IMG/VR virus record: IMGVR_UViG_3300045988_168118
Origin: a virus
Strand: one strand, 5' to 3'
Length of the DNA: 64,000 bases
In this document: positions 1-64,000 of the stretch, piece after piece
Numbering within the stretch: the first letter of the stretch is position 1
Layout of the letters: every line of letters begins with the position of its first letter
Made by a program: the position numbers and the translations under genes
The notes under the pieces: model-generated
Database searches by the model: none
What the model was told of the DNA's origin: nothing
What the model saw: the letters and a program-made list of their open reading frames with translations, nothing else

Positions 1-120
1 CAGCTCGATTTCATGGCTGAGAAAGTTAAGTGCTTCTTCTTTTGGTTCAAAGTCACTTTCTTCCAGAAAAGCTCTAATGGTTTCAAACCAATCTTTTTTT
101 GTCATTTTGTCTTTCATCAT
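1..120 (-). CDS. Early hypothetical protein, N-terminal part only (gene runs past the window start). Paralog of the 1389..1802 product.
   Basis: Minus-strand translation from ATG at 120 reads MKDKMTKKDWFETIRAFLEESDFEPKEEALNFLSHEIEL, similar to MTKKDFFKLLAGIVEKTEDFDKKTETLDFINHEIELL in 1389..1802. AGAGG lies 8 nt upstream and a consensus promoter sits at 155-183. Confidence 0.4.
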   Translation of the reverse strand, partial: MMKDKMTKKDWFETIRAFLEESDFEPKEEALNFLSHEIEL

Positions 121-154
121 ATTCATTACCTCTTTCTTTCTTTTGATATATTTA

Positions 155-183
155 TTATAGCATACTTTTTTGTTTTTGTCAAT
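155..183 (-). promoter_or_regulatory. Sigma-70-type promoter (TTGACA-17-TATAAT), first copy of a 75-nt duplicated promoter-leader cassette (127-200).
   Basis: On the minus strand, ttgaca at 183-178 and tataat at 160-155 with a 17-nt spacer. The cassette is near-identical to 409-483. Confidence 0.6.
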
Positions 184-213
184 TACTTTTTTATTTTTTT
201 TCTTTTCTGGTGC

Positions 214-402
214 TTACTTAATGTAAGCACCAGCAATAGACTTAACAGAGCCATCAGCATTGAAAAAGATAACATTATTCTGGATAACGTTAATACCTTT
301 ATTCTTTGCAAAATTTCTGAACACAAAGTCTGTATTCCAGAGTTTGATAAAATCAGCTTTTCTCATGCTTGCAAAACCTTTTGTGTAATTCATTGTTCTC
401 AT
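214..402 (-). CDS. Early hypothetical protein, 62 aa, MRTMNYTKGF...
   Basis: The ORF-track start at 492 lies upstream of the promoter. The usable start is ATG at 402, 9 nt after AGAGG and downstream of the 436-464 promoter. Confidence 0.45.
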   Translation of the reverse strand: MRTMNYTKGFASMRKADFIKLWNTDFVFRNFAKNKGINVIQNNVIFFNADGSVKSIAGAYIK

Positions 403-435
403 AGTCAATACCTCTTTCTTTCTTTTGATATATTT

Positions 436-464
436 ATTATAGCATACTTTTTTGCTTTTGTCAA
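436..464 (-). promoter_or_regulatory. Sigma-70-type promoter, second copy of the duplicated cassette (409-483).
   Basis: ttgaca at 464-459 and tataat at 441-436 on the minus strand, 17-nt spacer, followed by the leader gaaagaaagagg. Confidence 0.6.
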
Positions 465-749
465 TTACTTTTTTATTTTTTCTTGTTCCCACAAAACTAC
501 TTGAGTCATAAGCTTACCTTCTTCAATCCAGGCAAGAGAAAAGCTTACAATATTTGGTTGTTTTGGATTAAGATATTCAATAAAATCAATATCAAATTCA
601 AACTCCCATCCTTCTTTTTGATAGGATTCTAATAAATCATTAATAGCATTATAGCTATAATTATAGCTATAACTATCACTATTCCAAAAACCACCTTTTT
701 CTAAATCCGCTTCTAAGCGGTCTAAAATTTTTTCTAACATAAGTACCAC
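465..749 (-). CDS. Early hypothetical protein, 94 aa, acidic with YSYNYSYN.
   Basis: ORF with GGAAGGTGG RBS. Its own promoter is at 787-815. Confidence 0.5.
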   Translation of the reverse strand: MVLMLEKILDRLEADLEKGGFWNSDSYSYNYSYNAINDLLESYQKEGWEFEFDIDFIEYLNPKQPNIVSFSLAWIEEGKLMTQVVLWEQEKIKK

Positions 750-786
750 CTTCCTATTTCTTATTTCTTATTTATTTTATGTATAC

Positions 787-815
787 ATTATATCAAAAGA
801 AAAAATAAAAGTCAA
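787..815 (-). promoter_or_regulatory. Sigma-70-type promoter (TTGACT-17-TATAAT).
   Basis: Reverse complement of 787-815 reads ttgacttttattttttcttttgatataat. Confidence 0.5.
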
Positions 816-1006
816 TGGCATTTTACACAAAATATAATAAAATATTTTGTCTATTTTGACTATTGACAGGTTTAGCATTGTGCATAATAGAGAAAATTGG
901 CGGATTTTGATATAAAATTTTGTTCATTTTACCTATTGACAGAGATTTTTGTGCAAAACGGAGAATTTTGGGATAAAAAGTTTTTTATTTTTGTGCATTT
1001 TTTCTC

Positions 1007-1035
1007 TTGACAAAATCGTCAGCGTATGGTATAAT
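1007..1035 (+). promoter_or_regulatory. Plus-strand consensus promoter (TTGACA 1007-1012, TGgTATAAT 1027-1035), left half of face-to-face promoter unit A.
   Basis: 17-nt spacer and extended -10. Upstream tgtgcattttttctcttgacaaaat is identical to the upstream context of unit C at 4485-4509. No plus-strand gene lies downstream. Confidence 0.55.
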
Positions 1036-1044
1036 GGATATTTC

Positions 1045-1067
1045 GGTCGCCTTGATCCAAGGCGACC
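1045..1067. other. GC-rich hairpin ggtcgcc-ttgatccaa-ggcgacc centred between the two facing promoters of unit A.
   Basis: 7-bp perfect stem. Equivalent hairpins with different sequence but the same position occur in units B (4353-4375) and C (4533-4566). Confidence 0.55.
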
Positions 1068-1071
1068 CGCT

Positions 1072-1100
1072 ATTATACCACACTTTCGGGTGCTTGTCAA
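1072..1100 (-). promoter_or_regulatory. Minus-strand consensus promoter, right half of unit A.
   Basis: Reverse complement reads ttgacaagcacccgaaagtgtggtataat: -35 at 1100-1095, 17-nt spacer, extended -10 TGgTATAAT. Confidence 0.5.
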
Positions 1101-1290
1101 TAGGCAAAATAAACAAAATAAAAAATTTTTTGAGCCTTATTTTTGTTACATTTTCACAAAATTATAGACTGGGACTCTTTGTGCAACAATACCAAAATTA
1201 TAAAAATTTTTTGGCTATTTTTGTAATTTATGTGCATTGACTTTTTTGTTCTCTGGTATTTTTAAATAAAAAACATCCCTCCAGCAGCGG

Positions 1291-1328
1291 ATTTTTTGTG
1301 CAAAAAGTAGAAAAAAAATGCACAAAAA
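1291..1328. repeat. Inverted repeat TTTGTGCA-N20-TGCACAAA, operator-like.
   Basis: ttttttgtgcaaaaagtagaaaaaaaatgcacaaaaaagg. Half-sites recur throughout the islands at 890-1340, 4020-4660 and 7680-7930. Confidence 0.5.
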
Positions 1329-1339
1329 AGGAGGACGGA

Positions 1340-1375
1340 TTTTGTGTAATCCGCCCTCTTGACAAGGTTTATAAG
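1340..1375 (-). terminator. Weak hairpin (cggatt-ttgtgt-aatccg) then U-rich tract on the minus strand, downstream of gene 1389..1802.
   Basis: Minus strand reads cggattacacaaaatccg tcctcctttttt. Confidence 0.3.
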
Positions 1376-1388
1376 TTACTTTTTAGTT

Positions 1389-1802
1389 TTACTCTTCTTT
1401 CTCAGTTTCTTCTTCTTTTGCAAGAGAAAAGTAAGGAACTCTTTTTTCAACTGTCCTGACCACTTTGCCGGCTTCAATCATTTTTTTCAACAGTGCAGAC
1501 AACTTCTGAGAAGAAAGCTTACTCATTTCGGCGTTCTCTTTAATCATTGTAGTTACCGTGACAGGTTTACCAAACAGCTCTAAGGCAATTCCAATAAGTT
1601 CCATAAGCTCCTCATTTTCTTTAATGTGAGCTGTTTTCTTTTTGCCTGGTGCTGAAGATTTCTTATTTAACAGTTCAATCTCGTGATTGATAAAGTCAAG
1701 TGTTTCTGTTTTCTTGTCAAAATCTTCTGTTTTTTCTACGATACCTGCCAGCAGTTTAAAAAAGTCTTTTTTTGTCATTTTGTTTGTGTTTGTCATAATC
1801 AA
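1389..1802 (-). CDS. Early hypothetical protein, 137 aa, possible C-terminal winged-helix region. Paralog of the gene at the window start.
   Basis: ORF with AAAAGGGGAA RBS. Promoter at 1919-1947. A GC-rich leader hairpin gatggtc/gaccatc sits at 1855-1877. Confidence 0.5.
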   Translation of the reverse strand: MIMTNTNKMTKKDFFKLLAGIVEKTEDFDKKTETLDFINHEIELLNKKSSAPGKKKTAHIKENEELMELIGIALELFGKPVTVTTMIKENAEMSKLSSQKLSALLKKMIEAGKVVRTVEKRVPYFSLAKEEETEKEE

Positions 1803-1918
1803 ATTCCCCTTTTCTTTCTTTTAAAATTTTTTTGGTGGCTTGCGGTCGGTGGTCGATGGTCGATTTTGCTGACCATCCGAACCGCTGAAAATATTTTATT
1901 TATTGATTTGCTACAATG

Positions 1919-1947
1919 TTATTATACTACTTTTCTTTGCTATTGTC
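1919..1947 (-). promoter_or_regulatory. Sigma-70-type promoter (TTGACA-17-TATAAT).
   Basis: Reverse complement reads ttgacaatagcaaagaaaagtagtataat. Confidence 0.55.
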
Positions 1948-1957
1948 AAGCATTTTT

Positions 1958-2332
1958 TTATTTTTTCTTTTGTGGTCTATGTTTGATTAACGAAATTGAA
2001 TATTCCGCACCGCCAATTTTGAAAGTAATTTCTTTTTGCGGATTTGCGATTGTCACACTTTCAAAGTTCATTTCCTCAACTTCTTTCAAGTGACTTGCCA
2101 AAATTTCAATGATTTTGACTTTTTCCGCGTCCAATTTTACCTCACGTTTTTTCGTGCTTTTTTTCTCTGGTGTACTCTGAACATAGTTCTTAATGCCTTT
2201 AGCCTTAATTTCCATTTCCGCCATTTCAAGAGCTTCCTCTTTAGTTACCGGTTCTCCATCCGCTTCAAATTCTTTCATCAACTTAATAGCAAGCTTTTCG
2301 ATTGCATCTGCGGTCACTGTTGTTTTAGCCAT
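1958..2332 (-). CDS. Early hypothetical protein, 124 aa, Lys/Glu-rich.
   Basis: ORF. The 63-nt promoter-leader cassette lies upstream at 2358-2419. Confidence 0.5.
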   Translation of the reverse strand: MAKTTVTADAIEKLAIKLMKEFEADGEPVTKEEALEMAEMEIKAKGIKNYVQSTPEKKSTKKREVKLDAEKVKIIEILASHLKEVEEMNFESVTIANPQKEITFKIGGAEYSISLIKHRPQKKK

Positions 2333-2380
2333 GTTATATCACATCCTTTTTAAAATTTACTATTAACTTGTTACAATGGT

Positions 2381-2409
2381 ATTATATCGCATCTTAGCTT
2401 AAAAGTCAA
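2381..2409 (-). promoter_or_regulatory. Sigma-70-type promoter (TTGACT-17-TATAAT), copy 1 of a 63-nt exactly duplicated cassette (2358-2419 = 3149-3210).
   Basis: Placed by the 791-nt offset from the identical copy at 3172-3200. The conserved leader contains the palindrome TTGTAACAA. Confidence 0.55.
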
Positions 2410-3116
2410 GCACTTTCGTGTAATTCTTTTCTTTTTTTCTGCGGCAGTCTCCAACATGACGGCTTAATACTTCTATCCATTTTTTTATGCTGGTCAAAAC
2501 ATTTTTTCATAATTTCAATTTCAATTTTTACATCTTCTAAGCCTGTATGAGATTCTACAAAATCAATATTCTTTTTAATATATTTATAGCATACCTCAGC
2601 GTTAGTTAAAAGATTGCCTTTTTCAGACTCAAATCCGTTTTTCTCAGCAAATTTGATATAGGTGTTTGTACTTAAAATCATCTGACAAGCCATGTTCCAA
2701 ATACAAAAATATTCTGTACCATAAGGGAAAAACCAGCGAATAAAACTTTTGCTATGGTATCTAATAGCATTGTTTAATGCTTTTCTATCAAAATTCATAT
2801 TGTAAGCACCAACTTTTTTCACATTATATTCTCTCATGTCTGCAAACATCTGTTTTCTAATATTGAAAATGCTTTTCATGGTTCTTTTTCCGCTTTTTAA
2901 ATCATCCCAGTATTTCGGAATTTTTTCAGCGTAGTAGGCACTATTCATAGCTTCTTTCAAGTCAATAAATGTCTCAGCGACTACAAAGCTTCTTTCGGTG
3001 ACAATGTTACCGTGTCTATCTGCAATAGCATAGCCAATATCATAAGGGATTGGTTCATTTACACTATTCGCAGTTTCTGTATCCAATACCATGAAAAACT
3101 CTTTTCTTCTACTCAT
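2406..3116 (-). CDS. DEDDh-family 3'-5' exonuclease (DnaQ/epsilon, oligoribonuclease-like).
   Basis: Exo I motif VLDTETAN, Exo II GAYNMNFDRKAL and Exo III HTGLEDV are all present. The likely true start is ATG at 3116 (MSRRKEFF), 9 nt after GAGGA. The track start at 3131 is a TTG. Confidence 0.6.
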   Translation of the reverse strand: MSRRKEFFMVLDTETANSVNEPIPYDIGYAIADRHGNIVTERSFVVAETFIDLKEAMNSAYYAEKIPKYWDDLKSGKRTMKSIFNIRKQMFADMREYNVKKVGAYNMNFDRKALNNAIRYHSKSFIRWFFPYGTEYFCIWNMACQMILSTNTYIKFAEKNGFESEKGNLLTNAEVCYKYIKKNIDFVESHTGLEDVKIEIEIMKKCFDQHKKMDRSIKPSCWRLPQKKRKELHESA

Positions 3117-3171
3117 TTTTGATTTCCTCAACTTTCATTTATTTTTTTTACTATTAACTTGTTACAATGGT

Positions 3172-3200
3172 ATTATATCGCATCTTAGCTTAAAAGTCAA
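3172..3200 (-). promoter_or_regulatory. Sigma-70-type promoter, copy 2 of the 63-nt duplicated cassette.
   Basis: Reverse complement reads cttgacttttaagctaagatgcgatataat. Identical to the copy upstream of 1958..2332. Confidence 0.55.
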
Positions 3201-3210
3201 GCACTTTCGT

Positions 3211-3390
3211 TTATTTTTTAAAATCTTTTAACTGTTGGTTCGTAGACAACTCTTTAATTTTATATTTATGCAACCTATTGTTTAAACAATGAGTGCATGA
3301 ACCATGATTTCTGCATGACATTGACTTTGCTTTTGCTCTGCGGTATTCTTTTCTATGTTCTTTACCACTTCTGATTGCTTTATCCATCAT
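3211..3390 (-). CDS. Small basic Cys/His-rich protein, 59 aa (MMDKAIRSGKEHRKEYRRAKAKSMSCRNHGSCTHCLNNRLHKYKIKELSTNQQLKDFKK), possibly zinc-binding. Not in the ORF track because it is under 60 aa.
   Basis: Read manually from the minus strand. AGGTGA lies 8 nt upstream of ATG at 3390 and the stop TAA is at 3213-3211. Confidence 0.35.
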   Translation of the reverse strand: MMDKAIRSGKEHRKEYRRAKAKSMSCRNHGSCTHCLNNRLHKYKIKELSTNQQLKDFKK

Positions 3391-3407
3391 ATTCTATCAC
3401 CTACTTT

Positions 3408-3881
3408 CTATAAAAAATTTTTTAAGATTTCCATAATATTATTTACATCAAAAGCACCTTTTCCCCACTCGATTCGATTTTTTTCTTCATCATCAAAAAG
3501 CCACCCCTTGCAATCAACGACAGTACTTTTTGGTGTACCATAGTTTACAATTTTGATTTCATCCCATTTAATACTAGGTAAGTGTTTTTCAAGCCATGCA
3601 AGTTTTACACTTGTTACCGCCGTATTATAAGAAGCTGACCCGCTTTTACTTAACCAGCTTACAATACCAATTCTATAGCCATTAGCTTGTAACTTGTGAA
3701 GCACTCTTGCGAAAACTGAAAAATTAAAAAGTGGTTTTGCTACTTTGTATGGTGTAGTGTCTTCTTTTTCCAAATATGCTAACCAGTTTTCCACGCCGTA
3801 GAAGTTAGCAAGTGTGCCGTCCATGTCAAAATAAATAGTTCCCTTTGTGCTCATCATTTCTTTAATTGTATTATCCATCAT
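3408..3881 (-). CDS. HAD-superfamily 5'(3')-deoxyribonucleotidase-like protein (NT5C family).
   Basis: HAD motif I in YFDMDGTLANF, as in the cytosolic deoxyribonucleotidase VDMDGVLADF. The track start at 3893 is a TTG. The real start is probably the ATG-ATG at 3881/3878. Confidence 0.55.
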   Translation of the reverse strand: MMDNTIKEMMSTKGTIYFDMDGTLANFYGVENWLAYLEKEDTTPYKVAKPLFNFSVFARVLHKLQANGYRIGIVSWLSKSGSASYNTAVTSVKLAWLEKHLPSIKWDEIKIVNYGTPKSTVVDCKGWLFDDEEKNRIEWGKGAFDVNNIMEILKNFL

Positions 3882-3993
3882 AATAATTATCAATCCTTTC
3901 TTTTTTGATTATCGCAAGTGCCTTGCGACCGACCGCTCATTATGTAAGCTTTGCTTTATTTCTGATTTAAGTTTAATGTCCTTTGACAAGTAT

Positions 3994-4022
3994 ATATTAC
4001 TACATCTTAGCGAAAAAGTCAA
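3994..4022 (-). promoter_or_regulatory. Probable promoter (TTGACT-17-TAATAT) for 3408..3881, with leader hairpin cgcaag-gca-cttgcg at about 3925-3945.
   Basis: Reverse complement reads ttgactttttcgctaagatgtagtaatat. Confidence 0.4.
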
Positions 4023-4319
4023 ATTTATTTTTTATTGTGCAAAAGTGATGAAATTTTATATAAAAATCATAGTATTTTTGTCAAAATATACAAATGTAGA
4101 AAAATAATGCGGATTTAGGCGGATTCTTGTGCATTTTGCTACCTTAAATATCACATATTGTGTTTCTGCGTGTCAAAAAAGGTATGATTTTTTATTAAAA
4201 TTTCGTCACTTTGCACAAGGTGTAGAAAATTTTGGTATTATTTTATTAAATTTTGTGCATTTTGTATACCATGTCAAAAAATGGGATTTTTTTAATTTAT
4301 TTTTTGTGCAAATTGCCTA

Positions 4320-4348
4320 TTGACAAAAAGGTGCTAGATGTGGTATAA
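4320..4348 (+). promoter_or_regulatory. Plus-strand consensus promoter, left half of unit B.
   Basis: gcctattgaca-aaaaggtgctagatgtgg-tataat: -35 at 4320-4325, -10 at 4343-4348, extended TGg. Preceded by ttttgtgcaaattgcctattgaca. Confidence 0.55.
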
Positions 4349-4394
4349 TAAAATTTCGGGGTGCCCCGACCCCGAACGGACTTTGCCCTCTTTC

Positions 4395-4423
4395 ATTATA
4401 ACATACTCGAGCCACCTTGTCAA
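4395..4423 (-). promoter_or_regulatory. Minus-strand consensus promoter, right half of unit B.
   Basis: Reverse complement reads ttgacaaggtggctcgagtatgttataat (TGtTATAAT). It is followed on the minus strand by gaaagaggg and then the hairpin at 4353-4375 (ttcgggg..ccccgaa). Confidence 0.5.
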
Positions 4424-4501
4424 GAGTTTTTTTCAAAAAAAATGCACAAATTTTGGGATAAAAATTTTGAAAAATTTGTGCATTTTTTCTCTTGACAAAA
4501 T

Positions 4502-4530
4502 GTCTCAACTATGTTATAATGGAAGGCTCG
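4502..4530 (+). promoter_or_regulatory. Plus-strand consensus promoter, left half of unit C.
   Basis: ttgacaaaatgtctcaactatgttataat. Its upstream 25 nt are identical to unit A. Confidence 0.55.
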
Positions 4531-4568
4531 GCTCGCATTGACTGCTCGCGAGCCGGCTATTATAACAC

Positions 4569-4597
4569 ATTTTCCGCGACTTGTCAACCCCTTTTTA
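4569..4597 (-). promoter_or_regulatory. Minus-strand consensus promoter, right half of unit C.
   Basis: Reverse complement reads ttgacaagtcgcggaaaatgtgttataat. The hairpin ggctcgc-attgactgctc-gcgagcc (4533-4566) abuts both -10 elements. Confidence 0.5.
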
Positions 4598-4663
4598 AAA
4601 AATTTTTTATTTTCGTCATTTTGCACAAAAATAAAATTCAGCATTTTGCACAAAAAACAAAAG

Positions 4664-4700
4664 TCTAATTTACTTAGACTTTTGTTATAAAAATTTTTTC
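4664..4700. terminator. Bidirectional rho-independent terminator (caaaagtcta-atttact-tagacttttg with U-runs on both strands).
   Basis: 10-bp stem. It ends the plus-strand transcript from the unit C promoter, roughly 190 nt with no ATG, and the minus-strand gene 4751..4903. Confidence 0.55.
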
Positions 4701-4750
4701 TGCTTATGACTAGTTATTTTCATTATTTATTATTAAATTCACGTGATTTC

Positions 4751-4903
4751 TTATTTTTTTCGTTTCATTATTGCTTCATAAGCAATTTTTACTATTTCTT
4801 TTGAAATGTTTTGATTCTCTGCTATTTTACAGAATATAATTACTGTGTCATTTTCAAATCCTTTTACTTGAATCATTTTATCCATCATCTCTGTCCTTGT
4901 CAT
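4751..4903 (-). CDS. Small early protein, 50 aa (MTRTEMMDKMIQVKGFENDTVIIFCKIAENQNISKEIVKIAYEAIMKRKK). Not in the ORF track.
   Basis: Consensus promoter 4926-4954 and RBS AGAGAGG upstream of ATG at 4903. Confidence 0.35.
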   Translation of the reverse strand: MTRTEMMDKMIQVKGFENDTVIIFCKIAENQNISKEIVKIAYEAIMKRKK

Positions 4904-4925
4904 TATTGTTTTCCTCTCTTTCTTT

Positions 4926-4954
4926 AACTGTCTTTATTATATCACAAGAAGCTG
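4926..4954 (-). promoter_or_regulatory. Sigma-70-type promoter with conserved AAAGAGAGG leader.
   Basis: Reverse complement reads ttgacaaaatcagcttcttgtgatataat. Confidence 0.55.
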
Positions 4955-4971
4955 ATTTTGTCAACCCCTTT

Positions 4972-5205
4972 TTATAAAATTCCTTCAATTTTACAACATC
5001 TTCTGCAAGCATTAATACAATCATTCCATGCGTCATCATCATTTGCGTACTGCGTCAAGATTCTCTCATCCCACCCATCTTCTAACCCACAAGTAAACCA
5101 AACGTCAATGACAATGTCTTCGCTAATATTTTCTCTGATAAAAACATCCATCTGTCTAAGAAGATTCTTTCTAATTCTAACTATCTCTTTTCTTGATACG
5201 CTCAT
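4972..5205 (-). CDS. Early Cys-rich small protein, 77 aa (MSVSRKEIVRIRKNLLRQMDVFIRENISEDIV...CINACRRCCKIEGIL). Paralog of 5222..5509.
   Basis: The start is reassigned to ATG at 5205, after promoter 5236-5264 and RBS AGAGAGG. The track extends it upstream to 5346 through the promoter. Confidence 0.5.
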   Translation of the reverse strand: MSVSRKEIVRIRKNLLRQMDVFIRENISEDIVIDVWFTCGLEDGWDERILTQYANDDDAWNDCINACRRCCKIEGIL

Positions 5206-5221
5206 TTTATTTACCTCTCTT

Positions 5222-5509
5222 TCATTTGATACATTTATTATACCATATTTCCGACTTTTTGTCAACCCCTTTTTTAAAAAAATCAATTCCTTCAATTTCA
5301 AAACATTTGCGATAAGCGTTAATACAATTACACCAAGAATCATCATCGCTTACACACTTTGTTAGAATATCATCATTCCATCCATCTTTAAACAGGGGAA
5401 GCCAAACATTAGTTATTACGTCTTCACTAATGTATTTTCTGATGAATGAATTCATTCGTCTGAGATAATACTTTTTAATTTCAATTATTTCATCTCTTGA
5501 AAACTCCAT
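5222..5509 (-). CDS. Early Cys-rich small protein, 95 aa. Paralog of 4972..5205. Its C-terminus reads through the next promoter.
   Basis: ISEDVITNVWLPLFKDGWNDDILTKCVSDDDSWCNCINAYRKCFEIEG aligns with ISEDIVIDVWFTCGLEDGWDERILTQYANDDDAWNDCINACRRCCKIEG. Promoter 5537-5565. Confidence 0.5.
   Translation of the reverse strand: MEFSRDEIIEIKKYYLRRMNSFIRKYISEDVITNVWLPLFKDGWNDDILTKCVSDDDSWCNCINAYRKCFEIEGIDFFKKGVDKKSEIWYNKCIK
5236..5264 (-). promoter_or_regulatory. Sigma-70-type promoter followed by the ATCAAATGAAAGAGAGG leader.
   Basis: Reverse complement reads ttgacaaaaagtcggaaatatggtataat. Confidence 0.55.
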
Positions 5510-5536
5510 TTTTCCTCTCTTTCATTTGATATATTT

Positions 5537-5565
5537 ATTATACTATAGGTCTTGACTTTTGTCAA
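5537..5565 (-). promoter_or_regulatory. Sigma-70-type promoter whose -35 lies in a perfect palindrome ggtcttgac-tttt-gtcaagacc (5546-5567).
   Basis: Reverse complement reads ttgacaaaagtcaagacctatagtataat, followed by the atcaaatgaaagagagg leader. Confidence 0.55.
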
Positions 5566-5584
5566 GACCTATTTTAAATTAGTT

Positions 5585-5746
5585 TTAAAGAAGTTTTTGA
5601 AGTTTGCCGTCAGCATCAAATTGAAAGCCAATGTTTTCACCATAAGAAGAAAGCTCAGCTTCAAAATAATCCTTTTCCTCATAGCAAATCTCTATGTCGG
5701 CTTTTTTAAAAATCTGTAATAAAATTTCTTTATCTGTTTTTTTCAT
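5585..5746 (-). CDS. Small early protein, 53 aa (MKKTDKEILLQIFKKADIEICYEEKDYFEAELSSYGENIGFQFDADGKLQKLL). Not in the ORF track.
   Basis: Promoter 5783-5811 (TTGACA-17-TATACT) and RBS AAGAGG before ATG at 5746. Confidence 0.3.
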   Translation of the reverse strand: MKKTDKEILLQIFKKADIEICYEEKDYFEAELSSYGENIGFQFDADGKLQKLL

Positions 5747-5782
5747 TTTTATCAACCTCTTTCTCTTTCATTTGATATATTA

Positions 5783-5811
5783 AGTATAGCAGATATTTTT
5801 TATTTTGTCAA
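5783..5811 (-). promoter_or_regulatory. Sigma-70-type promoter (TTGACA-17-TATACT) with ATCAAATGAAAGAGAAAGAGG leader.
   Basis: Reverse complement of 5783-5811. Confidence 0.45.
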
Positions 5812-5873
5812 GCCTTTTTTAAAAAAAGGAAGATTTTTTATCTTCCTTTTTTCCCCATAACTCCATCTTGTTT

Positions 5874-6035
5874 TTATCTCAGTAATCTTAATAAATAGTT
5901 ATTTTCATGCTCTTTCAAAAAAGCGTTAATTTCTTCTATTGTTTCAGCGTAAATCTCGCCTGTCTCAGTGTCTACCAACATCAATTTTTTACTTCCTAAA
6001 AATAATCCTAAATCTAACATATTTAAGCCCTCCAT
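5874..6035 (-). CDS. Tiny ORF, about 53 aa (MEGLNMLDLGLFLGSKKLMLVDTETGEIYAETIEEINAFLKEHENNYLLRLLR), translationally coupled to the ORF upstream of it.
   Basis: TAATG stop/start overlap at 6033-6037. An internal ATG at 6020 is preceded by GGAGGG. Confidence 0.25.
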   Translation of the reverse strand: MEGLNMLDLGLFLGSKKLMLVDTETGEIYAETIEEINAFLKEHENNYLLRLLR

Positions 6036-6154
6036 TAAGAAATTTTTACCAGATAACCGTTTGTATTTTTTTCTACTGAAAAAATGTATTGATTATCTTT
6101 TAAGTATTTTTTTACAGTTTCAAATGCTTTTCGAGTTGTCAGTAACATTGTCAT
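6035..6154 (-). CDS. Tiny ORF, 39 aa (MTMLLTTRKAFETVKKYLKDNQYIFSVEKNTNGYLVKIS).
   Basis: Promoter 6187-6215 (TTGACA-17-TATCAT) and RBS GAGAGG before ATG at 6154. Confidence 0.25.
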   Translation of the reverse strand: MTMLLTTRKAFETVKKYLKDNQYIFSVEKNTNGYLVKIS

Positions 6155-6186
6155 ATTTCTTTACCTCTCTTTCATTTGATAATACT

Positions 6187-6215
6187 ATGATACTATATTT
6201 CCTTGCTTTTGTCAA
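6187..6215 (-). promoter_or_regulatory. Sigma-70-type promoter with ATCAAATGAAAGAGAGG leader.
   Basis: Reverse complement reads ttgacaaaagcaaggaaatatagtatcat. Confidence 0.45.
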
Positions 6216-6264
6216 GCATTTTAGGAAAATTTCTAAAGATTTTTTTATGCGGATTTCCACTGAA

Positions 6265-6330
6265 AAAACCTGAACTTAAGGAGATTGTAGGTGAACCGAC
6301 TCCAAAACTGTCAAGTTCGGGAGTCCCTTT
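6265..6330. terminator. Compound Y-shaped hairpin (cctgaactt...aagttcggg enclosing ggag/ctcc) with U-runs on both strands. Bidirectional terminator or insulator between early transcription units.
   Basis: 9-bp outer stem with one G-U pair, then gggagtcccttttttattt on the plus strand and ttttttcag on the minus strand. Confidence 0.4.
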
Positions 6331-6600
6331 TTTATTTAAGGAATGATTCTAAAGCCTTATAGCATAAATCAGCGTTTTCTTTATCTTTTATGCTAGTACC
6401 TTTAGAAAAGTCATTCATAGCGGCTGTTAGTAATTCCGGCACTGAAATAAATTCAAATACCAGTTGTAAAGCCGCCAATTCATTAAGATTGACTTTTTTT
6501 CATCGGTTCTTTCCTATCTCCTTTTTAAATATTTTATTTTCTTTACATTATTATTATATCAAATTTTTTAATAAAATTCAAAAAAGATACTTTATCTAAA

Positions 6601-6640
6601 TAAGCAAAGAAAAGGGCTGAACCTATTCCGCCCTTTTCCC
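6601..6640. terminator. Rho-independent terminator for the minus-strand gene 6650..6913 (agggc-N12-gccct, U-runs on both sides).
   Basis: Minus strand reads agggcggaataggttcagccct tttctttgcttattt. Confidence 0.45.
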
Positions 6641-6649
6641 GCTTTTCCG

Positions 6650-6913
6650 CTATCCTATTATCTCTGCATCTGTAATAATATCATCTGTCACACTATCAGT
6701 CCCTAAAGAATCCATGTATAATTTAACTTTATCTCTTGCTTTAAAACCGTCCCCGTAGAAACTCCATACATGCCCGTAGCTATCCATAACAACCACTTCA
6801 TTATTAAAAGAGCTAATCACTTTAGCTTCTCTTGTATACTTAGTAAAGCTACCAAAACCGCAAATACTACTTAAAGTTGCACTTACTATTAATCCTAAAA
6901 TCACCTTTTTCAT
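6650..6913 (-). CDS. Small secreted or lipoprotein-like early protein, 87 aa from MKKVILGLIVSATLSSICG.
   Basis: N-terminal signal-peptide-like hydrophobic stretch ending in Cys. The start is reassigned to ATG at 6913, because the track start is a TTG. Probably co-transcribed with 6919..7197. Confidence 0.45.
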   Translation of the reverse strand: MKKVILGLIVSATLSSICGFGSFTKYTREAKVISSFNNEVVVMDSYGHVWSFYGDGFKARDKVKLYMDSLGTDSVTDDIITDAEIIG

Positions 6914-6918
6914 TATGT

Positions 6919-7197
6919 CTAACTCCAACCTCTTTCTTTCTTAATCTTTTCGTATCTTCTTTTTTCTTCTTCTTCAATCTTCTTTTTGTCGTATACTCTA
7001 ACTTTCATTCTAGTATATCCGTCTCTTTTTAAACACCAACGTTCTGTTTTACGTTGTATTACTATCTTGTCGATAGCCCTTTGCTGTACCTCTTGCTTAT
7101 GAGTGTTATAATATTTGATACTCTCAATTTCTAATAAAGTACTTATTGGTCTGTACTTATTTGTTACACTAAACAAAGTGCATTGAATTGTTATCAT
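6919..7197 (-). CDS. Early hypothetical basic protein, 92 aa, with KKKIEEEEKRRYEKIKKERGW C-terminus.
   Basis: ORF with RBS AAAGAGAGGTGA. Promoter 7223-7251. Confidence 0.45.
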   Translation of the reverse strand: MITIQCTLFSVTNKYRPISTLLEIESIKYYNTHKQEVQQRAIDKIVIQRKTERWCLKRDGYTRMKVRVYDKKKIEEEEKRRYEKIKKERGWS

Positions 7198-7222
7198 CTT
7201 ATCACCTCTCTTTTCAAGTATT

Positions 7223-7251
7223 ATTATACTACCTTATTATACCATTGTCAA
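7223..7251 (-). promoter_or_regulatory. Sigma-70-type promoter (TTGACA-17-TATAAT).
   Basis: Reverse complement reads ttgacaatggtataataaggtagtataat. Confidence 0.5.
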
Positions 7252-7262
7252 GCTTTATTTAC

Positions 7263-7640
7263 AGTATTTTTATTTATTTTAATGCATATTTACTCATGTT
7301 ATTAAGATTAATAGTTAGTTTTAAATATATATATTTATATCTTTTTTATAAATAGTAAAATAAAATATAATATAAATATTATCATACTATTTTATTTAGT
7401 ATTATTTTATAAGCTTATTATTATTATTATTATACTATCTTATTATAATTATTATAAGATATTACAGTACCAATGTTAACATTATTATCATTATATTTCT
7501 TCTTTATATATAGTTATAATTGATAAGATTAACAATAATATAAGATAATGTTATTGTTAATTATATTTATGTATTGTATTGTTATAATATTGTATTATTA
7601 TTATTATTATTATTATCTTTCTTTTGTCTTAAGCTTAACC
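7263..7640. repeat. A/T-only tract of about 380 bp and roughly 10% GC, with (ATT)n/(TTA)n microsatellites at 7417-7434 and 7596-7618 and short TATA/ATAAT repeats. No ORF.
   Basis: Seen directly. Stop codons are frequent in all frames. Confidence 0.7.
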
Positions 7641-7679
7641 TCTCATTATAGCACCTTTAGCTCATTCTGTCAATAGACA

Positions 7680-7935
7680 TTTTACACAATTTTTCCTTTA
7701 AAACTTTGTGCAGATTGCCTATTGACATTTTTTGTCTATTGACATTTTACACAAAAATGAGAATATATTTTTGTACACTTTTACTATTGACAGGGTTTGT
7801 CAATAGACATAATGCACAAAATTTTCCACGTATTTTTGTACAATTTTACCTATTGACAAGTTCATTTTAGGAAAATATCTTTGTGCATTTTTTACAAAAA
7901 TTTAGCCAAAAATTTGTGCATTTTGCCTATTGACA
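7680..7935. promoter_or_regulatory. Cluster of at least 6 copies of the 9-10-mer (C/T)CTATTGACA(G/A) in both orientations, interleaved with TTGTGCA/TGCACAA half-sites. Includes the palindrome ctattgacagggtttgtcaatag. Iteron-like or operator array.
   Basis: Copies at about 7727, 7745, 7786, 7800 (reverse), 7850 and 7922. Most lack a good -10 at 17 nt, so they are unlikely all to be promoters. The triple composite tttgtgcaNNttgcctattgaca occurs at 4300, 7717 and 7910. Confidence 0.5.
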
Positions 7936-8451
7936 GGCTTCTCGGAGCGTTGCGAAAGTGTACGCTCCGACGATAGATGGCAAGCTACCAATAGCCAATA
8001 AAAATTCTAATCTTCTTGCTTTATTTTAGTTATTTAAAGAATTTATTTTATTAGTTTAACTCTTTCTCCTCTTTGCTTAAAATAATGTGTTCAAAACTCT
8101 TCTGAACAAAAAGCATATCCTCTTTGGAAAATGATTTGAAAAATTATTTGTTAGGCGGTGTCTTGTTGCTTCTTGCTCAAAAGAGATGCTCAAACTACAG
8201 ACCATACTTAAACATAATGCCGGGGTATATTAAAGGATTAAAATTTTTTACTTTTATAAAAAGATAGTGTTCTCCACAATTCTCTCTCCAAAAATTTTTT
8301 CAAATCTAAAAGTCTAAAAATAAAATCAAAAAACGAGAATTAAAAATCTCTCCAAAAAATTTTTTTAAACAAATTAAAATAAAATAAAATAAAGAGGATT
8401 TTAAAAAAATAAAAATATTTCTCATTTTCTCTTTAAAAACTACCCGCGATA

Positions 8452-9204
8452 TCAAACAAGGCTCCGAAAAGCGTCTAAATTAGATCCATTAGGGATAGCA
8501 AAAATTATTTTTTTAAAAATATAATTATTAGATAATTTCATAAATATCTTTTTAACTTCATTAGGATCTTGACCAAAAGCTCCGCATCCAAAAGCTCCTA
8601 AGATTAGAACATCAATTTTATTTTTCGCCGCAATGTCTAAAATAAAAGAGATTCTTTCTTTTAAAGCCTTAGTATTTTCTTCATCTGTTATCCCATTACG
8701 CTTAGCTTCTTTTTTATTCGGGGCTGCACAAGTAATAATATCACAATTATAAAAATCTTCAAAAAGAATGTTTGGACTATAAATCGCTCTATTCCAATAC
8801 AAACCGCGATTTATTAAGTTTTTATTTTCTCCATAAAAATCTTCTCTTTGCCGCCACAAAATATTATAAAGAATAGACTTATGACATAAGCTTCCTTCTT
8901 GAGTACTACTTCCTTTTAAAAAGCCTCCGCCAGGATATTTAAAAGATGCAAAATTAAGTGCGGCAATCTTACTATCAGGAAATTCAGATACAGCTTTTTT
9001 AATAGCATTAACAGTATCAGTTTCCCATATTTCATAATTAAGATTTTTTTCATTTATTTTCTTCATTTTATTTGCAATAGAACCTGGCACAAAACCACTA
9101 TAATATTTAGTTCTTGCGTTACACCATGCGATTTTATCTGAATATTCTTTTTCCATTTTATAAAAATGATTTATGGCTTGAATAGCTCTTTCTTTTTTAT
9201 TCAT
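8452..9204 (-). CDS. Bacterial-type poly(ADP-ribose) glycohydrolase / macrodomain hydrolase (DUF2263, TIGR02452 family).
   Basis: PARG signature NFASFKYPGGGFLKGSSTQEGSLCHKSILY (GGG-X7-QE) plus the diphosphate loop GAFGCGAFGQDP. It closely mirrors the NFANPxxPGGGFLxGAxAQEExLCRxSxLY and GAWGCGVFGN motifs of bacterial PARGs. The second catalytic Glu is replaced, giving QEG rather than QEE. Confidence 0.65.
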   Translation of the reverse strand: MNKKERAIQAINHFYKMEKEYSDKIAWCNARTKYYSGFVPGSIANKMKKINEKNLNYEIWETDTVNAIKKAVSEFPDSKIAALNFASFKYPGGGFLKGSSTQEGSLCHKSILYNILWRQREDFYGENKNLINRGLYWNRAIYSPNILFEDFYNCDIITCAAPNKKEAKRNGITDEENTKALKERISFILDIAAKNKIDVLILGAFGCGAFGQDPNEVKKIFMKLSNNYIFKKIIFAIPNGSNLDAFRSLV

Positions 9205-9224
9205 CTATTAACATCCTCGTTTTA

Positions 9225-9413
9225 TTAGAACATCGCATTTGCTTGTTCATAATATTTTAATTCTTGAATCCAAGCGATTGGAATTACCATTTCCGCTTTA
9301 GCATATCTTTCTATAGCATCCATAATCTCATTTCTTCTACTATTAATTACTTCTAATCTAAAAGCTTCACGCGGAACCAAACCTGCAACTGTCTTTTTTG
9401 CTTCATTATTCAT
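9225..9413 (-). CDS. Hypothetical protein, 62 aa.
   Basis: ORF packed tightly between the PARG-like and DUF2493 genes, with 2-nt and 20-nt gaps. Confidence 0.4.
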   Translation of the reverse strand: MNNEAKKTVAGLVPREAFRLEVINSRRNEIMDAIERYAKAEMVIPIAWIQELKYYEQANAMF

Positions 9414-9414
9414 A

Positions 9415-9762
9415 TTATTTTCCTCCTATTTTAATTACTTTACCATGCTTTCCATTCATTTTCATTTTCATAATAATTTTTCTAATTATTGCATCTTTTC
9501 CGTCATAAAAAAATATACCAAAATCAATATTTTCTACCATTTTCTGAATTAATTTATCTATGTTGCGATCAAATACATATTCAATAGGAGCACCATTATT
9601 TTCTGCCCATATTTTTCCAATAGACTCCGAGAGCTTCTTCTCCGTATTCCCGCAAACAACAGTAAATAAATAACATTGCGTTTCGCGGATAAAATCTTCC
9701 ATAGTTGCGGAGACTAGGCGATTATCTGCGAAACCGCGACTTCCAAGAATACTAATTTTCAT
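9415..9762 (-). CDS. DUF2493 / SLOG-superfamily (DprA/LOG-like Rossmann) protein.
   Basis: ILGSRGF...VVCGNTEKKLSESIGKIWAENNGAPIEYVF...FFYDGKDAIIRKIIMKMKMNGKHGKVIKI matches the DUF2493 pattern vtGsRdf...vhGgarGaD...waae.gvp.e.f...fwdGkSrGTkhmielakk.gkpv.vi. RBS AAGAGGAAAAAG. Confidence 0.5.
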   Translation of the reverse strand: MKISILGSRGFADNRLVSATMEDFIRETQCYLFTVVCGNTEKKLSESIGKIWAENNGAPIEYVFDRNIDKLIQKMVENIDFGIFFYDGKDAIIRKIIMKMKMNGKHGKVIKIGGK

Positions 9763-9843
9763 TTCTTTTTCCTCTTGTTTTATTTATAAAATAATTATAA
9801 CAAAAATTTTTTAAAAAATCCAATTAAAGTGCTTTAATCAAAT

Positions 9844-9872
9844 TTGACAAAAAAATTTTTTTGTGGTATAAT
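9844..9872 (+). promoter_or_regulatory. Consensus promoter (TTGACA-17-TGgTATAAT) for the plus-strand morphogenesis block. It diverges from the minus-strand promoter of the SLOG-PARG operon, TGtTATAAT at about 9795-9803.
   Basis: tttgacaaaaaaatttttttgtggtataat, 27 nt upstream of RBS AAGGAG and the ATG at 9900. Confidence 0.6.
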
Positions 9873-9899
9873 ATAATTGTAAACTAGAAAGGAGAAATT

Positions 9900-11063
9900 A
9901 TGACACCAATAACATTAGAAGATAAGGCTTTTGAGGAGAATAATGTTTTAGAAGAAGAAAAAAAAATAACAGAAAAACAAATCGAAGAAGAAAATATGCA
10001 AACTACTATTAAACTAGATTATTCTTTAGAAACTCCTGAAGAGCGGAATGAATTAGTTAAAAAAATTATAGATAAGACTCCTTCTGAGCAATTAACACCT
10101 AAATATTTAGAAATATTATCAGATTACATTATTTTTGCTATGGATAAACAAGAGCGGAAACAGAAGCAAATATTAACTGATAATCATATGGTCACAGTTA
10201 ATAAAAGAGAAACTTCTTTTGAAGGATTAGTTGGTCGCTTAGAGAATGGCGAAGATGGCATTTATAATATGATCGCCAATGATAAGAATATTATTTTTAC
10301 ACCTAAATTTCAAATAACTCAACAGGATATTGCGGAAATCCCTGAGTTAAAGCAACTTGTAGACGCGATTGCGGAAGTCGAAAAAGCTGAGAAAAAAGCA
10401 GTTGGTAAAAAGAAATTTTTATTAAAAAAGCAACTTATTGCTATGAGACAAGATCAATATGTAATTAGAAGTGCATACAAGCCGCCAATTTATTGTATGA
10501 ACGCAATTAAAAGTTTTAGCAAAATTGATTTTGATGAAAATGTTTCTATTAGCGGAAATGATGAAATTGAAGATAATAGCTTAGTTTCTTTTTTTAATCC
10601 TAAGCACATATCTGCATTATTATGTAACTATTCCCGCCTAAAAGAAGATGCATGGGGAAAATTCTACAGTGATTCATATTTTTTAATGGAGGATTTAGAT
10701 ACATTAATAGAGAAGACTCTAAGAGATAGTTATCCAATGTATTATGACCTCTTGATTTATAAAATAGACGGAAAACAAAATCTTGAAATTCAGAGTCTGT
10801 TGAATCAAAAACACAATGTAAAACATTCAGTGGAATATATATCATCTTTATGGCGGAATAAAATACCTAAGCTATTGTCAGAGCAAGCTCAGGAAGACTA
10901 TTTAATTTGGTATTACACAACTCAGAAAAAAGGAAAATGGAAAAAATGTTCCCGTTGTGGGGAAATCAAATTAGCTCATAATAAATTTTTTTCAAAGAAT
11001 AAGACAAGTAAAGATCATTTTTACAGTATATGTAAATGTTGTCGAAATAAGAAAAATAAATAA
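9900..11063 (+). CDS. Hypothetical protein, 387 aa, with C-terminal C4 zinc ribbon (CSRCGEIK...CKCC).
   Basis: ORF with RBS AGGAG. First gene of the late block. No family recognised. Confidence 0.55.
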   Translation: MTPITLEDKAFEENNVLEEEKKITEKQIEEENMQTTIKLDYSLETPEERNELVKKIIDKTPSEQLTPKYLEILSDYIIFAMDKQERKQKQILTDNHMVTVNKRETSFEGLVGRLENGEDGIYNMIANDKNIIFTPKFQITQQDIAEIPELKQLVDAIAEVEKAEKKAVGKKKFLLKKQLIAMRQDQYVIRSAYKPPIYCMNAIKSFSKIDFDENVSISGNDEIEDNSLVSFFNPKHISALLCNYSRLKEDAWGKFYSDSYFLMEDLDTLIEKTLRDSYPMYYDLLIYKIDGKQNLEIQSLLNQKHNVKHSVEYISSLWRNKIPKLLSEQAQEDYLIWYYTTQKKGKWKKCSRCGEIKLAHNKFFSKNKTSKDHFYSICKCCRNKKNK

Positions 11064-11075
11064 AGGAGGCTAATA

Positions 11076-12275
11076 ATGAATTATACTTGCAACAAATGCG
11101 GAAAGTCAATGGATGAAATAAATTTTTATACATATAAAAATGGTAAAAAAACAGAATTATGTAAAAAATGTTTAACTATGCATATAAATAATTTTGAACC
11201 TAATACTTTCCTATGGGCATTAGAAAAGATGGATGTTCCATATGTTCCAGAAGAATGGAATATTTTAAGGGATAAAGCCTATGCAAAAGACCCTTATAAA
11301 ATGAATGGGATGTCAGTATTTGGAAAATATCTTTCTAAAATGCGGCTAAAGCAGTGGAAAGATTATAGTTGGGCAGATACAGAAAAGATTGCTCAAGAAA
11401 AAGAAGAAAAGACTCAAAAGGATCTTGAACAACAGAAAAAGTTTGAAGAAAGTATGAAGCAACAGCTTGAAAAAGGTGAAATTTCTGAAGCTGAATACAA
11501 AACGATGGTTTCTACCCCCACTCAAAACGCGGAATTGGCGGTAAAAGCTCCTAAGAATGAGATTGGAACTGACAATTTTTATGATGAAAATAATTTTATA
11601 AGCGAGGATGAATTAATTGATCCCGCCGCGGAATTAACTCAAGAAGATAAGATTTACTTAGCTATGAAATGGGGACGTTTGTATAAACCAAATGAATGGG
11701 TTGAACTAGAGAAAAAATATGAAGAGATGACTAGTTCTTTTGATATTCAAGACTCAGATACTACAGGAACTTTAATTCTTATTTGTAAAACTTATTTAAA
11801 GATGAATCAGGCGATCGATTGCGGTGACATGGATGGCTATCAGAAGTTATCCAGAGTATATGATTCATTACGTAAATCTGCGAAATTCACAGCCGCACAA
11901 AATAAAGAAGTAAAAAGTGATTTTGTAGATTGTATTGGAGAGATGGTTGCCTATTGTGAAAAAAATGGCGGTCAGATTCCAAGGATGAAAATAGATGCAC
12001 CAAATGATATAGTTGATAAAGTTATCATGGATTTAAAAGAGTATACAAGATCATTAATCTATGATGATAAGTCTCTTGCTCAACAGATAGAAAATTATAT
12101 TAAGCAGAGAGAAAATGCTGATGCAATGAAGAAAGATAGAGAAGAAGCTAAAGAAAAAGGCTATAATCAGATAGAAATAAAAGATAGAGATTATCAAGCT
12201 TATTTTGAAAATATTGCAAAAGAAAAAGAAGAAGATGAAAAAATTTATATAGGAGAGGATGAAGACTTTATATGA
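11076..12275 (+). CDS. Putative terminase small subunit, 399 aa, with N-terminal CxxC...CxxC zinc ribbon, coiled-coil and acidic C-terminus.
   Basis: Sits immediately upstream of TerL with an ATGA start/stop overlap at 12272-12275. The function is inferred from position only. Confidence 0.35.
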   Translation: MNYTCNKCGKSMDEINFYTYKNGKKTELCKKCLTMHINNFEPNTFLWALEKMDVPYVPEEWNILRDKAYAKDPYKMNGMSVFGKYLSKMRLKQWKDYSWADTEKIAQEKEEKTQKDLEQQKKFEESMKQQLEKGEISEAEYKTMVSTPTQNAELAVKAPKNEIGTDNFYDENNFISEDELIDPAAELTQEDKIYLAMKWGRLYKPNEWVELEKKYEEMTSSFDIQDSDTTGTLILICKTYLKMNQAIDCGDMDGYQKLSRVYDSLRKSAKFTAAQNKEVKSDFVDCIGEMVAYCEKNGGQIPRMKIDAPNDIVDKVIMDLKEYTRSLIYDDKSLAQQIENYIKQRENADAMKKDREEAKEKGYNQIEIKDRDYQAYFENIAKEKEEDEKIYIGEDEDFI

Positions 12276-12607
12276 GTTTAAAAGGTCTATTAGATTTATC
12301 TGAATCTAGAACCCTTAAGAAACAGGGCATGTCAGAAGAAAGACTAAAAGCTCAACTTCCTCATTTAAGAAATCTAATCGCTTATTATAGAGAATATCCA
12401 GACCTTTTGGTAGACTTTATGAAAGGTCCTGAGAGTACTTTTAAATTCTTTTTTTATCAGAGAATATTTTTAAGGATTACGATGCGGCATAGGTATGTGT
12501 ATGCTACTTTTCCACGTGCGTATAGTAAATCATTCTTATCTATGATGATTCTTATGTTAAGGTGTATTCTCTATCCTAATTCACATTTGTTTGTTACTAC
12601 TGGTGGT
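12272..12607 (+). CDS. terL: Terminase large subunit, exon 1 (ATPase domain with Walker A-like ATFPRAYSKSF).
   Basis: FYQRIFLRIT...ATFPRAYSKSFLSMMILM...HLFVTTGG is TerL N-terminal architecture. The open frame hits a stop 2 codons later. The proposed 5' splice site is after T12607. Confidence 0.6.
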
Positions 12608-13587
12608 AAAATATAATTATAAGTAAAGGAGGAGCATTAAAAATGAGTGCAAAAAACGTCCTAACTAATTTTAATAAAATTGATACTGAAGAAAAAGCTT
12701 ATTGGTTAGGCTTTTTATATGCGGATGGAAGTGTTGGTTCTAAAGAAGATAAAATAGAACTAGGACTAGCAAAAAAAGATTTAAAACATATAGAAAAATT
12801 TAGAGATTTTATGAATATAACTAATAAAATTAGCTATAGAGAAAGAACAAAATCTTATAGAATGAGTTTTAGGAATGCTCAATGTAAACAGGATTTAATA
12901 GATAAAGGGTGCGTTCCTAAAAAATCATTAATTCTTGATTTTCCAAATGAAAAACAAGTACCAAAACATTTAATTAGACATTTTATAAGAGGGTATTTTG
13001 ATGGCGATGGATGGTTTACAAATACAGAAAGTTGTTTTCAAATAGGTATAATCGGAACTGAAAATTTTATAAAAGGTTTTTTGAAATCTATTGAAAATAT
13101 AAATAAAGAAAATAAAATTTTCGATGTTCATAGAGAAAATGGAGCTAAAAGATATGTTTTTGGAGCTTATGAAGATGTTTTAAATTTTTTAAATTGGATT
13201 TATAAAGATTCAAGTATTTATTTGGAAAGAAAATATGCTAGTTATTTAGATTTTATCCAAAATGGAAGTAAGTATCATAAAATAAAATAAAAAATTTTTG
13301 CCGTATATTAAAGAAATTTAATATATGATTATTGCGGAATTAAGCGGGGAGGCTGAGATGCTAATCCGAACCGAAGGCTATAGGAACTATAGTCAGGGGC
13401 AACGCATAGATGGTGAAAAGATATAATCCATCCACGAGTCCGCAACACAGCATTATATAGGAATGCTTGAGACTATCTCACCAATAGTCAAACCTAACGT
13501 AAAACGAGGGTGAAAAGATATGCTAAGCTTATACGAAAAAGAAGTATAAGAACTAAAGGATAAAAAGCCTTTAGGATAATATAACTG
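12608..13587 (+). mobile_element. Group I-like self-splicing intron of about 980 nt interrupting TerL and carrying a LAGLIDADG homing-endonuclease ORF. Boundaries are inferred.
   Basis: The exon 2 frame opens at 13585 with no start codon or RBS, yet encodes conserved TerL sequence (EQAASITIAKIEEICKLIPALNNELDWSRG...SSRGQRRTGGLMEE). Joining after U12607 and G13587 restores the frame to give ...FVTTGG|KEQAASITIAK.... The 3' part of the intron (13300-13587) is non-coding. Confidence 0.55.
12643..13290 (+). CDS. LAGLIDADG homing endonuclease with two motifs, encoded within the intron.
   Basis: Motifs YWLGFLYADGSVG and IRGYFDGDGWF. Own RBS AAGGAGG. Confidence 0.8.
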   Translation: MSAKNVLTNFNKIDTEEKAYWLGFLYADGSVGSKEDKIELGLAKKDLKHIEKFRDFMNITNKISYRERTKSYRMSFRNAQCKQDLIDKGCVPKKSLILDFPNEKQVPKHLIRHFIRGYFDGDGWFTNTESCFQIGIIGTENFIKGFLKSIENINKENKIFDVHRENGAKRYVFGAYEDVLNFLNWIYKDSSIYLERKYASYLDFIQNGSKYHKIK

Positions 13588-14994
13588 AAAGAGCAGGCTG
13601 CCAGTATCACCATAGCGAAAATTGAAGAAATATGTAAGCTTATCCCCGCACTTAATAATGAGCTAGATTGGTCAAGGGGAGCTTCTAAAAAATCAAAAGA
13701 TGATGTTAATTATATCTTTAAAAATGGTTCTTCTATTGATATATTAGCCGCTAAACAATCTTCTAGAGGCCAGCGTAGAACGGGTGGTTTAATGGAAGAA
13801 TGTGTTCTTATAGATGGAGATATATTAAATGAAATAATAATTCCTACAACAAACGTTGATAGATTATTACCAGATGGAACTAGACATAAAGAAGAAATAA
13901 TTAACAAGAGTCAAATATATATTACAACAGCTGGGTGGAAGAATTCATTCGCGTATGACAAACTGACGGAACTTTTGGTTCAGTCTATGATTGAGCCTGA
14001 TAAAGTTATGGTTATGGGTGGAACGTATGAAACGCCTGTTGCGGAAGGGCTTTTAGATGAAGATTTTGTAGATCAGCTCAAATTACAAGGTACATTTAAA
14101 GAAGATTCTTTTGATAGGGAATATCGTTCTAAATGGAGCGGAGATGCAGAAAATGCATTTTATTCTTCTGAAAAGTTTGATAGGTATAGAGTGTTATCCC
14201 AACCAGAATACGAATATAGCGGAAGAAGTAGTAAATCAGCTTATTATGTTATAGGGGTAGACGTCGGACGTATAGGCTGCACAACTGAAGCTTGCATATT
14301 CAAAGTTACCCCTCAACCGCAAGGAACGGCTTTAAAAAGTTTGGTTAATATCTATACTTATGAAGCAGAACATTTTGAGACTCAAGCAATTAATTTAAAA
14401 AAATTATTTTATAAATATAAAGCTAAAATTATCTCTATTGATGCGAATGGCTTGGGTATCGGGCTCATCGACTTCATGACAAGGGCGCAGATTGACCCAG
14501 AAACAGGAGATACTCTTCCGCCATTTGGAGTTGAGGGAGGAACATCAGAGGATGCTATTGCTCCTTACAGAAAAATTAAAGGCGGAGATGTGGAAGATAA
14601 TGCTTTATATTTAATTAAAGCAAACGCACCAATTAACACTGAAGCCTATTCATACACTCAGACTCAAATGTCTAGCGGAAAAATTAAATTTTTGAAAGAT
14701 GAGTCTGAAGCTAAAGCTAAACTAATGTCATCAAAAGTTGGTCAGAATATGGATGCGGATAAAAGAAACGAATATCTAAAACCTTTTGTTTTAACAACAA
14801 TTTTAAGAGAACAAATGCTAAATCTAGTTGAAGAAAATGAAGGAGTTAATATTATTTTAAAACAATCTTCAAGAGGTATAAAGAAAGATAAATTTTCTGC
14901 TTTTATATATGGATTATATTATATAAAGCAGGAAGAAGACCATAAGAAAAAGAAACGAAGTAGAAATATATCAGATTTTATGTTCTTTAACTAA
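13588..14994 (+). CDS. terL: Terminase large subunit, exon 2 (rest of the ATPase domain plus the nuclease domain).
   Basis: Conserved SRGQRRTGGLMEECVLIDGD, ITTAGWKNSFAYDKL and a C-terminal RNase H-like region. The first in-frame ATG is only at 13792. Confidence 0.65.
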   Translation, partial: KEQAASITIAKIEEICKLIPALNNELDWSRGASKKSKDDVNYIFKNGSSIDILAAKQSSRGQRRTGGLMEECVLIDGDILNEIIIPTTNVDRLLPDGTRHKEEIINKSQIYITTAGWKNSFAYDKLTELLVQSMIEPDKVMVMGGTYETPVAEGLLDEDFVDQLKLQGTFKEDSFDREYRSKWSGDAENAFYSSEKFDRYRVLSQPEYEYSGRSSKSAYYVIGVDVGRIGCTTEACIFKVTPQPQGTALKSLVNIYTYEAEHFETQAINLKKLFYKYKAKIISIDANGLGIGLIDFMTRAQIDPETGDTLPPFGVEGGTSEDAIAPYRKIKGGDVEDNALYLIKANAPINTEAYSYTQTQMSSGKIKFLKDESEAKAKLMSSKVGQNMDADKRNEYLKPFVLTTILREQMLNLVEENEGVNIILKQSSRGIKKDKFSAFIYGLYYIKQEEDHKKKKRSRNISDFMFFN

Positions 14995-15067
14995 AACAAA
15001 ATGGACAAATGTTTATAAAAAAGAAGAAATATTTTTAAAGTACTATGAAAAAGAAGGGAGAGTTGCT

Positions 15068-15424
15068 ATGCGAGCAAGTAGAGGTGAAATAAAAATTGAA
15101 GAAATTCTTCAAGAGTCAGGTTTGAATTTTAAAGAAGAGTATATTTTCTCTGACCTTGTAAGTTCTAGTGGTCGACCCCTCAGATTTGATTTTGCGATTT
15201 TAGACGATAATAACGAATTAGATTTTTTAATAGAGTTTCAGGGAATCCAACATTATGAGCCAAAGAGTAAATTTGGCGGAATCTCTGGATTGCGGAAGCA
15301 GCAATATAATGATATGAAGAAGAGAGAATATTGTGCTAAGCACAATATTCCTCTTGTAATCATTCCTTATTGGGATGAAGGTAGACTTGATTATGATTAT
15401 ATTATGACTGCCGCGGGATATTAA
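15068..15424 (+). CDS. DUF559 / Vsr-like PD-(D/E)xK endonuclease, possibly a free-standing homing endonuclease.
   Basis: RFDFAILDDNNELDFLIEFQGIQHYE...PLVIIPYWD matches the DUF559 core rfDF...IEvDG.qH. Lies between TerL and the portal gene. Confidence 0.5.
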   Translation: MRASRGEIKIEEILQESGLNFKEEYIFSDLVSSSGRPLRFDFAILDDNNELDFLIEFQGIQHYEPKSKFGGISGLRKQQYNDMKKREYCAKHNIPLVIIPYWDEGRLDYDYIMTAAGY

Positions 15425-15540
15425 AATTTTTATTTTAATAAATTAGATAAAATTGTATTTTATGTTATACTATACTTAGAAAGGTTAAGGTGTATATCTT
15501 GATAAATAGAGTAGCAGAAATAAAGAAGAAGGGGTTCCAA

Positions 15541-17082
15541 ATGAGTATTAATGACTCCGCAGAAGATATATATACTCAATCTTTTAATGCAGTAGACTTT
15601 TCTAAAATCAAAGTTGGAATAAAAACTTTAGATGATGCTATTGTAAACTTAGGAGAGCTAAAAAAAATTAATCCTAGGTTAGCTGATAAAAAAGAAGTTT
15701 TACGAGCTATTAATAATGGAGACTATGAAACTATGAGAGATATATCTAATTTCTTTTATAAAACTAGTGGTATTTATAATAGACTTTGTAGATATATGGC
15801 ATATTTATATAGATATGATTGGTTAATTACTCCTTATATTAATTCAGATAATTTAAAGCCAGAAAAAGTATTAGATGGATTTAATAAAGCTTTAATGTAT
15901 TTAGATAACTTTGAGGCTAAACGTTTTTTTGGGGAAGTTGCATTAAAAGTTATTAAGAATGGCTGTTATTATGGATATTTGATCCCCCAAAAAGATCGAA
16001 TGGTAATACAAGAATTGCCGCCCAAATATTGCCGTTCAAGATTTAGTGTTAATGGACGTCCTGCGGTAGAGTTTAATATGAGATTTTTTGATGAAGCATT
16101 TAGAGATACAACTCAAAAGATGAAAATGCTAAATCTGTTTCCTGCGGAATTTAAGAAAGCTTATATTCTTTACAAAGAAGGAAAATTAAAAGCTGATTTT
16201 GCTGGAGATACATCTGGGTGGTATCTATTAAACATTGATAACGTAATAAAATTTAACTTGAATGGAGATGATTTTCCAGCTTTCATTTCAGTCATTCCTG
16301 CAATTATAGATCTAGACGCCGCTCAAGAGCTAGATAGAAAAAAAATGCAACAAAAACTATTAAAAATTATCATTCAGAAAATGCCTGTTGATAAAAATGG
16401 AGATTTGGTTTTTGATGTAGAAGAAGCTCAACAGTTACATAATAACGCTGTGAAAATGTTAGGAAAGGCGATTGGAATAGATGTTTTAACTACTTTTGCT
16501 GATGTCGAAGTTGCGGATATGGCTGATAAGAGTTCCACTACTACTGTTGATGAATTGGAAAAGGTTGAGCGTGCAGTTTATAACGAAGCTGGAGTCTCTC
16601 AGATGCAATTTAATACAGATGGAAATATTGCCTTAGAAAAATCTATTTTGAATGACGAAGCTTCCATGTATAATTTATTAATTCAATTTGAAGGGTTTTT
16701 AAATACATTATTAAAGCCTTTTAATAAGAATCCAAAAAAAGTATACTATAAAGCACAGATTTTAACTACAACAATTTATAATTATAAAGAGATGGCTAAA
16801 TTATATAAAGAACAGACTCAATTAGGTTATTCTAAGATGTTACCGCAAATAGCTCTAGGTCAATCTCAAAGTTCAATTTTAGCTAATGCTTATTTTGAAA
16901 ATGATGTTTTAGATTTAGTAAATCTATTTATTCCGCCTTTAATGTCTAGCACTATGAATGTAGAGGCATTAAACCAAGCAAAACCCGCGGAAGATGGAGA
17001 AGAAAAGAAAGCGGGCAGAAAAGAAAAAGCTGATGATGAGAAAAGTGAAAAAACTATGAAAAATATAGAATCTCAAGGTTGA
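15541..17082 (+). CDS. Portal protein (putative).
   Basis: About 515 aa, directly downstream of the terminase. The start is reassigned to ATG at 15541 (MSINDSAEDIY), 7 nt after AAGGGG. The track start at 15490 is a GTG with a poor RBS. Confidence 0.55.
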   Translation: MSINDSAEDIYTQSFNAVDFSKIKVGIKTLDDAIVNLGELKKINPRLADKKEVLRAINNGDYETMRDISNFFYKTSGIYNRLCRYMAYLYRYDWLITPYINSDNLKPEKVLDGFNKALMYLDNFEAKRFFGEVALKVIKNGCYYGYLIPQKDRMVIQELPPKYCRSRFSVNGRPAVEFNMRFFDEAFRDTTQKMKMLNLFPAEFKKAYILYKEGKLKADFAGDTSGWYLLNIDNVIKFNLNGDDFPAFISVIPAIIDLDAAQELDRKKMQQKLLKIIIQKMPVDKNGDLVFDVEEAQQLHNNAVKMLGKAIGIDVLTTFADVEVADMADKSSTTTVDELEKVERAVYNEAGVSQMQFNTDGNIALEKSILNDEASMYNLLIQFEGFLNTLLKPFNKNPKKVYYKAQILTTTIYNYKEMAKLYKEQTQLGYSKMLPQIALGQSQSSILANAYFENDVLDLVNLFIPPLMSSTMNVEALNQAKPAEDGEEKKAGRKEKADDEKSEKTMKNIESQG

Positions 17083-17101
17083 TTAAATTGGAGGTAGCTA
17101 A

Positions 17102-18532
17102 ATGTCAAGAATGAGTATAGCTACAATAGATAGTCCAGAATTTATAAACGTTTCCCCATATAATCCTTTAATTTCAGAATGTGAAATTAAAGTTTTGTAT
17201 TTGGGAGAAAATAGAAATCATAGCTATATAAGTAAAGAAGTAGCTACAGAGATGGCTAATTCATTACCTGGATGTCCTATTGTAGGTTATTTTAAACAAG
17301 ATGTAAAAGATTTTGGCGATCATGGGGATCAAGTGGTAATTGATGAAAATGGAATACATTTTAATTGTCTTACAAAGCCTTATGGATTTGTAGCTCCTAA
17401 TGCTAAAATTTGGTTTCAAAAATTTGAGGATACAGACGATTTTGGAAATTCTATTATTAGAGAATATTTAATGACTACTGGGTTTTTGTGGACAGGGCAG
17501 TTTGAAGAGGCTCAAGCTGTTGTTGAGCATGGAAAACCACATTCTATGGAATTAGATGAAGATTCTTTAAAAGGAGAATGGTCAAAAAATTATAAAACAG
17601 GTATAGACTTTTTTATTATAAATGACGCAATATTTTCAAAATTATGCATTTTAGGAGACAAAGTTGAACCTTGTTTTGAGGGTTCGAACATAACAGCTCC
17701 ATATGTAAGTACATCGTTCACTAAAGTAGATGATAATTTTAAAAAAACTTTATATACTATGATGCATGAATTAAAGGATGCATTAGAAGGAGGACAAATG
17801 GCTTTAGAAAAAGATAATAAAAAAGTTTCTGATGAAAAGGACAAAAAAGAACAAAACTTTTCCGCAGAAAATCAAAATTCTACAGAGGGATTAAATCAAA
17901 CTGATTTTGTAGCTTCTGATAAAGATAAAAAAGAAAAAGAGGAAGCTAAAAAAGATCAGCCTAAAAATGATGAAACCACAAAGACAGAAGAAAATGATGA
18001 AGATAAGAAGAAAAACTTTGTAAAAAAAGAAGAGGATAAAACTGTTAAAGAAGAAAAAACTAATACAGAAGATTCTACTTCAAAGGAAGATAAAAAAGAC
18101 GATAATAAAGCATCTTCTGATGATGATGATGAAGAAGAAAAGAAGAAGAATGATAAATATACTTTATTAGAAGCTCAATATCAAAATTTACAAAGTAAAT
18201 ACTCTGCATTAGAAGAGGATTTTCAATCATTAGTAGCTTTTAAAAATCAAATTGAAAATGAGAAAAAAGATGCTTTAATTAACAGTTTTTATATGCTTTC
18301 AGATGAGGATAAGAAAGATGTAGTTACAAATAAAGCTAAATATTCTTTAGATGATATTGAAGCAAAGTTATCTGTAATTTGTGTTAGAAAGAAAGTTAAT
18401 TTTGATTTAGAAAATACCTCAAAAAATGAAAAAGATAATCCTGTTACAACTTTTAGCCTAGAAGAACAGGATAGCTCTATCCCAGCGTGGATAAATGCTT
18501 TAAAAAATACTCGAAACAGTAGAAATGATTAA
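17102..18532 (+). CDS. Scaffolding-like protein: N-terminal domain, long acidic K/E/D low-complexity linker and C-terminal coiled coil.
   Basis: Composition and position between the portal and capsid genes. RBS GGAGG. Confidence 0.35.
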   Translation: MSRMSIATIDSPEFINVSPYNPLISECEIKVLYLGENRNHSYISKEVATEMANSLPGCPIVGYFKQDVKDFGDHGDQVVIDENGIHFNCLTKPYGFVAPNAKIWFQKFEDTDDFGNSIIREYLMTTGFLWTGQFEEAQAVVEHGKPHSMELDEDSLKGEWSKNYKTGIDFFIINDAIFSKLCILGDKVEPCFEGSNITAPYVSTSFTKVDDNFKKTLYTMMHELKDALEGGQMALEKDNKKVSDEKDKKEQNFSAENQNSTEGLNQTDFVASDKDKKEKEEAKKDQPKNDETTKTEENDEDKKKNFVKKEEDKTVKEEKTNTEDSTSKEDKKDDNKASSDDDDEEEKKKNDKYTLLEAQYQNLQSKYSALEEDFQSLVAFKNQIENEKKDALINSFYMLSDEDKKDVVTNKAKYSLDDIEAKLSVICVRKKVNFDLENTSKNEKDNPVTTFSLEEQDSSIPAWINALKNTRNSRND

Positions 18533-18545
18533 GGAGGATATATAG

Positions 18546-19130
18546 ATGGCTACAACAATTAAAAGAGTTGGTTTTGGTCAAGTTGAACCTAATCATTTGT
18601 CAGCTCAAAGAACTTCTCAGATTTACGCACAATTACCAGCAAAATCTGATATTAGTATTCTTGAAAATGGTCAGTATGTAAAATATGACTATGCTAATGG
18701 AGAAGTTAATTTTACTGGCGAAGGTGAATGGATGATGGTGTTCAACGAAGTAAAATTATACGATGATAAGTGGAGAGAGTCTTATAAAGACTTTGCTATG
18801 ATTAAAGATAATTATACTGCGGGAAGCGATGATATTACTCACGATGGCTTAGGTCCGTTTAAAGGTCAGATGGTTCCGCGTGTAATTAAAACAAATGTTG
18901 GAGATATTTATACTACTAATGCTGTTGGTGCTGCAAATACAAGCGGAAAAGCAGAGTATGCTGGTATTGCTCTTGAAGTAGGAGACTTTTTAAAAGTTGA
19001 CACAACAACAGGCTTCTTAGTAAAAGATGAAACAGCAGAAGCTTCAACAGAAAGCATGCTATGGCAAGTAGTAAAAATTTATACTATGGCAGATGGACAA
19101 CCAGCTGTTAAGGTAATGAGAGTTAAATAA
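18546..19130 (+). CDS. Capsid-associated protein (decoration or minor capsid, putative).
   Basis: 194 aa with RBS AAGGAGG, immediately upstream of the major capsid gene. Confidence 0.3.
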   Translation: MATTIKRVGFGQVEPNHLSAQRTSQIYAQLPAKSDISILENGQYVKYDYANGEVNFTGEGEWMMVFNEVKLYDDKWRESYKDFAMIKDNYTAGSDDITHDGLGPFKGQMVPRVIKTNVGDIYTTNAVGAANTSGKAEYAGIALEVGDFLKVDTTTGFLVKDETAEASTESMLWQVVKIYTMADGQPAVKVMRVK

Positions 19131-19145
19131 GGAGGATTATAAGAG

Positions 19146-20174
19146 ATGGCTTTAAGTAGAAAAGATTTATTTACATTAGCTAAAACCGTAGCAAAAGCTA
19201 ATCCTTCTTCTCAGGTTGCTTATTCTTTCGGTAATGAAAAATTTAGCTATGCAGATTTAAACGATACATTAAGAAACGAATTAAGAGAAATCGCGGGAAC
19301 ATACGCACTTTATCGCGAAAATAAGAATACAATTTTTGCTCTTATGGAAGAGACTATTGATGATGTTCTTCCAAAAAAAGTATTAGAGCAATATGGTCAA
19401 TTCGCTGAAATTAAAACATTTAGTCAGGGAGACAAACCTGTATTTACTCAGAGAATTACAGTTGCTTCAAAGAGACGTGCAAAGCAATTTATTACAAAAG
19501 TTGGATTAGCAGGTATTTATGAAGTATTCAAACTGGATGGTAAATCTTATGAAGTTCCTACAAGTGCTTTTGGTGGAGCTGCTCAAATTGGATTTGAAGA
19601 ATTCTTAGATAAACGTATAGATTTCGCGGATGTTCTTGATATTATTATGGAAGGTTTGGATGAAAGCCTTTATCTTGAAATTGAAAGAGCTTTGAAAGGT
19701 GCCGTAACTAATTTACAAGCTAATAACAAGACTACTCAAGGCTCTTTTGTAGAAGCTGAAATGGATAAATTATTAGCTGTAGCAGACTCTTATGGACAAG
19801 CTACCATTTATTGTACATATGAATTCGCGGCTACTATGGTACCTGCTGAGGGTTGGATTTCAGACGCTATGAAAGACCAAAAATGGAATAACGGTTATTT
19901 AGCAAGCTATAAAGGACATAGAGTAATTGTTTTACCTCAGTCTTATGAAGATGAAACTAATAGTAAAAAAGTTATCGACCCATCTTATGCATGGATTATT
20001 CCTACTGGCGGAAATGATAAACCTGTAAAAGTTGCTCTTGAAGGACAGACTATCGTTAGAGAAATTGAAAATGCTGATATGTCAAGAGAAATTCAGGTTT
20101 ACAAGAAAATGGGTGTTGCTGCAATTATCACTAATAATATTTGCGTATATAGAAACACTAGTTTGACTCAATAA
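19146..20174 (+). CDS. Major capsid protein (putative).
   Basis: 342 aa with RBS AAGGAGG. Followed by a strong attenuator hairpin at 20183-20214, as is typical after major capsid genes. Confidence 0.5.
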   Translation: MALSRKDLFTLAKTVAKANPSSQVAYSFGNEKFSYADLNDTLRNELREIAGTYALYRENKNTIFALMEETIDDVLPKKVLEQYGQFAEIKTFSQGDKPVFTQRITVASKRRAKQFITKVGLAGIYEVFKLDGKSYEVPTSAFGGAAQIGFEEFLDKRIDFADVLDIIMEGLDESLYLEIERALKGAVTNLQANNKTTQGSFVEAEMDKLLAVADSYGQATIYCTYEFAATMVPAEGWISDAMKDQKWNNGYLASYKGHRVIVLPQSYEDETNSKKVIDPSYAWIIPTGGNDKPVKVALEGQTIVREIENADMSREIQVYKKMGVAAIITNNICVYRNTSLTQ

Positions 20175-20182
20175 TTTAATAT

Positions 20183-20214
20183 GGGGAAGATAATATATCT
20201 TCCCCAATATTTTT
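20183..20214 (+). terminator. Rho-independent terminator or attenuator after the capsid gene (ggggaagata-ata-tatcttcccc followed by a U-run).
   Basis: 10-bp stem then aatattttt. Confidence 0.6.
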
Positions 20215-20243
20215 ATATATATTTAGAGATAAAAGGAGAAAAT

Positions 20244-20813
20244 ATGTTAGAGAAAGATACTTTAATCAAAGTTATAAATAGAGATAATGGAACTGTTGGT
20301 TATACAATTCCTGACTTAGGAAATTTACATCGTAATTTTCAGCCAAGAGAAGAAAAAGAAGTTACTATGGATGAGTTGAGAAAGCTATCTTATTTACCAG
20401 GCGGAATAGTTATTTTAAAAGACTGTTTAATCATTAAAAACAAAGAGGCTTTAGAAGAATTACTTCCAGAAGTCGAGCCAGAATATTTTTATTCAGAAGA
20501 AGATATTAAAAAATTACTTTTAACAGGTTCATTAGATCAGCTTATGGATTGCTTAGACTTTGCTCCTATTGGTGTTATTGATTTAATTAAAGAGTTGGCA
20601 GTTAAGTTAAAAATTAATGATATTAGTAAGAGAGAAGCTATTTTTGAGAAGACTGGTTTTAATGTAAATAAGGCTATTGAAATTAATAAAGAAACAGATG
20701 AAAATGAAATTCCTAAAGAAAAAGCTAGAAGAACTACCCCAGTTTCTTCAACTTCAACTGCGACAGGAAGAAGAACAGCTCCGCCAAAATACAAAGTAAC
20801 AGTTACAAAATAA
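20244..20813 (+). CDS. Hypothetical head or head-tail joining protein, 189 aa.
   Basis: The start is reassigned to ATG at 20244 (MLEKDTLIKV), after RBS AAAGGAG. The track start at 20181 lies inside the terminator hairpin. Confidence 0.45.
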   Translation: MLEKDTLIKVINRDNGTVGYTIPDLGNLHRNFQPREEKEVTMDELRKLSYLPGGIVILKDCLIIKNKEALEELLPEVEPEYFYSEEDIKKLLLTGSLDQLMDCLDFAPIGVIDLIKELAVKLKINDISKREAIFEKTGFNVNKAIEINKETDENEIPKEKARRTTPVSSTSTATGRRTAPPKYKVTVTK

Positions 20814-20832
20814 AACATAAAGGGAGGCAATT

Positions 20833-21402
20833 ATGAATAATATTAATAAAACTCCTTTTTCTAAAGTTTATGATTGTTTTTTATCAACTAAGGTAACAGA
20901 CGATATGTACTTAGAATTAACTGAATTAGAGACGTTTCGTATGTTGCAAGATCTCTTGCTTTCCGCAATGTATAAATTTGAATTTCCGCGAGTTAATCTT
21001 TATGACTATGAAGAAGATTCTTTTGTAGATGAATCTACTTATAAAGGCGTTGAAAGTAACAATATAGAAGTTAAAGCTTTTATTTATTCAGGTGGTTTTT
21101 TTAATAGTTTTTTAACTCAAGAGGAAATTAACATTCTTGCGGTTTACATGGTTGTAGAGTGGATAGGATATCAGTTAGCTTCGATTGAAAATACTAGACT
21201 TAAATATAGCGGTTCAGATTTTAAATTTACTTCTCAGGCAAATCATATGCATAAATTATTAGCAATTAAGAAAGATTATGAAAGAGAAGGATTTCATTTA
21301 CAGAGATTGTATAAAAGAAGAAAAGTTGATAAAAAAGGCATTGTGCGTTCAACCTTCAATATTATTATGGAACCAATAGAGGAGGAGCGTCATGATACTT
21401 AA
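20833..21402 (+). CDS. Hypothetical head-tail connector protein.
   Basis: ORF with RBS AAGGGAGG. Confidence 0.4.
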   Translation: MNNINKTPFSKVYDCFLSTKVTDDMYLELTELETFRMLQDLLLSAMYKFEFPRVNLYDYEEDSFVDESTYKGVESNNIEVKAFIYSGGFFNSFLTQEEINILAVYMVVEWIGYQLASIENTRLKYSGSDFKFTSQANHMHKLLAIKKDYEREGFHLQRLYKRRKVDKKGIVRSTFNIIMEPIEEERHDT

Positions 21403-21697
21403 GTATGGTGCGGAAATAGATAAATCCGCTATTGATAAAAATCTAAATAGAATTACAAATCAAATCTATAAGTTATTGCCAAGTAGAGAAGAAAAATCAG
21501 ATTGGCAAAAACCATTAACTACTATTATTGAGGAGCTGGCGGGAATGGATAGATTGTTATTTGACCAGCATGAAGTTCTGTTTCCGCTCTTGTGTAAATT
21601 AGAAGGACTATTCCTACTATCAGAAGATAAAGACTTTTTTCTTTATAGAAGAACTATCTTTGAATGTTTAGGATTGATAAATAATATAAAGATATGA
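21392..21697 (+). CDS. Hypothetical head-tail joining protein, 101 aa.
   Basis: Overlaps both neighbours, with an ATGA overlap at 21694. Confidence 0.4.
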   Translation: MILKYGAEIDKSAIDKNLNRITNQIYKLLPSREEKSDWQKPLTTIIEELAGMDRLLFDQHEVLFPLLCKLEGLFLLSEDKDFFLYRRTIFECLGLINNIKI

Positions 21698-22653
21698 ATG
21701 GATTAGATAATTTAAAAACTAGACTTAATTATTATGGCGGAAGTAAGGAACAAAGGCTTATTAATGATAAGCTCAGGTCATTAAAAAAAGCTATGTATTC
21801 TTATCAAGGTCAAACCGCGATTCTTGAAGATGGACGAGAGTTTAAGTGCTTAATTAACCCAAATAAATTAAATCCAGATTATGATAATAAAATACTTTCT
21901 ATACCTTATAGAGATGTATGTTTAAATAAAAGTAGACTAGGGAAAACTTCTGAAGCAGAAGAGGAGTTGGGGATAAAGTCTGGAGACATTATCTCTTGGA
22001 AAGAGACTAATACTAAATGGATTATTTATTTACCTTTTTTAGAAGAAGTTGCTTATTTTAGAGCGGAGATTAGAAAGTGCGAGGCTCAAGCTGAATTAAA
22101 CGGGAAGAAATATTGGATTTATATTAGAGGCCCTGTAGAAACTACTATTCAATGGAATAAAAAGAATAATACAGTTTGGAATGACTTAAATAATACCTTA
22201 GTTTTTTATATTACTAAGAATAAGGAAACTTTAGATTTTTTTCATAGATTTAAGTTATTGAAGATAGAAGGACAAACTTGGGAAGTCCAAGACACGAATA
22301 TCTTTTATGGGGAAGGTATTATTAAAGTTACTGTAAAAGAATATTATGAGAATCCGCTTCAAGATTATTATGAAGAGAGAGAAAAAGAAAAAAAAGAAGA
22401 TTCAACAACAGAATCTGATATAGCCGGAGATGTTGAAGTATATCCATATGATATAAAGGAATATTCTTTAAAAGGAGATTTTAAAGAAGGCACTTGGAGT
22501 ATAAATAATAATAAAGCAAAAATTATAGAAATAAAAGATAATTCTGCTATTGTAGAAGTAGTAACTGGAAAAAGTGGAGAATTTATTTTGGCTTACAGTG
22601 AAAAAGATCAAGGAAAAGTTTTAACTTTAAAAGTAAAAATCAATTCTTTGTAA
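21694..22653 (+). CDS. Hypothetical structural protein, 319 aa.
   Basis: ORF translationally coupled to the preceding gene. Confidence 0.4.
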   Translation: MNGLDNLKTRLNYYGGSKEQRLINDKLRSLKKAMYSYQGQTAILEDGREFKCLINPNKLNPDYDNKILSIPYRDVCLNKSRLGKTSEAEEELGIKSGDIISWKETNTKWIIYLPFLEEVAYFRAEIRKCEAQAELNGKKYWIYIRGPVETTIQWNKKNNTVWNDLNNTLVFYITKNKETLDFFHRFKLLKIEGQTWEVQDTNIFYGEGIIKVTVKEYYENPLQDYYEEREKEKKEDSTTESDIAGDVEVYPYDIKEYSLKGDFKEGTWSINNNKAKIIEIKDNSAIVEVVTGKSGEFILAYSEKDQGKVLTLKVKINSL

Positions 22654-22680
22654 AATATAAATGGAGATAAAAGGAGTAAT

Positions 22681-23265
22681 ATGAAAAGAAATTTAGCCGT
22701 AACGAATATTCAATCATCTTTTCTCTCTTGTGAAAAAGATACTGAAAGAATATTAAAAAAGCTTTTTGTTGAAAGTAAACCTTATAGTGATGATCTAAAA
22801 AGACTTTTGGTAATAAACACTAAAGATTGTTTAGATAATAAAGAAGATGAACAGTATAAAAAAAGATTAACTGAAATGACTCTTGGAAAAATGATTGAGC
22901 AGGGTTATGTTAAATTAAAACCTAAGCTTAGACTTCCTGAACATGAAGAAATTAAATCTTATATAATTGTTTCTTATGATAATTTTACACCCAATAGAAC
23001 AAATCCAGAATTTAGAGATTGTACGATTAATTTTGACGTATTATGTCATACTGATTATTGGGATATAGGAAACTATAGAGTGAGACCGCTTAAAATTTGC
23101 GGTTATATAGATGGGCTTTTGAATAATACAAAATTAACAGGAATTGGAGAATTGCAGTTGGTAAGATGTAATGAATTGCTTTTAGATGAAGACTTAAGCG
23201 GATATAGTTTAACTTATAAAGCAATTCATGGCAGTGATGATAAGATTCCTTCTGAGGAAGAATAA
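22681..23265 (+). CDS. Hypothetical structural protein, 194 aa.
   Basis: RBS AAAAGGAG. Confidence 0.4.
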   Translation: MKRNLAVTNIQSSFLSCEKDTERILKKLFVESKPYSDDLKRLLVINTKDCLDNKEDEQYKKRLTEMTLGKMIEQGYVKLKPKLRLPEHEEIKSYIIVSYDNFTPNRTNPEFRDCTINFDVLCHTDYWDIGNYRVRPLKICGYIDGLLNNTKLTGIGELQLVRCNELLLDEDLSGYSLTYKAIHGSDDKIPSEEE

Positions 23266-24008
23266 TGAATAATGATTTACTTTTATTGTCTGGTAATGAT
23301 ATTGCTTTTACAGAAGCTCAACTCACTGTACATCAACCTATTATTAAAGAAATTGCTTATATTGGAGAAGAAACTTTTTTTATGGGATGCGAATTTCTAA
23401 ATTTTTCAAAAGATAATTTAAGTAAAGAGGACAAAGTTAATTTAAGAAATAAAACTAATTTTGAAATATTAATGTCAATAATGAAAAGCAAAAATGTTAT
23501 TGCCCAACAGAATAAAAACTGTGCTCTATTAGTGCTAATGTTATTATTCCCAGAATATAGTTTATCATTAGATATGTTTATGGAACAAATTGTTCTAAAA
23601 AAAGATGGAAAAGAATATTTTATCAATAATAAAAATTATGAAGCATTTAAAAGTATTCTAATCTCTGTCTTTTGTTTAGATAAAAACAAAGATGATGTAT
23701 CTTCATATAATCCTGGTAATGACGCAGCTAGAAAAATCGCGGAAAAGCTGAAAAAAGGTCGAGCTAAAGTTGCATCTTTAAAAGGTGATTCTCAAAAAAT
23801 TTCTATTTTAGAAAGATATATTTCTATCTTAGCTGTTGGAGAAAATAAAGATATAAATTCTTTAATGCAATATACTGTTTATCAATTATTTGACGAGTTC
23901 CAGCGGTTTGAACTAAAGCAAAGCCATGATACATACCTTAAGGCTAAATTAGCTGGAGCTAAAGATTTGGATGAAGTAGAAAATTGGATGAAAAATATCC
24001 ATCCATAA
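23265..24008 (+). CDS. Hypothetical structural protein, 247 aa.
   Basis: ATGA-type overlap with the previous gene. Confidence 0.4.
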   Translation: MNNDLLLLSGNDIAFTEAQLTVHQPIIKEIAYIGEETFFMGCEFLNFSKDNLSKEDKVNLRNKTNFEILMSIMKSKNVIAQQNKNCALLVLMLLFPEYSLSLDMFMEQIVLKKDGKEYFINNKNYEAFKSILISVFCLDKNKDDVSSYNPGNDAARKIAEKLKKGRAKVASLKGDSQKISILERYISILAVGENKDINSLMQYTVYQLFDEFQRFELKQSHDTYLKAKLAGAKDLDEVENWMKNIHP

Positions 24009-24092
24009 TATTACTTTTATGTATAAAGATAACTTAAAAAAGTTATTTTTAAAAGATAAATTAAGAATTTTATATAAGGAGGATAATGCGTT

Positions 24093-25037
24093 ATGAAGTT
24101 TGGCGTTAGAGAGATTTGTGATGTAGTGTTTAAAGCGAAAGCAAATGTCACTATTGGTAATACTAAATTCGTCAAAGGTCAGCCTGTACTTTATATAGAT
24201 ACAGCAAAAACTTCTACCTTAGAAGGTGCTGCAACCACAGTCTATGCACAGGGTGGAAAAGGAAACACTAGACTGATCGCGTGGGAAGGTGAAAAGACTT
24301 TAACTTTTACAGTTGAAGATGCCCTATTATCACCTATTGGTTTTGCTGTACTTTCTGGAGCAGGCTTAATTAAAGCTGATAGTAAGAATTTAGTCCATGT
24401 TCATATGACAACTGATGTAATCGCGGGAGCAGAAGGTGTTTGTGAAATCACTTATGAAGCTTTTGATGATGAAACAACAACAATCTGTAATACAACAGAT
24501 GTTCCTGTATTTGGTACTGTTTTAGATGGTTCTGGCTCAGGTATTAAATTCTTAGGAGCAGGTACATTTGAAGCAGCAACCGCAACGGTAAATGTAAAAT
24601 CTGCTACTATAGAAAATGCTATTGAAGTATCAAACGGTAAAACTTGTCAGATTAAATTTACAGGTGCGGTTGAAGGTCAGGTAGTAAGAATTGATTATTA
24701 CATTATTAAATCTGCAGGTGCTCAGACCATCACTATTGATGCTGAAAACTTTGCTGGTTACTACTATGTAGAGGCTAGTACATTATTTAGACGTCAGGAT
24801 ACTGGAGTAGATATGCCTGCTGAATTAGTTATTCCGAATGTAAAAATTCAGTCTAACTTTACATTCACTATGGCGGCTACTGGAGATCCATCTACATTTA
24901 CTTTTACGATGGATGCTTTCCCAGGATATACAATGTTTGATAGAACAAAGAAAGTTCTTTGTGCAATTCAAATTATTGGTACGGACGCAGTAGATGATGC
25001 TGAAGATACTGGTCATACAAACCATCAAAAAGGTTGA
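24093..25037 (+). CDS. Major tail (tube) protein (putative), with a Thr/Gly-rich Ig-like C-terminal part.
   Basis: 314 aa with RBS AAGGAGG. Followed by an attenuator terminator and lies upstream of the chaperone-like and tape-measure genes. Confidence 0.45.
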   Translation: MKFGVREICDVVFKAKANVTIGNTKFVKGQPVLYIDTAKTSTLEGAATTVYAQGGKGNTRLIAWEGEKTLTFTVEDALLSPIGFAVLSGAGLIKADSKNLVHVHMTTDVIAGAEGVCEITYEAFDDETTTICNTTDVPVFGTVLDGSGSGIKFLGAGTFEAATATVNVKSATIENAIEVSNGKTCQIKFTGAVEGQVVRIDYYIIKSAGAQTITIDAENFAGYYYVEASTLFRRQDTGVDMPAELVIPNVKIQSNFTFTMAATGDPSTFTFTMDAFPGYTMFDRTKKVLCAIQIIGTDAVDDAEDTGHTNHQKG

Positions 25038-25046
25038 TAATTAAAT

Positions 25047-25078
25047 AGGAGAGTTTAATAACTCTCCTATTTTTTTTT
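25047..25078 (+). terminator. Rho-independent terminator or attenuator after the tail tube gene (aggagagtt-taat-aactctcct followed by a T9 run).
   Basis: 9-bp stem then tatttttttttat. Confidence 0.6.
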
Positions 25079-25098
25079 ATTTATGGAGGAAGTATAAT

Positions 25099-26280
25099 AT
25101 GGCAAAAACTAAAATGGATGTTAATGAGAAAGATATTGATAAAATGGAAGATACTGTTCTAGATGCTATGGATGAACCTGTTAAAGAAGTTGTTAAAGGC
25201 AATTTAAAAAAAATGAGAGAGGAAGCTCAAATCTATTTAAGTAAATTAGACGAATTAAAAGATGGAGTTAAAGATATAGAAGATAGGATTAAAAAACTAA
25301 AAGAATTTAGACATCAATATTCTAATAAAGTAAAAGTTCCAGGTAGAAAAAAAGCAGTGTCAGAATATGAATTAATGGATGAATATGTGCATGCAAGAGC
25401 AGAAAAGAATAGACTTTTAGCTGGAGATATTCCTAAACAACTTTATGAAAGTAGTTTTAAGTTTCAAAAAGCTTTAAATGAATTTTTAGATCAAAAAGTA
25501 ACAATGGTTTATGTATATAGATATAAAAATCAAGCACCTGTTTTATATGAAATACTGAATGAAGATATATTAAAATTTGGAGATGCTTCAAAGTCTGGAT
25601 TTACAGCTAGATATAAGGCAACTCAAAAACAAATAGAAAATATGTTAGAAAGTAAAGCTATTCAGCAGTTAGAAATAGGGAATGATTTTAATTTCAATCT
25701 TAATAACTTAAATCAAACATATGATGAAGTTATGTTTAGGTTTAGAAAAAGTAAAAAAGTAACAGGTGGTCATTATATTATATTATGGCAAAATCCATTA
25801 AAAACTTGGCATCAGGCTTTTATATCTTCAGAAGGTGATATTAATGAAACTTACGCTTCTATTGTTTTGGCAAATAGACAAGAGCCTAGCTTTGAAATAA
25901 CTGAAAGCGATATTCTGTTACAATTAGAACTTTTTGTAAAGGACTTTATTGACGAAGTTTTAAAAGTAAATAGTTTATCTGGGGCGTTAGAAGGAGATTT
26001 AGAGATAGGAGAAATTGAATATGGAATTAAATCTGCTGGTGCTTCAGCATTAGGGCTGCAACAATTAGCAGATTTAGCAAAAAGTATTGTAGAAGATGAA
26101 AATTATAGTGAAGAAGAATTATTAAAGAAGAAAAAAGAATTTAAAGAGAACAAACAGACAAGAAATAAACTTTTAGAATCATTAGAAGATCAAGTTGATA
26201 AGAGTATAAAAGAAGCAATAATAGATGCATACCAGATGGGTGGAAAAAGAGCTTTAAACAGAGCAAAAAAATTAACTTGA
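25099..26280 (+). CDS. Hypothetical K/E-rich coiled-coil protein, 393 aa, in the tail-assembly position.
   Basis: RBS GGAGGAAG. Confidence 0.4.
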   Translation: MAKTKMDVNEKDIDKMEDTVLDAMDEPVKEVVKGNLKKMREEAQIYLSKLDELKDGVKDIEDRIKKLKEFRHQYSNKVKVPGRKKAVSEYELMDEYVHARAEKNRLLAGDIPKQLYESSFKFQKALNEFLDQKVTMVYVYRYKNQAPVLYEILNEDILKFGDASKSGFTARYKATQKQIENMLESKAIQQLEIGNDFNFNLNNLNQTYDEVMFRFRKSKKVTGGHYIILWQNPLKTWHQAFISSEGDINETYASIVLANRQEPSFEITESDILLQLELFVKDFIDEVLKVNSLSGALEGDLEIGEIEYGIKSAGASALGLQQLADLAKSIVEDENYSEEELLKKKKEFKENKQTRNKLLESLEDQVDKSIKEAIIDAYQMGGKRALNRAKKLT

Positions 26281-26342
26281 CAAAAGAAAAATTTTATAGT
26301 ATAATATTCTTATAAGATGAGACAAAAGGAGAAATAAATAAA

Positions 26343-26876
26343 ATGAAAGTAAGTTATGCAAATTTAAAATTAAAAACTAAAGATGAAATTAAAACTTTTA
26401 ATTTTAATAATACAGAAATAGAAGTTAAACAATATTTACCTATTGAAGATAAATATGATTTAGTTATGATTACTTTACAAAAAGCAGAAGAAAATGGTAT
26501 TTATAATGCTTTAAAATTAGATATGTATTTTCATTTGCATTTAGTTTATATGTATACTAATTTAAGTTTTACAGAAAAACAAAAAGAGAATGAAATGAAA
26601 ATTTATGATACTTTAGAGAGCAATGGTTTTATTGATAAAATGATTGAAGTTATTCCTGAAGAAGAATATAATGCTTTATTCACTTTTATGGATGAAATAA
26701 TGCTTAATACTTTAAATTATACCAATACCGCGGGAGCCGTTATTCAAAGTATTATAAATGATTTACCTAAAAACGCAAAAGTTGCTAAAGATATAGTTGA
26801 TTCTTTTGATAAAGAAAAATATCAAGAGGTAATTGAATTTGCGAAAGCGGCTAATGGAAATCGTCCAATTGGGTAA
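26343..26876 (+). CDS. Hypothetical protein, 177 aa, possibly a tail assembly chaperone.
   Basis: Sits immediately upstream of the tape-measure gene. No frameshift partner is evident. Confidence 0.35.
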   Translation: MKVSYANLKLKTKDEIKTFNFNNTEIEVKQYLPIEDKYDLVMITLQKAEENGIYNALKLDMYFHLHLVYMYTNLSFTEKQKENEMKIYDTLESNGFIDKMIEVIPEEEYNALFTFMDEIMLNTLNYTNTAGAVIQSIINDLPKNAKVAKDIVDSFDKEKYQEVIEFAKAANGNRPIG

Positions 26877-26959
26877 GATAAATTAATAAAAATGCCTTTA
26901 TTATCATATTATGGTAGTAAAGGTATTTTTTTATGCGTAATTTTAGGAGGTAAAAGGAT

Positions 26960-29900
26960 ATGGCGGCTACAAATCGTATTGATTTTACAGTTGGCTTTAA
27001 TACAGACCAAAGCGGTTTATCAACCATTAAGAAGTCATTAGAAGAAATTCAAAAGATGACTTCTAGTGATTTGATGAGTTTAAATAAAGGTATGGATTTA
27101 AGCGAAGCCAATAGCAGATTAACCCAGATAAAAGAATCTGCTAGTCAAGTTCAAAAAGCGTTAGATAAAGCTTTTAACGCAAATTTAGGAACATTAAATG
27201 TTTCTAAATTTAATAACGAATTAAAAAATTTAGATATAAACAAAATTTATAATGATTTTAATAGTGCGGGTTCGGCAGGACAAACTGCATTTAAAAATAT
27301 GACAACTCAGGTTTTAACTACTAATATGCAGTTAAAACAAACTCATAGCTTCTTAGAAAATATGGCTACAACTTTGTCTAATACTATTAAATGGAATATT
27401 GCGTCTGGAGCTATGAACGCATTAACTAATAATGTACAACAAGCAGTTAATTATGTTGAGAAATTAGATACTTCATTAAATAATATTAGAGTCGTAACTG
27501 GCAAATCTGCGGAAGAGATGCGTGATTTCGCGGAATCTGCAAGTCAAACCGCCCAGGAACTATCTGCAAGTACGAGAGATATAACTGAAGGAGCTTTAAT
27601 TTACTATCAACAGGGTGATACAGATGAAAATGCTCTTGCTAAAGCTGAGATTACTCAGAAAACCGCGAATGTATCTCAGATTAGCTCAGAACAGGCTGCG
27701 GAATATTTAACTGCGGTTTGGAATGGTTATAAAGTAGCTAATGAAGCTGCGGCTGAAGGAATGGACGTTTATGAAAAATATGTAGATAAGTTAGCGGCTG
27801 TAGCAGCTACAACTGCGTCAGACTTGGCTGAATCTTCTATGGCTATTTCTAAAGTGGCTTCCGCAGCAAGTTCTATGGGTGTTGACTTTGATCAGTTAAA
27901 TGCTCAGATTGCGACTATTATTTCTGTTACCCGCCAAGCACCAGAATCAGTAGGTACAGCTTTAAAAACAATTTATGCTCGTATGGGTGATCTAGCTGTT
28001 GATGGTGTTGATGAATTTGGAGTTTCTCTTGGTGAAGTTTCTGGAAAGATGAAAACAATGGGCATTGACATCTTAGATGAGAATGGTCATCTAAAAGAGA
28101 TGGGAAATGTTATTGAAGAAGTAGCAGGTAAGTGGAGTACTTGGACAGACGAACAAAGACAAGCGGCAGCAGTTGCAATCGCGGGTAAGAGACAGTATAA
28201 TAACTTAATTGCTTTATTTGATAACTGGGATATGTACACTGATGCTTTAGACACTTCTAAAAATGCATTGGGAACTCTTGAAGAGCAACAAGATATTTAT
28301 TCTGAAAGAACAGAAGCTCATATCCAAAGAATGAGAACTACTTTCGAGGATTTATATGACTCTTTATTAAAGCCAGAAGCTATTAATGAAGTTGTTGATG
28401 GAATTACTTTTGTTGTAGATAAAATTGCAACATTGGTTGATAATATCGGCGGTGGTAAGACTGTTCTTGCTGAGTTAGGATCTTTAGGTGTAAGAGTATT
28501 TAGTAAACAAATCGCTGGTGGTATTTCTACAACTATAGCTAATTTTAAAAATGTAAAATCTAATGCTGAACAACTTAATGCTCAGTTAGAGATTCTACAA
28601 CAGTATAAAGGATTATCTGCATTAGACGAAGATACTAAAGAATTAGTAAATATGAAGCAAGAGATTGTGGATTTAGGATCTGTTGCTACTACTGAACAAC
28701 AGAACATTGCTAACGGTTTTATTGAACAAATAAATGCTTTGCAAAATCAAAAGAAACAGTTAGAAGAGAATGAGGAAGCTGCAAAAAATCTTTATAAGGC
28801 TTTAACTAATGAAGAATTAGACTTAGATAGCCTTAGAGGGAAGGGCGAAGGAGCAAAAAATACAGATACATATGACAAAATTAAGAAGCAAGTAGATGAG
28901 ACTCAGAAACAATATAAAAGTTTGAATAAAGAAGCCTCTAATTATGCTGGGGCTTTGACTTTAGCTACTTTTAATCAAAGACAAGCTTCTAAAGATAATT
29001 CAAAGCAAGAAGAGGCAATTAAATCTTATGAAGCTTTAACTACCGCTGTAAAAAATTATAATGATGAAGTAAAAAAAATAGTTTCTTCAAGTCCAGAAGT
29101 CGCAAGTGCTTATGAAAATTTTAATAAGAAATTAAAAGAGTATAGTGAACTCACAGGAAATGCTGAAAAATCGGTAGGAGAATTAATTGCGACTTACCCA
29201 GAATTAAGCAAAGCTTTCAAAGAGGTAACAGAAGCAAGTAAAGATTATGCTAGTCAAGCGGCAAGTGATGCACAGAAGGTTATGAAAACTGCACAAGATG
29301 TCGCTGCAGGGACAGGGGAAAAAGTAAAAGAAAAGTTAGATGAGTCTCGCTCTGCATGGAAAAGCTTTATAGATGATGTAAGAAATACTGCGGTTATTCA
29401 ATCAGCTTTAGACATAGCGGGTTCTATTGGAGAAATAGGTTCTTCTATAGCTGGTTTAAAAGGAGTATGGGATGTTTTTTCAGATGAATCTTTATCTACA
29501 ACAGAGAAATTAGGACAATCCTTTACTATTTTGCTTTCTACTTTACCGCTTCTTATAAATGGGATTCAAGGACTTCAAGCAGGTCTTATAACTTTGGCTC
29601 AAACTGCAATTCCAGCTCTAGCTGGCTCTTCTTTAACTGCGGGGGAAGCATTTTTAGCATTATTTTCAGCCTCTTGGATTGGTTGGGCTGCGGCGGCGGC
29701 AGCAGCGATTGGGATAGTAGTATTCGCTATAGACAAAATGACTGTAAGTGCAAAAGAAGCAAAAGAAGCTTTAGAGAGTCAATTTGAAGAATATGAGAAG
29801 GCTCAACAGGAAGTAGACGAATTAAATTCTAAATTAGAAACGACGCAAGAAAGATTAAAAGAACTGTATCAAATTTCTCCAGATGAACTTACTCTTGCAC

Positions 29901-32900
29901 AAAAGGAAGAATTAAGAACCTTAGAAGCTCAAAACGCGGCATTAGCAACACAGCTTGAGCTAAGAAAGAAAGTTGCAAAAGCTGAGGAAAAGAAAACAGT
30001 AGAAGCCGCAGAACAAGCCGCAAAAAAAGACGCATATGGTAAAGAACTTGACGCAGCATCGGTAGACGCGTCAGTAGATAGAAGCCAATTAGCAGAGGTA
30101 TCTGGAGTAGATATTGGAAATGGAAGGAAAGTTCAAGATATACTTCTTGATGACTCTGTTGCTAAGTTTCAACTAGGCGATGAGAAAGCTTATAAGGAAT
30201 ATAAAGCTGAAGTAGAATACTCTATTTCTGAAATTAGAGAATTACTAGCGAAAAAGAATACTGGAATCAATTATGATCAGAGAGAAGCTTTAAGTGCTTA
30301 TGTAAATAACTTAGAGCATACTCTATCAGCAGTAAATAAGAAATGGGAAAATTCTTCTGGTGAAGTTTCTAAAAGTTTAACAGACGCGTATAATAACGCT
30401 TTAAAACAGATTCCTTTGTTAGAAGAAGCTGGTTCAGAATATGTTGACTATTACTATAATATTGTCGAACAGTATTATAGAAAGACAGATACATTAGGTT
30501 TCGCTACTAAGCAAGCTTTCGGTGAAGCTTTAAGTGAAAATAAAGAAGCTTTTGATAAAATGAAAGCGGAGATAGAAAAAGAAGGCGGAATTGATGTATT
30601 ATTAGCGGATGATGGCAAAAAGCTACGAAATGTTATAGGTAGTAATGCTTTTGAATCTTTAAAAGAATACTCTACTCAAACAGGACTTTCTTTAGAAACT
30701 TTATTAAAGAGTCTTGATGAGATTGATGCTAAATATGATGATATTAAAGATGGAGCATCTATTGCAGCTAACACAGAGAAAAAAGAAATTGAAGAACTAA
30801 CGAAAAAACAAGAAGAGTATCAAGAAGAATTAGATAAAAAATCTGTAATTGGAGATATTTCTTCTCAGTTGGCTAGTGAAGGTAGCTTAGATAAATTAAG
30901 TAAAACCAAAGAAGGAAAGGCTACTTTAGAGACTTTTAATCAGATGTTAGAGGAAACCGCAGGCATCTATAATAAAAATGTAAGTGCGGCTCAAGAGTTT
31001 GAAGAAGCTGCTACTAGAGGTGTTCTTGGACAAATAGAATACCTAGAAGATTTAAGAGAAGCAGATTCTAATTATTATACTGAAGTTATCGAGTTAGAAA
31101 AACAAAAATTAGAAGCGGAATTAGATTCTAATAAAAAAATATTAGAAGGATATGCACAGAGAAAAACTGAATTAACTATGCATATCAATCAGCTAGAGGA
31201 TATAAGAGAGAAAGAAGGTTCTCTTAGCAAAGAACAACTAGATGAGCTTAGTAATGCTCAAGTTGAATTAGAAGCAGTTACAGAAAAATATAATGAATAT
31301 CAAAACGCTGTTTCAGATACAAAGAAAGAAATAGAGGATACTGATTGGGAATTAAAAATTGATTTAGCTGGGGTTGAAGAAATCTTAAGCATTGGTGATT
31401 CTGTTCTAAGTGAATCTGATAAAATTAGAGAAGCTGCGATGATGATTGGAGAGGGATATATCGTTGCATCTGAAGATGCTAAAAAATTAGCAGAAGTTTT
31501 CCCTGAGATACTAGATGGTGCCCAGGTAATGGCAGATGGACAAATTCAACTTCAAGAAGATGTTGCTAAAGATGCATTAGGTAATCAAGAAAGTATCCTT
31601 GATGGCGATGTAGAATCTACTAACGCTAGAATAGAAAATGAGATTCAACTATTGACTGCAAAAAAAGAATCTGCTGAAGCCGAATTAGCGATGGCTAAGT
31701 CTGTTGCTGAAGGTGGAGTAAAATTAACTAAAGAACAAATAGAGAAAATTTCTAATGGGCGTCAACAACTAACTAATTATTTAATGAAGTTAGGTTTAGA
31801 AGAAACTGATGCTAATAAAGCAGTAGCTGCCGCGATGTCAGGTAATATGGATGAATATAATCGTATTACTGCGAATGTTTCAGATGATGTAGCTCATAAC
31901 TTAGCACAATCTTTATCTGATGCAGCAACGTCAGCTAAGGAAAATTCTTCTAATATGGTTACTTCGGTTTCTGCGGTAGGCGAACAGGCAAGTAAAGTGG
32001 CTAACCAAATTAAAAATATGCCTAAAGGAATCAAAACTGATGTTTCGAAAGTGAATGTTGGAGGTGGAGGAACAGGAGGTTCGAACTTTACAGCTACCAC
32101 AAATAAGGGAGATTTTAAAGGAGTCGATCCGGTTGAATCTTCTGCTTCTTTACCAGAAATAGATGAGTGGATAAGTGATCTTGAGCTAGATATTTCCACT
32201 TATGAACAAAGCATTTCTAGAATGAGAGCATTACAAGCAACTTTGTATGAAAATGCTGGTTCAACCAAAAAAGCCCTCGATAGTGCAAAATCTGGTTTAG
32301 GTGGTTCAACACCTTTTGAAAAAGATAAAAGTAGTAAAGGTGGAAAAGGTGGTAGTGGAGGAAAAGGCTCTTCATCAGATGCACAAGCAGATACGATGGA
32401 TTTATTGCAAGATGAGGCTGAAGTATATCACGACATAGATCTTCAAATAAAAGATATCACAAAAGACTTAGATGCTTTACAGAAAAAACAAGAAAAGCTT
32501 GCTGGTAAAGAACTAACTAAAAATCTTCAAGAACAGTTAGATTTATTAGAAAAGCAAAAAGAAGCGTATGCTACAAAAATAGAGGTAGCTAAAATTAGGT
32601 CTAGTACGTATAAATCTGCACTTAAAGCAGAAGGAGTCACTTTTAACGCAGATGGAGACATAACTAATTATTTTAAAATTATGCAAACTAAAATGGATAA
32701 TGTCAATAAAATGATTACTAAATATAATGGCATGTCCAAAGAAGAGCAAAAGAAATATAAGCAAACAGTTGAAGCTGCAAAAAAGGATTATGAGAAATTT
32801 AAAAAGATTCTTAGCAAATATGAAGAGTTAAATGCAGATGAAAAAGAGATAGAAAAACAACAGCAAGAAATAGAAGATAAAGCTACAGAAGTAAGAATTA

Positions 32901-35488
32901 AGAAGTTTACTTTAAAAGTTGACTTAGCTCTTGATACAGCTCAAGCAGAGAGAGATTTTAATGCTTTTAAAAAGAAAGTTATTGATGGCATAAAAGATGA
33001 TGACTTCGCGGGTCAAGCTAACGCTTTACTATCTAATTTTAGTTCATATGTAAAGCCAGATGGTACAGGCGAGATTCAAGCTTTAACAGATCAGCTTAAT
33101 AAAACTAAAAGTGAAATTGAAATTATGGAAGCTGGCGGAAAATCAACTATTTATGGAGATAACCTTGCTAAAGCTTATGAAGATTTAGAGAAGTATGAAA
33201 AAAATGCGGAAACCGCGTTAGAAAATTATGCACAAATATCAAAGGATATTGAAGAGACTTATTTAAGTGCAATAGATAAAGCTCAAGAAAAACTAGACGA
33301 ACAATCAGAACAATATGAATTTATATCTGATTTAATTGACCATGATAAAGATGTAATTGGTTTAATTTATGGCGATAAAGCTTATTCTCAATTAGCTAAA
33401 TATTATGAGATGCAAAGAAAAAATAATAATGATAATTTGGACTTTGCAAGAAAACAGGTAGAATTCTGGAAACAGAGAATGGATAACGAAGAAAAAGATT
33501 CCAAAGCTTGGAAAGAATATAAAGCTAATTATGAAAAAGCGGTTACTGATTTAAACTCAAAAGTTAAGAGTTCTATTGAGGAAGTTATTGAAGAATACAA
33601 AAATACTATAAATAAAATCTTTGAAGATATTAACAAGAGACTAACCAATGGAAGCGGATTAGATCATGTTAAAGATCAATGGGATTTAATTAACAAAAAT
33701 GCAGATATGTATTTGGATAGTATCAATTCTTCTTTTGAAATTCAAAAACTTCAAAATAAGTATTTAGATTCTATTGATAATACAAGTAGTTTATCTGCTC
33801 AAAAGAAATTGAATAACCTGATGAATGAGCAAATTGAAATGCTTAAAGCTAAGGAAAAATTGACTCAATATGACGTAGATCGTGCTAATGCACTATACGA
33901 AATAGCTTTAAAAGAAATTGCTTTGCAAGATGCTCAAAAAAATAAGTCAAAAATGAGATTGAGACGTGATTCTCAAGGAAATTATAGTTATCAATATGTT
34001 TCTGATGAAGACAGTATAGCTCAAGCACAGCAAGAGCTATTAGAAGCTCAAAATTCTCTCTATAATTTGGATAAAGACAAGTATAAGAGTAATTTAGATG
34101 AAATCTATAGCACTTATTCTGAATTCCAACAGAAATTATTAGAACTGTATTCAGATACTACCCTTGCAGATGAAGAAAGAGAAGAAAAGAAAAAATTATT
34201 AGCAGAACAATATGGCGAAATAATAAATAACTTAGTTGAACAAAATGAGCAAGTTAAGCAGAATCTTCAGGATACAACTTTCCAAGAATTAGCTAAAAAG
34301 TATAATACCGATGTAGCTAACTTCCAAGCAATGTCAGATGAGGAAAAGAGAATCTTAATGGAGAGCATGATTCCGCAATGGAATTCAGGCGTTCAGCAAA
34401 TGACTGATAAATTTGCGGGAGAAGGCGGTTTTATTCCAACTTGTGAAAATGCCTTTAAACAGCTAGATGAAGCTTTACTTACTTATAGAAATAACTTGAG
34501 TGAGACAAGCGAACGTTCAGGGGTAGATTTCAACAAGATTGCTGAAGGATATGATATGAATATCCAAAAAGCTAAAGAGCTTCTTGAGGAAAATGATAAG
34601 TTACTTGAAAAATACAAGGCTCAATTAGAAGCTGTTCAAGATGTACTTCAAGAAGTAAAACAGTTAGAAGAAGCTTATAGAGGTGTTGCGGCAGCTGCTA
34701 TTTCTGCGGTTACAGAAGCTAATAAATTAAAGCAACAGAAGGATAAGGAAGCGAGAGAAGCAGCAGATAAAGAGGCTGCTGAAAATGGCAAAAGCGGAGA
34801 TAATAAAAAGAATAACAAAAGTAATAAAGGTGAAGGAAAGAATACAATCGTTGATGTCAAAGCGGATCCTTCTGATACTCCAGCAAGTGCAGTTGACATG
34901 GACGAAGGTAGTAAGAAATTTAAAATTGGAGATAAGGTTAAATTACTAAAAGGAAAAAGATATTATTATACGTCTGAAGGAGCTGAACCTTCAGGAAATA
35001 GAGGAGCTGGACAGAATAAACCTGGTACGATTACTCAGATTGAAAAGGGAGCTAAAAAGCCTATTCATGTTCAGAGTAATGATGGTCCATTCGGGTGGCT
35101 TACGAAAGATGATATCAAGAAATTTGATACTGGCGGATACACTGGAGCATGGAACGGAAATGAGGGAAAAGTTGGTATTCTTCATCAAAAAGAATTAGTT
35201 TTGAATAAAGAAGATACTAAAAATTTCTTATCTGCTATGAATGTTGTTAGAAGTTTAGACAGTGTTTTAGATACAATTAATGCATCTATGATGGATAGAC
35301 TGATTGGGCTACTAGCTCAGACTACTACTTCTTTGAGCGGCTTTTCCGCATCTCAAGATTTGACTATTGACCAGAAAGTCCAAATAGAAGCTTCTTTCCC
35401 GAATGTTCAAAATTCTGGAGAAATTGAAAAGGCATTTAAAAATTTAGTAAATTATGCAAGTCAACACGCATATGATACTAAACGTTAA
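26960..35488 (+). CDS. Tail tape-measure protein, 2842 aa.
   Basis: Giant ORF rich in coiled-coil and Ala/Gln/Glu/Lys with almost no Cys, followed by a terminator and sited between the tail tube and fibre genes. A conserved tape-measure-like C-terminal block reads FDTGGYTGAWNGNEGKVGILHQKELVLNKEDT. RBS AGGAGG. Confidence 0.8.
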   Translation: MAATNRIDFTVGFNTDQSGLSTIKKSLEEIQKMTSSDLMSLNKGMDLSEANSRLTQIKESASQVQKALDKAFNANLGTLNVSKFNNELKNLDINKIYNDFNSAGSAGQTAFKNMTTQVLTTNMQLKQTHSFLENMATTLSNTIKWNIASGAMNALTNNVQQAVNYVEKLDTSLNNIRVVTGKSAEEMRDFAESASQTAQELSASTRDITEGALIYYQQGDTDENALAKAEITQKTANVSQISSEQAAEYLTAVWNGYKVANEAAAEGMDVYEKYVDKLAAVAATTASDLAESSMAISKVASAASSMGVDFDQLNAQIATIISVTRQAPESVGTALKTIYARMGDLAVDGVDEFGVSLGEVSGKMKTMGIDILDENGHLKEMGNVIEEVAGKWSTWTDEQRQAAAVAIAGKRQYNNLIALFDNWDMYTDALDTSKNALGTLEEQQDIYSERTEAHIQRMRTTFEDLYDSLLKPEAINEVVDGITFVVDKIATLVDNIGGGKTVLAELGSLGVRVFSKQIAGGISTTIANFKNVKSNAEQLNAQLEILQQYKGLSALDEDTKELVNMKQEIVDLGSVATTEQQNIANGFIEQINALQNQKKQLEENEEAAKNLYKALTNEELDLDSLRGKGEGAKNTDTYDKIKKQVDETQKQYKSLNKEASNYAGALTLATFNQRQASKDNSKQEEAIKSYEALTTAVKNYNDEVKKIVSSSPEVASAYENFNKKLKEYSELTGNAEKSVGELIATYPELSKAFKEVTEASKDYASQAASDAQKVMKTAQDVAAGTGEKVKEKLDESRSAWKSFIDDVRNTAVIQSALDIAGSIGEIGSSIAGLKGVWDVFSDESLSTTEKLGQSFTILLSTLPLLINGIQGLQAGLITLAQTAIPALAGSSLTAGEAFLALFSASWIGWAAAAAAAIGIVVFAIDKMTVSAKEAKEALESQFEEYEKAQQEVDELNSKLETTQERLKELYQISPDELTLAQKEELRTLEAQNAALATQLELRKKVAKAEEKKTVEAAEQAAKKDAYGKELDAASVDASVDRSQLAEVSGVDIGNGRKVQDILLDDSVAKFQLGDEKAYKEYKAEVEYSISEIRELLAKKNTGINYDQREALSAYVNNLEHTLSAVNKKWENSSGEVSKSLTDAYNNALKQIPLLEEAGSEYVDYYYNIVEQYYRKTDTLGFATKQAFGEALSENKEAFDKMKAEIEKEGGIDVLLADDGKKLRNVIGSNAFESLKEYSTQTGLSLETLLKSLDEIDAKYDDIKDGASIAANTEKKEIEELTKKQEEYQEELDKKSVIGDISSQLASEGSLDKLSKTKEGKATLETFNQMLEETAGIYNKNVSAAQEFEEAATRGVLGQIEYLEDLREADSNYYTEVIELEKQKLEAELDSNKKILEGYAQRKTELTMHINQLEDIREKEGSLSKEQLDELSNAQVELEAVTEKYNEYQNAVSDTKKEIEDTDWELKIDLAGVEEILSIGDSVLSESDKIREAAMMIGEGYIVASEDAKKLAEVFPEILDGAQVMADGQIQLQEDVAKDALGNQESILDGDVESTNARIENEIQLLTAKKESAEAELAMAKSVAEGGVKLTKEQIEKISNGRQQLTNYLMKLGLEETDANKAVAAAMSGNMDEYNRITANVSDDVAHNLAQSLSDAATSAKENSSNMVTSVSAVGEQASKVANQIKNMPKGIKTDVSKVNVGGGGTGGSNFTATTNKGDFKGVDPVESSASLPEIDEWISDLELDISTYEQSISRMRALQATLYENAGSTKKALDSAKSGLGGSTPFEKDKSSKGGKGGSGGKGSSSDAQADTMDLLQDEAEVYHDIDLQIKDITKDLDALQKKQEKLAGKELTKNLQEQLDLLEKQKEAYATKIEVAKIRSSTYKSALKAEGVTFNADGDITNYFKIMQTKMDNVNKMITKYNGMSKEEQKKYKQTVEAAKKDYEKFKKILSKYEELNADEKEIEKQQQEIEDKATEVRIKKFTLKVDLALDTAQAERDFNAFKKKVIDGIKDDDFAGQANALLSNFSSYVKPDGTGEIQALTDQLNKTKSEIEIMEAGGKSTIYGDNLAKAYEDLEKYEKNAETALENYAQISKDIEETYLSAIDKAQEKLDEQSEQYEFISDLIDHDKDVIGLIYGDKAYSQLAKYYEMQRKNNNDNLDFARKQVEFWKQRMDNEEKDSKAWKEYKANYEKAVTDLNSKVKSSIEEVIEEYKNTINKIFEDINKRLTNGSGLDHVKDQWDLINKNADMYLDSINSSFEIQKLQNKYLDSIDNTSSLSAQKKLNNLMNEQIEMLKAKEKLTQYDVDRANALYEIALKEIALQDAQKNKSKMRLRRDSQGNYSYQYVSDEDSIAQAQQELLEAQNSLYNLDKDKYKSNLDEIYSTYSEFQQKLLELYSDTTLADEEREEKKKLLAEQYGEIINNLVEQNEQVKQNLQDTTFQELAKKYNTDVANFQAMSDEEKRILMESMIPQWNSGVQQMTDKFAGEGGFIPTCENAFKQLDEALLTYRNNLSETSERSGVDFNKIAEGYDMNIQKAKELLEENDKLLEKYKAQLEAVQDVLQEVKQLEEAYRGVAAAAISAVTEANKLKQQKDKEAREAADKEAAENGKSGDNKKNNKSNKGEGKNTIVDVKADPSDTPASAVDMDEGSKKFKIGDKVKLLKGKRYYYTSEGAEPSGNRGAGQNKPGTITQIEKGAKKPIHVQSNDGPFGWLTKDDIKKFDTGGYTGAWNGNEGKVGILHQKELVLNKEDTKNFLSAMNVVRSLDSVLDTINASMMDRLIGLLAQTTTSLSGFSASQDLTIDQKVQIEASFPNVQNSGEIEKAFKNLVNYASQHAYDTKR

Positions 35489-35490
35489 AT

Positions 35491-35524
35491 AAGAGAGGCT
35501 TTATACCTCTCTTATTTTTTTTTG
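35491..35524 (+). terminator. Rho-independent terminator after the tape-measure gene (agagagg-N-cctctct followed by a T10 run).
   Basis: aagagaggctttatacctctcttatttttttttgg. Confidence 0.6.
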
Positions 35525-35593
35525 GACATTTTTATTTAAAAATCTTTAATAAAAAATTATATTTTATATAAAGAGAGAAAAGGAGTGTATAAG

Positions 35594-38500
35594 TTGAGCA
35601 ATAACATAGAAAGCAATATTTGCAAAGCTATTGATATTATCGTAAAGAAAGCAGTAAATCAAGCTAGTTATGATAAGACAATTCAAGCAACGATTCTTTC
35701 GTGTATAGATGCTACTATTGGTAAATACAAAGTAAAGTATCAAGATAGCATTTTTTATGCATACTCAGGAAATTCTGATACCACTTATACAGATGGTTCT
35801 AATGTCTATATACTAATTCCTGGTAACGATATGAAAAAAGATAAGACTATTTTAGGTACAACAAAAAAACTAGGTATTAACTATATAGCTACTTCAGAAG
35901 GAGAGGAAAGTTATGAACCTATTGGTAATAACTGTATTTCTTCATCTACTGTTTTTGGATTAAGTTCATATTCAAAAGGCGAACAAGAGAAAATCTTATA
36001 TAGTAGAGATTTTCCAAATAAGAATTTAATAAAAGTAGATAGTGCATCTGCGGAAGAATATATAAAACAATCTGCAAATTTAGTTTGCAGCATGAAAGTA
36101 AGGACACTACTGCCGCCAGAACAACAGAGTAGAGGTAACTATGGTATTATCTTTGCGTTAGATTTTTTAGATAATGCGACTAATAAAATTATAACGAGAA
36201 ATTATGTTATAGATGTGGATAAAATGACAGGTAATCCTTATAAATTGGTTTACTCAACCAAACAATATGGTATTTTTGATATAGATGGAATAAATTTCAA
36301 ATCTATAAAAGAAATTAAATTATTTTGTTATAATTTCCCGAATAGCAAGGAGAATTATATTGATGATATTTTTATAGAAGATTTGCAATTTTATGGAGTT
36401 GCAAAACTTAGCGAGGAGGATATTAATGGTTGTAGTTTAAGTATCATAACTCCGCAAGGTAATTTTTTCAATAAAAATGCAAATAAAAATGATTATAAAA
36501 AGCTACAAGCACAAGTTAGAGTTAAAGGTAAAGTTATAGATAATAATTCTCAAAAACTTCCTTTCTATTGGTTTGTGGAAGATATTAATATTACATCAAA
36601 AAGTTTAGGTTATCATAAGTATGGCGGTCAGGGTTGGAGATGTCTAAATAAGTATAATATTATTCAAGATGCAAATGAAGAAAATGGAGAAGCCGCGATA
36701 GTAGAATATGTTGCTCTTGATTCTGAATATAAAGTTTGTTTTGAAGATGTAATTGCAAAAGAGACTAAATATAAATGCGTTGTTATTTACGATGAGAGTG
36801 CTTTAGAAAAACAGATTGTGATTAAAAATTATAATTCTAATTATCAATTTTCATTAGTATCTGATTTAGGAGAGCAGTTTTATTATGATGTTGGTTATCC
36901 TACTTTAACTTGTTTAATGAATGGAGAACAAATAAAAGATACGAGTAATTATGAATTTTCTTGGATTACTGTTGATAGCATAGGCGGTTTTAGTAATCTT
37001 GAAGAGACGACCGCGGAAAATGAAGAATATAATAACGCAGTTAAGAATAAAAAAGATTTAGAAAAAGCTATTAGTGATGGTACAAAATATTACGAAGTTG
37101 TAAAGGATGAATTAGACAGATATAATGCTGTTATAGAGAAATATAATACAATAACAAGAGTAGAAAAAGATAAGATCATTCATATAGATGTGCGTTCTAT
37201 TACACGAAATAAAACTTATAAATGTGCGGTATATTATATTAGAAATGGAAGTAAAACCTTCCTAGGATCAGCATCAATCACTTTAACTAATTCTTTAAGC
37301 ACAGAAGGTTTATATACTTTAGTTATTAATAATGGTATCCAAACTTTTAAATATAATGAAAATGGAATTAGTCCAGCTTCTAAATCATTAGAGAAACCTA
37401 TTACTTTGCAAGCTTTAACTTTTACTATTTATAATAATTTAGGTCAACCTATTGATGATGAAGTGGCTAAACATTGCAAAATTAAATGGATTGTTCCTTC
37501 TAAAAACACTATGTTAAAGATTTCATCTGATTATAATAATGTCAAAGATGAAGATTTAATCAATAATACAACAACATATAATAATATTACAACATTAACA
37601 TATGGTATTGAAGATAAGTATTCTGTTAATAAGGTTAGAAATAATATTCAATTAGCAGTAGAATATAAAGAGATGAATCTAATTGCGGAGACTAACTTTA
37701 CTTTTGTTAAAGAAGGAGAACCTGGAACAAATGGAACTGACATTGTGTGCAAGATAGTTCCAAATGTTAAAGATGGAGAGCCTATTCCAGTATATCCAAT
37801 CCTTACTAAAAGCGGTGCTAACTATAGTTTTAATTTTAATAAGAAAGATAATGCGTCTAATTTTAAAATTGAAATATGGAAAGATGGAGAAATAGTTTTT
37901 AGCGGAAGTACTACGTCAGGTAATACGACAGTAGTTTGGAGCGTATTAAAAAATAAATATGGACTTGATTATGGGAATTCTAGCGGTACAGATTATTCTT
38001 TCATACAAATTAATCCTCAGAATGGAAATGTTTCATTAATTTCTACAAATGGGAAGCCTTTACCTTGGGATGATCACTCTGGAGTTGCTAATATTATAAA
38101 AGCTACAGTAAAATACGATGGAATAACTTATTATGCTACTATGCCAATTATAGTTGCGGAAATTTATGATGACAACTATAAAGTTAATTTAAAAGATTAT
38201 ACTGGTTTTAGATATGTTATTTATAATGCGGATGGAAGGAAACCTAAATATGATAATGCTACTCCTTTTACTTTAGAAGTTAAGAAACGTATGCAAGAAG
38301 CTAATGGTTATGTGGATATTAGTATCAATTCAAAAACTAATTATACATGGGATAGAAAAGGAAGCATTTTAGAATATCACCAAAGTTCTGGAATTAATGA
38401 TTTAACTTGTTGGGAAGAAAAATCTTCTTTACATTTAATAGATATTAGTCCAACAAACATTCCAATAAATCAGCGTAGCTATAAGCCTGTTGATGATTAT

Positions 38501-40339
38501 GATGGACAATGTGTAAATAATGGTATAGTATGTACAATAAAAGATGAAACTAATGAAAGTAAAATTATTGCGAATATTTATATACCAGTACATTTATACT
38601 TAAATAGATTTAATAATGCGGCTATAAATGATTGGGATGGTAATAGTGTTAATGTAAATAGCGATGGCGGATTTATTCTATCTCCGCAAGTTGGAGCAGG
38701 AGTAAAAGATAATAACAATGCTTTTACAGGTATTGTTATGGGAAAAGTACAAGAAGCTAATCAGAATAATATTGAGATAGGATTATTCGGATATAATAAA
38801 GGTCAAAGAAATATATTTTTAGACGCTGAAACGGGTAAAGCTGTTTTTGGTGTTAATAATGGCGGACAAATTATTTTAAATCCATCTGAGGGAAAAGCTG
38901 AGATAAAATCTGGAAATTATAATGATTCAGGAGAACAAAAAGGCGGTATGTTAATTGATTTAACTACGCCAAAAATCAACTTTGGTACAGGTAATTTCAG
39001 TGTTAATAGCAGTGGTTATTTAACAGCAAAAGGTGGAGGAAGTATTGCTGGATGGAAAATCGGTAATACAGCATTAACTTCTGACAATAATAAAGTTTCT
39101 TTTAACTCCTTAAGCGAAAAGGCTGATGGTACATCTATAGTAATAAAAGCTGGCGATTATTTTACTGTAGATTTTAACGGTAAGATAAAAGCTGCTAAAG
39201 GAATACTTGGTAGCGGTACTTCTCCTATTACAATAGGAAAGGGAGAAGGTACAAGTGAAGGAAAAAGTGCTTTATATAGTAAAAAAACATCAAAAGATAG
39301 TAGTAGTGATGGTTTTTATCTAGGAACGGATGGATTTGCTCTTGGTAATCGACATGATACATGGGTAAAAGATGAGGCAAAAACAGTTAGTAGTTTTCAA
39401 GTTGACACAGACGGCACTGTTTACATGAAGGAAGGATATATTGGAGGTAGTGACCAAGGAAATCCTCCTCTGAGGATAACTGAAAGTAGTATTAGATATA
39501 AAAAGACATCTTATAATGAAGAAAAGAACGAGGGATTTTATCTAGGTCCTTCAGGAATTGGACTAGGTCAAGGTAAGTTTACAGTTAATAACAAAGGAAA
39601 ACTAACTGCAACGAGCGGAAGCATTGGAGGATGGACGATTAACGATTCTAGCTTAACTGGAAAAGATGATGGAGAGAAAATGACTTTAAGTCCAACGACA
39701 GGTATAAATTTTAATAGCGTCTTTACAGTTGATCAGAATGGAGTTTTAAACGCAACGAGTGGAAGCGTTGGAGGATGGACTCTTGGTAAGGAATTCTTAA
39801 AAGGAGGCAACTTAACTTTAGATAATACTGGAGCTATAACTGGAAAGAATTGGAGTATTACTGCTGATGGAGTTGCTAAGTTTACTAATGAAGCAAGTTT
39901 TTCAAACATTTCTGCAACAGGAGGTTCAGTAGCAGGAAAAATTGTTGGAAGCGGTATTAATGGAGCACATCTTAATAATACCTCAGTTGCCAAGGAGAAA
40001 TTCGATGATAATGTTAAAACTTGGATACAAGATTTAATTGCAGATAGGGTAACAATATTAAAAGCTTTAAACGTAGATACTAAAAGCGGAGGCTATTTAC
40101 GTGTTGGAATAGAAGCTAACCGCGTGGTGATGGGTAATGTACGTTTTGAAGGAGGTATTGAATTAGAAGGAGAAGACGGAAGAAGTGGAACAGGAGTAGA
40201 TGGTAGTGTAAGTTGTATTACTGAAATATCTGTAGATAACGCTGAATTTGACGAGAAAACTAAAAAAGTTACAGTTAATTTAACTAAAAAAACACAAACA
40301 CTTACATTTGTTAAAGGTATTTGCACAGGATTGAAGTAA
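35594..40339 (+). CDS. Large tail fibre or distal tail structural protein, about 1580 aa, with C-terminal repeated modules (GSIAGWKIGNTALTS / GSIGGWTINDSSLTG / GSVGGWTLGKEFLKG).
   Basis: The likely start is TTG at 35594, 9 nt after AAAGGAG. The track shows GTG at 35585. Asn/Gly/Thr-rich beta-rich composition, with three or more tandem copies of a roughly 45-aa repeat near 39000-39800. Confidence 0.5.
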   Translation: MSNNIESNICKAIDIIVKKAVNQASYDKTIQATILSCIDATIGKYKVKYQDSIFYAYSGNSDTTYTDGSNVYILIPGNDMKKDKTILGTTKKLGINYIATSEGEESYEPIGNNCISSSTVFGLSSYSKGEQEKILYSRDFPNKNLIKVDSASAEEYIKQSANLVCSMKVRTLLPPEQQSRGNYGIIFALDFLDNATNKIITRNYVIDVDKMTGNPYKLVYSTKQYGIFDIDGINFKSIKEIKLFCYNFPNSKENYIDDIFIEDLQFYGVAKLSEEDINGCSLSIITPQGNFFNKNANKNDYKKLQAQVRVKGKVIDNNSQKLPFYWFVEDINITSKSLGYHKYGGQGWRCLNKYNIIQDANEENGEAAIVEYVALDSEYKVCFEDVIAKETKYKCVVIYDESALEKQIVIKNYNSNYQFSLVSDLGEQFYYDVGYPTLTCLMNGEQIKDTSNYEFSWITVDSIGGFSNLEETTAENEEYNNAVKNKKDLEKAISDGTKYYEVVKDELDRYNAVIEKYNTITRVEKDKIIHIDVRSITRNKTYKCAVYYIRNGSKTFLGSASITLTNSLSTEGLYTLVINNGIQTFKYNENGISPASKSLEKPITLQALTFTIYNNLGQPIDDEVAKHCKIKWIVPSKNTMLKISSDYNNVKDEDLINNTTTYNNITTLTYGIEDKYSVNKVRNNIQLAVEYKEMNLIAETNFTFVKEGEPGTNGTDIVCKIVPNVKDGEPIPVYPILTKSGANYSFNFNKKDNASNFKIEIWKDGEIVFSGSTTSGNTTVVWSVLKNKYGLDYGNSSGTDYSFIQINPQNGNVSLISTNGKPLPWDDHSGVANIIKATVKYDGITYYATMPIIVAEIYDDNYKVNLKDYTGFRYVIYNADGRKPKYDNATPFTLEVKKRMQEANGYVDISINSKTNYTWDRKGSILEYHQSSGINDLTCWEEKSSLHLIDISPTNIPINQRSYKPVDDYDGQCVNNGIVCTIKDETNESKIIANIYIPVHLYLNRFNNAAINDWDGNSVNVNSDGGFILSPQVGAGVKDNNNAFTGIVMGKVQEANQNNIEIGLFGYNKGQRNIFLDAETGKAVFGVNNGGQIILNPSEGKAEIKSGNYNDSGEQKGGMLIDLTTPKINFGTGNFSVNSSGYLTAKGGGSIAGWKIGNTALTSDNNKVSFNSLSEKADGTSIVIKAGDYFTVDFNGKIKAAKGILGSGTSPITIGKGEGTSEGKSALYSKKTSKDSSSDGFYLGTDGFALGNRHDTWVKDEAKTVSSFQVDTDGTVYMKEGYIGGSDQGNPPLRITESSIRYKKTSYNEEKNEGFYLGPSGIGLGQGKFTVNNKGKLTATSGSIGGWTINDSSLTGKDDGEKMTLSPTTGINFNSVFTVDQNGVLNATSGSVGGWTLGKEFLKGGNLTLDNTGAITGKNWSITADGVAKFTNEASFSNISATGGSVAGKIVGSGINGAHLNNTSVAKEKFDDNVKTWIQDLIADRVTILKALNVDTKSGGYLRVGIEANRVVMGNVRFEGGIELEGEDGRSGTGVDGSVSCITEISVDNAEFDEKTKKVTVNLTKKTQTLTFVKGICTGLK

Positions 40340-40366
40340 CAAACAATATAAGAAGGAGAAAACTTA

Positions 40367-40617
40367 TGGAACAAGATTTAATTATAAAGATGCATAGTAA
40401 TTTATGTAATGAAATTAATTCAACAAATTTGCCAATTAGTGCAAAATATTTTGTTATAAAAGATATATTTGAAGAAATTCAACTTGCATATTATAAATGT
40501 TATTCTCAATATCAAAATAATATGCAGCAAAAAAAAGAAGAATCTGAAAAAATAACTCTTCAAATTCCTATAGAAAACGATAATAGCAAAGAAGATTTAG
40601 AAGAAAAGGAGAATTAA
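40367..40617 (+). CDS. Hypothetical protein, 83 aa.
   Basis: The start is reassigned to ATG at 40367 (MEQDLIIK), after AAGGAG. Confidence 0.4.
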
Positions 40618-40618
40618 T

Positions 40619-41002
40619 ATGGTAGATGTATTAATGGTATTTTTAAAATTAGTTATTATGGTTGTTGTTCCAGTAGCAACATCAGTTTTAACATTCTTAT
40701 TAAAAACTTATCTTGAAGAACTGATTAACAAAAATGTTCAAAATGAAACTGCGGATGCTCTAAAGAAAGGACTAAATATTATTTTAGATTCAGTTAATTA
40801 TGTTCAACAGACATACGTAGATAATTTAAAGAAAGAAGATAAGTTTACTGCGGAAGCTCAGTCTAAAGCTCTTCAAAGTGCAAAACAACGTGCTATTGAA
40901 TTAATGAATACTGATGTCCAATCCGCGATTGAAGCTAGTTACGGTAATTTGGATACTTATGTTACTACAGTAATAGAAAGTTTAATAAAGAAAAATAAAT
41001 AA
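40619..41002 (+). CDS. Holin-like small membrane protein, 127 aa, with one N-terminal transmembrane segment (LL-H-family-like).
   Basis: VLMVFLKLVIMVVVPVATSVLTFLL hydrophobic segment, then an amphipathic charged tail. RBS AAAGGAG. Confidence 0.35.
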   Translation: MVDVLMVFLKLVIMVVVPVATSVLTFLLKTYLEELINKNVQNETADALKKGLNIILDSVNYVQQTYVDNLKKEDKFTAEAQSKALQSAKQRAIELMNTDVQSAIEASYGNLDTYVTTVIESLIKKNK

Positions 41003-41013
41003 GAAAGGGGAGA

Positions 41014-41037
41014 GGCGGGTTCATCCCGCCTATTTTT
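41014..41037 (+). terminator. Rho-independent terminator (ggcggg-ttcat-cccgcc followed by tattttt).
   Basis: Seen directly after the holin-like gene. Confidence 0.6.
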
Positions 41038-41040
41038 AGT

Positions 41041-42441
41041 ATGGATAAAATTAAATTAGCAAAAATATCTTTAGATGATGGTGCTAGTTATGGTGAAGAA
41101 ATTCCTATTGGTGTAGAGGCTTCTAATGTAGATTTACCAGATGGAACTAATTTAGGTGATTATTTAGAAGATATGAAGATTGCGAATGAACTTAAAGCAA
41201 GTTTAAAATCTGCCAGATTACGTAATTATCAAGGAGAAGTTCCTGTTGGGGCGAGAAGCTTGACTATTGGATCAAATAATAGAGCAGTTGGAGAAGATTC
41301 TTTTGCAGAAGGAAAAGCAACCTATGCAGTAGGTAATTTTTGCCATGCTGAAGGTAATGGTACTACTGCGGGTTTTAAAGACACATCAACTGGTAAAACA
41401 ACTTATGCAGCACATGCTGAAGGCGGTAATACTCAAGCTTTAGGAATGTATTCTCATGCAGAAGGATATAATACAATAGCTAAAGCAAATATGTCTCATT
41501 GTGAGGGTTTTGGCGGAGAAGCAAGAGGTACTAGTTCTCATGTAGAAGGACTTGGAACTATTTCTCATGCTTCATATCAGCACGTACAAGGAAAATATAA
41601 TGTAGAAGATATTGAAAATAAGTATGCCCATATTGTAGGCGGTGGCACAGGTAGTTCTGAGGATCAAAGAAAAAATATTCACACTCTTGATTGGTATGGT
41701 AATGCTGTATATTCAGGAGATGTTACTATAACTGTTGAAGGAGAGCAAATACCTCTATCTTCTATAGTTGATGTTTTTCGTACTGGAGCTGCAGCTCATA
41801 ATTCAGTATACAGAGGAAAGTTCTTAGGGGATACTATTACTCCAGAACAAGCTTCTGCGATTAATGATGGGACTTTTAAAAATTTATATTTAGGCGATTA
41901 TTGGACTGTTAATGGAGTCAATTATAGGATAGCGGATTTTGATTATTGGATAAATAAAGGCTTTCCAGAGGTTGATAAAACAAAAGTTCATCATCTTGCT
42001 ATTGTTCCAGATAGTTGTTTAGCTACTGGACAAATGAATTCTTCCCTTACTACTAATGGTGGATATATAGGTTCTGGAATGAAAACAAATATATTAAATA
42101 CTGTTACATCAAATTTACCAGATACTTTTAAATCAAGAATACTATCTCGTAGAATTATGGCTGAAGGAACTTGGACTATCACTACATTAGATCTGATGAA
42201 TGAAGTGATGGTATATGGCTGCTATGTTTATACCCATAACAATAATAAACAAACCTCTGACAGTAGACAATTAAATTTATTTCGTTTCAATTCAGGTTTA
42301 CTAAATATCAATAGTGATTATTGGTTGAGAGATGTATCAAGCGAAACTAAGTTTTGCTTAATTTCTCAATATGGAGATGCGAGTAGAGATGATGCCACTA
42401 ACACTTATGGTGTTAGACCTATTTTTGCGATAGGTGGCTAA
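41041..42441 (+). CDS. Tail fibre or receptor-binding protein with YadA-head-like degenerate repeats (AVGxxSFAEG / SHAEG / SHCEG / SHVEG) and a distinct C-terminal domain.
   Basis: Repeats NNRAVGEDSFAEGKATYAVGNFCHAEGNGTTAG...AAHAEGGNTQALGMYSHAEGYNTIAKANMSHCEGFGGEARGTSSHVEGLG. There is no Shine-Dalgarno before the ATG, which lies 3 nt after the terminator. Confidence 0.45.
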   Translation: MDKIKLAKISLDDGASYGEEIPIGVEASNVDLPDGTNLGDYLEDMKIANELKASLKSARLRNYQGEVPVGARSLTIGSNNRAVGEDSFAEGKATYAVGNFCHAEGNGTTAGFKDTSTGKTTYAAHAEGGNTQALGMYSHAEGYNTIAKANMSHCEGFGGEARGTSSHVEGLGTISHASYQHVQGKYNVEDIENKYAHIVGGGTGSSEDQRKNIHTLDWYGNAVYSGDVTITVEGEQIPLSSIVDVFRTGAAAHNSVYRGKFLGDTITPEQASAINDGTFKNLYLGDYWTVNGVNYRIADFDYWINKGFPEVDKTKVHHLAIVPDSCLATGQMNSSLTTNGGYIGSGMKTNILNTVTSNLPDTFKSRILSRRIMAEGTWTITTLDLMNEVMVYGCYVYTHNNNKQTSDSRQLNLFRFNSGLLNINSDYWLRDVSSETKFCLISQYGDASRDDATNTYGVRPIFAIGG

Positions 42442-42539
42442 TATAGGTTTTTAGTAGCTCTATATGGGTAGAACTATTTAATTACTTTTTTCTTTTTTTA
42501 AAATATTGTGAAGAAAGACAAAATAGGAGGGCAAGTTTT

Positions 42540-43022
42540 GTGATAGAGCTATTAGCAAAATATTCTTTATCAGAAATTGCGGCTTTTTTAATCACTTTTG
42601 CTTTGGCTATAAAAGGAGTTATTTCTTTTTATGATTGGGCAACTGAACGATTAAAAAAGGCTTTTAGTAAAGAGACGCAGAGAGATAAAGAAAAAGAAGT
42701 ATTAGAAGAGAGATTGGTTTATGGAGCTGATAAAATGCGGGCTTTAGACAAACAACAGAAACAAACTAATGAACAATTAAAAGCAATTCATAAACAATTA
42801 GAAATGTTAATTTCTTCTGATAAAGATGATATAAAAGCTGATTTAACTAAAGATCATCATTATTTTTGTTATAAAAAAAAGTGGATAGATGATTATAGCT
42901 TAGATTGTATGCAAAGAAGATTTGAAAGATATGTAGAAGAAGGCGGCAATTCTTTTATTGAAAAATTGATGGATGAAGTTAAAGATTTACCAAACCAGCC
43001 GCCTTCTGATTTAGATAATTGA
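42540..43022 (+). CDS. Membrane-anchored hypothetical protein, 160 aa, with an N-terminal transmembrane segment and coiled coil.
   Basis: GTG start 8 nt after AGGAGGG. The transmembrane segment reads IAAFLITFALAIKGVISF. Confidence 0.4.
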   Translation: MIELLAKYSLSEIAAFLITFALAIKGVISFYDWATERLKKAFSKETQRDKEKEVLEERLVYGADKMRALDKQQKQTNEQLKAIHKQLEMLISSDKDDIKADLTKDHHYFCYKKKWIDDYSLDCMQRRFERYVEEGGNSFIEKLMDEVKDLPNQPPSDLDN

Positions 43023-43054
43023 ATTAAATTAAAGAGAAAAAAGGAGAAAATAAT

Positions 43055-45775
43055 ATGGCAAGCATAGGAAATAATTTATATCCCCCAATTATAGATACAT
43101 TTATGCCAGCCTTTGTACGAACTCAAACTTGTAGAGTTTATTTTTCATTGTCAAGATATAATGATATAAAAGAAGTAATGAACGCACAGATTATCGTAAG
43201 TAATCAAAGTACTAACGCATCTGTATTAGATTCCGTCACTTACCCCGCGGGCATAAAAGTATCTAATATTTTGATTGATTCAGAAAGAAATGCTGATGAT
43301 AAATATTATGTAGAAATAAATCCCTCAGATTTAGCAGGAAATAGGGGGTTTGGAGTTAATCAATTTTATAAAGTTCAAATTCGTTTTACTAGTATAAATG
43401 CTACTAGTTTTCCAAGCGATACCAATAAAATAGCTAGTTGGTTATCAAGTAATGAAAGTTATTTTTCTGAATGGTCTACGGTTTGTGTTATTAAAGGTAT
43501 AGAGAAGCCACAATTATCTATTGTAGGATTCGAGAATGGATTAGACCAAGAAATTATTTTTACAAATCAAGTTACATCAATAGTAGGTTCAATGTATTAT
43601 TCTGCTAATTCTACTCTTGAAAAAGAATTTTTAAAAACCTATCAAATTCAAATTTATAATAGTGAGACAGAGGGAGCAAAGCCTGTTATAGATAGTGGGA
43701 TTTTGTATTCTAATCCATATAGTCCTAATGAAATTAATTATACTTTAAATTATCAACTAGAAGAAGGGACTCAGTATAGAGTAGATATTACTTACACTAC
43801 AAATAATTATTATACTTCTACGCAATCGTATAATTTCATTATTATTAGTTATGGAATAGATAGGTTAAATGCTACTATAACCGCATTAGATGATCTTGAT
43901 GAAGGGCGAGTTAAAATTCATATATTAAGTACAAAAGATGAAACTTTTTTTGGAAACGTTACAATCAGAAGAACCTCCAGTAGCAGTAATTTTCAAGTTT
44001 GGGAAGATATATATACAATTAGTATTGTTGCGAGTGAAAAACTGGATTTAACTTGGTACGATTACACTGTTGAGAGCGGCATTTGGTATAAGTATTGTGC
44101 TCAGAAAACAAATGGGCGTGGAGATCGAGGTCCGATAATTCAAATTGATAGTCCAATCATGTTAAATCTTGAAGATAGTTATTTAAGTGCGAACGGAAAA
44201 CATTTAAAATTAAAATTTGATAATCAGATTTCTTCTTTCCAACATACTATTTCAGAAACTAAGACGGACACCATAGGCTCTCAATTTCCATATATTAGAA
44301 GAAATGGCAATATGAATTATCGTCAGTTTCCTATCACTGGATTGATAACTAGCTTTTGCGATGAACAAGAATTATTTACTAGCAAAGATGAAATTTATGG
44401 TGAAAGTAAAAATCTTTATAAAGAATATAACAGTGAACAGAATATTTCTGATTATAGAGATTTTATATATGAGAAGAAGTTTCGAGATAAGGTATTGGAT
44501 TTTTTATATGAAGATTCTGTTAAACTTTTTAGGTCAACAACAGAAGGAAATATATTAGTTAAGTTAATGGATGTTACTTTAACCCCTAATCAAACATTAG
44601 GTAGAATGTTATATTCATTTTCCGCGAACGCATATGAAATAGATGAAAGCAATTTGGTCAATTATAATAAATATAATATTCAACTAAGTGGAGAAACAGT
44701 ATCATATATAGAAGGTACTTTTTCTAAAATTGGTCAACTATATGGAGAATTTAGAAAGAATACTAATATTTTTTCTGTAATTTCAGAAAAATATGCAGAA
44801 TTTAGTAAAACAGGTGTAGTAAATGTTCCTCAATATTTAAGCTATTTGAAAGTTGAATTTAATTCAAAGCCTTATTTAATTGTAGATGGGAGTAATCCCC
44901 GCCCTGCATTACCAAATGAAAAATCAAATAATCTAGTTCAAGGATATATAGTGACGATTAATGGAAAAAATATCATAGTAAAAGAACGCGGTTTTTATGA
45001 ACTAAGAGATGATGGTATTAATATAACTTCATTAGTTTTTCCTGTTGATTGTAATGTTACTATTGATTATGTTTACGTTTATACAAAAGAAGAAGATACT
45101 CGTAGAAAAGTTGATAGAGTTTATTATACTCAAAAGATTGGTCAATTATTTGGTACTTTTGGTATAAAAGATCTTTTAATAAACAAAGTTTACTCAAAAT
45201 ATTTTGAAGATACTAAAACATATTATCAAAAATTAGTTTCTATAAATGGAATTAATGTAGAAGCTAATCCAGGAGTTGTTATTTATGTACAAGATTCAGA
45301 AGATGAAAGTTTATTTAGACACGTAATTGGAGAGACTGGAGTTTTACAGCTATATAGTGATGATGCGATTATTCAAGGTTTTTATTTTGGTGGATTTCAC
45401 TTAACTGAATTTACTGGAGAGAATTTAGAAGTTATGGATTTGGATAATCAATATATAGAAACTGGCATTGAAGCAAACGATTTTAATGAGATAAAAAATC
45501 CTATTCCAAATGGGGTCTATAGAATAAAAAATTATGGGATACATAGTGATAAATATGAAAATCCAATGTTATTTTTGTCATCAAATAAAGGAATAGTTAA
45601 AGATTCAGTAACTCAAAAGTATATATTGCTATTGAGACAGTTAATCAATAATAGATTCATTTATTTTAGAGACAAATGGTATGTATTTAATGATAACGGA
45701 GATGTTCTTTGTCCAATAGATGCATTAATAGATTATTTTTGTGAAGTAGAGAAAGGAGAGTATTCAGTAACATGA
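43055..45775 (+). CDS. Large tail or baseplate structural protein, 906 aa.
   Basis: RBS AAAAGGAG. Asn/Tyr/Ser-rich. Confidence 0.45.
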   Translation: MASIGNNLYPPIIDTFMPAFVRTQTCRVYFSLSRYNDIKEVMNAQIIVSNQSTNASVLDSVTYPAGIKVSNILIDSERNADDKYYVEINPSDLAGNRGFGVNQFYKVQIRFTSINATSFPSDTNKIASWLSSNESYFSEWSTVCVIKGIEKPQLSIVGFENGLDQEIIFTNQVTSIVGSMYYSANSTLEKEFLKTYQIQIYNSETEGAKPVIDSGILYSNPYSPNEINYTLNYQLEEGTQYRVDITYTTNNYYTSTQSYNFIIISYGIDRLNATITALDDLDEGRVKIHILSTKDETFFGNVTIRRTSSSSNFQVWEDIYTISIVASEKLDLTWYDYTVESGIWYKYCAQKTNGRGDRGPIIQIDSPIMLNLEDSYLSANGKHLKLKFDNQISSFQHTISETKTDTIGSQFPYIRRNGNMNYRQFPITGLITSFCDEQELFTSKDEIYGESKNLYKEYNSEQNISDYRDFIYEKKFRDKVLDFLYEDSVKLFRSTTEGNILVKLMDVTLTPNQTLGRMLYSFSANAYEIDESNLVNYNKYNIQLSGETVSYIEGTFSKIGQLYGEFRKNTNIFSVISEKYAEFSKTGVVNVPQYLSYLKVEFNSKPYLIVDGSNPRPALPNEKSNNLVQGYIVTINGKNIIVKERGFYELRDDGINITSLVFPVDCNVTIDYVYVYTKEEDTRRKVDRVYYTQKIGQLFGTFGIKDLLINKVYSKYFEDTKTYYQKLVSINGINVEANPGVVIYVQDSEDESLFRHVIGETGVLQLYSDDAIIQGFYFGGFHLTEFTGENLEVMDLDNQYIETGIEANDFNEIKNPIPNGVYRIKNYGIHSDKYENPMLFLSSNKGIVKDSVTQKYILLLRQLINNRFIYFRDKWYVFNDNGDVLCPIDALIDYFCEVEKGEYSVT

Positions 45776-47799
45776 GATATCCTTATTTAAAAGACTCTTC
45801 TTTTTTAAGAGAAATTGATAAATTAAGAATAAAAGAACAATTTGTAAAAATTGTACTATTAGATTTTTATGAAAATTCAATAAGAGAAATACAAGGAAAA
45901 GCTATAAGTGGTAGCTTAAATTTAGAAGGGGAATCAAATATTAGAAGGACTTGCAATTTAACTATGGTTGCAAGTCCTTTTGAAAATGACTTAACTAATA
46001 TAAATAATCTTATTTCTATAAATAAAAAGATTCAATTAGAAATAGGAATTTTAAATACTACAAAAAAATATCAAGAGTACAAAATAATCTGGTTTCCACA
46101 AGGCGTTTTCGTTAATATCAATTCATCTATTTCACATTCTACTAGTGACGTAACTATATCATTACAGATGAAAGATAAAATGTGTTTACTTAATGGAGAG
46201 TGTGGAGGTACTATTTCTGCTTCTACAACTTTTCACGAATATGAGACAACTGATGAAAATGGCAATATAGTAATAAGTAATCCAACAATTTATCAGATTA
46301 TTCAAGAAGTAGTTAATCATTTTGGCGGAGAACAATTAAGTAAAATTATTATTAGCGATATTGATTCCCGCATTAAGAAAGTTATGAAGTGGACAGGAAG
46401 TTCTCCTTTCTACTTAATAAAAAAAATGAAAAATAATACTATTCAATATTTGCCTACTACTAACGCAGATGAGCTTACAAAAGAAGATGTCCAAGAATAT
46501 AAGATATATGAATATGGAGAAGATATAGGATATGTATACGCGGATTTTGTTTATCCAGGAGAATTAATTGGAGATGCCGGAAGTACTGTATGTGATATTT
46601 TGGACTCTATTAAAGACACTTTAGGGAATTATGAATATTTTTATGATGTAGAAGGAAATTTTATTTTTCAAGAAATTAAAAATTATTTAAACAATTCTCA
46701 AGCAAAAGTTGAATTAAATAGTATGTCAAATGATAATTATTTAATTGATATGAGTAAAGGTAAGTCTGTTTATACTTTTGATGATGGCTGTTCAGTTACT
46801 TCTTATTCCAATAACCCGCAATATGGAATGATAAAAAATGATTTTATAGTATGGGGTATGAAAGAAAATGAGAATGGAAATACAATGCCTATTCGTTATC
46901 ATTTAGCTATTGATTCTAAGCCTAAAGTTGGAAATACTTATAAATGTTTTTTCTATGAAGATCCAGATGATAAAATTAAAAAGGCTAAATGCCCTATTAC
47001 TTTTCCTACTTTTTCTGATTTTCCAAAAGAAGGTAAAGCAGATGTTTTTTACATGGCTAAAGATTCAGGCATAATATATAAGTGGACTACTTCAGAAAAT
47101 GGAGATGAAAAATATATTGCTATAGAAAATCAATTAACTTCCATTACTACTTCTGATTGGCGGACTGAGTTATATTTATCTGGTGTTAATGGAGAGCCTT
47201 TGGGTTCAGATTCTAATTATTATTATACTGAACTATTGAATGAGTGGCCTAAGCTCTATGATATTGAGAACGGGAAATTTTATGATGAAAACCTAAAAAC
47301 GCCAAGTGATATAGACTATTTTTTAGATTTCATAGATTCTTCAGCGTCAATTTCTGAACTTAGTGTATCTAATATAGGAAGAAGAACTAAAGTTATTAAT
47401 GACGATAAGATAAACTGTATTTTTGAACCAGAGATTCCCGACTTAGTATTATTAAATTTAGCTGATAAAAATGTTGAAGAGTTAAGAATAGAATGTGATA
47501 ACAAAGGACAAGATTATGTACAGTTGGAAGATAGAATTTTTAATATGATTGTCGCAGGAGGGAAATCTAATTCCGCGTATAATATGGTTCGAGAACTTCT
47601 ATATCAATATACTAGTTATAATGAAAGTATTACAATAGATGCATTACCAATTTATTATTTAGAGCCTAATGTTAGAATTACAGTAAGAGATAGTCTAAGT
47701 GGAATCTACGGAGACTATATGATAAAAAGTATTTCTCTTCCATTAGACATATCTAGTACAATGTCGATATCTTGTACAAGAGCTTTAGAAAGATTTTAA
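45772..47799 (+). CDS. Baseplate hub or tail-associated (Tal-like) protein (putative), 675 aa.
   Basis: The N-terminus (KIVLLDFYENSIREIQGKAISGSLNLEGESNIRRTCNLTMVAS) resembles the conserved N-terminal domain of siphovirus tail-associated proteins. ATGA overlap with the previous gene. Confidence 0.4.
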   Translation: MRYPYLKDSSFLREIDKLRIKEQFVKIVLLDFYENSIREIQGKAISGSLNLEGESNIRRTCNLTMVASPFENDLTNINNLISINKKIQLEIGILNTTKKYQEYKIIWFPQGVFVNINSSISHSTSDVTISLQMKDKMCLLNGECGGTISASTTFHEYETTDENGNIVISNPTIYQIIQEVVNHFGGEQLSKIIISDIDSRIKKVMKWTGSSPFYLIKKMKNNTIQYLPTTNADELTKEDVQEYKIYEYGEDIGYVYADFVYPGELIGDAGSTVCDILDSIKDTLGNYEYFYDVEGNFIFQEIKNYLNNSQAKVELNSMSNDNYLIDMSKGKSVYTFDDGCSVTSYSNNPQYGMIKNDFIVWGMKENENGNTMPIRYHLAIDSKPKVGNTYKCFFYEDPDDKIKKAKCPITFPTFSDFPKEGKADVFYMAKDSGIIYKWTTSENGDEKYIAIENQLTSITTSDWRTELYLSGVNGEPLGSDSNYYYTELLNEWPKLYDIENGKFYDENLKTPSDIDYFLDFIDSSASISELSVSNIGRRTKVINDDKINCIFEPEIPDLVLLNLADKNVEELRIECDNKGQDYVQLEDRIFNMIVAGGKSNSAYNMVRELLYQYTSYNESITIDALPIYYLEPNVRITVRDSLSGIYGDYMIKSISLPLDISSTMSISCTRALERF

Positions 47800-47820
47800 T
47801 AATAAGAAAGGAGAAAACTT

Positions 47821-48561
47821 ATGTATCAAATAGGTCAATTTCGTAGAACTCAATTACCTATAGATAGATACAAAATTACCAAACAAGGTGAAATTGTAAG
47901 CGTAAAAAGCCACTTTAAAAGCAGCAATGGGGAAGAAGATGACTCTTTTGTTTTTGAAAACAAAGGACTTTTATTAGAAGGTAGTAATGTTTTAGATAAT
48001 CAAACTAGCTATTATTTAAAGTTTACTGTTTATAAGAAAACTTCTGGAGAACAAAGTTTTGACTTAATTTTAAAGAATAGTGATGTTTCAAACAAAGAAA
48101 CTCAGACTATAGAGTCTTTTGTTGCGGCGAAGCTAGTAGAGGGAGAAAAAAATAATAAAGTAACTTTCGAAGTAATTATTTCTCCTAATTCAACATATAA
48201 TCAAATTGTTTTTGATTTAGATAGAACTTCAATAGATTTAAAAGAAGCTAATCAAGAGAAAGAGGATGTAGTTGGAAGAGTTATGAATATTGAAGTTAAT
48301 GATTTTTATGCTATTCATAATATAATTGAAGATTTATCTTCTAATCTTAATTATTCTGATTTAGAAGAGCTAGCTAAAATCGGCGTACAAGGGCCGCCTG
48401 GATTGATTATGTGTATCAATAGGGAACAAATTAGAATAGGTAGAACTGGAATATATGAATTAAATAATGGGATGAAGATTCAATCTATTGGTTTTGTTTT
48501 AAAAAAATCTGATTTTTATTTAGATGGAACTGATTATTTCATAATGGATTTCCAGTATTAA
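47821..48561 (+). CDS. Hypothetical baseplate or tail protein, 246 aa.
   Basis: RBS AAAGGAG. Confidence 0.4.
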   Translation: MYQIGQFRRTQLPIDRYKITKQGEIVSVKSHFKSSNGEEDDSFVFENKGLLLEGSNVLDNQTSYYLKFTVYKKTSGEQSFDLILKNSDVSNKETQTIESFVAAKLVEGEKNNKVTFEVIISPNSTYNQIVFDLDRTSIDLKEANQEKEDVVGRVMNIEVNDFYAIHNIIEDLSSNLNYSDLEELAKIGVQGPPGLIMCINREQIRIGRTGIYELNNGMKIQSIGFVLKKSDFYLDGTDYFIMDFQY

Positions 48562-48571
48562 GGAGGTTAGA

Positions 48572-50164
48572 ATGTTAGGAAGTTTTTATGGAGGTAAACC
48601 AGGAGTCTCTTTTATCATTGTAAAGAGCTATTTGTCTATCGAGGCAATGAAAAATGATTTTAAACAAGGTCCGCTCTTTAGTGAAGTTACTTTTGGGGAA
48701 TATGTTTTAATCAATACTGAGAACAAAAATGATCCTGATAATGGAAAGGTTTTTAGAAGAGGATTAAATTATACTGATACGAAAACTGCGGGAGCTATTT
48801 ATATAGGTGCTATTGTCGGACCTGCGGGAAGAGCTCCGATGCTAGAAGTTACTACTTTAGATATAATAAAAGATAAACAAATTGAAGAAGGCTTTGAATA
48901 TAGAAAAGGTGAAGGCTCTTATACCTTAAGCGGAAAAGATTTATTACCAGGTAAAGTAGATGGAGAAGACCAATATAATGATGAAATTCAATGGGGATAC
49001 TGCTCTGTTAGAAATGCAAATGGAGAAGATACTACTGCATATATTGGTTTTAAATTTCCTTATTTAGTAGTTGACTTTAAAGCTAATTCAGTTAGTCCAT
49101 ATTATAATAGAAGTAATGACACAGCTAATTTTACTAATAATAATTTAGTTGAAAGAGCTGATGATAAGTCTCATCCTTTTTATGAAGAATGGGATATTAA
49201 AATTCCAAAAGGAATAAAAGGAGACTCTTTAAAAAACTTAAGAGTAATGGTTGCTGATGATTCAGTCCAATATGAAAACTTAAGTAAAAAAGCAGATGAT
49301 ATCGCCAATAGTAGAAAAGTTCTAGTATATGATTATTATAATTATGATGCTAATGCGAATGGTGAATTAACTCCTATTTACTTAGGAGATTATAATATGA
49401 TTGAAGATATCTATATAGATGGAGTAACAGGCAAGATTACTATTAATTATACACATGATGATGACTATGGTAAATTTTTACAATTTGTTAATGGAATTTC
49501 AATAGCGGAAAATGGAACTGTCACTCTTAGCTATACAGGCGGTGCTTCAGATGTAGTTTTATCTACTAAATTAAAATGGATTTCTAATGTAACGGTAAAC
49601 ACTGGAACTCAAGAGGGAAATGGCACTCAGAAAATCGCTGTAACTTATAATGATGGAACTTCTAGTGAAATTGGAAATCCATTAAATTATATTATGAGAA
49701 TAGCGGTAAATGAAGAAAATTATCATTTGTTAATTCTTTATAGCGATCCCGCCCGCAGACAAAGTTTAATTTCATCTGGACAAGCAGTTACTTATAATGG
49801 AATTCAAGGATGGTTAGATTTAGGTTCAGTAAAAGATAAGGGTGGATTATTAGTAGGTCCGCGTATAAAAATCTCAGACTTAGGATTGACAAGTAGTGCA
49901 ACTACACAACAGATTGCTGCGGCTTTAAAACGTTTATATCCAAATGGTTTTTCAGATGCAGATAAAGGAAAAGTTGCAGTTATAGAGTTTGATGAAACAA
50001 TAAAAGACTATTATGGATTCGATTATGATAGTAATGAATGGTATTACATCGCGGGTTCTGCTTTAATTAATATTCCTATTGTAGTAGGTAAAGAGAATGA
50101 TGCAGATATAGAATCAAAGATAAATGATTTACCTGAAGGTGGTATCTGGTTTGTAATAGACTAA
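48572..50164 (+). CDS. Hypothetical baseplate or tail protein, 530 aa.
   Basis: RBS AAGGAGG. Confidence 0.4.
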   Translation: MLGSFYGGKPGVSFIIVKSYLSIEAMKNDFKQGPLFSEVTFGEYVLINTENKNDPDNGKVFRRGLNYTDTKTAGAIYIGAIVGPAGRAPMLEVTTLDIIKDKQIEEGFEYRKGEGSYTLSGKDLLPGKVDGEDQYNDEIQWGYCSVRNANGEDTTAYIGFKFPYLVVDFKANSVSPYYNRSNDTANFTNNNLVERADDKSHPFYEEWDIKIPKGIKGDSLKNLRVMVADDSVQYENLSKKADDIANSRKVLVYDYYNYDANANGELTPIYLGDYNMIEDIYIDGVTGKITINYTHDDDYGKFLQFVNGISIAENGTVTLSYTGGASDVVLSTKLKWISNVTVNTGTQEGNGTQKIAVTYNDGTSSEIGNPLNYIMRIAVNEENYHLLILYSDPARRQSLISSGQAVTYNGIQGWLDLGSVKDKGGLLVGPRIKISDLGLTSSATTQQIAAALKRLYPNGFSDADKGKVAVIEFDETIKDYYGFDYDSNEWYYIAGSALINIPIVVGKENDADIESKINDLPEGGIWFVID

Positions 50165-50176
50165 AGGAGTTAAAAT

Positions 50177-50467
50177 ATGAGTGATACAAGTGTTAATAAA
50201 TTCTTTGGTCAGATACGAGGACCTTTTACCAAAGACCAAGAAATTATAGAATTAATTAGAACTATGACTAACTATAGAAATTTAAGTTATTTAAAAAAAG
50301 TAGGTATTCAAACAAATGTAAGAAACGAGATAGAAATAAATGGTCATATCTTTGAAATAGGTAAAACTGGTATTTTGGAGAGTGATTATGATAATAAAAT
50401 TACTTCTTTAAAATTTAAGCAGGATGTTGATGAATATACTATTGTAGATTTTATTTGTAATAAATGA
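50177..50467 (+). CDS. Hypothetical protein, 96 aa.
   Basis: RBS AAAGGAG. Confidence 0.4.
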   Translation: MSDTSVNKFFGQIRGPFTKDQEIIELIRTMTNYRNLSYLKKVGIQTNVRNEIEINGHIFEIGKTGILESDYDNKITSLKFKQDVDEYTIVDFICNK

Positions 50468-50481
50468 AAGGAGTGTGTTAG

Positions 50482-51045
50482 ATGGCGGAAACAAGCAGTT
50501 CATTTAAAGTTAAACAAAAAGATGGCACTTTTAAAGATTTTAAATTTAAAGTAGATACAATAAATGTAAAGTTATTCGACCAGTATCAAGGTACTCAAGG
50601 ATTGGATAATTTAGAAGATTTTTTAAAGGCTGAAAAAGAATGGACAAGTAGCGGAAATCTTAATTATGAGATCTCAGATGGTACTGTCATTAGATTGACC
50701 ATTACCCCAGCCGCGAAAAAATTAGCAAATTGTCTTTATATTTTTTCTGAGTATAATGGTCATCCTATGGAAGTAAAACAGATTCCTGTAAATATGGTAG
50801 ATTATGAAAATAAGATAATTCAATTATCCTATACTATTGTAGATCCCATTACCCATGCTATGACTATTTTTCAATATAATCTAACTTGGGAAAATGATAA
50901 AAATACTTTAACAGTTTCTGATGTTCGTACAGCAGAATTAAAAGTAATTATAGAATCCGATGATAGCAAAAATTTAGATTTTCAAGTGGTAGAAGGAAAA
51001 AATAATAAAGCTTATAGATTAAGACAATTATGCCTTTCAAGATAG
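50482..51045 (+). CDS. Hypothetical protein, 187 aa.
   Basis: RBS AAAGGAG. Last gene before the strong terminator. Confidence 0.4.
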   Translation: MAETSSSFKVKQKDGTFKDFKFKVDTINVKLFDQYQGTQGLDNLEDFLKAEKEWTSSGNLNYEISDGTVIRLTITPAAKKLANCLYIFSEYNGHPMEVKQIPVNMVDYENKIIQLSYTIVDPITHAMTIFQYNLTWENDKNTLTVSDVRTAELKVIIESDDSKNLDFQVVEGKNNKAYRLRQLCLSR

Positions 51046-51054
51046 TAAAATGCT

Positions 51055-51097
51055 AGCCAAGAATAATATTTATTGTTATTCTTGGCTATTTTTTTGT
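51055..51097 (+). terminator. Strong rho-independent terminator (agccaagaataa-tatttattg-ttattcttggct followed by a T7 run).
   Basis: 12-bp perfect stem. Confidence 0.65.
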
Positions 51098-51251
51098 TTT
51101 ATACAGAATTTTATACGTGCTTTTTATTTTCTTACTTTAGGAGCCAAATTTACTTTTTAAATAAATTTTAATGAAAATTTCGGGCAAAGTATAAAATTTA
51201 TTACCAGTCATTTTTCATATACCATTGCAAGGGAAAGGAGTGAAAAGTAAA

Positions 51252-51734
51252 ATGTATCAAAATTTACAACAACTGCAAAACAGTCCTTATTACCAATACC
51301 CTTATAATCAACAATATCAACGCCTGGCACAATTAGAGCAACAACAACAGATGAATACTCCGTATAATACTATGGTTTCTCAAAATCAAAGTTTTTTAAA
51401 AGGTAGACCAGTAGTATCCATGGAGGAAGCCCGTGCCGCACAGATTGATTTAGATGGTTCGTTGTTTATTTTTACTGACATAGGAAATAAAAAGATTTAT
51501 ACTAAACAGATAAATCTTGATGGAACTGCTACTTTAAACACTTACTCTCTTGTAGAAAATGTAGCACCAATAGAAAGTTATGTCACTAAAACTGAATTTG
51601 AAAAAGCCATCTCATCAATTAGAGAAGAAATGGTTAAAAAGGAAACATTAGAAAGGAATGTAGATAATGACTCAATTAAACAGCAACAATCTGGAACAAC
51701 TAAAAAAGCAGTTTGCAAATCATCCTCTTTTTAA
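51252..51734 (+). CDS. Gln/Tyr/Asn-rich hypothetical protein, 160 aa (MYQNLQQLQNSPYYQYPYNQQYQ...).
   Basis: Start at ATG 51252, after GGAGTGAAAAG. The track start at 51225 is a TTG. Low-complexity Q/Y-rich N-terminus. Confidence 0.45.
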   Translation: MYQNLQQLQNSPYYQYPYNQQYQRLAQLEQQQQMNTPYNTMVSQNQSFLKGRPVVSMEEARAAQIDLDGSLFIFTDIGNKKIYTKQINLDGTATLNTYSLVENVAPIESYVTKTEFEKAISSIREEMVKKETLERNVDNDSIKQQQSGTTKKAVCKSSSF

Positions 51735-51864
51735 TAGAGCAGAACAAATGGTATCTGGAAAAACACCAGAAGAGATAGAGCAAATTGCAAAAAATTTATG
51801 CCAGCAAAGAGGAATTAATTTTGATGAAGCATGGAAAATGTTTCAGCAACAATTTAGATTTTAG
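51667..51864 (+). CDS. Small helical hypothetical protein, 65 aa, overlapping the previous gene by 68 nt in another frame.
   Basis: ORF whose own RBS-like GAAAGGA lies about 10 nt upstream. Confidence 0.3.
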   Translation: MTQLNSNNLEQLKKQFANHPLFNRAEQMVSGKTPEEIEQIAKNLCQQRGINFDEAWKMFQQQFRF

Positions 51865-51918
51865 CGTACAAGGCTTTTATGGAAAACAAATTATAAATTA
51901 TAAAAAAGGAGATTTATT

Positions 51919-52677
51919 ATGGGAATGATGAATGATGGATTAAGTATCGCTGATGCTATGGCTTTAGCAAAAGATGGAGATTGCACTGGATTCGGCGGAA
52001 ATGGCACTTGGATTTGGGTGTTCTTCTTATTTTTCTTGTTAGCTTGGGGCGGAAATGGCTTCTTTGGTAATAGAAGTGGAGTAGACAGTGCCGCAGTTCA
52101 AGGAGCTTTAACAAGAGCAGATTTATTTGAAGGATTTAACAACAGCGACGTTCAAAGACAATTACAAGGATTATCTAATGGACTTTGTGATGGATTCTAC
52201 GCTCAAAATACAACTATGTTAAATGGTTTTAATACTGTTGGTAGAGAGCTTTGTCAAGGTTTTGGCGGAGTCAATAGTAATATGAGTTTAGGTTTTGCAG
52301 GAATCCAATCTGCAATTAATGATGCAAAATTTGCGGATCAGCAATGCTGCTGTGAAACGAATCGCAACATAGACGCGGTTCGCTATGAAAACTCTCGTAA
52401 TACTTGCGATATTGTAAATGCAATTCGTGAAGATGGAAATACTACAAGAGCGTTAATCAATGCTAATACAATGCAAGATTTAAGAGATAAATTAGCAGAT
52501 AGAGATAGAGATCTTATGACCGCAAATTTTCAATTAAGTCAACAGGCTCAAAGTGCTAATTTGATTGGAACTTTAAGACCTTATCCACAACCAGCTTATA
52601 TTACTTGCTCTCCATATGAAGCTTCCTTATTAGGAAACAGAATTTATAATGGATATAACGGATGCGGCTGTAACTAA
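51919..52677 (+). CDS. Cys-rich membrane protein, 252 aa. It has one transmembrane segment flanked by GGNG motifs, a CCCE motif and a C-terminal NGYNGCGCN.
   Basis: RBS AAAGGAG. Hydrophobic WIWVFFLFFLLAW. Contains 13 Cys residues including QQCCCETNRN. No family recognised. Confidence 0.45.
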   Translation: MGMMNDGLSIADAMALAKDGDCTGFGGNGTWIWVFFLFFLLAWGGNGFFGNRSGVDSAAVQGALTRADLFEGFNNSDVQRQLQGLSNGLCDGFYAQNTTMLNGFNTVGRELCQGFGGVNSNMSLGFAGIQSAINDAKFADQQCCCETNRNIDAVRYENSRNTCDIVNAIREDGNTTRALINANTMQDLRDKLADRDRDLMTANFQLSQQAQSANLIGTLRPYPQPAYITCSPYEASLLGNRIYNGYNGCGCN

Positions 52678-52729
52678 TCTTAATAGAATACGGGCGGAGA
52701 TTCTCCGCCCAAGAAAGGAAATATAAAAT

Positions 52730-53179
52730 ATGGGATATACAATAAACAAAGCATATCAAAAAAGCGTATTAAATGCTGTATCTACTGCAAATGAGACTTT
52801 AACAACAGGACAACTTCTACCATTTACTAATATTAATATTTTAAATGGATGTTCTATCAATTACATTGCTGGTTCTTCTTCAATTCAGTTAAAGAAACCA
52901 GGAGTTTATCTAATCAGTGTAGACGCTATCGCTGCAGAGTCTGGAACTGCGGGAACTGTTACTATGCAATTACAAAAGAACGGAGTTAATGTAGAAGGAG
53001 CAACAAGTAGTTCTAATTCCGCGGCAGTAACAGACTTTAATGGAATGTCTTTTTCAACTGTTATTAAAGTTTTACCTTCTTGTGCTTCTATTGATAATAC
53101 TACTACTCTAACTGTATTAAATACTGGCGTAGGAGCTATTTATTCTAATACTAATATAACTGTAGTTAAATTATGTTAA
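52730..53179 (+). CDS. BclA-C-terminal-domain-like (C1q/TNF-like jelly-roll) protein, 149 aa, with no collagen-like repeats.
   Basis: GVYLISVDAIAAESGTAGTVTMQLQKNGVNVEGATSSSNSAAV...LTVLNTGVGAIYSNTNITVVKL parallels the BclA C-terminal pattern GFYKIEVIAANTATASVLGGLTIQVNGVPVPGTGSS...ASIIIEKVA. Confidence 0.45.
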   Translation: MGYTINKAYQKSVLNAVSTANETLTTGQLLPFTNINILNGCSINYIAGSSSIQLKKPGVYLISVDAIAAESGTAGTVTMQLQKNGVNVEGATSSSNSAAVTDFNGMSFSTVIKVLPSCASIDNTTTLTVLNTGVGAIYSNTNITVVKLC

Positions 53180-53194
53180 TGAGGAGGCTATGTT

Positions 53195-53743
53195 ATGGCA
53201 GAAACAATATCTCCGAAAGCAACAATAGAAGAAAATACAAATGAGGACATGATGGTTAAGATGATGGAGCAGAACTTAGAAGGAGTAATGTTTCATTTAT
53301 TTGAAACAGACTTATATGATTTATTAAAATTACCTGGATTTAAGGCTTTACATTACCACCAATCACAAGAAGAGACTGAAACTCTTGAGCTTTTAAAACA
53401 TAAATATATTGAGAAATATAAAAAATTTCCAATCTTAAAAACAAAAAGTATTGACCGTTGGGAAGAAAACGAGGATTTATATAAAGATTTATCTGAAGAA
53501 AAAATTATTTCTTTAGTGAAAGAATCTATGAAACAATATGCTGATTGGGAAAGCGAAGTTTTAGAACATCTATTACAATGGAAAAGAAATGTAGAAGATA
53601 GAAAGATCGTGCATAAAATGATAGAAGATGTCATGCAAGAGATAAAGCATATAGAAACATTAATGGACATCTTAGAAGAACATGATTATAATTATCAATG
53701 TATCTGTGAAATCTCTGATTACCTTAGTCGTAGATATAAATAA
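53195..53743 (+). CDS. Hypothetical acidic helical protein, 182 aa.
   Basis: RBS GAGGAGG. Last plus-strand gene. Confidence 0.4.
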   Translation: MAETISPKATIEENTNEDMMVKMMEQNLEGVMFHLFETDLYDLLKLPGFKALHYHQSQEETETLELLKHKYIEKYKKFPILKTKSIDRWEENEDLYKDLSEEKIISLVKESMKQYADWESEVLEHLLQWKRNVEDRKIVHKMIEDVMQEIKHIETLMDILEEHDYNYQCICEISDYLSRRYK

Positions 53744-53744
53744 T

Positions 53745-53772
53745 GGGAGCTATTTAGCTCCCATATTTTTTT
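53745..53772. terminator. Bidirectional terminator between the converging late and replication blocks (gggagct-attt-agctccc, then T8 on the plus strand and an A-run on the other side).
   Basis: Seen directly. Confidence 0.6.
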
Positions 53773-54265
53773 ATTCCCAAATAATCTTATTATTTAAAAG
53801 AATATATGCATAACCTATTCCTATAGCATCTGCTTCATCATCATTTACTTTAATATTAAATTTTTCTTCTACAAATCGAATATCTTCAAGCTTTAATTCT
53901 TCTCTTTTGATTCCTTTTCCTGTGCGGATTCCACATGCAGAACGCCATTCACTTGGGTATAAATATTCAATTTTTATTTGTGGAAAATTATCATGTACAG
54001 TAAAAGCTATCGCTGCTTGAAGCCACATCAAAACACGATGAGTTTGAATATTTTGCAATCCATTTTCTGGTCTAACTTCCTCCAAAATAATTTTATCTAT
54101 AGAATATTTCTTTAAAATTTCAATTAGTCCTTCTATCATTTTTTTTATTCTTGCGATAACATCTTTTGAAGAAGCCGTAATACAAGTATGATAAGTTAGT
54201 TTATTATTTTCAAAAATAGCAAATCCGCTACTTTTGGAACTTGCATCTATTGATAATATGTTCAT
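53771..54265 (-). CDS. RuvC-like Holliday junction resolvase.
   Basis: MNILSIDASSKSSGFAIFEN with the first catalytic Asp. Acidic residues in ILEEVRP and VNDDEADAIGIGY are typical of phage RuvC resolvases. RBS AAAGGAG. Own promoter at 54294-54322. Confidence 0.65.
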   Translation of the reverse strand: MNILSIDASSKSSGFAIFENNKLTYHTCITASSKDVIARIKKMIEGLIEILKKYSIDKIILEEVRPENGLQNIQTHRVLMWLQAAIAFTVHDNFPQIKIEYLYPSEWRSACGIRTGKGIKREELKLEDIRFVEEKFNIKVNDDEADAIGIGYAYILLNNKIIWE

Positions 54266-54293
54266 ATTTAATCTCCTTTATTTTTCTATCTAA

Positions 54294-54322
54294 ATTATAA
54301 CATATTATTCTAACTCTGTCAA
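54294..54322 (-). promoter_or_regulatory. Consensus promoter (TTGACA-17-TGtTATAAT) for the resolvase gene.
   Basis: Reverse complement reads ttgacagagttagaataatatgttataat. Confidence 0.55.
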
Positions 54323-54344
54323 ATTTTATTTAAACAAAAAAAAT

Positions 54345-54377
54345 AGAGTATATAATAATATATATATTATATACTCT
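54345..54377 (-). terminator. A/T-rich near-perfect 33-nt palindrome (AGAGTATATAATA...TATTATATACTCT) with a U-run on the minus strand. Terminator after dut.
   Basis: Seen directly. The stem is entirely A/T apart from the AGAG/CTCT clamp. Confidence 0.4.
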
Positions 54378-54386
54378 ACTTAATAT

Positions 54387-54830
54387 TTATTTGGAACCGG
54401 TAGAACCAAAGCCCCCTGCCCCTCTGCTGGTATCTGTGAGAGAGTCAGTCTCTTCAAAAGTAGCTGGAATAAAAGGCATAATAATCAGTTGTGCTATTCT
54501 TTCTCCAGCCTCTACTACCATTGCTTTATCAGAATCATTATGAACGGCTACAATATATTCGCCCCGATAATCTGGGTCACAAGCACCTACACAGTTAGCT
54601 GGACGTAATCCTTTTTTTGTAGCCAATCCGCTTCTCGCGAAAATGGCTCCAAAAGTGTTTTCCTCTAATTCAATAGCAAGTCCAGTACCTATCTTTACAG
54701 TTTTATGAGGAGGAATTTCTATATCATACGCGGTCGCCGCGTATAAATCATAACCTGCGGCGTATTCGCTTCCGCGTGTAGGAATTTTTGCTAAATCATT
54801 TAAACGTTTTATTTTTACTTTATTTGCCAT
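54387..54830 (-). CDS. dut: dUTP diphosphatase (trimeric dUTPase).
   Basis: All five dUTPase motifs are present: AGYDLYA, ARSGLA, GACDPDYRGE, RIAQLII and RGAGGFGSTG. Confidence 0.85.
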   Translation of the reverse strand: MANKVKIKRLNDLAKIPTRGSEYAAGYDLYAATAYDIEIPPHKTVKIGTGLAIELEENTFGAIFARSGLATKKGLRPANCVGACDPDYRGEYIVAVHNDSDKAMVVEAGERIAQLIIMPFIPATFEETDSLTDTSRGAGGFGSTGSK

Positions 54831-55081
54831 TAAAAAACTCCTTTTTTAGTATATTCAATATCAATCTCACTATCTGGCTCTTGTTCATTATTAAAAAGTT
54901 TTACAACTTCAAAACGAATCCATTCATCAATTATTTCGCCTTTTGATTTTTTCTCTTTTTTGGTACTACTATATTTAGCTACCGTAAAATGCGGATCGGC
55001 TTTTAATTCTTTAAGAAAATCTTCTACTTCTCTTTCATTACTTAATCTATATGTTTCTACTACTTTTGTTAAATATCTCAT
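54830..55081 (-). CDS. Hypothetical protein, 83 aa.
   Basis: ORF with TAATG overlap with dut. Confidence 0.4.
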   Translation of the reverse strand: MRYLTKVVETYRLSNEREVEDFLKELKADPHFTVAKYSSTKKEKKSKGEIIDEWIRFEVVKLFNNEQEPDSEIDIEYTKKGVF

Positions 55082-55092
55082 TATAATTCTCC

Positions 55093-55350
55093 CTAAATTA
55101 AATTAATTTGAATTGAGTTTTTATTATATTTAGAAAATTCTGCTTCTTTAATTTTTTTACTAATGCCTTTTGTATATTGCTTAGGTCCAGTCAAATCTAC
55201 CTGAGTAATATTATACTTTTCTACAAAAGCAAAGATAATTTCATTTACCTCGTCTATTGTAGGATAAGCCATATCAATTTTATTACCATTTTCATAAACG
55301 TAAAAGCTTTGTTCCAAATCAAAAGGTCTTAATATTCCAATTATTTTCAT
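55093..55350 (-). CDS. Hypothetical protein, 85 aa.
   Basis: ORF in an operon with its neighbours. Confidence 0.4.
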   Translation of the reverse strand: MKIIGILRPFDLEQSFYVYENGNKIDMAYPTIDEVNEIIFAFVEKYNITQVDLTGPKQYTKGISKKIKEAEFSKYNKNSIQINLI

Positions 55351-55351
55351 A

Positions 55352-55720
55352 TTACACCTCTATAATAGCTTCATCATATGGAAATAAATAATAGCAATAT
55401 GCATCATTATTCATTTTAATCCAAATTTCAAAAGCTTCTTGTATTTCGTCTACTTTACTAATATCTAAAACTTCCCCTCTATTGAGTAAACACTCTTTTA
55501 ATTCTTCTGTTGCCTTTTCCGCGGAAGCATGATTGTTTATTTTAAAAATAGTGTAATCCTTTGCTTCATTGCAAAGTAGCATAAAATACATTTTATTATT
55601 TTTAAAAAATTTAGTTACCTGTTTTAATTTATTAGTCAAAGCAGGATAAGAAAGTTTTTTTTCTTTTTTCATAAGGTTTTTGTTAATATCGTATAAAGTT
55701 CCTAAACTAACTTCTCCCAT
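55352..55720 (-). CDS. Hypothetical protein, 122 aa.
   Basis: ORF. Confidence 0.4.
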   Translation of the reverse strand: MGEVSLGTLYDINKNLMKKEKKLSYPALTNKLKQVTKFFKNNKMYFMLLCNEAKDYTIFKINNHASAEKATEELKECLLNRGEVLDISKVDEIQEAFEIWIKMNNDAYCYYLFPYDEAIIEV

Positions 55721-55755
55721 TTTTTTACTCCTTATTTATTATAATATATTTTTAT

Positions 55756-56235
55756 TTAAAAGTCAATTCCTTTTTTTAATATTCGTTGATTGCGGCTGCC
55801 TCTTAGCCAGAGAGAATAATCTTTCTGTTCTTCTATAAAAGGTCCATCTATTAAATAGTTTATATTTAATAATATATATTTTAAATCTTTATTATTTTTA
55901 ATATCTAGCTGATTTAAAGTATATCCAGTCCATAAAAAAATTTTTATATTTGGATATTTTTTCCTTACTTCTTGAATAATATTTTTAACTAATGGAATAT
56001 TCTCTGGGCAGAGAGGTTCTCCGCCCAAGATAGAAAAATTTCGCATGACTCCATTGGCATTAATAGCTTCTATTATTGTTTTAGTTAGATTTTCTATTTC
56101 TTTTCCACCAGAAAAGCTCCAAGTTTGAGGATTGAAGCACCCCTTGCAGTGATGTGGACATCCTTGAACAAATAGAGAAACACATACCCCTATTCCATTC
56201 ACGACATCATTTTTTATAATTCCAGATATTTTCAT
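55756..56235 (-). CDS. nrdG: Anaerobic ribonucleotide reductase activating protein (radical SAM).
   Basis: CPHHCKGC (CxxxCxxC) cluster near the N-terminus, a size of 159 aa, and a position adjacent to nrdD. Confidence 0.8.
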   Translation of the reverse strand: MKISGIIKNDVVNGIGVCVSLFVQGCPHHCKGCFNPQTWSFSGGKEIENLTKTIIEAINANGVMRNFSILGGEPLCPENIPLVKNIIQEVRKKYPNIKIFLWTGYTLNQLDIKNNKDLKYILLNINYLIDGPFIEEQKDYSLWLRGSRNQRILKKGIDF

Positions 56236-56248
56236 ATTTATTTTTCTC

Positions 56249-58594
56249 CTAACGATGACGAACTCTCATTTTTACTTCTGCTTGCTTTCCAGGATTAAAT
56301 GCAGTTGAATAATCTCCTGTTAAATATCCTGTTACACGTCTTAATCTTTGAAAATTTTTGCTATGGCAAATAGGACAATTATTATCAAATTCTCCAGTAA
56401 AACCGCAGTCTAAGCAAGTGTCGTTAGGAACATTCACTGCGAAATAAGGAATGTCGTGATCCATGGCATAATTTACTATTGTTTCAAGTGCATCAAGATT
56501 ATTTTTTATCCCACCATCTAATTCAACGTAGGTAATACAACCTGCAGAAGAATACCCCGTTAGTTGAGATTCAATATCAATTTTTTCAAAAGGAGACATT
56601 TCTTTCCATACTGGCACATGCATTGAATTTGTGAAAAAATCTTTGTCACTTACGTTTTCTATTACTCCATACTTATCTTTAAATTTGTTCATAGCAGTAT
56701 AGCATAAGTTTTCTGCGGGAGTAAAATAAACTCCAAAATTAAGATGATATTTACACTTAAATTCATTGCATTTATCTGAAAATAGCTGTTCAATCTTTTT
56801 TGCTAATTTCATACCTTCTGGAGAAGTGTGATCTTTTCCAATTAATAATTGTAAAGTCTCCGCTAAGCCTAATTGACCTATTGCAAGAGTCCCATGCTTT
56901 AAAGCACTTCTTATTCCCTCTTCTGGGACGTATCCTGCAATAACTCCATTTTCATACATAAATTTCGCGGAATCTGGAGATTGCGAGCAAATCCACTCAA
57001 AGCGTTCAATTAACATATCTTTTGCTTCATCTATTTTTTTATCTAAAAGAGTTAAGAAATTATCAATGGCTAATCCTTCTAAATATTCTGTAAAAGGCTC
57101 TGAATTTTTTAAACTAGTTTCTTTAACTTCCATTGCTAAAGTAGGCATAATGATTGTCACAGGACAAATATTACCTCTTCCATCCTTAAGTTGATTTAAT
57201 CCATTAATATCCCAACCATTTGCAGTTCTACATCCCATCGTTGAGAAATAAGTGCTAGGATCGTCTTTATTATACCCTGCATTACCAGTCCAATCTACAT
57301 TTGCGTAGTTTGGGTATAATCGAGTGGCAGTACTTTTTAATGCAAGTCTATATAAATCATAATTAGGATCTTCAGGAGCTCGATTGACGCCTTTCATACA
57401 TTGAAAAATTCCGCATGGAAAAATAGAAGTTCTATGTAGTTTTCCTACTCCATTAATAGAACCTTGTAATAAGGCTTTTATTATCATTCTTCCCTCTGGT
57501 AAAGTGCAAGTTCCATAATTAATACTTGTAAAAGGCAACTGATTCCCACTTCTACTTTGGAGAGAATTTAAATTATGATACAATCCCTCTACTGCTTGTT
57601 CACATTCTTTTTTAGTCATATCTAAAGCATATCTATATGCTCTAGGACATTCTTTAAAATATTCGCTTTCAATAGATTGTTTTTCCATCCAATGAGGAGA
57701 ATCTACTTTTTTAGATCCGACTGTCTGTTTTTCTGCCTTTGTTTTATAATTATTTTGAAGTCTTTTAAAAACACCTTCAGGCATATCCTCTATTTTAAAA
57801 CCTGCCCATCCGTCATCCTCGCAATAAAATAAGCCATTTAGATAATGTTTTACGAAACTTTTTCTTACATATGGCACCATAGTCCAATCAAGATGAGTCG
57901 CTGAAACGCCTCCAAATTGCTGTAAAGATTGAAGTTGAAAAATTACCGCGACTAATTGAAAAGCTGTACTTAAACTTCTTGCAGGGCGAATGTCTACTTG
58001 TCTGGTATTAAAACCTTCTGCTAGTAATTTATCAAAAGGGATACTTAAACAATTATGCATACCTACAGCGTAGGATCCTAAATCATGGATATAAATTTCA
58101 TTATTAATATGATTTTTTTTAGAAAGATTTGAAACGCAATAATCTAAAGCATATTGTTTCATTAAAGCATCACTGGCTTCTCCCATACGACCTCCAAAAG
58201 AACGCTCATCCACATTTGCGTTTTGATTTTGGACATCTATCGCGTTAATTTTACTGGCAATCATCATTTGATTTCTTTTTATATTTTTTTTATATCTATA
58301 TGTAATATATGCTCTAGCAACATCTTTTCGTTTAGTTGACATAAGACCATTTTCTACTAAATCTTGAATTTCTTCTACTGTTAAATAAGAAGAGTTATTT
58401 TTTTCATCATTAGAATGGTTTTGCTTCTCACGCTCTTTACAAGTTTCTAGTATATAGTCTGCTATATTACCAGCTTTAATATAAGCATAGTCTGATACAT
58501 CTCCGTCTACTTCTTTAAAAGCAGATAACACTGCATCAATAATTTTATTTTGATCAAATGCAACAGTTTCTCCATTTCTTTTAATAATTTTCAT
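56249..58594 (-). CDS. nrdD: Anaerobic (class III) ribonucleoside-triphosphate reductase.
   Basis: N-terminal ATP-cone (MKIIKRNGETVAFDQNKI), C-terminal zinc ribbon (CLDCGF...CPICHS) and glycyl-radical motif RVTGYLTG near the C-terminus. 781 aa. Confidence 0.85.
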   Translation of the reverse strand: MKIIKRNGETVAFDQNKIIDAVLSAFKEVDGDVSDYAYIKAGNIADYILETCKEREKQNHSNDEKNNSSYLTVEEIQDLVENGLMSTKRKDVARAYITYRYKKNIKRNQMMIASKINAIDVQNQNANVDERSFGGRMGEASDALMKQYALDYCVSNLSKKNHINNEIYIHDLGSYAVGMHNCLSIPFDKLLAEGFNTRQVDIRPARSLSTAFQLVAVIFQLQSLQQFGGVSATHLDWTMVPYVRKSFVKHYLNGLFYCEDDGWAGFKIEDMPEGVFKRLQNNYKTKAEKQTVGSKKVDSPHWMEKQSIESEYFKECPRAYRYALDMTKKECEQAVEGLYHNLNSLQSRSGNQLPFTSINYGTCTLPEGRMIIKALLQGSINGVGKLHRTSIFPCGIFQCMKGVNRAPEDPNYDLYRLALKSTATRLYPNYANVDWTGNAGYNKDDPSTYFSTMGCRTANGWDINGLNQLKDGRGNICPVTIIMPTLAMEVKETSLKNSEPFTEYLEGLAIDNFLTLLDKKIDEAKDMLIERFEWICSQSPDSAKFMYENGVIAGYVPEEGIRSALKHGTLAIGQLGLAETLQLLIGKDHTSPEGMKLAKKIEQLFSDKCNEFKCKYHLNFGVYFTPAENLCYTAMNKFKDKYGVIENVSDKDFFTNSMHVPVWKEMSPFEKIDIESQLTGYSSAGCITYVELDGGIKNNLDALETIVNYAMDHDIPYFAVNVPNDTCLDCGFTGEFDNNCPICHSKNFQRLRRVTGYLTGDYSTAFNPGKQAEVKMRVRHR

Positions 58595-58667
58595 AATTAT
58601 CCTCCTAATTATATTATTATTTTAAGGTTTATAATATACATAATTTTTATTTATTAAACATTATTAG

Positions 58668-59258
58668 TTATTGCCCATGCATAAAATCTACAATAGGCTC
58701 AAAAGAGTCAAACATACTAGGGGCATAATCAGATTCATTATAAAAAGTTACATATTCAAAATTAATGTCTGAAAAATCTCTTTCATCAGCAAGGAACCTT
58801 CGACAAATTTCTTTACAATCTGGATTATATTCTCTTCTTAAAGCTCTTTTTAATCTTTCTTTTCCTGGCACTTCTATTAAAACTGGTAGTACCTCTATTC
58901 TTTCATCTATCAATAGTTGTCTAATTCCCGCGATACTAAAAACACCTACATTTATCTTATCTTTATCTAACTCTTGGATAGAAGTGCCATATACCCATTT
59001 TTTAAAATAAACTGCATCTATTATATCTTTATTGCGAATTCGTCTGTCAAAATCCTCACGATATAAAAAATAATAATCTACGCCATCTCTTTCGTATTCT
59101 CTTGGCGGTCTAGTAGTACAACTAATAATTTCTTTTATTTCTGAATGATTGCAACACATTCGTTTTTTTATAGTATCTTTTCCTGCACCGCTCTTTCCGA
59201 ACAGTGCAAGAACTTTATATTTTGACATTCTATTCTCCTTCCATACCATATCTAACAT
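58668..59258 (-). CDS. Guanylate-kinase-like nucleoside monophosphate kinase.
   Basis: P-loop LFGKSGAGKDT, then SCTTRPPREYERDGVDYYF (the S-TTR-PR-GE-G-DY-F guanylate kinase signature). Confidence 0.6.
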   Translation of the reverse strand: MLDMVWKENRMSKYKVLALFGKSGAGKDTIKKRMCCNHSEIKEIISCTTRPPREYERDGVDYYFLYREDFDRRIRNKDIIDAVYFKKWVYGTSIQELDKDKINVGVFSIAGIRQLLIDERIEVLPVLIEVPGKERLKRALRREYNPDCKEICRRFLADERDFSDINFEYVTFYNESDYAPSMFDSFEPIVDFMHGQ

Positions 59259-62200
59259 GCTCTAGTTTCATATCTGAACCATTAACGTCAATAATTTTGT
59301 AGAGCTGATGGGTAGGGGTGTGTTTATACGATTTAGTCTGAAATGTATCTCCACGCCTAAACCCAGTACACATTACTTTTGTTCCTCTTTGAAACCAGCC
59401 TTTTTCCATAACTTTTTTAGTTCCATCTTCTTGTTTTTCAGAAATTTGTCTTCCAAACATAGCAAAATAATCTTTTGTAAATTTTACATTAACAACTCCA
59501 GAAGTTGTTAATAATGATATTGAAGAACGAGCATCATTTTTACTAATTACAGTACCAATGATTTTATAAGTTTTGTAAATAGGAATTTCTTTTCCATTTC
59601 TTTTGAAAAAATAATCTACAACAGGCTCTTCGGGTAATTTAGAGAAATCTGAAATTCCATATTTTGAAGTATCAATATTTATTAACTCATGCGGATGATA
59701 GTAAAAACATAAGCTTTCCATTTCCCACGCTGAGATATTTCCTTTAGCATATTTATTCCAAGAGTCAAGAAATAAAGCCTCATTAAATTCTTTTAATACT
59801 GTCTGTTGATTTTCTTTAAGCCAGTCTCTAGCTCTATCCATGCCTTTTTGATACTTTTTATCCCATTTGTTTTGTAAAATACAAACGCATCCGTTTATTA
59901 CTTCAAGATCTTCCATATCATACCTTTGATTGTAGAATTTTTCACAAGCATCATCAAAGACATAATATTTTCCAACTTTTTTCTCAGTCTTTAGATATTT
60001 ATTAAAGAAAAATAATCTTTTCATACTATCTAAAGAAGGTGGAATTAAGTCTTTTTGAATTAAACCATTAAAGTTTTGTAGCGTTAATCTTTTCTTTGGC
60101 TCGCTAACAACAGATAAATAATATATCATTACAAGCACTCTTGGCTCAACATTTAATTCTTTTGCCCATTCTAATTCTAGTTTATCAAAGGCTCCGCTCT
60201 TTATTAAAGAAATCATTGCAGATTTATTTAAAGGACATCTTATCATAAAATCTTTAATACTTTTATATGGTCTACCAGAAAAAATCTGCTCAATAATTGG
60301 TGTGCCTACATTACTCAATGCTTTCATTCCAAAAAGAATTTCGTTATTTTCAGCATCTGGTTTAAAACTATAATCAGATTTATTTATATCAACTAAGGAA
60401 ACCTTAATTCCTCTATCAATTATTTCCCCTAAAGCTTGAGCCATTTTAGCATAATCTGTTGTTTTTTCTTTCTTCTTTTCTTCACTTTCATCTGTTATTT
60501 CATATTCAATTTCATCATCTTTTTCTTTATATGTTTCGATAGACCCGCTATTTACAATAAGACAGGCTGTATTCCAGTATATAATTGGATATTTATAAGC
60601 CAAATTCATTTCTTGTAAAGCAACCAAAGAATACGCTAAACAGTGACTTCGATTAAAAGAATATCCTCTCTGTACCTTAAGTAAAACATCCCAAACATAA
60701 TGTGCTAAAGTCTCTGAACAATTATTTTTTTTAATATTTTCGTAAAAAATATCTTCACATTCTTGAAAGAGTTTTCCCTGTTTTTTAGCAATACCTTTAC
60801 GACACTTGTCAGCAAAAGTAAGAGAATTCCCTCCTAGTCTTGGCTCTTGTACTAAAGACATCAATCCTTCTTGAGATTCGCATATTCCATTAGTAATTGC
60901 TGAGTGATTAGAAAGCCACTTTATCTCTTCTTTTGATAAACCATACCTTTCCATTTCTCTTATCCACACATTAATGTCTTTTCTATAAATTGCCCACATT
61001 TCAAGAGGGGTTTTACTATTTTTGTCAGGAGCCATTAAACGAATAACAGAATTAAGTACACTTAAATCGTTGACTGATCTTGGCTTAGCTAATTTAATCC
61101 CTTGAATTCCGCTTTGTTGCTCCATCTGAAATAATGATAAGATTTTATGATTCCACACCATTTCCCACATCTTTAAATCATCTCTTTCAATGTTATATAC
61201 ACCTATAACTTCTTCGTATGTCTCTCTTAAAGTAGGTTTTTTAATAATCTTTTTATCCTCAATTAGTAGATTTAGACAAGCGTGAATTTTGTCCATAGCT
61301 TCTACAGATAAAGCGTCATATTTTATTAGACTTACTTCCTCCGCATCATGGAGATCAAATTGTGTTGTAATTGTACCATCCGGTGCTCTCATTAAGGCAG
61401 TAGATTTAGTAAAAGGCTCATCTACAAAAATTACTCCGCCAGCATGAATACCAGTTCCGCATATGAGTCCTTCAATTCCTTGAGCTACTTCCCATAAATC
61501 GGGATAATTGTTTGTCATCTCATTAACAAATATTGTATTAGGTTTAAAATCTTTTTCCTTATTTCCATAAAAAACTTCTTTTAAAGTTCTAAGCTGTCCT
61601 CTATCAGAAGGAATCAAAGATGCCAAATAACTTGCTATATCATTATCATATCCTAACCCTCTCGCAGCGGTAAGAATAGCTGCTTTTGATTTTTCCGTTC
61701 TAAAGGTTAGAACATTTGCTACCCTATCTTCACCGTAAAATTCTCTAAATTTATTTAAAACCTGTGGACGACGTCCGCCCTCTATATCAAAATCTATGTC
61801 CAGAACAGAAACTCTTTCTGGATTTAAGAAACGCCAAGCATAACATTTAGTTTCTTCTCTTAAAGGGTTAATTTGAGTTATACCTAAACAATATAACAAA
61901 ATAAAACCAACCCCTGAGCCTCTTCCTGGACCTACTATGGAACCCGCTTCCCAACATAAATCTATAATTTTTTGAAGATTAAGATAATATGCTGACCAAT
62001 GCGTTTTATTAACATTAGAAGATAACCACGTAGTTTCGAGATTACTATTTATTTCATTATAAGCTTCTTTATTTTGTAAATCAGGGTGAGTTAATATACC
62101 ATGAATTATTGCTTTTACTAGTACTTTATCCCCAATATAATCAGAATCTAAAAAAGTTTTAAAGAATGGTATACGATCAATCCATTCTTCAGTTACTTCA

Positions 62201-63144
62201 ATAGAAGAATAATCATTCCATTGCAAAGTAGGAATTTTAAGAGGCTTTTTAATGTCAAAGTCTTCACATAAATCTCTCACTTTTTCGATGTTATGAAAGC
62301 CTCTTTCTATCTCTTGAGAAGTAAGACTTAAATGTTTGATTAAATCCTCTGTATCCATTAAATAAGTTGTGGCGTAAAAAGAATCTACTTCTCTTTCTCC
62401 TTCTTTTGCTTTTAAGAAAGCTTTATGTATTTCTCTATCTTCCGCTTTAAGATAATGTGTATCACAAGTTATTATATAATCTATATTTAATTCTCTTGAT
62501 ATATCTATAAGTTTAGAATTAACATAAGTTTGTTCTACTGAAGCAGAAGGCTGTAGCTCAAGATAAAAATAATCTTTTCCGCCAAAGGTATGACACATTA
62601 GTTTACACCAATTAAGAATTTTTTCCCATAATTTATCATCATTAGATTGCTTATACTCAAGTAATTTAGTTGGTAGAAATCCACCCAAACATGCAGTACT
62701 CGCAACAACATGACCTGGATTAGCACCGATAATTTCTATTATATCTCTATAATAGGTTGGAACTCTACGCATGCCTCTACTTTTGTAGCTTCTTAACCAT
62801 GCTCGCGTAGATAATTCACAAATTTGTTGAAAGCCTATTTTATCTTTTGCTAATAATACAAAATGATAATACTTATCTTCCTCAGTTATAAAATTATCTT
62901 TATTTAAGCCGTCTCTGCATAAATAAATTTCATTTCCCATAATAATTTTAATTTTGTCTTTAAGTTTGTCTTTTATTTTAGAGATTTTAACAGCAGAGGC
63001 AATAGTCTCATGATCTGTTATTGCAACAACAGAATGACCTAATTCAATGGCTCTGTTAATTAAATCTTCTTCTTTAATAATACAATCTCTTAAACGAAAA
63101 TTAGACATTTGGGTATGATTATGTAAAGAGCCTGTATAGTTCAT
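59230..63144 (-). CDS. dnaE: DNA polymerase III alpha subunit (DnaE-type, with N-terminal PHP domain).
   Basis: PHP motifs SLHNHTQMS...VAITDHETIASA and the palm motif GPGRGSGVGFILLYCLGITQINPL. 1304 aa. Confidence 0.85.
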   Translation of the reverse strand: MNYTGSLHNHTQMSNFRLRDCIIKEEDLINRAIELGHSVVAITDHETIASAVKISKIKDKLKDKIKIIMGNEIYLCRDGLNKDNFITEEDKYYHFVLLAKDKIGFQQICELSTRAWLRSYKSRGMRRVPTYYRDIIEIIGANPGHVVASTACLGGFLPTKLLEYKQSNDDKLWEKILNWCKLMCHTFGGKDYFYLELQPSASVEQTYVNSKLIDISRELNIDYIITCDTHYLKAEDREIHKAFLKAKEGEREVDSFYATTYLMDTEDLIKHLSLTSQEIERGFHNIEKVRDLCEDFDIKKPLKIPTLQWNDYSSIEVTEEWIDRIPFFKTFLDSDYIGDKVLVKAIIHGILTHPDLQNKEAYNEINSNLETTWLSSNVNKTHWSAYYLNLQKIIDLCWEAGSIVGPGRGSGVGFILLYCLGITQINPLREETKCYAWRFLNPERVSVLDIDFDIEGGRRPQVLNKFREFYGEDRVANVLTFRTEKSKAAILTAARGLGYDNDIASYLASLIPSDRGQLRTLKEVFYGNKEKDFKPNTIFVNEMTNNYPDLWEVAQGIEGLICGTGIHAGGVIFVDEPFTKSTALMRAPDGTITTQFDLHDAEEVSLIKYDALSVEAMDKIHACLNLLIEDKKIIKKPTLRETYEEVIGVYNIERDDLKMWEMVWNHKILSLFQMEQQSGIQGIKLAKPRSVNDLSVLNSVIRLMAPDKNSKTPLEMWAIYRKDINVWIREMERYGLSKEEIKWLSNHSAITNGICESQEGLMSLVQEPRLGGNSLTFADKCRKGIAKKQGKLFQECEDIFYENIKKNNCSETLAHYVWDVLLKVQRGYSFNRSHCLAYSLVALQEMNLAYKYPIIYWNTACLIVNSGSIETYKEKDDEIEYEITDESEEKKKEKTTDYAKMAQALGEIIDRGIKVSLVDINKSDYSFKPDAENNEILFGMKALSNVGTPIIEQIFSGRPYKSIKDFMIRCPLNKSAMISLIKSGAFDKLELEWAKELNVEPRVLVMIYYLSVVSEPKKRLTLQNFNGLIQKDLIPPSLDSMKRLFFFNKYLKTEKKVGKYYVFDDACEKFYNQRYDMEDLEVINGCVCILQNKWDKKYQKGMDRARDWLKENQQTVLKEFNEALFLDSWNKYAKGNISAWEMESLCFYYHPHELINIDTSKYGISDFSKLPEEPVVDYFFKRNGKEIPIYKTYKIIGTVISKNDARSSISLLTTSGVVNVKFTKDYFAMFGRQISEKQEDGTKKVMEKGWFQRGTKVMCTGFRRGDTFQTKSYKHTPTHQLYKIIDVNGSDMKLEHVRYGMEGE

Positions 63145-63228
63145 TTTAATTAACCCCGCTTATTTGTATAATACTATTTCTATTAAATTAAATAAATAAA
63201 ATTATTTATACTATTAAAATATATTATA

Positions 63229-63402
63229 TTATATTATATTTTTTTTATTATTGTCAATACATCTTTTACATTTAATCATTTCTATAGAGTCCCTACCAAG
63301 CTCTCTATAGAAAAGATTATATCCTTCAAAAAGAAAAAGCCTATTACATTTATTACATCTTTTTGGGATAATTGCATACTTATCATAATAAGTTATTGTC
63401 AT
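63229..63402 (-). CDS. Small C4 zinc-ribbon protein, 57 aa (MTITYYDKYAIIPKRCNKCNRLFLFEGYNLFYRELGRDSIEMIKCKRCIDNNKKNII). Not in the ORF track.
   Basis: Manual translation with CxxC-N31-CxxC. RBS AAGGAATGA. Lies between the helicase and dnaE. Confidence 0.3.
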   Translation of the reverse strand: MTITYYDKYAIIPKRCNKCNRLFLFEGYNLFYRELGRDSIEMIKCKRCIDNNKKNII

Positions 63403-63405
63403 ATT

Positions 63406-63990
63406 TTATTCATTCCTTATTAAAACTAATTTTTCGCTTGCCCGTGTAACTGTAGTGTATAGCCAACGTGCATGTTCTGTCTTGTCAAAAGGAAAAGCTT
63501 CCTCAATAACTAAGACTTTATCCCATTCACTTCCTTGCGACTTATGTCCCGTAATAGCGTACGCGTATGCGAATTCTTTAGGAACTACATCTCCAATTTT
63601 ATTTTTTAGTTTCCCTAATTGATAAGCTACTTTCCAATCACAGCATCTTTCTCCATTTAAAATTAGTTGTTTATCTACAAGAACATAATTAAATGAAGTA
63701 TTTTTATCAATAATAAAATCTGAGCTAATCATCTCTAATTTACGTTTATCAGCTTTTATAAATCGCGGAATTGTATAAAAAGTTTCAAAAGGGTTTTTTA
63801 AATAGCCAATAGTTCCATTTACTAATGAGTCTCCATTTTCATTAATATCATCCCAATAATTTCTTAAACAGATAACTTTATCTCCATCTTCTGGGAGTGA
63901 TCCCCGCTCCAATAAAGCTCTCATCTGGTTATTGATATTTTGACGAGTCGCATTTGTTCCTACCAAAATTTGATCCGCCCAAGTAAGCAT
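63406..63990 (-). CDS. SF1 DNA helicase (RecD/Dda-like), C-terminal part only. The gene continues beyond the window end.
   Basis: Helicase motifs V and VI (AYAITGHKSQGSEWDKVLV and LYTTVTRASEKLVLI). Walker A is absent from this fragment. Confidence 0.6.
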   Translation of the reverse strand: MLTWADQILVGTNATRQNINNQMRALLERGSLPEDGDKVICLRNYWDDINENGDSLVNGTIGYLKNPFETFYTIPRFIKADKRKLEMISSDFIIDKNTSFNYVLVDKQLILNGERCCDWKVAYQLGKLKNKIGDVVPKEFAYAYAITGHKSQGSEWDKVLVIEEAFPFDKTEHARWLYTTVTRASEKLVLIRNE

Positions 63991-64000
63991 CCCTGTATTT

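Follow-up and report, generated by a model that had tools for sequence, protein, structure and literature searches.

Facing consensus promoters around GC-rich hairpins in a phage early region: possible counter-transcription modules of a recurrent cassette family

In IS10/Tn10, the promoters pIN and pOUT face each other at a distance of tens of bp, their transcripts overlap at the 5' ends by ~25–36 nt, and one of them is a short, stable stem-loop RNA. Phage lambda produces the OOP RNA (~77 nt) from a constitutive promoter directed against an early operon and ends it at a hairpin terminator; this RNA covers the 3' end of the cII coding sequence and works through RNase III. The lambda pR'-6S RNA-tR' unit couples a strong constitutive promoter to a short terminated RNA, and in Firmicute and phage mRNAs 5'-terminal stabiliser stem-loops, such as those of the ermC, SP82 and T7 phi10 leaders, protect coding transcripts. 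Convergent promoters also form the switches pR/pL of coliphage 186 and PR/PRE of lambda, where promoters of unequal strength lie 62–320 bp apart and each drives a coding operon (PMC5001618).

The locus described here comprises two tandem promoter-hairpin units, B and C, in a 64,000-nt stretch of virus DNA (IMG/VR record IMGVR_UViG_3300045988_168118; the whole stretch is termed the window), with a canonical member, unit A, nearer its start (Table 1). The initial annotation had recognised B and C, and the tandem units are real; their promoters, however, are convergent, whereas "bidirectional" normally denotes a divergent pair. The limits given for B (4320–4423) were confirmed, whereas C occupies 4492–4587, 10 nt to the left of the interval proposed for it (4502–4597), and the units are separated by 68 bp instead of 80 bp. 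Within a unit the -10 boxes are 38–45 bp apart with a GC-rich hairpin between them, and from this spacing the facing transcripts are predicted to overlap at their 5' ends by ~26–32 nt. Unit C carries GGAAGGCTCGG in place of the start motif TTTCGG. ORF inspection found no credible ORF start within unit B or C.

Table 1. Positions and composition of the promoter-hairpin units and neighbouring elements in the window
Feature	Position	Strand	Details
Unit A, canonical member	1007..1100		TTGACA-17-TATAAT GGATA TTTCGG TCGCCTTG-ATCC-AAGGCGA CCCGCT ATTATA-17-TGTCAA
TTGTGCA/TGCACAA array	4035..4311		boxes 4035+, 4127+, 4212-, 4253+, 4304+
Imperfect inverted repeat, 42 nt	4042-4083 / 4171-4212		between B(+) and the weak leftward promoter
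TTTTGTGCAAATTGCCTA		+	5' of promoter B(+)
Promoter B(+)	4320..4349	+	TTGACA-18-TGGTATAAT; 12/12 consensus; TG extended -10
B start motif	4354-4359		TTTCGG
B hairpin	4355-4376		TTCGGGG-TGCCCCGA-CCCCGAA; predicted fold -13.6 to -16 kcal/mol
Promoter B(-)	4395..4423	-	TTGACA-17-TATAAT; 12/12; TG extended -10; opposite B(+)
Spacer between back-to-back B(-) and C(+)	4424..4491		inverted box pair: TGCACAAATTT (4443-), AAATTTGTGCA (4476+)
TTTGTGCATTTTTTCTC			5' of promoter C(+); A(+) flavour
Promoter C(+)	4492..4520	+	TTGACA-17-TGTTATAAT; 12/12; TG
C inner quasi-palindrome	4525..4554		GGCTCG GCTCGC ATTGACT GCTCGC GAGCC; fold -18.4 kcal/mol, z = -2.8
Predicted C(+) transcript	4526..4695	+	~165 nt; ends from promoter/terminator geometry
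Promoter C(-)	4559..4587	-	12/12 consensus; TG; opposite C(+)
AAAAAGGGG			5' of promoter C(-); flavour of early-gene promoters
Two CATTTTGCACAAAAA boxes	4617-4631, 4642-4656		in the predicted C(+) transcript
A/T-flanked 13-bp hairpin	4656..4686		z = -4.98; terminator of leftward gene 4751-4903

This arrangement is not random. Two facing perfect promoters occur in the window at units A and C, against 0.00 expected from 100 shuffles, and unit B lies outside the pattern solely because its spacer is 18 nt. Perfect promoters as such are crowded into the same region (15 of the 18 in the 64 kb lie in the first 10 kb, and seven 12/12 promoters lie within 3.5 kb), and the hairpin of unit A folds with z-scores of -3.4 and -3.2. 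Shared upstream sequences, as had been reported, tie the units to one another: 53 nt are common to A and C at 89% identity (964–1016 against 4449–4501), the context of B(+) recurs at A(-) as a GCCTATTGACA repeat, and two promoter flavours recur among the strong promoter-hairpin units. A recent inverted duplication as the source of the facing promoters was rejected because the spacers and upstream contexts within a unit are unrelated, and an 11-mer at 51174 is not a unit. Repeated boxes accompany the units, with nine of the 33 TGTGCA boxes in the window clustered at 4035–4647 and further clusters at 878–1319 and 7706–7914.

The units resemble the IS10 RNA-IN/RNA-OUT pair in their closely facing promoters and, as predicted, in their 5'-overlapping transcripts, one of which would be a short, very stable stem-loop RNA. 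Unlike in IS10, each promoter is maximal and the overlap corresponds exactly to a single palindromic hairpin that would let both RNAs fold and that contains neither a ribosome-binding site nor a start codon; moreover, the elements lie in a phage early region, occur in 2–4 copies and lack the opposing promoter in most relatives.

The rightward RNA of unit C had been described as an ATG-free transcript of about 190 nt. From the predicted start it would measure only ~165 nt, and neither ATG nor GTG occurs between 4526 and 4700; the interval first assigned to it (4509–4700) does contain an ATG at 4511–4513, which falls within the C promoter, upstream of the predicted start. Its two direct repeats were recovered (ATTTTGCACAAAAA copies at 4612–4661). 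The terminator hairpin is likewise present, but with 13 pairs at 4656–4686 in place of a 10-bp stem at 4664–4700, and its bidirectional character holds in part: the terminator call is on the minus strand only, while on the plus strand the T-run lies partly inside the stem and termination appears plausible, if weaker. Rightward transcripts from B(+) and C(+) probably end at this hairpin. In the leftward direction, the B hairpin followed by AUUUUAUUAU on the minus strand was detected by the terminator scan as a terminator-like site (4376..4355), and the B(-) product would be a ~45-nt RNA stopping at this hairpin and U-run. Transcription from B(-) and C(-) may therefore stop short of gene 3408–3881; the 400-nt TGTGCA-dense leader proposed for that gene is real as a box array, but its transcription from these two promoters is doubtful. 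The B(+) and C(-) RNAs would in addition be complementary across ~195 nt. A weak leftward promoter is located at 4022–3994.

The predicted C(+) RNA is comparable to lambda OOP in being short, directed against an early operon and hairpin-terminated, although C(+) and its terminator-type relatives overlap the shared terminator only. With the lambda pR' unit the differences are the absence of a co-directional downstream operon and of any identified Q-binding or pause element.

The wider distribution of these elements was explored with the query TTGACA-N15-TGNTATAAT-N0-6-TTTCGG, which matched 82 viral stretches and ~20 phage-like contigs in Clostridia/Bacilli MAGs, giving 101 distinct elements. 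They are carried by large phages of Clostridia type from gut and rumen, one of which is the code-15 phage phAss-1. The family layout consists of a TTTGTGCA upstream box, a consensus promoter, a TTTC/GG start motif (the slash marks the predicted start) and a GC island of ~30 nt; units A and B carry all four features (TGTGCA box, consensus promoter, TTTC/GG, GC hairpin) in order. The first 32 transcribed nt have a GC content of 68%; the sequence upstream has 24% and that downstream 34%. In 61 of the 101 elements a hairpin with 7 bp or more begins no more than 6 nt from TTTCGG, against 24.9 expected from shuffles, and a clean hairpin of this length is absent in ~40% of members. The hairpin starts 1–6 nt into TTTCGG in 79 of the 101, with a Y/R start predicted at C/G, and this start coincides with the predicted first base for either gap class of the start motif. 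Six of the eight stem pairs change on both sides (covariation score 0.405 vs 0.184 for shuffles); the pairing percentage of this alignment is circular because its sequences were chosen for having stems.

An opposing promoter follows 28–44 nt onward in 16 of 99 elements, which were picked by the TTTCGG-side promoter alone (0 mismatches in 9, 1 mismatch in 6). An independent scan for facing perfect pairs yielded ~21 GC-hairpin units; the inner length is 36–39 nt in 17 (mode 38), which places both starts at the hairpin base. In phAss-1 there are two units of this type. Orientation is biased: in sigma-anchored loci all 22 elements are co-oriented with the sigma gene and opposed to the early genes, and for 40 of 57 the closest ORF downstream lies on the other strand. 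In at least 35 of 99 the element ends at a terminator less than or equal to 160 nt away, and a same-strand ORF follows the cassette in ~10% of cases. Many phages carry 2–4 copies. Past the hairpin the sequence varies across the family and the product is often only 35–80 nt.

It can be deciphered from these comparisons that the conserved family unit is the promoter, the TTTC/GG start and the 5' GC hairpin, and not a 190-nt RNA. That the RNA body is unconserved while promoter and hairpin structure are conserved argues against a base-pairing sRNA, and the rest of the 64 kb contains no stretch of ≥10 nt complementary or identical to the inner sequences of A, B or C, so a cis or structural role is favoured over base pairing in trans. 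Of the earlier suggestion of a small non-coding RNA or a decoy, the non-coding character is retained and a sequence-specific sRNA is not; a decoy and a cis counter-transcript are left as options.

With 30 canonical hairpins as its basis, a covariance model has unit A as its sole strong match in the window (22.1 bits, E = 5e-5) and does not reach B or C, which marks the latter as divergent members. Rfam 15 gave no match in the window at gathering thresholds and only chance-level matches at permissive E-values over 700–8100. Blastn of the region against deposited phages returned just a weak, irrelevant match to Enterococcus siphoviruses, and, among cultured relatives, Enterococcus phage EF1 contained no promoter followed by a GC-rich start in its first 50 kb. 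Literature searches on phAss-1 and on face-to-face or convergent phage promoters yielded no description of such elements; the family is widespread and apparently undescribed.

Conservation of the segment in relatives had been proposed as a check, and 3882–4700 shows almost 100% identity to two relatives whose overall identity is ~97%, with promoter B(+) identical in both (L001 and L006). The single exception in this 820-bp region is the C hairpin, whose inner quasi-palindrome is inverted in L006 and 13 nt shorter in L001 with the hairpin kept. Tolerance of an inversion and a 13-nt deletion indicates that structure and spacing matter here, not sequence. The near-identity could reflect recent recombination instead of constraint; the surroundings of unit A are ~95% identical in relatives, below this segment. 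The cassette architecture itself recurs where the phage sigma factor is just 48–60% identical.

Several other identities were considered. ARAGORN found no tRNA or tmRNA. Mimicry of a tRNA acceptor was rejected on the tail sequence, GCCA occurring in 5 of 79 elements and GCTA in units A–C, and mimicry of CRISPR repeats (an RNA anti-CRISPR) on inspection, the hairpin sequences differing between copies within and between phages. A type I toxin-antitoxin system does not fit the convergent gene 4751–4903, which encodes a hydrophilic 50-aa protein, nor the corresponding gene of the relative L003, an NT5C-like enzyme. Pfam, PHROGs and PDB sequence searches with the neighbouring early proteins gave no identifiable regulator, the sole matches being an NT5C-like nucleotidase and an exonuclease-like protein.

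The reading that we favour, with a probability of roughly 0.4, is that B and C are cis-acting counter-transcription modules, which yield short RNAs capped by a 5' hairpin and which oppose or partition the leftward early operons; the role of the cassette is probably local control of early transcription. B and C would be two tandem copies of a conserved "strong-start" cassette set face to face, each promoter being of the maximal host sigma-A type and each transcript beginning at the base of the common GC-rich hairpin (Y-1/R+1, at TTTC/GG or its counterpart). Starting there, the two RNAs of a unit would each have a fully paired 5' end, a structure that resists 5'-end-dependent decay in Firmicutes. 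The footprint of RNA polymerase extends from about -55 to +20, so -10 boxes 38–45 bp apart would preclude simultaneous occupancy by two polymerases, and any polymerase that escapes would have to traverse the opposing promoter.

The modules appear to sit in intergenic gaps between leftward early operons and to fire against the early-gene direction; in the leftward sense, the units lie directly downstream of the operon-closing terminators 4686–4656 and 1362–1330. Their products would be only short, self-folded, non-coding RNAs, such as those predicted for B(-) and C(+), and interference could proceed by promoter competition or occlusion, by head-on collision or by duplex formation between the complementary 5' hairpins. 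Interference between convergent promoters through occlusion, "sitting duck" and collision is established (PMC5001618). These mechanisms would apply here as in 186 pR/pL and lambda PR/PRE, and as in those switches a biasing factor could bind nearby repeated boxes, the TGCACAA and CTATTGACA arrays being likely protein sites that would tune the balance. In contrast to the switches, the facing promoters are of equal strength on paper, their spacing precludes co-occupancy and at least one transcript is non-coding; compared with 186 pR/pL in particular, the rightward RNAs are non-coding and the leftward ones meet a terminator-like hairpin. Several observations count against or restrict this counter-transcription reading: early genes have their own perfect promoters near their start codons, a clean hairpin is absent from the ~40% of members noted above, some cassettes precede a same-strand ORF, and most relatives have no opposing promoter and end at a terminator, so face-to-face interference cannot be the core function of the family.

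The products themselves could instead be what matters, an unlikely explanation in our view, in which very stable, sequence-degenerate hairpin RNAs with a 5'-triphosphate, made in bulk, act in trans as a decoy or sponge that titrates a host protein recognising structured or double-stranded RNA, with RNase III, RNase J or an RNA-sensing defence system as candidate targets and the ~195-bp B(+) x C(-) duplex as an addition from the tandem. The maximal promoters, transcripts with little beyond the 5' hairpin and the 3' terminator, hairpins free to vary in sequence with structure retained, the hairpin-only minimal products of B(-) and of phAss-1 position 129145, and the multiple copies per genome would all suit such a role. 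However, neither a protein partner nor a conserved loop or tail motif was found (the GCCA-type tail being confined to the few elements mentioned above), ~40% of elements are without a strong hairpin, and the strict anti-gene orientation and operon-boundary placement are unneeded for action in trans. A bolder form, which we consider improbable, would make the cassettes a new class of counter-defence or host-takeover RNA, in which a flood of hairpins and, from tandem facing units such as B-C, of perfect dsRNA saturates or misleads a host enzyme or immune sensor for such RNA and the facing geometry serves as a device producing both hairpin strands. A decoy role, if true, would represent a new anti-host RNA strategy.

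The cassette may also be only a general strong-start module, as its occurrence before same-strand ORFs in ~10% of cases allows. Here promoter, G start and 5' hairpin would boost initiation and protect the 5' end without any interplay, the facing layout would be an economical sharing of one hairpin, A(-), B(-) and C(-) would be extra promoters of the leftward operons and the rightward RNAs by-products. We hold this to be rather unlikely. Bacillus subtilis 5' stabilisers require no more than 4 unpaired 5' nt, and a hairpin at the predicted first base (0–3 nt from the predicted 5' end in the GC-rich hairpins described here) would fit that rule. Examples of same-strand ORFs are found in L064 and in L069/L077, where a second hairpin precedes a ribosome-binding site and start codon, and Rex-like operator boxes lie 3' of the hairpin in one lineage. 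Unlike in known 5' stabilisers, though, most cassettes have no downstream gene: the ORF ahead is on the opposite strand for 70%, at least a third terminate within 160 nt, leaving most of them nothing to stabilise. Furthermore, the B hairpin and U-run should halt B(-) and C(-) ahead of gene 3408–3881, and the conserved promoter is the rightward, gene-less one whereas the optional promoter is gene-ward.

A third possibility, improbable on the present evidence, is that the units are replication-origin modules in which the box arrays (WWWWTGCACAAA, CTATTGACA) act as initiator iterons and the promoters activate the origin by transcription or supply a GC-rich RNA as primer or R-loop, cf. T4 oriF/oriG, lambda ori and ColE1. 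Three repeated-box arrays do stand out in otherwise gene-dense DNA, and only the third (7675–7940) adjoins a very AT-rich 370-bp stretch, which contains (TTA)n runs and lies close to the switch in strand and GC skew at ~9.8 kb; GC skew, though, merely tracks gene orientation. A search for the DnaA box (TTATNCACA) found one-mismatch variants only (TTTTGCACA or TTTTACACA), to which a subset of the boxes belongs, but such sites are barely enriched (114 observed vs 93 +/- 9, with 10 of the 114 in the three arrays) and the sequences flanking the invariant core TGCACAA do not conform to TTAT. An initial transcript rich in GC would hybridise stably to DNA; the GC island is palindromic and not G-skewed, however, and so speaks for an RNA hairpin more than for an R-loop. 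Most family members, moreover, carry one box and no array, and across the family the TGTGCA box holds a fixed position relative to the promoter (-50 or -60), like an upstream promoter element.

It is very improbable that the promoter-proximal hairpin loads an antitermination function onto RNA polymerase, in the processive manner of nut, put or Q, with readthrough of the nearby terminators toward sigma and structural genes later in infection, for although the promoter-hairpin-terminator order resembles lambda pR'-6S RNA-tR' and all elements are directed toward the sigma and late genes, 5–9 kb of antisense early genes would have to be crossed, the sigma gene is served by a perfect promoter of its own at 9844–9872, neither boxA/boxB nor a put-like two-hairpin structure was seen, the hairpin sequence is unconserved and facing promoters would be senseless in such a role.

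Overall, if the counter-transcription reading is true, these cassettes would constitute a portable punctuation of ~100 bp that recruits host polymerase maximally, yields only inert self-folded RNA and acts against transcription from the other direction. They would offer parts for the engineering of Clostridia, namely very strong promoters, 5' stabilisers and possibly insulators, and the combination of TTTGTGCA box, perfect promoter, TTTC/GG and GC hairpin would serve as a marker of early region and polarity in uncultured phage contigs. Such punctuation would explain how the many independently promoted early genes of large gut and rumen Firmicute phages are kept as separate transcription units.

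Each of units A, B and C consists of two facing perfect promoters, (+) rightward and (-) leftward, around a GC hairpin, and perfect promoters facing each other 30-50 bp apart arose in 0 of 100 dinucleotide-preserving shuffles. The GC-rich stretch between the -10 boxes (36 nt in A, 45 nt in B and 38 nt in C) folds as a hairpin, with energies of -23.4 kcal/mol for A (z = -3.4), -18.4 for C (z = -2.8) and -13.6 for the B stem. The facing 12/12 pair that the initial annotation had placed at 4502-4597 as unit C is present, 10 nt away at 4492-4587, and the promoters within a unit, described there as bidirectional, are convergent and not divergent. The proposed sharing of upstream sequence was borne out, with 53 nt common to A and C at 89% identity and GCCTATTGACA common to B(+) and A(-).

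Features of the window and its early region
Feature	Coordinates	Remarks
Unit A	1007-1100	facing perfect promoters
Unit B	4320-4349 (+) facing 4423-4395 (-)	both promoters 12/12
Unit C	4492-4520 (+) facing 4587-4559 (-)	arrangement as in unit B
Hairpin after unit C	4656-4686	13 bp, A/T-flanked
Small leftward genes	1-9800	early-looking region
Gene, 135-aa protein	1389-1796	C-terminus resembles winged helix; adjoins units in 46 related loci
Gene, DEDDh-exonuclease-like motifs	2406-3131	adjoins units in 73 related loci
Gene, NT5C-like nucleotidase	3408-3881	adjoins units in 62 related loci
Promoter and leader segment, two copies	2356-2428; 3147-3219	73 nt, 96% identical; each precedes a different leftward gene
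Promoter and ribosome-binding-site cassette	4905-6229	recurs every ~250-400 nt
Paralogous small genes	4972-5205; 5222-5509	109 nt at 71%
Array resembling an origin or operator	7270-7940	(TTA)n runs at 7410-7440 and 7594-7620; perfect palindrome CTATTGACA-GGGTT-TGTCAATAG at 7784-7806
Unit-like segment	7927-7975	8.7 bits, a weak match to the family model
Sigma factor gene	9900-11063	

The rightward C transcript, which had been described as free of ATG, contains neither ATG nor GTG from its inferred start (about 4526) to 4700; both expected direct repeats are found as CATTTTGCACAAAAA boxes downstream of the unit, and the hairpin anticipated as a terminator follows. Read on the minus strand, the hairpin of B and the ensuing AUUUUAUUAU score as an intrinsic terminator, so that B(-) and C(-) would stop there, as RNAs of about 45 and 205 nt, and not form the leader for gene 3408-3881 that had been suggested. 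The B(+) and C(-) RNAs would share about 195 nt of complementarity, and 4320-4700 can be read as a self-contained non-coding module with a terminator closing each side.

The window has a GC content of 30.7% and, besides the sigma factor, codes for a terminase-like protein, a portal protein, a PolC-like polymerase, NrdD and a 2842-aa protein of tape-measure size. Closest to the portal protein among deposited relatives are those of a human faecal phage contig that lacks annotation (76%) and of the human-gut phage phAss-1 (39%), a member of a TAG-recoding group with Clostridia as predicted hosts (PMC10607447). Nearly every small leftward gene of the early region has a perfect TTGACA-17-TATAAT promoter of its own, and 15 of the 18 perfect promoters in the window lie within the first 10 kb. 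The 135-aa early protein is a candidate regulator binding the boxes, without a supporting database match.

In loci anchored on the sigma factor, all three units are intact in two phages about 97% identical overall (L001 and L006), a figure that also applies to the genes flanking the intergenic region 3882-4700. Those 820 bp show essentially no variation (~100%) in either phage apart from the inner part of unit C, which reflects either strong constraint or recent recombinational exchange of the module; around unit A, identity among the same phages is no more than about 95%. The inner segment 4525-4554 (30 nt) is exactly inverted in L006, and 13 nt between its two GCTCGC repeats are deleted in L001, both versions still being hairpins; about 640 bp around it are identical in all three phages. 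It is a hairpin-associated rearrangement hot spot, the L001 deletion being repeat-mediated. Perfect promoters that face each other across a GC hairpin also occur in more distant phages, with 48-60% sigma identity, and in phAss-1 (L201, OQ749652), where at 10699-10805 the annotated CDS WIC39738.1 begins 16 nt before such a unit and continues across it; either the annotated start or the whole gene call may be in error. Other relatives have the rightward promoter only; downstream come the hairpin, a linker rich in A and a terminator shared with the convergent gene, so that the RNA would be about 55-80 nt long.

Rightward promoters of the sigma-anchored loci have a common start motif, TATAAT-N0-5-TTTCGG, and 22 out of 22 lie on the sigma-gene strand, i.e. 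against the early genes. Scanning with TTGACA-N15-TGNTATAAT-N0-6-TTTCGG retrieved 82 stretches from IMG/VR, mostly on contigs of 80-200 kb, while the identical pattern in GTDB genomes matched ordinary bacterial promoters and about 20 phage-like contigs that had been binned into MAGs of Clostridia, Oscillospiraceae, Ruminococcus or Bacilli. The resulting 101 distinct elements have in common CTC or CTA ahead of the -35 box and, at -50 or -60, a TTTGTGCA box, and fall into two spacing classes, each placing the pyrimidine-purine step of TTTC/GG at the usual start distance. An island of about 30 nt has 68% GC, compared with 34% on its downstream side and 24% on its upstream side; hairpins of 7 bp or more begin within 6 nt of TTTCGG in 61 elements (24.9 in shuffles), and compensatory changes occur at 6/8 stem pairs in a 30-member alignment whose members were selected for stems. 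Sequence 3' of the hairpin is not conserved across the family. At least 35 of 99 elements are followed by a strict terminator no more than 160 nt away, and an opposing promoter, which was not a selection criterion, lies 28-44 nt past TTTCGG in 16 of the 99 (15 with 0-1 mismatch). A plausible same-strand ORF follows the hairpin in about 10%, and in 40/57 the first ORF downstream lies on the other strand. Rex-type clostridial boxes (palindromes like TTGTTAA-N4-TTAACAA, up to 2 mismatches) are found downstream of the hairpin in 12-13 of the 101 elements, lying 20-50 nt past it in L027, L031, L037, L042, L049, L062, L067, L081, L084 and L098, which suggests that a host repressor may gate read-through in one lineage; none occurs near the units in the window.

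A separate scan for facing perfect promoters yielded 119 or more viral stretches. Of the 79 distinct pairs, about 21 are of the GC-hairpin type and carry unit A's two upstream flavours; in 17 the inner length is 36-39 nt, and a 38-nt inner segment would put both starts at the hairpin's two feet. The remaining pairs, more than 50 (IMG/VR loci L203-L312), have AT-rich inner segments and occur on unrelated viral contigs, which are often smaller; in phages, consensus promoters that face each other seem to be a theme wider than the cassette family. Unit A, at 22.1 bits, is a canonical family member, and B and C, below the model's reach, are divergent ones. The feature is real, non-random and conserved. 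The earlier proposal of a small non-coding RNA was right in kind and wrong in detail, the conserved entity being a promoter-start-hairpin cassette, often in face-to-face pairs. It has no Rfam match and no description in the literature searched, and a tRNA scan found none. CRISPR-repeat mimicry (hairpins vary too much between copies), tRNA-acceptor likeness (the G-CCA tail is rare) and a hydrophobic toxin (the convergent small gene's product is not of that kind) were rejected, and the window contains no complementary target as long as 10 nt.

The function of the cassette we infer from what its sequence shows. Its promoter is maximal, its start is positioned to let transcription begin within a GC stem, and it has no coding capacity. 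The units are oriented against local genes, just beyond terminators ending leftward operons (4686-4656, 1362-1330), and the hairpin tolerates inversion or deletion. In Firmicutes a fully paired 5' end prevents 5'-end-dependent decay, and the footprint of RNA polymerase spans about -55 to +20, which leaves no room for two open complexes on one unit. Convergent promoters interfere via occlusion, 'sitting duck' removal and collision (PMC5001618). Taken together, these features favour action in cis as counter-transcription modules, to which we tentatively assign a probability of about 0.4. What chiefly weakens this reading is that the opposing promoter is absent from most relatives and that genes lie under the control of some cassettes. 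The RNA itself may instead be a decoy, which is unlikely, or the family's core function may be simply a strong start plus 5' cap, which is somewhat less likely again. A replication origin is more doubtful still. In its favour are the box arrays and, in 7270-7940 near the switch of strand and GC skew at about 9.8 kb, a 370-bp tract of extreme AT content with (TTA)n runs, which adjoins the third array and is followed by five repeats of about 58 nt (CATTTTACACAAAA ... TTTGTGCA-N6-CCTATTGACAGG). Against it, the TGCACAA boxes are one-mismatch DnaA boxes at best and barely enriched. The unit-like segment at 7927-7975 has a CCTATTGACA box and, 5 nt further on, a hairpin TCTCGGAGCG...CGCTCCGACGA, and lacks a -10 box; it resembles a unit that has decayed or been truncated. 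Antitermination is highly improbable. As cis-acting modules, the units would oppose or partition leftward early transcription and release only short self-folded RNAs, and the box arrays would be where a protein tips the outcome.

Follow-up and report, generated by a model that had tools for sequence, protein, structure and literature searches.

The window, as we call the whole 64,000-nt stretch of viral DNA analysed here (IMG/VR record IMGVR_UViG_3300045988_168118), carries three consecutive genes on its minus strand. Gene 1 (9762..9415) was placed by its open reading frame and by family comparison, and encodes a 115-aa protein that we describe as a putative divergent YAcAr/DUF2493-like protein of the SLOG fold. 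Gene 2 (9413..9225) is an open reading frame for a 62-aa protein without an assigned family. Gene 3 (9204..8452) encodes a 250-aa bacterial-type PARG-family macrodomain protein (PF10021/TIGR02452, formerly DUF2263) in what we term the QEG allele, after the last three residues of its catalytic loop. Only 1 nt separates genes 1 and 2, and 20 nt separate genes 2 and 3; a sequence scan found no terminator-like site between the three genes. An extended -10 element, TGTTATAAT (9802..9794, minus strand), is located 32 nt upstream of the gene 1 ATG, with a weak -35, TTGGAT (9823..9818, minus strand), beyond an 18-nt spacer. Because this -35 is poor, the element is absent from the list returned by a two-hexamer consensus scan. 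The earlier proposal of a three-gene operon with its own promoter is upheld: the three genes make up an operon-like unit that follows an extended -10 box and is transcribed away from the structural block.

That block occupies the plus strand past a second promoter (TTGACA-17-TATAAT with an upstream TG, a 12/12 consensus match, 9844..9872, plus strand), and includes a sigma-like gene (9900..), a YonG-like gene, a split terminase, and portal and tail genes. The plus-strand promoter is part of the context and lies outside the three-gene unit. A 2842-aa protein encoded in the window is a tape-measure-type tail protein. The sequence TGNTATAAT is enriched in the window (21 copies found, 8.0 +/- 3.2 expected), with 18 of the 21 copies falling in 1-9900; the element ahead of gene 1 is among the copies listed. 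The unit would constitute the promoter-proximal part of a leftward block of small genes, rich in host-type promoters and putatively expressed early. An Rfam scan of 1-12000 gave no match, and no tRNAs were found in the window. The region probably comes from an uncultured phage of about 131-141 kb from the human gut, whose nearest known relatives appear to be phage Phass-1 and the Enterococcus EF1-like phages; when the region was compared by megablast with 50,697 phage records, none matched.

The preliminary description had called the 250-aa product a PARG, and had proposed profile searches and a structural comparison, all of which upheld the call. Searched over 8452..9204, the product scored above the cutoffs of both PF10021 PARG_cat_microb (E 3.4e-23, 83.1 bits, cutoff 23.5) and TIGR02452 (E 1.2e-50, 172.5 bits, cutoff 50), and its sequence matched the solved PARGs of Deinococcus radiodurans (E 3e-20) and Thermomonospora curvata (E 3e-18) at 27-30% identity. 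An AF2 model (pLDDT 91.5, pTM 0.90) has a macrodomain fold with an N-terminal helical extension. The best 13 Foldseek matches to this model come without exception from the PARGs of T. curvata and D. radiodurans (E 3e-17), with TMq values of 0.82-0.85 to T. curvata PARG (3SIG/3SIH), and generic macrodomains rank lower in the list, at E ~1e-8 or weaker. Both motifs named at the outset, GGG-X7-QE and GAFGCGAFG, were confirmed. The catalytic loop spans residues 92-104 (8931..8893, minus strand; PGGGFLKGSSTQEG covers residues 91-104), and the diphosphate-binding loop, residues 203-211 (8598..8572, minus strand), is intact: it aligns to GAWGCGVF of the D. radiodurans enzyme (DrPARG), the glycine-rich character is kept, and G203, A204, G206, C207, G208, and F210 are invariant in 121 aligned sequences. 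Gene 3 thus encodes a genuine bacterial-type PARG-family macrodomain protein with both loops present. Its likeness to T. curvata PARG (3SIG) and DrPARG (5ZDA-G) extends to a whole-domain match, the fold, the GGG-X7-QE loop, the diphosphate G-A-F-G-C-G-x-F, and the N-terminal helices. In contrast to both, it is phage-borne, lies in a putative early operon, and has Gly in place of the second Glu.

This last difference concerns the catalytic residue. The PARG signature, GGG-X6-8-QEE, has two glutamates, and in gene 3 the second is Gly: the G104 codon, GGA, lies at 8895..8893. When the loop is aligned to QEE, G104 falls on DrPARG E112, and it occupies the position of E115 in T. curvata PARG, whose listed motif residues are E114 and E115. 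Among 121 homologues, this column holds Glu in 119 and Gly in two. Sister phages that are 91-96% identical carry QEE, and in a DNA alignment with loci L001, L005, L006, and L007 the two alleles differ by one base, at 8894, GAA to GGA. This change replaced the catalytic Glu of a GGG-X7-QEE loop by Gly. QEE is present in 82 of 86 PARG open reading frames scanned; the remainder comprise three with QEG (the window, L005, and L041) and one whose sequence breaks off ahead of the motif. Across 80 cellular loci, the only departures noted were one QEQ and one QKE.

The consequence of losing this residue can be judged from mutagenesis of homologues. DrPARG E112 is the second Glu, as the E112A mutagenic primer, which reads Q-E-A-D-L-C (QEE to QEA), makes plain. 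In the E112A protein, hydrolysis of PAR was undetectable, and the Kd for ADP-ribose was 2.02 uM, compared with 1.78 uM for wild type. A structure of the corresponding T. curvata mutant, E115A, exists (3SIJ, among the Foldseek matches). Mutation of the main catalytic glutamate in Streptomyces coelicolor SCO0909 and D. radiodurans DRB0099 abolished de-ADP-ribosylation of RNA at the 2'-OH (PMC11833690). With its second Glu replaced by Gly, the window PARG amounts to a naturally occurring counterpart of the inactive E112A and E115A mutants. The substitution tested in the homologues is Ala, never Gly, and the analogy to G104 carries that difference. By analogy with these mutants, the window PARG probably keeps ADP-ribose binding without cleavage, and is probably a loss-of-catalysis allele; the QEG protein would still bind ADP-ribose, while hydrolysing neither ribose-ribose nor 2'-OH ribosyl linkages. 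It is a family member by descent that, because the second Glu is Gly, lacks the residue needed for the family's activity. The window copy is probably no active hydrolase, and it is unsuitable as an exemplar enzyme.

The preliminary description had read QEG differently, as a sign of altered specificity. On that reading, the protein would cleave another linkage, such as ester- or phosphate-linked mono-ADP-ribose, either through E103 or by substrate-assisted catalysis. In the 121-sequence alignment, the window PARG retains the first Glu of the motif (E103), and its GGG and diphosphate loops are intact; a TQEG loop recurs in the distant locus L041; and SCO0909 also removes 5'-phosphate-linked ADP-ribose from RNA (PMC11833690). 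All three points favor a redirected enzyme. Against it, QEG is a recent one-base change from the QEE of sister phages and the active site is not otherwise remodelled, mutation of the corresponding Glu inactivates DrPARG and, on 2'-OH ADP-ribosylated RNA, catalytic-glutamate mutants of SCO0909 and DRB0099 are inactive too (PMC11833690), and truncated derivatives of the QEG allele occur. The idea of a mere specificity variant fails because the residue lost is the catalytic Glu, at a position where 119 of 121 homologues have Glu; we consider an enzyme of altered specificity distinctly improbable.

QEG is not a peculiarity of one assembly. All 753 nt of the gene are identical in L086, L088, L089, and L092, which come from four different samples, and the exact QEG protein is found on 36 contigs, making it the commonest sequence among the listed cluster members. 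Sequencing error was considered as the source of QEG and rejected on these grounds. The central tract of the QEG gene is also common to L005, whose backbone otherwise diverges, and from this comparison the tract seems to have been carried from one backbone to another by recombination. Several copies are damaged. L005 combines QEG with a duplication at the N terminus and has also lost 5 bp, a deletion that takes out the invariant P238 and the nearly invariant N242 and F246; counting L005, four QEG copies are frameshifted or truncated (the others are P0243, P0244, and P0249), and truncated QEG proteins of 211, 173, and 130 aa occur. Truncation is seen in a QEE copy as well (230 aa), and the L007 gene has a 1-nt deletion, although some of the frameshifts may be assembly errors in A-runs. 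QEG is real and common, and occurs alongside QEE alleles and frameshifted copies. Such a mixture is consistent with an accessory gene that is not needed in many hosts and that part of the population is losing.

We also calculated pairwise dN/dS for the gene, obtaining values of 0.10-0.18, comparison of two QEG copies included. As a test of selection on QEG, this ratio was set aside, since the allele appears to be a recombinant mosaic; because of recombination, and with most of the divergence predating the change, the ratio is uninformative on selection after the change.

Taken together, these observations make us lean toward the following account, to which we attach moderate confidence: gene 3 would be a genuine phage PARG that lost its catalytic Glu by a single base change, binds without cutting, and is an accessory gene partly being lost. 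The QEG sequence is the most frequent listed, it seems to have spread by recombination, and L041 (a 218-kb contig from an unrelated phage, 44% identity) has an intact open reading frame with the same TQEG loop; these features, which run counter to decay, would be equally compatible with selection for a non-catalytic role or some alternative function.

One such function is that of a selected binder, which would (i) shield ADP-ribosylated targets, (ii) compete with host readers, or (iii) sequester an ADP-ribose-derived immune signal as sponge proteins do, and which the SLOG-like and 62-aa proteins might assist. The wild-type-like affinity of DrPARG E112A for ADP-ribose argues for this reading, as do the prevalence of QEG (36 contigs, with identity in four samples), its apparent transfer between diverged backbones, the independent TQEG of L041, and the preservation of all other conserved positions in the window allele. 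However, the disruption of four QEG copies is unexpected under selection, hitch-hiking with a successful phage genotype can raise an allele's frequency, a Kd in the micromolar range for free ADP-ribose is unlike that of a sponge, and in the literature searched we found no paper linking PARG to gcADPR. Overall, we regard selection for binding as rather unlikely. The bolder form of the idea, in which QEG is not a dying gene but a selected "catalytically dead" ADP-ribose trap, as a majority allele among those listed that has recombined and has an independent TQEG counterpart in L041 might be, we consider quite unlikely. If true, such a trap would capture phage nucleic acid or protein that carries ADP-ribose, or else an immune signal derived from ADP-ribose, and release no product.

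The identity of gene 1 is less direct than that of gene 3. It had been described as a DUF2493/SLOG protein, and the relationship stands by virtue of homology to P0194, a bona fide YAcAr protein (34% identity over residues 1-111, E 1e-17, BLASTP) that itself scores 52.9 bits on YAcAr. Direct support for the family assignment is weak: with PF10686 YAcAr, the DUF2493 model, 9415..9762 scored 20.3 bits (E 4.9e-4), short of the 28.2-bit cutoff. SLOG proteins usually bind ligand through a GGR after strand 1, a GGxxGxD, and an SxGT. In gene 1 the canonical Gly-rich motifs are degenerate, with GSRGF for GGRDF, GNTEKKLSE for GGARGAD, and FYDGKDAII for FWDGKSKGT, and one loop is deleted relative to P0194. 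The family-specific motifs YLFTVVCG, WA..NGAP, and GKHG are kept. A structural model of gene 1 is nearest to the SLOG proteins YpsA, a LOG-like protein, and ThsA; against PDB sequences, either alone or as a family profile, only chance-level matches were obtained. In the subfamily to which gene 1 belongs (95 representatives), a YAcAr match (E <= 0.01) was seen in only 6 of 62. A four-sequence alignment of the SLOG family recovered only two distant loci in a scan of viral loci and had no match in 185,579 species genomes, revealing neither a prophage copy nor a host. Judged by sequence comparison, then, gene 1 would be a divergent YAcAr/DUF2493 SLOG relative with degenerate ligand-binding glycine motifs.

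Gene 2 has no match in Pfam, NCBIfam, PHROG, or PADLOC. Its 17 homologues are all at least 73% identical, and a protein identical to it turns up in 250 index blocks of the collection, human-gut metagenomes included; going by these homologues, gene 2 is confined to this phage lineage.

The preliminary description took the pairing of PARG and SLOG genes as a functional sign, which overstates it. At 78 other viral PARG loci, no SLOG-like open reading frame lies within 5 kb, and the SLOG-like viral loci L098 and L099 lack a PARG. Adjacency of the two genes is seen only among the close relatives L001-L007 and L086-L095, the three-gene arrangement being kept in every lineage member examined, and neither recurrent adjacency nor fusion was found in independent lineages. 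With the pairing confined to one lineage, it therefore supplies no independent evidence of functional coupling; the 115-aa and 62-aa proteins are tied to PARG in this lineage only, and their joint action is hypothetical. In L098, a DUF488-N3a gene lies about 1 kb downstream of the SLOG-like gene.

Iyer et al. 2021 (PMC7824862) reported YAcAr SLOG domains in jumbo phages and predicted computationally that SLOG-Macro/NADAR/Nudix "toggles" occur there. The window resembles these systems (YAcAr is DUF2493, PF10686) in that its SLOG-like gene likewise adjoins a macrodomain-class gene in a phage. It differs in that its SLOG protein is below the gathering score and is missing the motifs and one loop, and in that the link to PARG does not recur outside this lineage. 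Were the locus a SLOG-Macro toggle, SLOG would make or bind an NAD-derived signal and PARG would degrade it, allowing the phage to control host behaviour. The jumbo-phage precedent (PMC7824862) and the placement of both genes in one operon, constant in the lineage members examined, speak for it. The lack of a SLOG-like neighbour at the other 78 viral PARG loci, the SLOG-like loci without PARG, a SLOG protein devoid of canonical glycine motifs, and a PARG partner without its catalytic Glu in the window allele speak against it, and we judge a toggle very unlikely.

For the QEE sisters, in contrast to the window copy, counter-defence is plausible by analogy. The QEE protein may act early in infection as an ADP-ribosyl glycohydrolase that clears marks set by the ADP-ribosyltransferases (ARTs) of the host or of competitors, whether on phage or host nucleic acid or on protein. 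The physiological role of bacterial-type PARGs has emerged only recently, as guarding against an RNA-ADP-ribosylating toxin: bacterial PARGs confer immunity to RhsP2, an ART toxin that targets RNA (PMC11833690), and the enzymes concerned, SCO0909 and DRB0099, belong to the same family as the window PARG. These two are cellular and have the catalytic Glu intact, whereas the window locus has no linked RhsP2-like or other ART. They provide the best functional analogy for the QEE sisters, since theirs is the only tested protective role of a bacterial-type PARG found in the literature searched. Phage-encoded removal of ADP-ribose as counter-defence has a conceptual precedent in the NADAR enzymes of T4-like phages, orphan antitoxins that neutralise DarTG1 (PMC11825919). 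In that system, the role was shown by experiment, but the fold is other than macrodomain/PARG, the substrate is different, and the window has no experimental or contextual link to DarT.

Scans of the three proteins against PHROG and PADLOC gave no match, and no ART was found among the window proteins scanned (the neighbouring small genes and the large virion proteins). Neither a defence target nor an ADP-ribose-related partner was found near the locus. In the literature searched, we found no paper on phage PARG in counter-defence and none that studies a phage PARG by experiment. A prevalent phage population of the human gut in which QEE, QEG, and frameshifted copies coexist constitutes a natural experiment on PARG counter-defence and on selection.

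PARG-family genes are common among large phages of the gut. A PARG homologue is present on at least 232 IMG/VR contigs, and among the 80 listed, most are 70-340 kb; a TIGR02452-type match was also obtained for 20 GenBank phage records. Lak megaphages, Bacillus phage G, and large phages in IMG/VR likewise carry TIGR02452-type genes, and these differ from the window gene in sequence (38-48% identity) and in that nearly all have QEE. The recurrent neighbours of these other phage PARGs are DNA methylases, a CCA-adding enzyme, a phosphoesterase, an RNase T-like exonuclease, and DUF2828/DUF7788, not SLOG genes. The closest cellular homologues of gene 3, at 41-46% identity, belong to gut Bacillota, which suggests, as a hint only, where the donor of the PARG gene may lie.

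The three-gene unit is operon-like, as the preliminary description had proposed. Three closely packed minus-strand ORFs, encoding proteins of 115 aa (9762..9415), 62 aa (9413..9225), and 250 aa (9204..8452), are separated by gaps of 1 nt and 20 nt, and a scan of the window found no terminator-like sites between them. A promoter-like element, the extended -10 sequence TGTTATAAT (9802..9794, minus strand), lies approximately 32 nt 5' of the ATG of the 115-aa gene; because its -35 is poor (TTGGAT, spacer 18 nt), this site is absent from a two-hexamer promoter scan. The motif TGNTATAAT is over-represented in the whole window (21 sites vs. 8.0 ± 3.2 expected), and 18 of these sites fall within 1-9900, where small ORFs abound and most of the sites are on the minus strand. 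Such clustering identifies the leftward small-gene block as promoter-rich, with promoters of host type, and presumably early; as a whole, 1-9900 looks like a multi-promoter early region. A perfect TTGACA-17-TATAAT promoter (9844..9872, plus strand) drives the divergent block, which encodes, in order, sigma-factor-like and YonG-like proteins, a terminase split by a LAGLIDADG gene, a portal, and a 2842-aa tape-measure-type protein. The first gene of this block (9900-11063), directly behind the consensus promoter, encodes a protein that has a Cys-rich C-terminal tail and hits phrog_5767, a PHROG 'sigma factor' family (E 1.5e-51); this gene could constitute the phage's switch to late transcription.

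Both family assignment and predicted fold identify the 250-aa protein as a bacterial-type PARG, in agreement with the original call, and its gene adds a phage-borne member to an enzyme family already known. The protein matches Pfam PARG_cat_microb (E 3.4e-23) and TIGR02452 (E 1.2e-50), and the PARG chains of Deinococcus radiodurans and T. curvata were matched both by the single sequence (E 3e-20 and 3e-18, respectively) and by the family profile (6e-46 and 1.5e-37). An AlphaFold model (pLDDT 91.5, pTM 0.90) is macro-like: its 13 best PDB matches are the D. radiodurans and T. curvata PARGs (E 3e-17, TMq 0.82-0.85), followed by ordinary macrodomains. Both motifs reported previously, GGG-X7-QE and GAFGCGAFG, are present, and the latter, the Gly-rich diphosphate loop, survives careful alignment, being made of positions invariant across 121 sequences.

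The residue that follows the QE of the first motif had been read as a sign of altered specificity, toward mono-ADP-ribose rather than chain cleavage; this reading was not upheld. Position 104 is Glu in 119 of the 121 sequences (the query and 120 homologs); the two exceptions, both Gly, are the query and one homolog, P0005. Pairwise alignment sets Q102-E103-G104 opposite the Q-E-E of D. radiodurans PARG (DrPARG), in which the primer for the E112A mutant encodes A-Q-E-A-D-L-C (PMC6445106), so that E112 is the second Glu. The E112A enzyme has undetectable PAR hydrolysis, yet its Kd for ADP-ribose is 2.02 µM, compared with 1.78 µM for wild type (PMC6445106). The key residues of T. curvata PARG are likewise consecutive glutamates, E114 and E115 (PMC8120803), and the PDB contains a structure of its E115A mutant (3SIJ). 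Mutation of the main catalytic glutamate of the Streptomyces coelicolor and D. radiodurans PARGs SCO0909 and DRB0099 abolished removal of 2'-OH RNA ADP-ribosylation (PMC11833690). On alignment, then, the window PARG lacks the catalytic Glu, and by analogy with these mutants, in which the substitution tested was Ala rather than Gly, the QEG product is predicted to have lost glycohydrolase activity while retaining ADP-ribose binding, rather than to have shifted from poly- to mono-ADP-ribose. Other natural variants of the loop occur in cellular genomes, including QEQ in an Atopobiaceae MAG (L123) and QKE in a Clostridia MAG (L163).

The Glu-to-Gly change is recent, real, and common. Relatives at 91-96% identity carry QEE, and a single base (GGA vs. 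GAA, position 8894) separates the alleles. The 753-nt gene is identical in four loci from different samples (L086, L088, L089, and L092), while six further loci with the same 62-aa neighbor carry QEE. The exact window protein is found on 36 contigs, the highest number among the listed members of a 106-member cluster. In its flanking genes the window is near the related locus L001 (dS 0.02-0.05) and distant from L005 (dS 0.33-0.40), whereas in columns 300-480 of the PARG alignment it differs from L005, which is also QEG, at 7 positions and from L001 at 15; the gene ends show the opposite pattern, the window being nearer L001. The QEG tract has evidently been transferred through recombination. 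A TQEG loop in an intact ORF (L041:4974-5756; 44% identity) on an unrelated 217,629-nt phage contig is an independent recurrence.

Several copies are disrupted. In L005, the QEG gene also has an in-frame N-terminal duplication and a 5-bp deletion that costs the final 15 residues, including the invariant P238 and the nearly invariant N242 and F246. Three QEG copies are frameshifted (P0243, 211 aa; P0244, 173 aa; P0249, 130 aa), one QEE copy is truncated (P0241, 230 aa), and in L007 an A-run of the QEE gene has lost 1 nt. Assembly error may account for some of these lesions; taken together, they suggest a gene that is dispensable in many settings. Pairwise dN/dS values span 0.10-0.18; because the gene is mosaic, they are silent on selection after the Glu-to-Gly change. 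We consider it unlikely that selection maintains the presumably dead enzyme for its ADP-ribose binding, as the predicted retention of binding would permit; if true, this would be the interesting outcome. Most likely, the window copy is a loss-of-catalysis allele that circulates in a common gut phage and is in part decaying there.

Assignment of the 115-aa protein to DUF2493/SLOG held as to relatedness, but not as a direct match: its score against Pfam YAcAr (DUF2493) is 20.3 bits, below the cutoff of 28.2. An exhaustive profile search placed it in a small family (95 representatives, most ~100-115 aa), in which 6 of 62 members match YAcAr at E ≤ 0.01. One of the six, P0194 (52.9 bits, above threshold), aligns with the 115-aa protein over its full length (34% identity, E 1e-17), a link that places the latter, by homology, as a divergent SLOG/YAcAr relative. 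The GGRDF, GGARGAD, and GKSKGT of P0194 are replaced by GSRGF, GNTEKKLSE, and GKDAII, with one loop deleted; these Gly-rich motifs, which we take to be the usual SLOG ligand-binding features, are by this alignment not conserved. The motifs that the subfamily does conserve are YLFTVVCG, WA..NGAP, and GKHG. The subfamily is also tied to DUF488-N3a: in L098 (3531-5729), a DUF488-N3a gene lies ~1 kb downstream of the SLOG-like gene, with a second, weak SLOG-like ORF immediately upstream, and P0167 is a SLOG-like/DUF488-N3a fusion. This linkage may say more about the 115-aa protein than its adjacency to PARG does. The 62-aa protein had no family match in Pfam, NCBIfam, PHROG, or PADLOC, and all its homologs are at least 73% identical.

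The suggested coupling of PARG and SLOG gained no independent support. Genes of the TIGR02452 type are common in viral contigs: at least 232 IMG/VR stretches encode a TIGR02452 relative, most of the 80 listed being on 70-340 kb contigs, and 20 GenBank phage records, including Lak megaphages and Bacillus phage G, have a TIGR02452-type match. With either the subfamily profile or the canonical P0194 as query, none of the 78 listed viral loci outside the window lineage had a SLOG-like ORF within 5 kb of PARG, and a SLOG-like gene occurs at two other viral loci, neither of which has PARG. Adjacency within one lineage, expected because its members are closely related, is no evidence of coupling. YAcAr SLOG domains have already been noted in jumbo phages (Iyer et al. 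2021, PMC7824862); thus, the SLOG-macrodomain idea in general is not new, and the window locus gives it no independent support. Recurrent PARG neighbors in L008-L085 (C5 and N6/N4 DNA methylases, a CCA-adding tRNA nucleotidyltransferase, a metallophosphoesterase, an RNase T-like exonuclease, and DUF2828/DUF7788 proteins) hint at a context of nucleic-acid repair or modification in other large phages.

Of the counter-defense interpretation, a part remains, and it concerns the QEE sister alleles. Early in infection, a QEE PARG would be predicted to strip ADP-ribose marks set on RNA, DNA, or protein by host or competitor ARTs; a QEG PARG would bind such linkages without cleaving them. We base this role on two analogies: bacterial PARGs give protection from RhsP2 (PMC11833690), and phage NADAR enzymes neutralize DarTG1 (PMC11825919). 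Neither the surroundings of the three-gene unit nor the large virion proteins yielded an ART or a gene related to defense or NAD, and we found no literature on phage PARG in counter-defense or on PARG acting on gcADPR.

Nothing similar at the DNA level to the window (28-35% G+C) turned up in 50,697 phage records, and no copies were found in 185,579 species genomes. The portal protein of the window shares 39% identity with that of Phass-1, a human-gut phage of 136 kb, and ~32% with the portals of Enterococcus EF1-like phages (134-142 kb). Many metagenomes contain near-identical contigs, 131-141 kb long; one record is labeled human gut metagenome, and there are other assemblies too. Downstream of PARG, in a 1.25-kb ORF-poor gap (7198-8451), at least seven copies of a 12-nt motif that includes TTGACA, TGTCAATAGACA or its reverse complement TGTCTATTGACA, form inverted pairs spaced ~65 nt apart (7668-7935); the array has no Rfam family match, and could represent operators, iterons, or promoters. 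The split terminase large subunit (12272-14994) comprises, on the plus strand, a 114-aa N-terminal ORF (12272-12616), a LAGLIDADG homing-endonuclease ORF (12643-13290), and a 400-aa C-terminal ORF (13792-14994); it is one 580-aa ORF in L001-L004, the insertion is common only to the window and L005, and it is probably a mobile intron or homing-endonuclease insertion. Finally, a minus-strand replication and nucleotide block (56249-63144) encodes a 1304-aa DNA polymerase (phrog_405), a guanylate kinase, and a 781-aa NrdD-like anaerobic ribonucleotide reductase, the last of which fits an anaerobic gut host.

What the first reader, a model, noticed from the sequence alone, without database searches (positions are those of the whole stretch)
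12272..14994. Terminase large subunit interrupted by a roughly 1-kb intron carrying a double-motif LAGLIDADG homing endonuclease, with a predicted in-frame splice junction
The TerL reading frame stops 2 codons after FVTTGG. A free-standing LAGLIDADG ORF follows with its own RBS, then about 300 nt of non-coding RNA. The TerL frame then resumes at 13585 with no start codon or RBS, yet encodes conserved ATPase sequence well upstream of the first ATG at 13792. Splicing after U12607, a U at the 5' site, and after G13587, a terminal intron G, joins the frames to give ...VTTGG-KEQAASITIAKIEEI.... This keeps Walker A to Walker B spacing at about 90 aa. Both features are diagnostic of group I introns. 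I could not locate the internal guide sequence or P7 by eye, so the intron class is inferred.
Basis: partly seen in the sequence, partly recalled or inferred. Interest (0 to 1): 0.6.

Follow-up and report, generated by a model that had tools for sequence, protein, structure and literature searches.

The report
Homing group I intron splitting terminase gene
The phage's DNA-packaging (terminase large subunit) gene is interrupted by a 980-base mobile group I intron that carries its own LAGLIDADG nuclease gene; this is a well-formed example of a known kind of element, though from an intron family that the standard RNA database model does not detect.

Summary
The observation and the interpretation both hold. 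TerL is split into exon 1 (12272-12607) and exon 2 (13588-14994) by a 980-nt insert (12608-13587). The insert holds a two-domain LAGLIDADG ORF (12643-13290) and a 297-nt structured RNA.

- **Junction.** Near-identical phages (97-99.4% nt identity over 10.7 kb) lack exactly this insert. They encode an uninterrupted 580-aa protein 100% identical to the predicted spliced product.
- **Exon 2 is translated.** Its first 68 codons have no start codon but are under strong purifying selection (32 synonymous vs 4 non-synonymous differences).
- **Rfam is blind to it.** RF00028 gives no hit even at E<=10.
- **The RNA is a group I ribozyme.** It belongs to a family with at least 120 copies in IMG/VR. A 74-sequence alignment supports P3-P9.1 by covariation (91% of cells paired vs 30-45% in slid controls). 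P7 is GCAUA/UAUGC here and GACUA/UAGUC in relatives. One such relative matches RF00028 full-length (E=1.3e-5).
- **Splice-site pairings.** The guide sequence GCCGU pairs with the exon end GUGGU, and P10 is UUUUU/AAAGA. Both pairings change with the exon at other insertion sites.
- **ORF position.** The ORF lies in the P1 loop.

It is a new member of a known kind. Splicing itself was not tested.

The parts
12272..12607 (+). TerL exon 1 (112 codons, contains Walker A-like PRAYSKS; ends ...ACU GGU GGU)
   Evidence: ORF list. Colinear with the intron-less homologues L001 and L154-158. phrog_15503 profile positions 22-125 and phrog_2 TerL.
12608..13587 (+). Group I intron, 980 nt (5' splice site after U12607, terminal G13587)
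   Evidence: Clean 980-bp indel against genomes 97-99.4% identical. The intron is 100% identical in 5 independent contigs. Family structure supported by covariation.
12614..12616 (+). In-frame UAA that stops exon-1 ribosomes 2 codons into the intron
   Evidence: Sequence and ORF list.
12603..12611 (+). P1 5' strand: exon GUGGU plus intron AAAA
   Evidence: 9/9 standard pairs with 13296-13304, including U12607.G13300.
12626..12632 (+). Shine-Dalgarno AAGGAGG for the intron ORF
   Evidence: Sequence; 10-nt spacer to ATG 12643.
12643..13290 (+). Two-domain LAGLIDADG homing-endonuclease ORF (215 aa), located in the P1 loop (L1)
   Evidence: Pfam LAGLIDADG_3 on both halves. phrog_4645 endonuclease, E=3e-50. 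The ORF-less same-site intron L053 has an 18-nt L1, and L018 keeps only the ORF 3' remnant.
13295..13304 (+). Internal guide sequence: UUUUU (P10 and P1 extension) plus GCCGU (pairs with the exon-1 end)
   Evidence: Guide and exon change together at other insertion sites.
13305..13324 (+). P2 hairpin AUAUUAAA-GAAA-UUUAAUAU
   Evidence: Compensated in L023, L030, L053 and L111.
13332..13445 (+). P3 (13332-37/13440-45) enclosing P4 (13345-48/13365-68), P5 (13351-53/13360-62), P6/P6a (13371-98), the P7 5' strand GCAUA (13404-08) and the P7.1 hairpin (13409-32)
   Evidence: Covariation counts on A1: P3 has 6/6 pairs with double changes, P4/P5 6/7, P6a 4/7, P7.1 4/5.
13446..13512 (+). P8, here a three-branched version (outer CAC/GUG; branches 13449-67, 13471-89, 13493-509)
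   Evidence: The outer stem covaries (3/3 pairs). The branches are shared and compensated in L033, L053 and L083.
13513..13523 (+). J8/7 AAAAGA plus the P7 3' strand UAUGC (S-element-like AAGAUAUGC)
   Evidence: Pairs with GCAUA 13404-08. Relatives with GACUA carry UAGUC.
13528..13587 (+). P9 (13528-34/13544-50), P9.1 (13553-59/13568-74), conserved tail GAUAAUAUAACUG ending in the terminal G13587
   Evidence: Covariation. The family-wide GAUAAC...G tail abuts the exon in every member checked.
13588..14994 (+). TerL exon 2 (468 codons plus stop; the first 68 codons have no start codon)
   Evidence: 32 synonymous vs 4 non-synonymous differences in 13588-13791. phrog_15503 continues from profile position 125.

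Best explanation
A mobile group I intron of IA-like architecture (980 nt, 12608-13587) interrupts the terminase large subunit gene of an SPbeta-like phage, between the Walker A and Walker B regions.

Proposed mechanism (inferred from the anatomy):
1. The late transcript runs through exon 1, the intron and exon 2.
2. Ribosomes on exon 1 stop at UAA 12614-16.
3. The LAGLIDADG endonuclease is translated from its own Shine-Dalgarno sequence inside the P1 loop.
4. The downstream 297-nt core folds (P2-P9.1, with the P3/P7 pseudoknot).
5. The guide sequence UUUU-GCCGU (13296-13304) pairs with GUGGU-AAAA across the 5' splice site, giving the U12607.G13300 wobble pair.
6. An exogenous guanosine bound in P7 attacks after U12607.
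7. The terminal G13587 then enters the site, and P10 (UUUUU with AAAGA) aligns exon 2.
8. The exons are ligated to ...VTTGG-KEQAAS..., giving a 580-aa TerL.
9. At the DNA level, the endonuclease cuts intron-less alleles at or near ACTACTGGTGGT|AAAGAGCAGGCT during co-infection, and repair copies the intron in (homing).

Shown here: the anatomy, the exact junction, the RNA structure by covariation, the presence/absence polymorphism, and selection on the start-less exon part. Inferred: catalysis, self-sufficiency of splicing, and nuclease activity and target.
For: Junction and protein
- The insert is a clean indel against MT836163 and against five genomes 97-99.4% identical over 10.7 kb.
- The joined ORF is 100% identical over 580 aa to P0001, an uninterrupted gene read on 17 contigs. 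Thousands of 580-aa homologues exist, two of the listed ones named 'terminase large subunit' by nr.
- The joined protein hits phrog_2 TerL at 3.4e-23, against 3.8e-5 for exon 1 alone. It hits phrog_15503 as one stretch across the junction.
- Codons 13588-13791 lack a start codon but show 32 synonymous vs 4 non-synonymous differences.

RNA
- An 18-mer of the core has at least 120 exact hits in IMG/VR.
- On the 74-sequence alignment A1, 91.3% of cells are paired vs 30-45% when partners are slid. 48 of 67 pairs have changes on both sides, and 0/500 shuffles reach the observed values.
- P7 covaries between sub-lineages: GCAUA/UAUGC vs GACUA/UAGUC.
- The relative L142 aligns to RF00028 over positions 1-253 (29.5 bits, E=1.3e-5), with R and S elements in register.
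- P1 and P10 change with the exon at another TerL site (L025: ACGGGU/GCCCGU and GGUUUAAU/AUUAAACU) and in other genes.
- All homology-defined junctions have U before the intron and G at its end.

Mobility
- The intron is 100% identical in five contigs whose flanks differ.
- The family sits in split essential genes of unrelated phages: topoisomerase II, gyrA, RNA polymerase, DNA polymerase, TerL and tape measure.

Precedent
- Group I introns in phage TerL splice in vitro and in vivo (PMC11878797).
Against: - Rfam RF00028 gives no hit on the window at the gathering threshold, nor at E<=10 on 12500-13700 or 13285-13600.
- P1 on the exon side is only 5 bp, 3 of them G.U.
- The P7 5' strand is invariant in A1 by construction, because it was part of the search pattern.
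- No RNA data exist, so splicing, its efficiency and any cofactor dependence are untested.
- The nuclease is assigned by weak domain matches only. A PDB sequence search gave nothing meaningful.
Confidence: 0.93

Rival explanations
1. Split TerL without splicing. A free-standing homing endonuclease plus spacer has cut the gene in two, and the terminase is assembled from two polypeptides: 114 aa, plus a C-terminal piece started at CUG 13585 or AUG 13792.
For: Gene callers annotate 114-aa and 400-aa ORFs in all public copies. A weak AGGA lies 8 nt upstream of CUG 13585. Genes split by free-standing endonucleases are known in T4-like phages (my own knowledge).
Against: No ATG, GTG or TTG occurs between the TAA at 13582 and 13792, yet these 68 codons are under purifying selection (32 synonymous: 4 non-synonymous). 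A start at 13792 would begin inside Walker B. The AGGA is part of the P9.1 stem and tail, which are conserved in the family whatever the host gene. The spacer is a covarying ribozyme-like RNA whose guide sequence matches both exon ends.
Confidence: 0.03
2. Decayed or splicing-incompetent intron. The TerL allele in this window is a pseudogene, or depends on a helper phage.
For: Splicing was not measured. P1 is weak. Some Bastillevirinae introns did not self-splice in vitro (PMC11878797).
Against: All core helices are intact. The intron is 100% identical in at least 5 contigs of up to 137 kb, and the exact nuclease protein is indexed in 167 blocks of the collection. The exons encode a protein identical to the intron-less allele. 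TerL is essential for a tailed phage.
Confidence: 0.03
3. Another kind of intervening element: an intein, a group II intron, or translational bypass.
For: LAGLIDADG domains also occur in inteins. TerL genes often carry inteins (for example the Listeria phage LIS04 annotation).
Against: The insert is not an in-frame ORF: there is a stop after 2 codons, and the nuclease has its own start in another context. There is no reverse transcriptase ORF and no RF00029 or domain V hit. The boundaries AAAAU...ACUG are not group II-like. 980 nt is far beyond any known bypass.
Confidence: 0.01

Closest known systems
Group I introns in terminase large subunit genes of Bacillus phages (Bastillevirinae: SIOphi, phiAGATE; PMC11878797)
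   Same: Same host gene class. Group I ribozyme with a loop-encoded homing endonuclease. IA-like cores that standard models detect only in part. Splicing shown in vitro and in vivo for those introns.
   Different: Different phage lineage (SPbeta-like, gut metagenomes). The nuclease here is LAGLIDADG; theirs in TerL are VSR/HNH-type (phrog_559). No RF00028 signal at all here. Whether the insertion site is the same was not compared.
Subgroup IA2 phage introns (T4 td/nrdB/nrdD, Twort orf142, SPO1 and Pf-WMP3 DNA polymerase)
   Same: Short P4-P6 domain. R-like CAACG-N5-G and S-like AAGAUA-N5 elements. An extra hairpin directly after the P7 5' strand. Extended P9 with P9.1. Insertion in essential phage genes. 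An in-frame stop soon after the 5' splice site.
   Different: IA2 is defined by P7.1 and P7.2 linked by G-U-A (PMC3428280). Here there is a single hairpin, sometimes with a nested extension, followed by the conserved CCACGAG. P7 is GCAUA/UAUGC. The ORF is in L1 rather than in P6a, P7 or P9 loops.
Rfam RF00028 Intron_gpI
   Same: The homologue L142 aligns over the whole model (P2-P9), with P4/P5/P6, R and S in register.
   Different: The window intron scores below E=10. Even L142, and the annotated phiCD211 intron, fall below the gathering score of 50 bits (29.5 and 41.7 bits).
LAGLIDADG homing endonucleases, single-chain two-domain type (e.g. I-SceI, I-DmoI, I-AniI class)
   Same: About 215 aa with two LAGLIDADG-like domains (LGFLYADGS and IRGYFDGDG), each with an acidic residue. 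Encoded within a group I intron.
   Different: Only weak profile similarity (Pfam 35 bits). No solved relative found by sequence. Activity and target are unknown. The LAGLIDADG type is a minority among phage intron nucleases (1 of the CDS groups in PMC11878797).

Membership tests
Group I intron | U as the last exon nucleotide, forming a U.G wobble pair with an internal guide sequence (P1) | tested here: met
   U12607.G13300. P1 is GUGGUAAAA/UUUUGCCGU, 9/9 pairs. The junction was fixed independently by intron-less alleles. The guide changes with the exon at other sites.
Group I intron | Terminal intron G, with P10 pairing of the guide to the 3' exon | tested here: met
   G13587. P10 is UUUUU 13295-99 with AAAGA 13588-92. 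L025 has an 8-bp P10 and L014 an 8-bp P10 with different sequences.
Group I intron | Conserved core P3-P9 in canonical order, with the P3/P7 pseudoknot, supported by covariation | tested here: met
   A1, 74 sequences: 91.3% of cells paired vs 30-45% slid; 48/67 pairs with double changes. P7 swaps GCAUA/UAUGC for GACUA/UAGUC.
Group I intron | Guanosine-binding site in P7 (a G-C pair next to a bulged nucleotide) and R/S consensus elements | tested here: inconclusive
   A13402-U13524, bulged C13403 and G13404-C13523 fit the canonical layout. CAACG..AG and AAGAUA are present. Binding cannot be tested in silico.
Group I intron | Match to the curated covariance model RF00028 | tested here: not met
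   No hit at the gathering score or at E<=10. The homologue L142 gives 29.5 bits, E=1.3e-5, full length. A model limitation is the likely cause.
Group I intron | GTP-dependent self-splicing that yields ligated exons | not testable with these tools
   Indirect only: the spliced ORF is identical to an uninterrupted gene, and the start-less exon part is under selection.
Group I subgroup IA2 | P7.1 and P7.2 hairpins linked by G-U-A between P7 and P3' (PMC3428280) | tested here: not met
   Only one hairpin (13409-13432) lies between P7 and P3', followed by CACGAGU. The subgroup is left as IA-like.
LAGLIDADG homing endonuclease (two-domain) | Two LAGLIDADG motifs or domains in one chain, with conserved acidic residues | tested here: met
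   LAGLIDADG_3 whole protein 35 bits against a cutoff of 22.5. N-terminal half E=0.0022 and C-terminal half E=4.7e-4, both from profile position 3. Motifs LGFLYADGS and IRGYFDGDG.
LAGLIDADG homing endonuclease (two-domain) | Site-specific cleavage of the intron-less allele | not testable with these tools
   The presence/absence polymorphism in genomes 97-99% identical, and a 100% identical intron in different backgrounds, are consistent with homing.
Terminase large subunit | N-terminal ATPase (Walker A/B) plus C-terminal nuclease, next to the portal gene | tested here: met
   phrog_2 TerL E=3.4e-23 over residues 26-479 of the joined protein. Portal (phrog_2739, 1e-78) two genes downstream (one 118-aa ORF between). 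nr name 'terminase large subunit'. No Pfam, NCBIfam or PDB hit.
Intein | In-frame insertion translated with the host protein | tested here: not met
   A stop codon comes 2 codons into the insert, and the nuclease ORF has a separate start.
Group II intron | Six-domain RNA with domain V, GUGYG...AY boundaries, usually a reverse transcriptase ORF | tested here: not met
   No Rfam group II hit. Boundaries are AAAAU...ACUG. The ORF is LAGLIDADG, and the non-coding RNA is only 297 nt.

The most novel reading that the evidence does not exclude
The intron belongs to a large, widespread phage group I lineage that is not represented in curated models and may deserve its own IA sub-subgroup. Its features are: a doubly compensated P7 (GCAUA/UAUGC); a single conserved P7.1 hairpin whose loop (UGAAAAGAUAUAAU) copies the J8/7-P7' sequence; a preference for inserting after GGU; and endonuclease ORFs in different loops in different members, in the P1 loop here. 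With the ORF between the 5' splice site and the guide sequence, P1 can form only after about 700 nt are transcribed. Translation of the nuclease could therefore time or throttle TerL splicing.
Probability: 0.3. Interest if true: 0.4.

Novelty: new member of a known kind. Interest (0 to 1): 0.32.

Why it matters
- **Annotation.** Every public copy of this phage's terminase is called as two unrelated ORFs (114 and 400 aa), and 68 conserved codons are left unannotated. The correct product is a 580-aa TerL.
- **Detection gap.** A family of group I introns with at least 120 copies in IMG/VR sits unannotated in split essential genes of isolates. Examples are phiR1-37 topoisomerase II, BpSp gyrA, AhC3_1 RNA polymerase, MMB025 DNA polymerase, and the phiCD211 and c-st tape measure genes. 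Rfam RF00028 does not see it, so intron content in phage genomes is under-counted.
- **Population data.** Intron-plus and intron-minus alleles coexist in near-identical gut phages. This is a natural system for studying homing.
- **Conceptually**, it is an ordinary example of a known phenomenon.

Tried and rejected
- **Rfam, window.** Gathering threshold on the whole window, then E<=10 on 12500-13700 and on 13285-13600: no group I hit.
- **Rfam, related loci.** Eight related phage loci at the gathering score, and seven of them at E<=1: nothing. RF00028 is in the library, since it hits phiCD211 at 41.7 bits.
- **TerL identity.** Pfam, NCBIfam and a PDB sequence search on the joined TerL: no hits. 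Identity therefore rests on PHROGs, the nr name, motifs and synteny.
- **Nuclease.** PDB sequence search returned only spurious repeat-protein matches and a marginal I-MsoI hit.
- **Structure prediction.** AlphaFold2 on the single sequence P0001 gave mean pLDDT 36, which is unusable, so no fold search was run.
- **My own early misreadings.** I first took GACUAU/AUAGUC (13471-89) for P7, and then AAGAUAUAAUCC (13418-29) for J8/7-P7'. Both were rejected after the family alignment: the first is a branch of P8 found only in a sub-lineage, the second is the P7.1 loop.
- **Promoter/terminator scan** across the locus: no enrichment, uninformative.
- **Rejected on sequence grounds:** intein, group II intron, translational bypass.


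Full report
**1. What is in the sequence**

The ORF starting at 12272 reads ...YPNSHLFVTTGGKI* and stops at 12614-16.

A 215-aa ORF (12643-13290) follows. An AAGGAGG sequence (12626-32) lies 10 nt upstream of its ATG. The protein matches Pfam LAGLIDADG_3 (35 bits, cutoff 22.5) and phrog_4645 'endonuclease' (E=3e-50). Scanned separately, both halves match LAGLIDADG_3 from profile position 3 (E=0.0022 and 4.7e-4). The motifs are LGFLYADGS and IRGYFDGDG, so it is a single-chain, two-domain enzyme.

Next come 297 nt without an ORF (13291-13587). They are GC-richer than the ORF (0.36 vs 0.24) and fold better than shuffles (z=-3.5).

The TerL frame reopens after a TAA at 13582-84. It has no ATG, GTG or TTG until 13792.

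**2. The junction is exact and independently fixed**

- A fecal-metagenome phage (MT836163, 81-83% identical) carries the same gene without the insert. Exon 1 aligns to 2501-2839 and exon 2 to 2837-4233 of L001, with a 3-nt AAA overlap.
- A protein search with the conceptually spliced 580-aa product found P0001. It is 100% identical over all 580 residues and is encoded as one uninterrupted gene on 17 contigs. Thousands of other 580-aa homologues exist, two of the listed ones named 'terminase large subunit' by nr.
- Five of those contigs are 97-99.4% identical to the window over 10.7 kb. They differ by a clean 980-bp indel at ACTACTGGTGGT|AAAGAGCAGGCT.
- Conversely, the exact nuclease protein is indexed in 167 blocks of the collection, always between the 114-aa and 400-aa (or 348-aa) ORFs.
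- The 980-nt insert is 100% identical in five contigs whose flanks differ.

Intron-plus and intron-minus alleles therefore coexist in one phage species.

**3. The start-less part of exon 2 is translated**

Against L001, codons 13588-13791 show 32 identical codons, 32 synonymous differences and 4 non-synonymous differences. That pattern requires translation, and the stretch has no start of its own.

The joined protein hits phrog_15503 as a single stretch (residues 12-233 to profile 24-243). It hits phrog_2 'terminase large subunit' at 3.4e-23, against 3.8e-5 for exon 1 alone. The second gene downstream, after a 118-aa ORF, is the portal (phrog_2739, 1e-78).

Flanking genes carry the Pfam families YonG_N and YonD_N, and the contigs are about 134 kb. 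This indicates an SPbeta-like phage.

**4. What the RNA is**

Rfam gave nothing: no hit at the gathering score on the window, and none at E<=10 on 12500-13700 or 13285-13600. RF00028 is in the library, since it hits the annotated phiCD211 intron at 41.7 bits.

BLAST showed that the 297-nt RNA is homologous (70-88%) to unannotated spacers in split essential genes of unrelated phages:

| Phage | Split gene |
|---|---|
| phiR1-37 | topoisomerase II |
| BpSp | gyrA |
| AhC3_1 | RNA polymerase |
| MMB025 | DNA polymerase |
| LIS04 | TerL |
| phiCD211, c-st | tape measure |

(Exiguobacterium phage vB_EauM-23 also carries a homologous spacer, immediately downstream of its annotated TerL ORF.)

An 18-mer of the core (GTCAGGGGCAACGCATAG) has at least 120 exact matches in IMG/VR.

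I aligned 74 distinct members (A1) and mapped a hand-built group I model onto the alignment.

- 91.3% of cells form standard pairs, against 30-45% when partners are slid by 1-3 columns.
- 48 of 67 pairs show changes on both sides.
- No shuffle of 500 reaches the observed values.
- P3 (6/6 pairs), P4/P5 (6/7), P6a (4/7), the hairpin after P7 (4/5), P8 (3/3), P9 (6/7) and P9.1 (7/7) all covary.

P7 is invariant in A1, because its 5' strand was part of the search pattern. A second scan for members with GACUA settled this. Those members carry UAGUC after the conserved GAAAAGA (L124, L131, L132, L142, L147). The window lineage has GCAUA/UAUGC. That is two adjacent compensated pairs, which supports the P3/P7 pseudoknot.

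One GACUA member (L142) aligns to RF00028 over the whole model (29.5 bits, E=1.3e-5). P4-P6, the R element (GGGGCAACGACUAGA) and the S element (GAAAAGAUAGUCUGAAC) are in register. The window intron differs from such members essentially by the P7 swap. This, together with the long P7.1 insertion, plausibly explains why Rfam misses it.

**5. Splice-site pairings**

The guide sequence lies after the ORF. UUUU-GCCGU (13296-13304) pairs 9/9 with GUGGU-AAAA (12603-12611), which places U12607 opposite G13300. UUUUU (13295-99) pairs with the first five exon-2 bases, AAAGA (P10).

The same architecture with different sequences is seen where junctions are fixed by protein homology. In L025 and L071 (TerL, Walker B site) P1 is ACGGGU/GCCCGU and P10 is GGUUUAAU/AUUAAACU.

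Junctions inferred less independently fit as well: L014 CAUGGU/GCCAUG with an 8-bp P10, and L062 GUCGGU/GCCGAC.

P2 (13305-24, GAAA loop) is compensated in L023, L030, L053 and L111.

An ORF-less intron at the same TerL site (L053) has an 18-nt P1 loop. L018 retains only the last roughly 30 nt of the ORF. The nuclease gene is therefore an insertion in L1.

**6. Classification**

The layout is IA-like: a short P4-P6 domain, a hairpin directly after P7, and P9 plus P9.1.

IA2 is defined by P7.1 and P7.2 linked by G-U-A (PMC3428280). Here only one hairpin lies between P7 and P3', so I do not assign a subgroup.

Group I introns in phage TerL genes are already known, and they splice in vitro and in vivo (PMC11878797). 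The same paper notes that phage IA2-like introns are heterogeneous and only partly detected by RF00028 and GISSD models.

**7. Rivals**

- A two-polypeptide TerL without splicing is contradicted by selection on the start-less codons and by the ribozyme-like RNA whose guide matches both exons.
- A dead intron is unlikely. The core is intact, the allele is widespread and identical in many samples, and the gene is essential.
- Intein, group II intron and translational bypass are excluded by the sequence.

Splicing itself, GTP dependence and nuclease activity were not and could not be tested here.

**8. Verdict**

The element is a new member of a known kind. The only mildly unusual points are that the standard model cannot see the family, and that the ORF sits in the P1 loop.

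Noticed in passing
window 15068-15424 (+): The 118-aa ORF between TerL and the portal gene matches only the C-terminal part of the homing-endonuclease families phrog_559 and phrog_9084 (E about 1e-29). phrog_559 is the VSR-type nuclease found inside TerL introns of Bastillevirinae. The ORF is also present in the intron-less sister genomes, so it is a free-standing, possibly truncated nuclease domain.
   Followed up: partly
L161, L163, L164 (sister genomes of the window): Some near-identical phages carry extra interruptions. The yonG-like gene upstream of TerL is split (250 aa, a 257-aa NUMOD3 protein, 148 aa). TerL exon 2 is split again (348 aa, then a 278-aa HNH_3 protein). The lineage has a variable intron load; the window has only the one intron (nhmmer finds a single family copy).
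   Followed up: partly
L003 (phiCD211) 2303-2865; L165 (phage c-st) about 2766-3136: The phiCD211 tape-measure gene appears to hold two tandem introns separated by a roughly 30-nt mini-exon. The first is an unannotated member of this family (nhmmer E=7e-24, ending ...GAUAACAAAUUG at about 2576). The second is the annotated RF00028 intron (2601-2865). Phage c-st has a family member between two tape-measure fragments.
   Followed up: partly
window 13412-13424 and 13509-13521: A 13-nt direct repeat, GGUGAAAAGAUAU. The loop of the P7.1 hairpin copies the J8/7-P7' segment, and this loop sequence is conserved across most of the family. It could reflect an internal duplication or an alternative or tertiary pairing. 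Unexplained.
   Followed up: no
family loci L014, L025, L053, L062, L066, L090, L111 and window 12605-12607: In every member where the 5' junction could be read, the 5' exon ends in GGU and the guide begins GCC. The family seems to insert preferentially after GGU, often a glycine codon in P-loop-like motifs.
   Followed up: partly
window 9900-11063 (+): The 387-aa protein upstream of the yonG-like gene matches a phage sigma-factor family (phrog_5767, 1.5e-51). It has a cysteine-rich C-terminus with a weak endonuclease VII-like hit.
   Followed up: no
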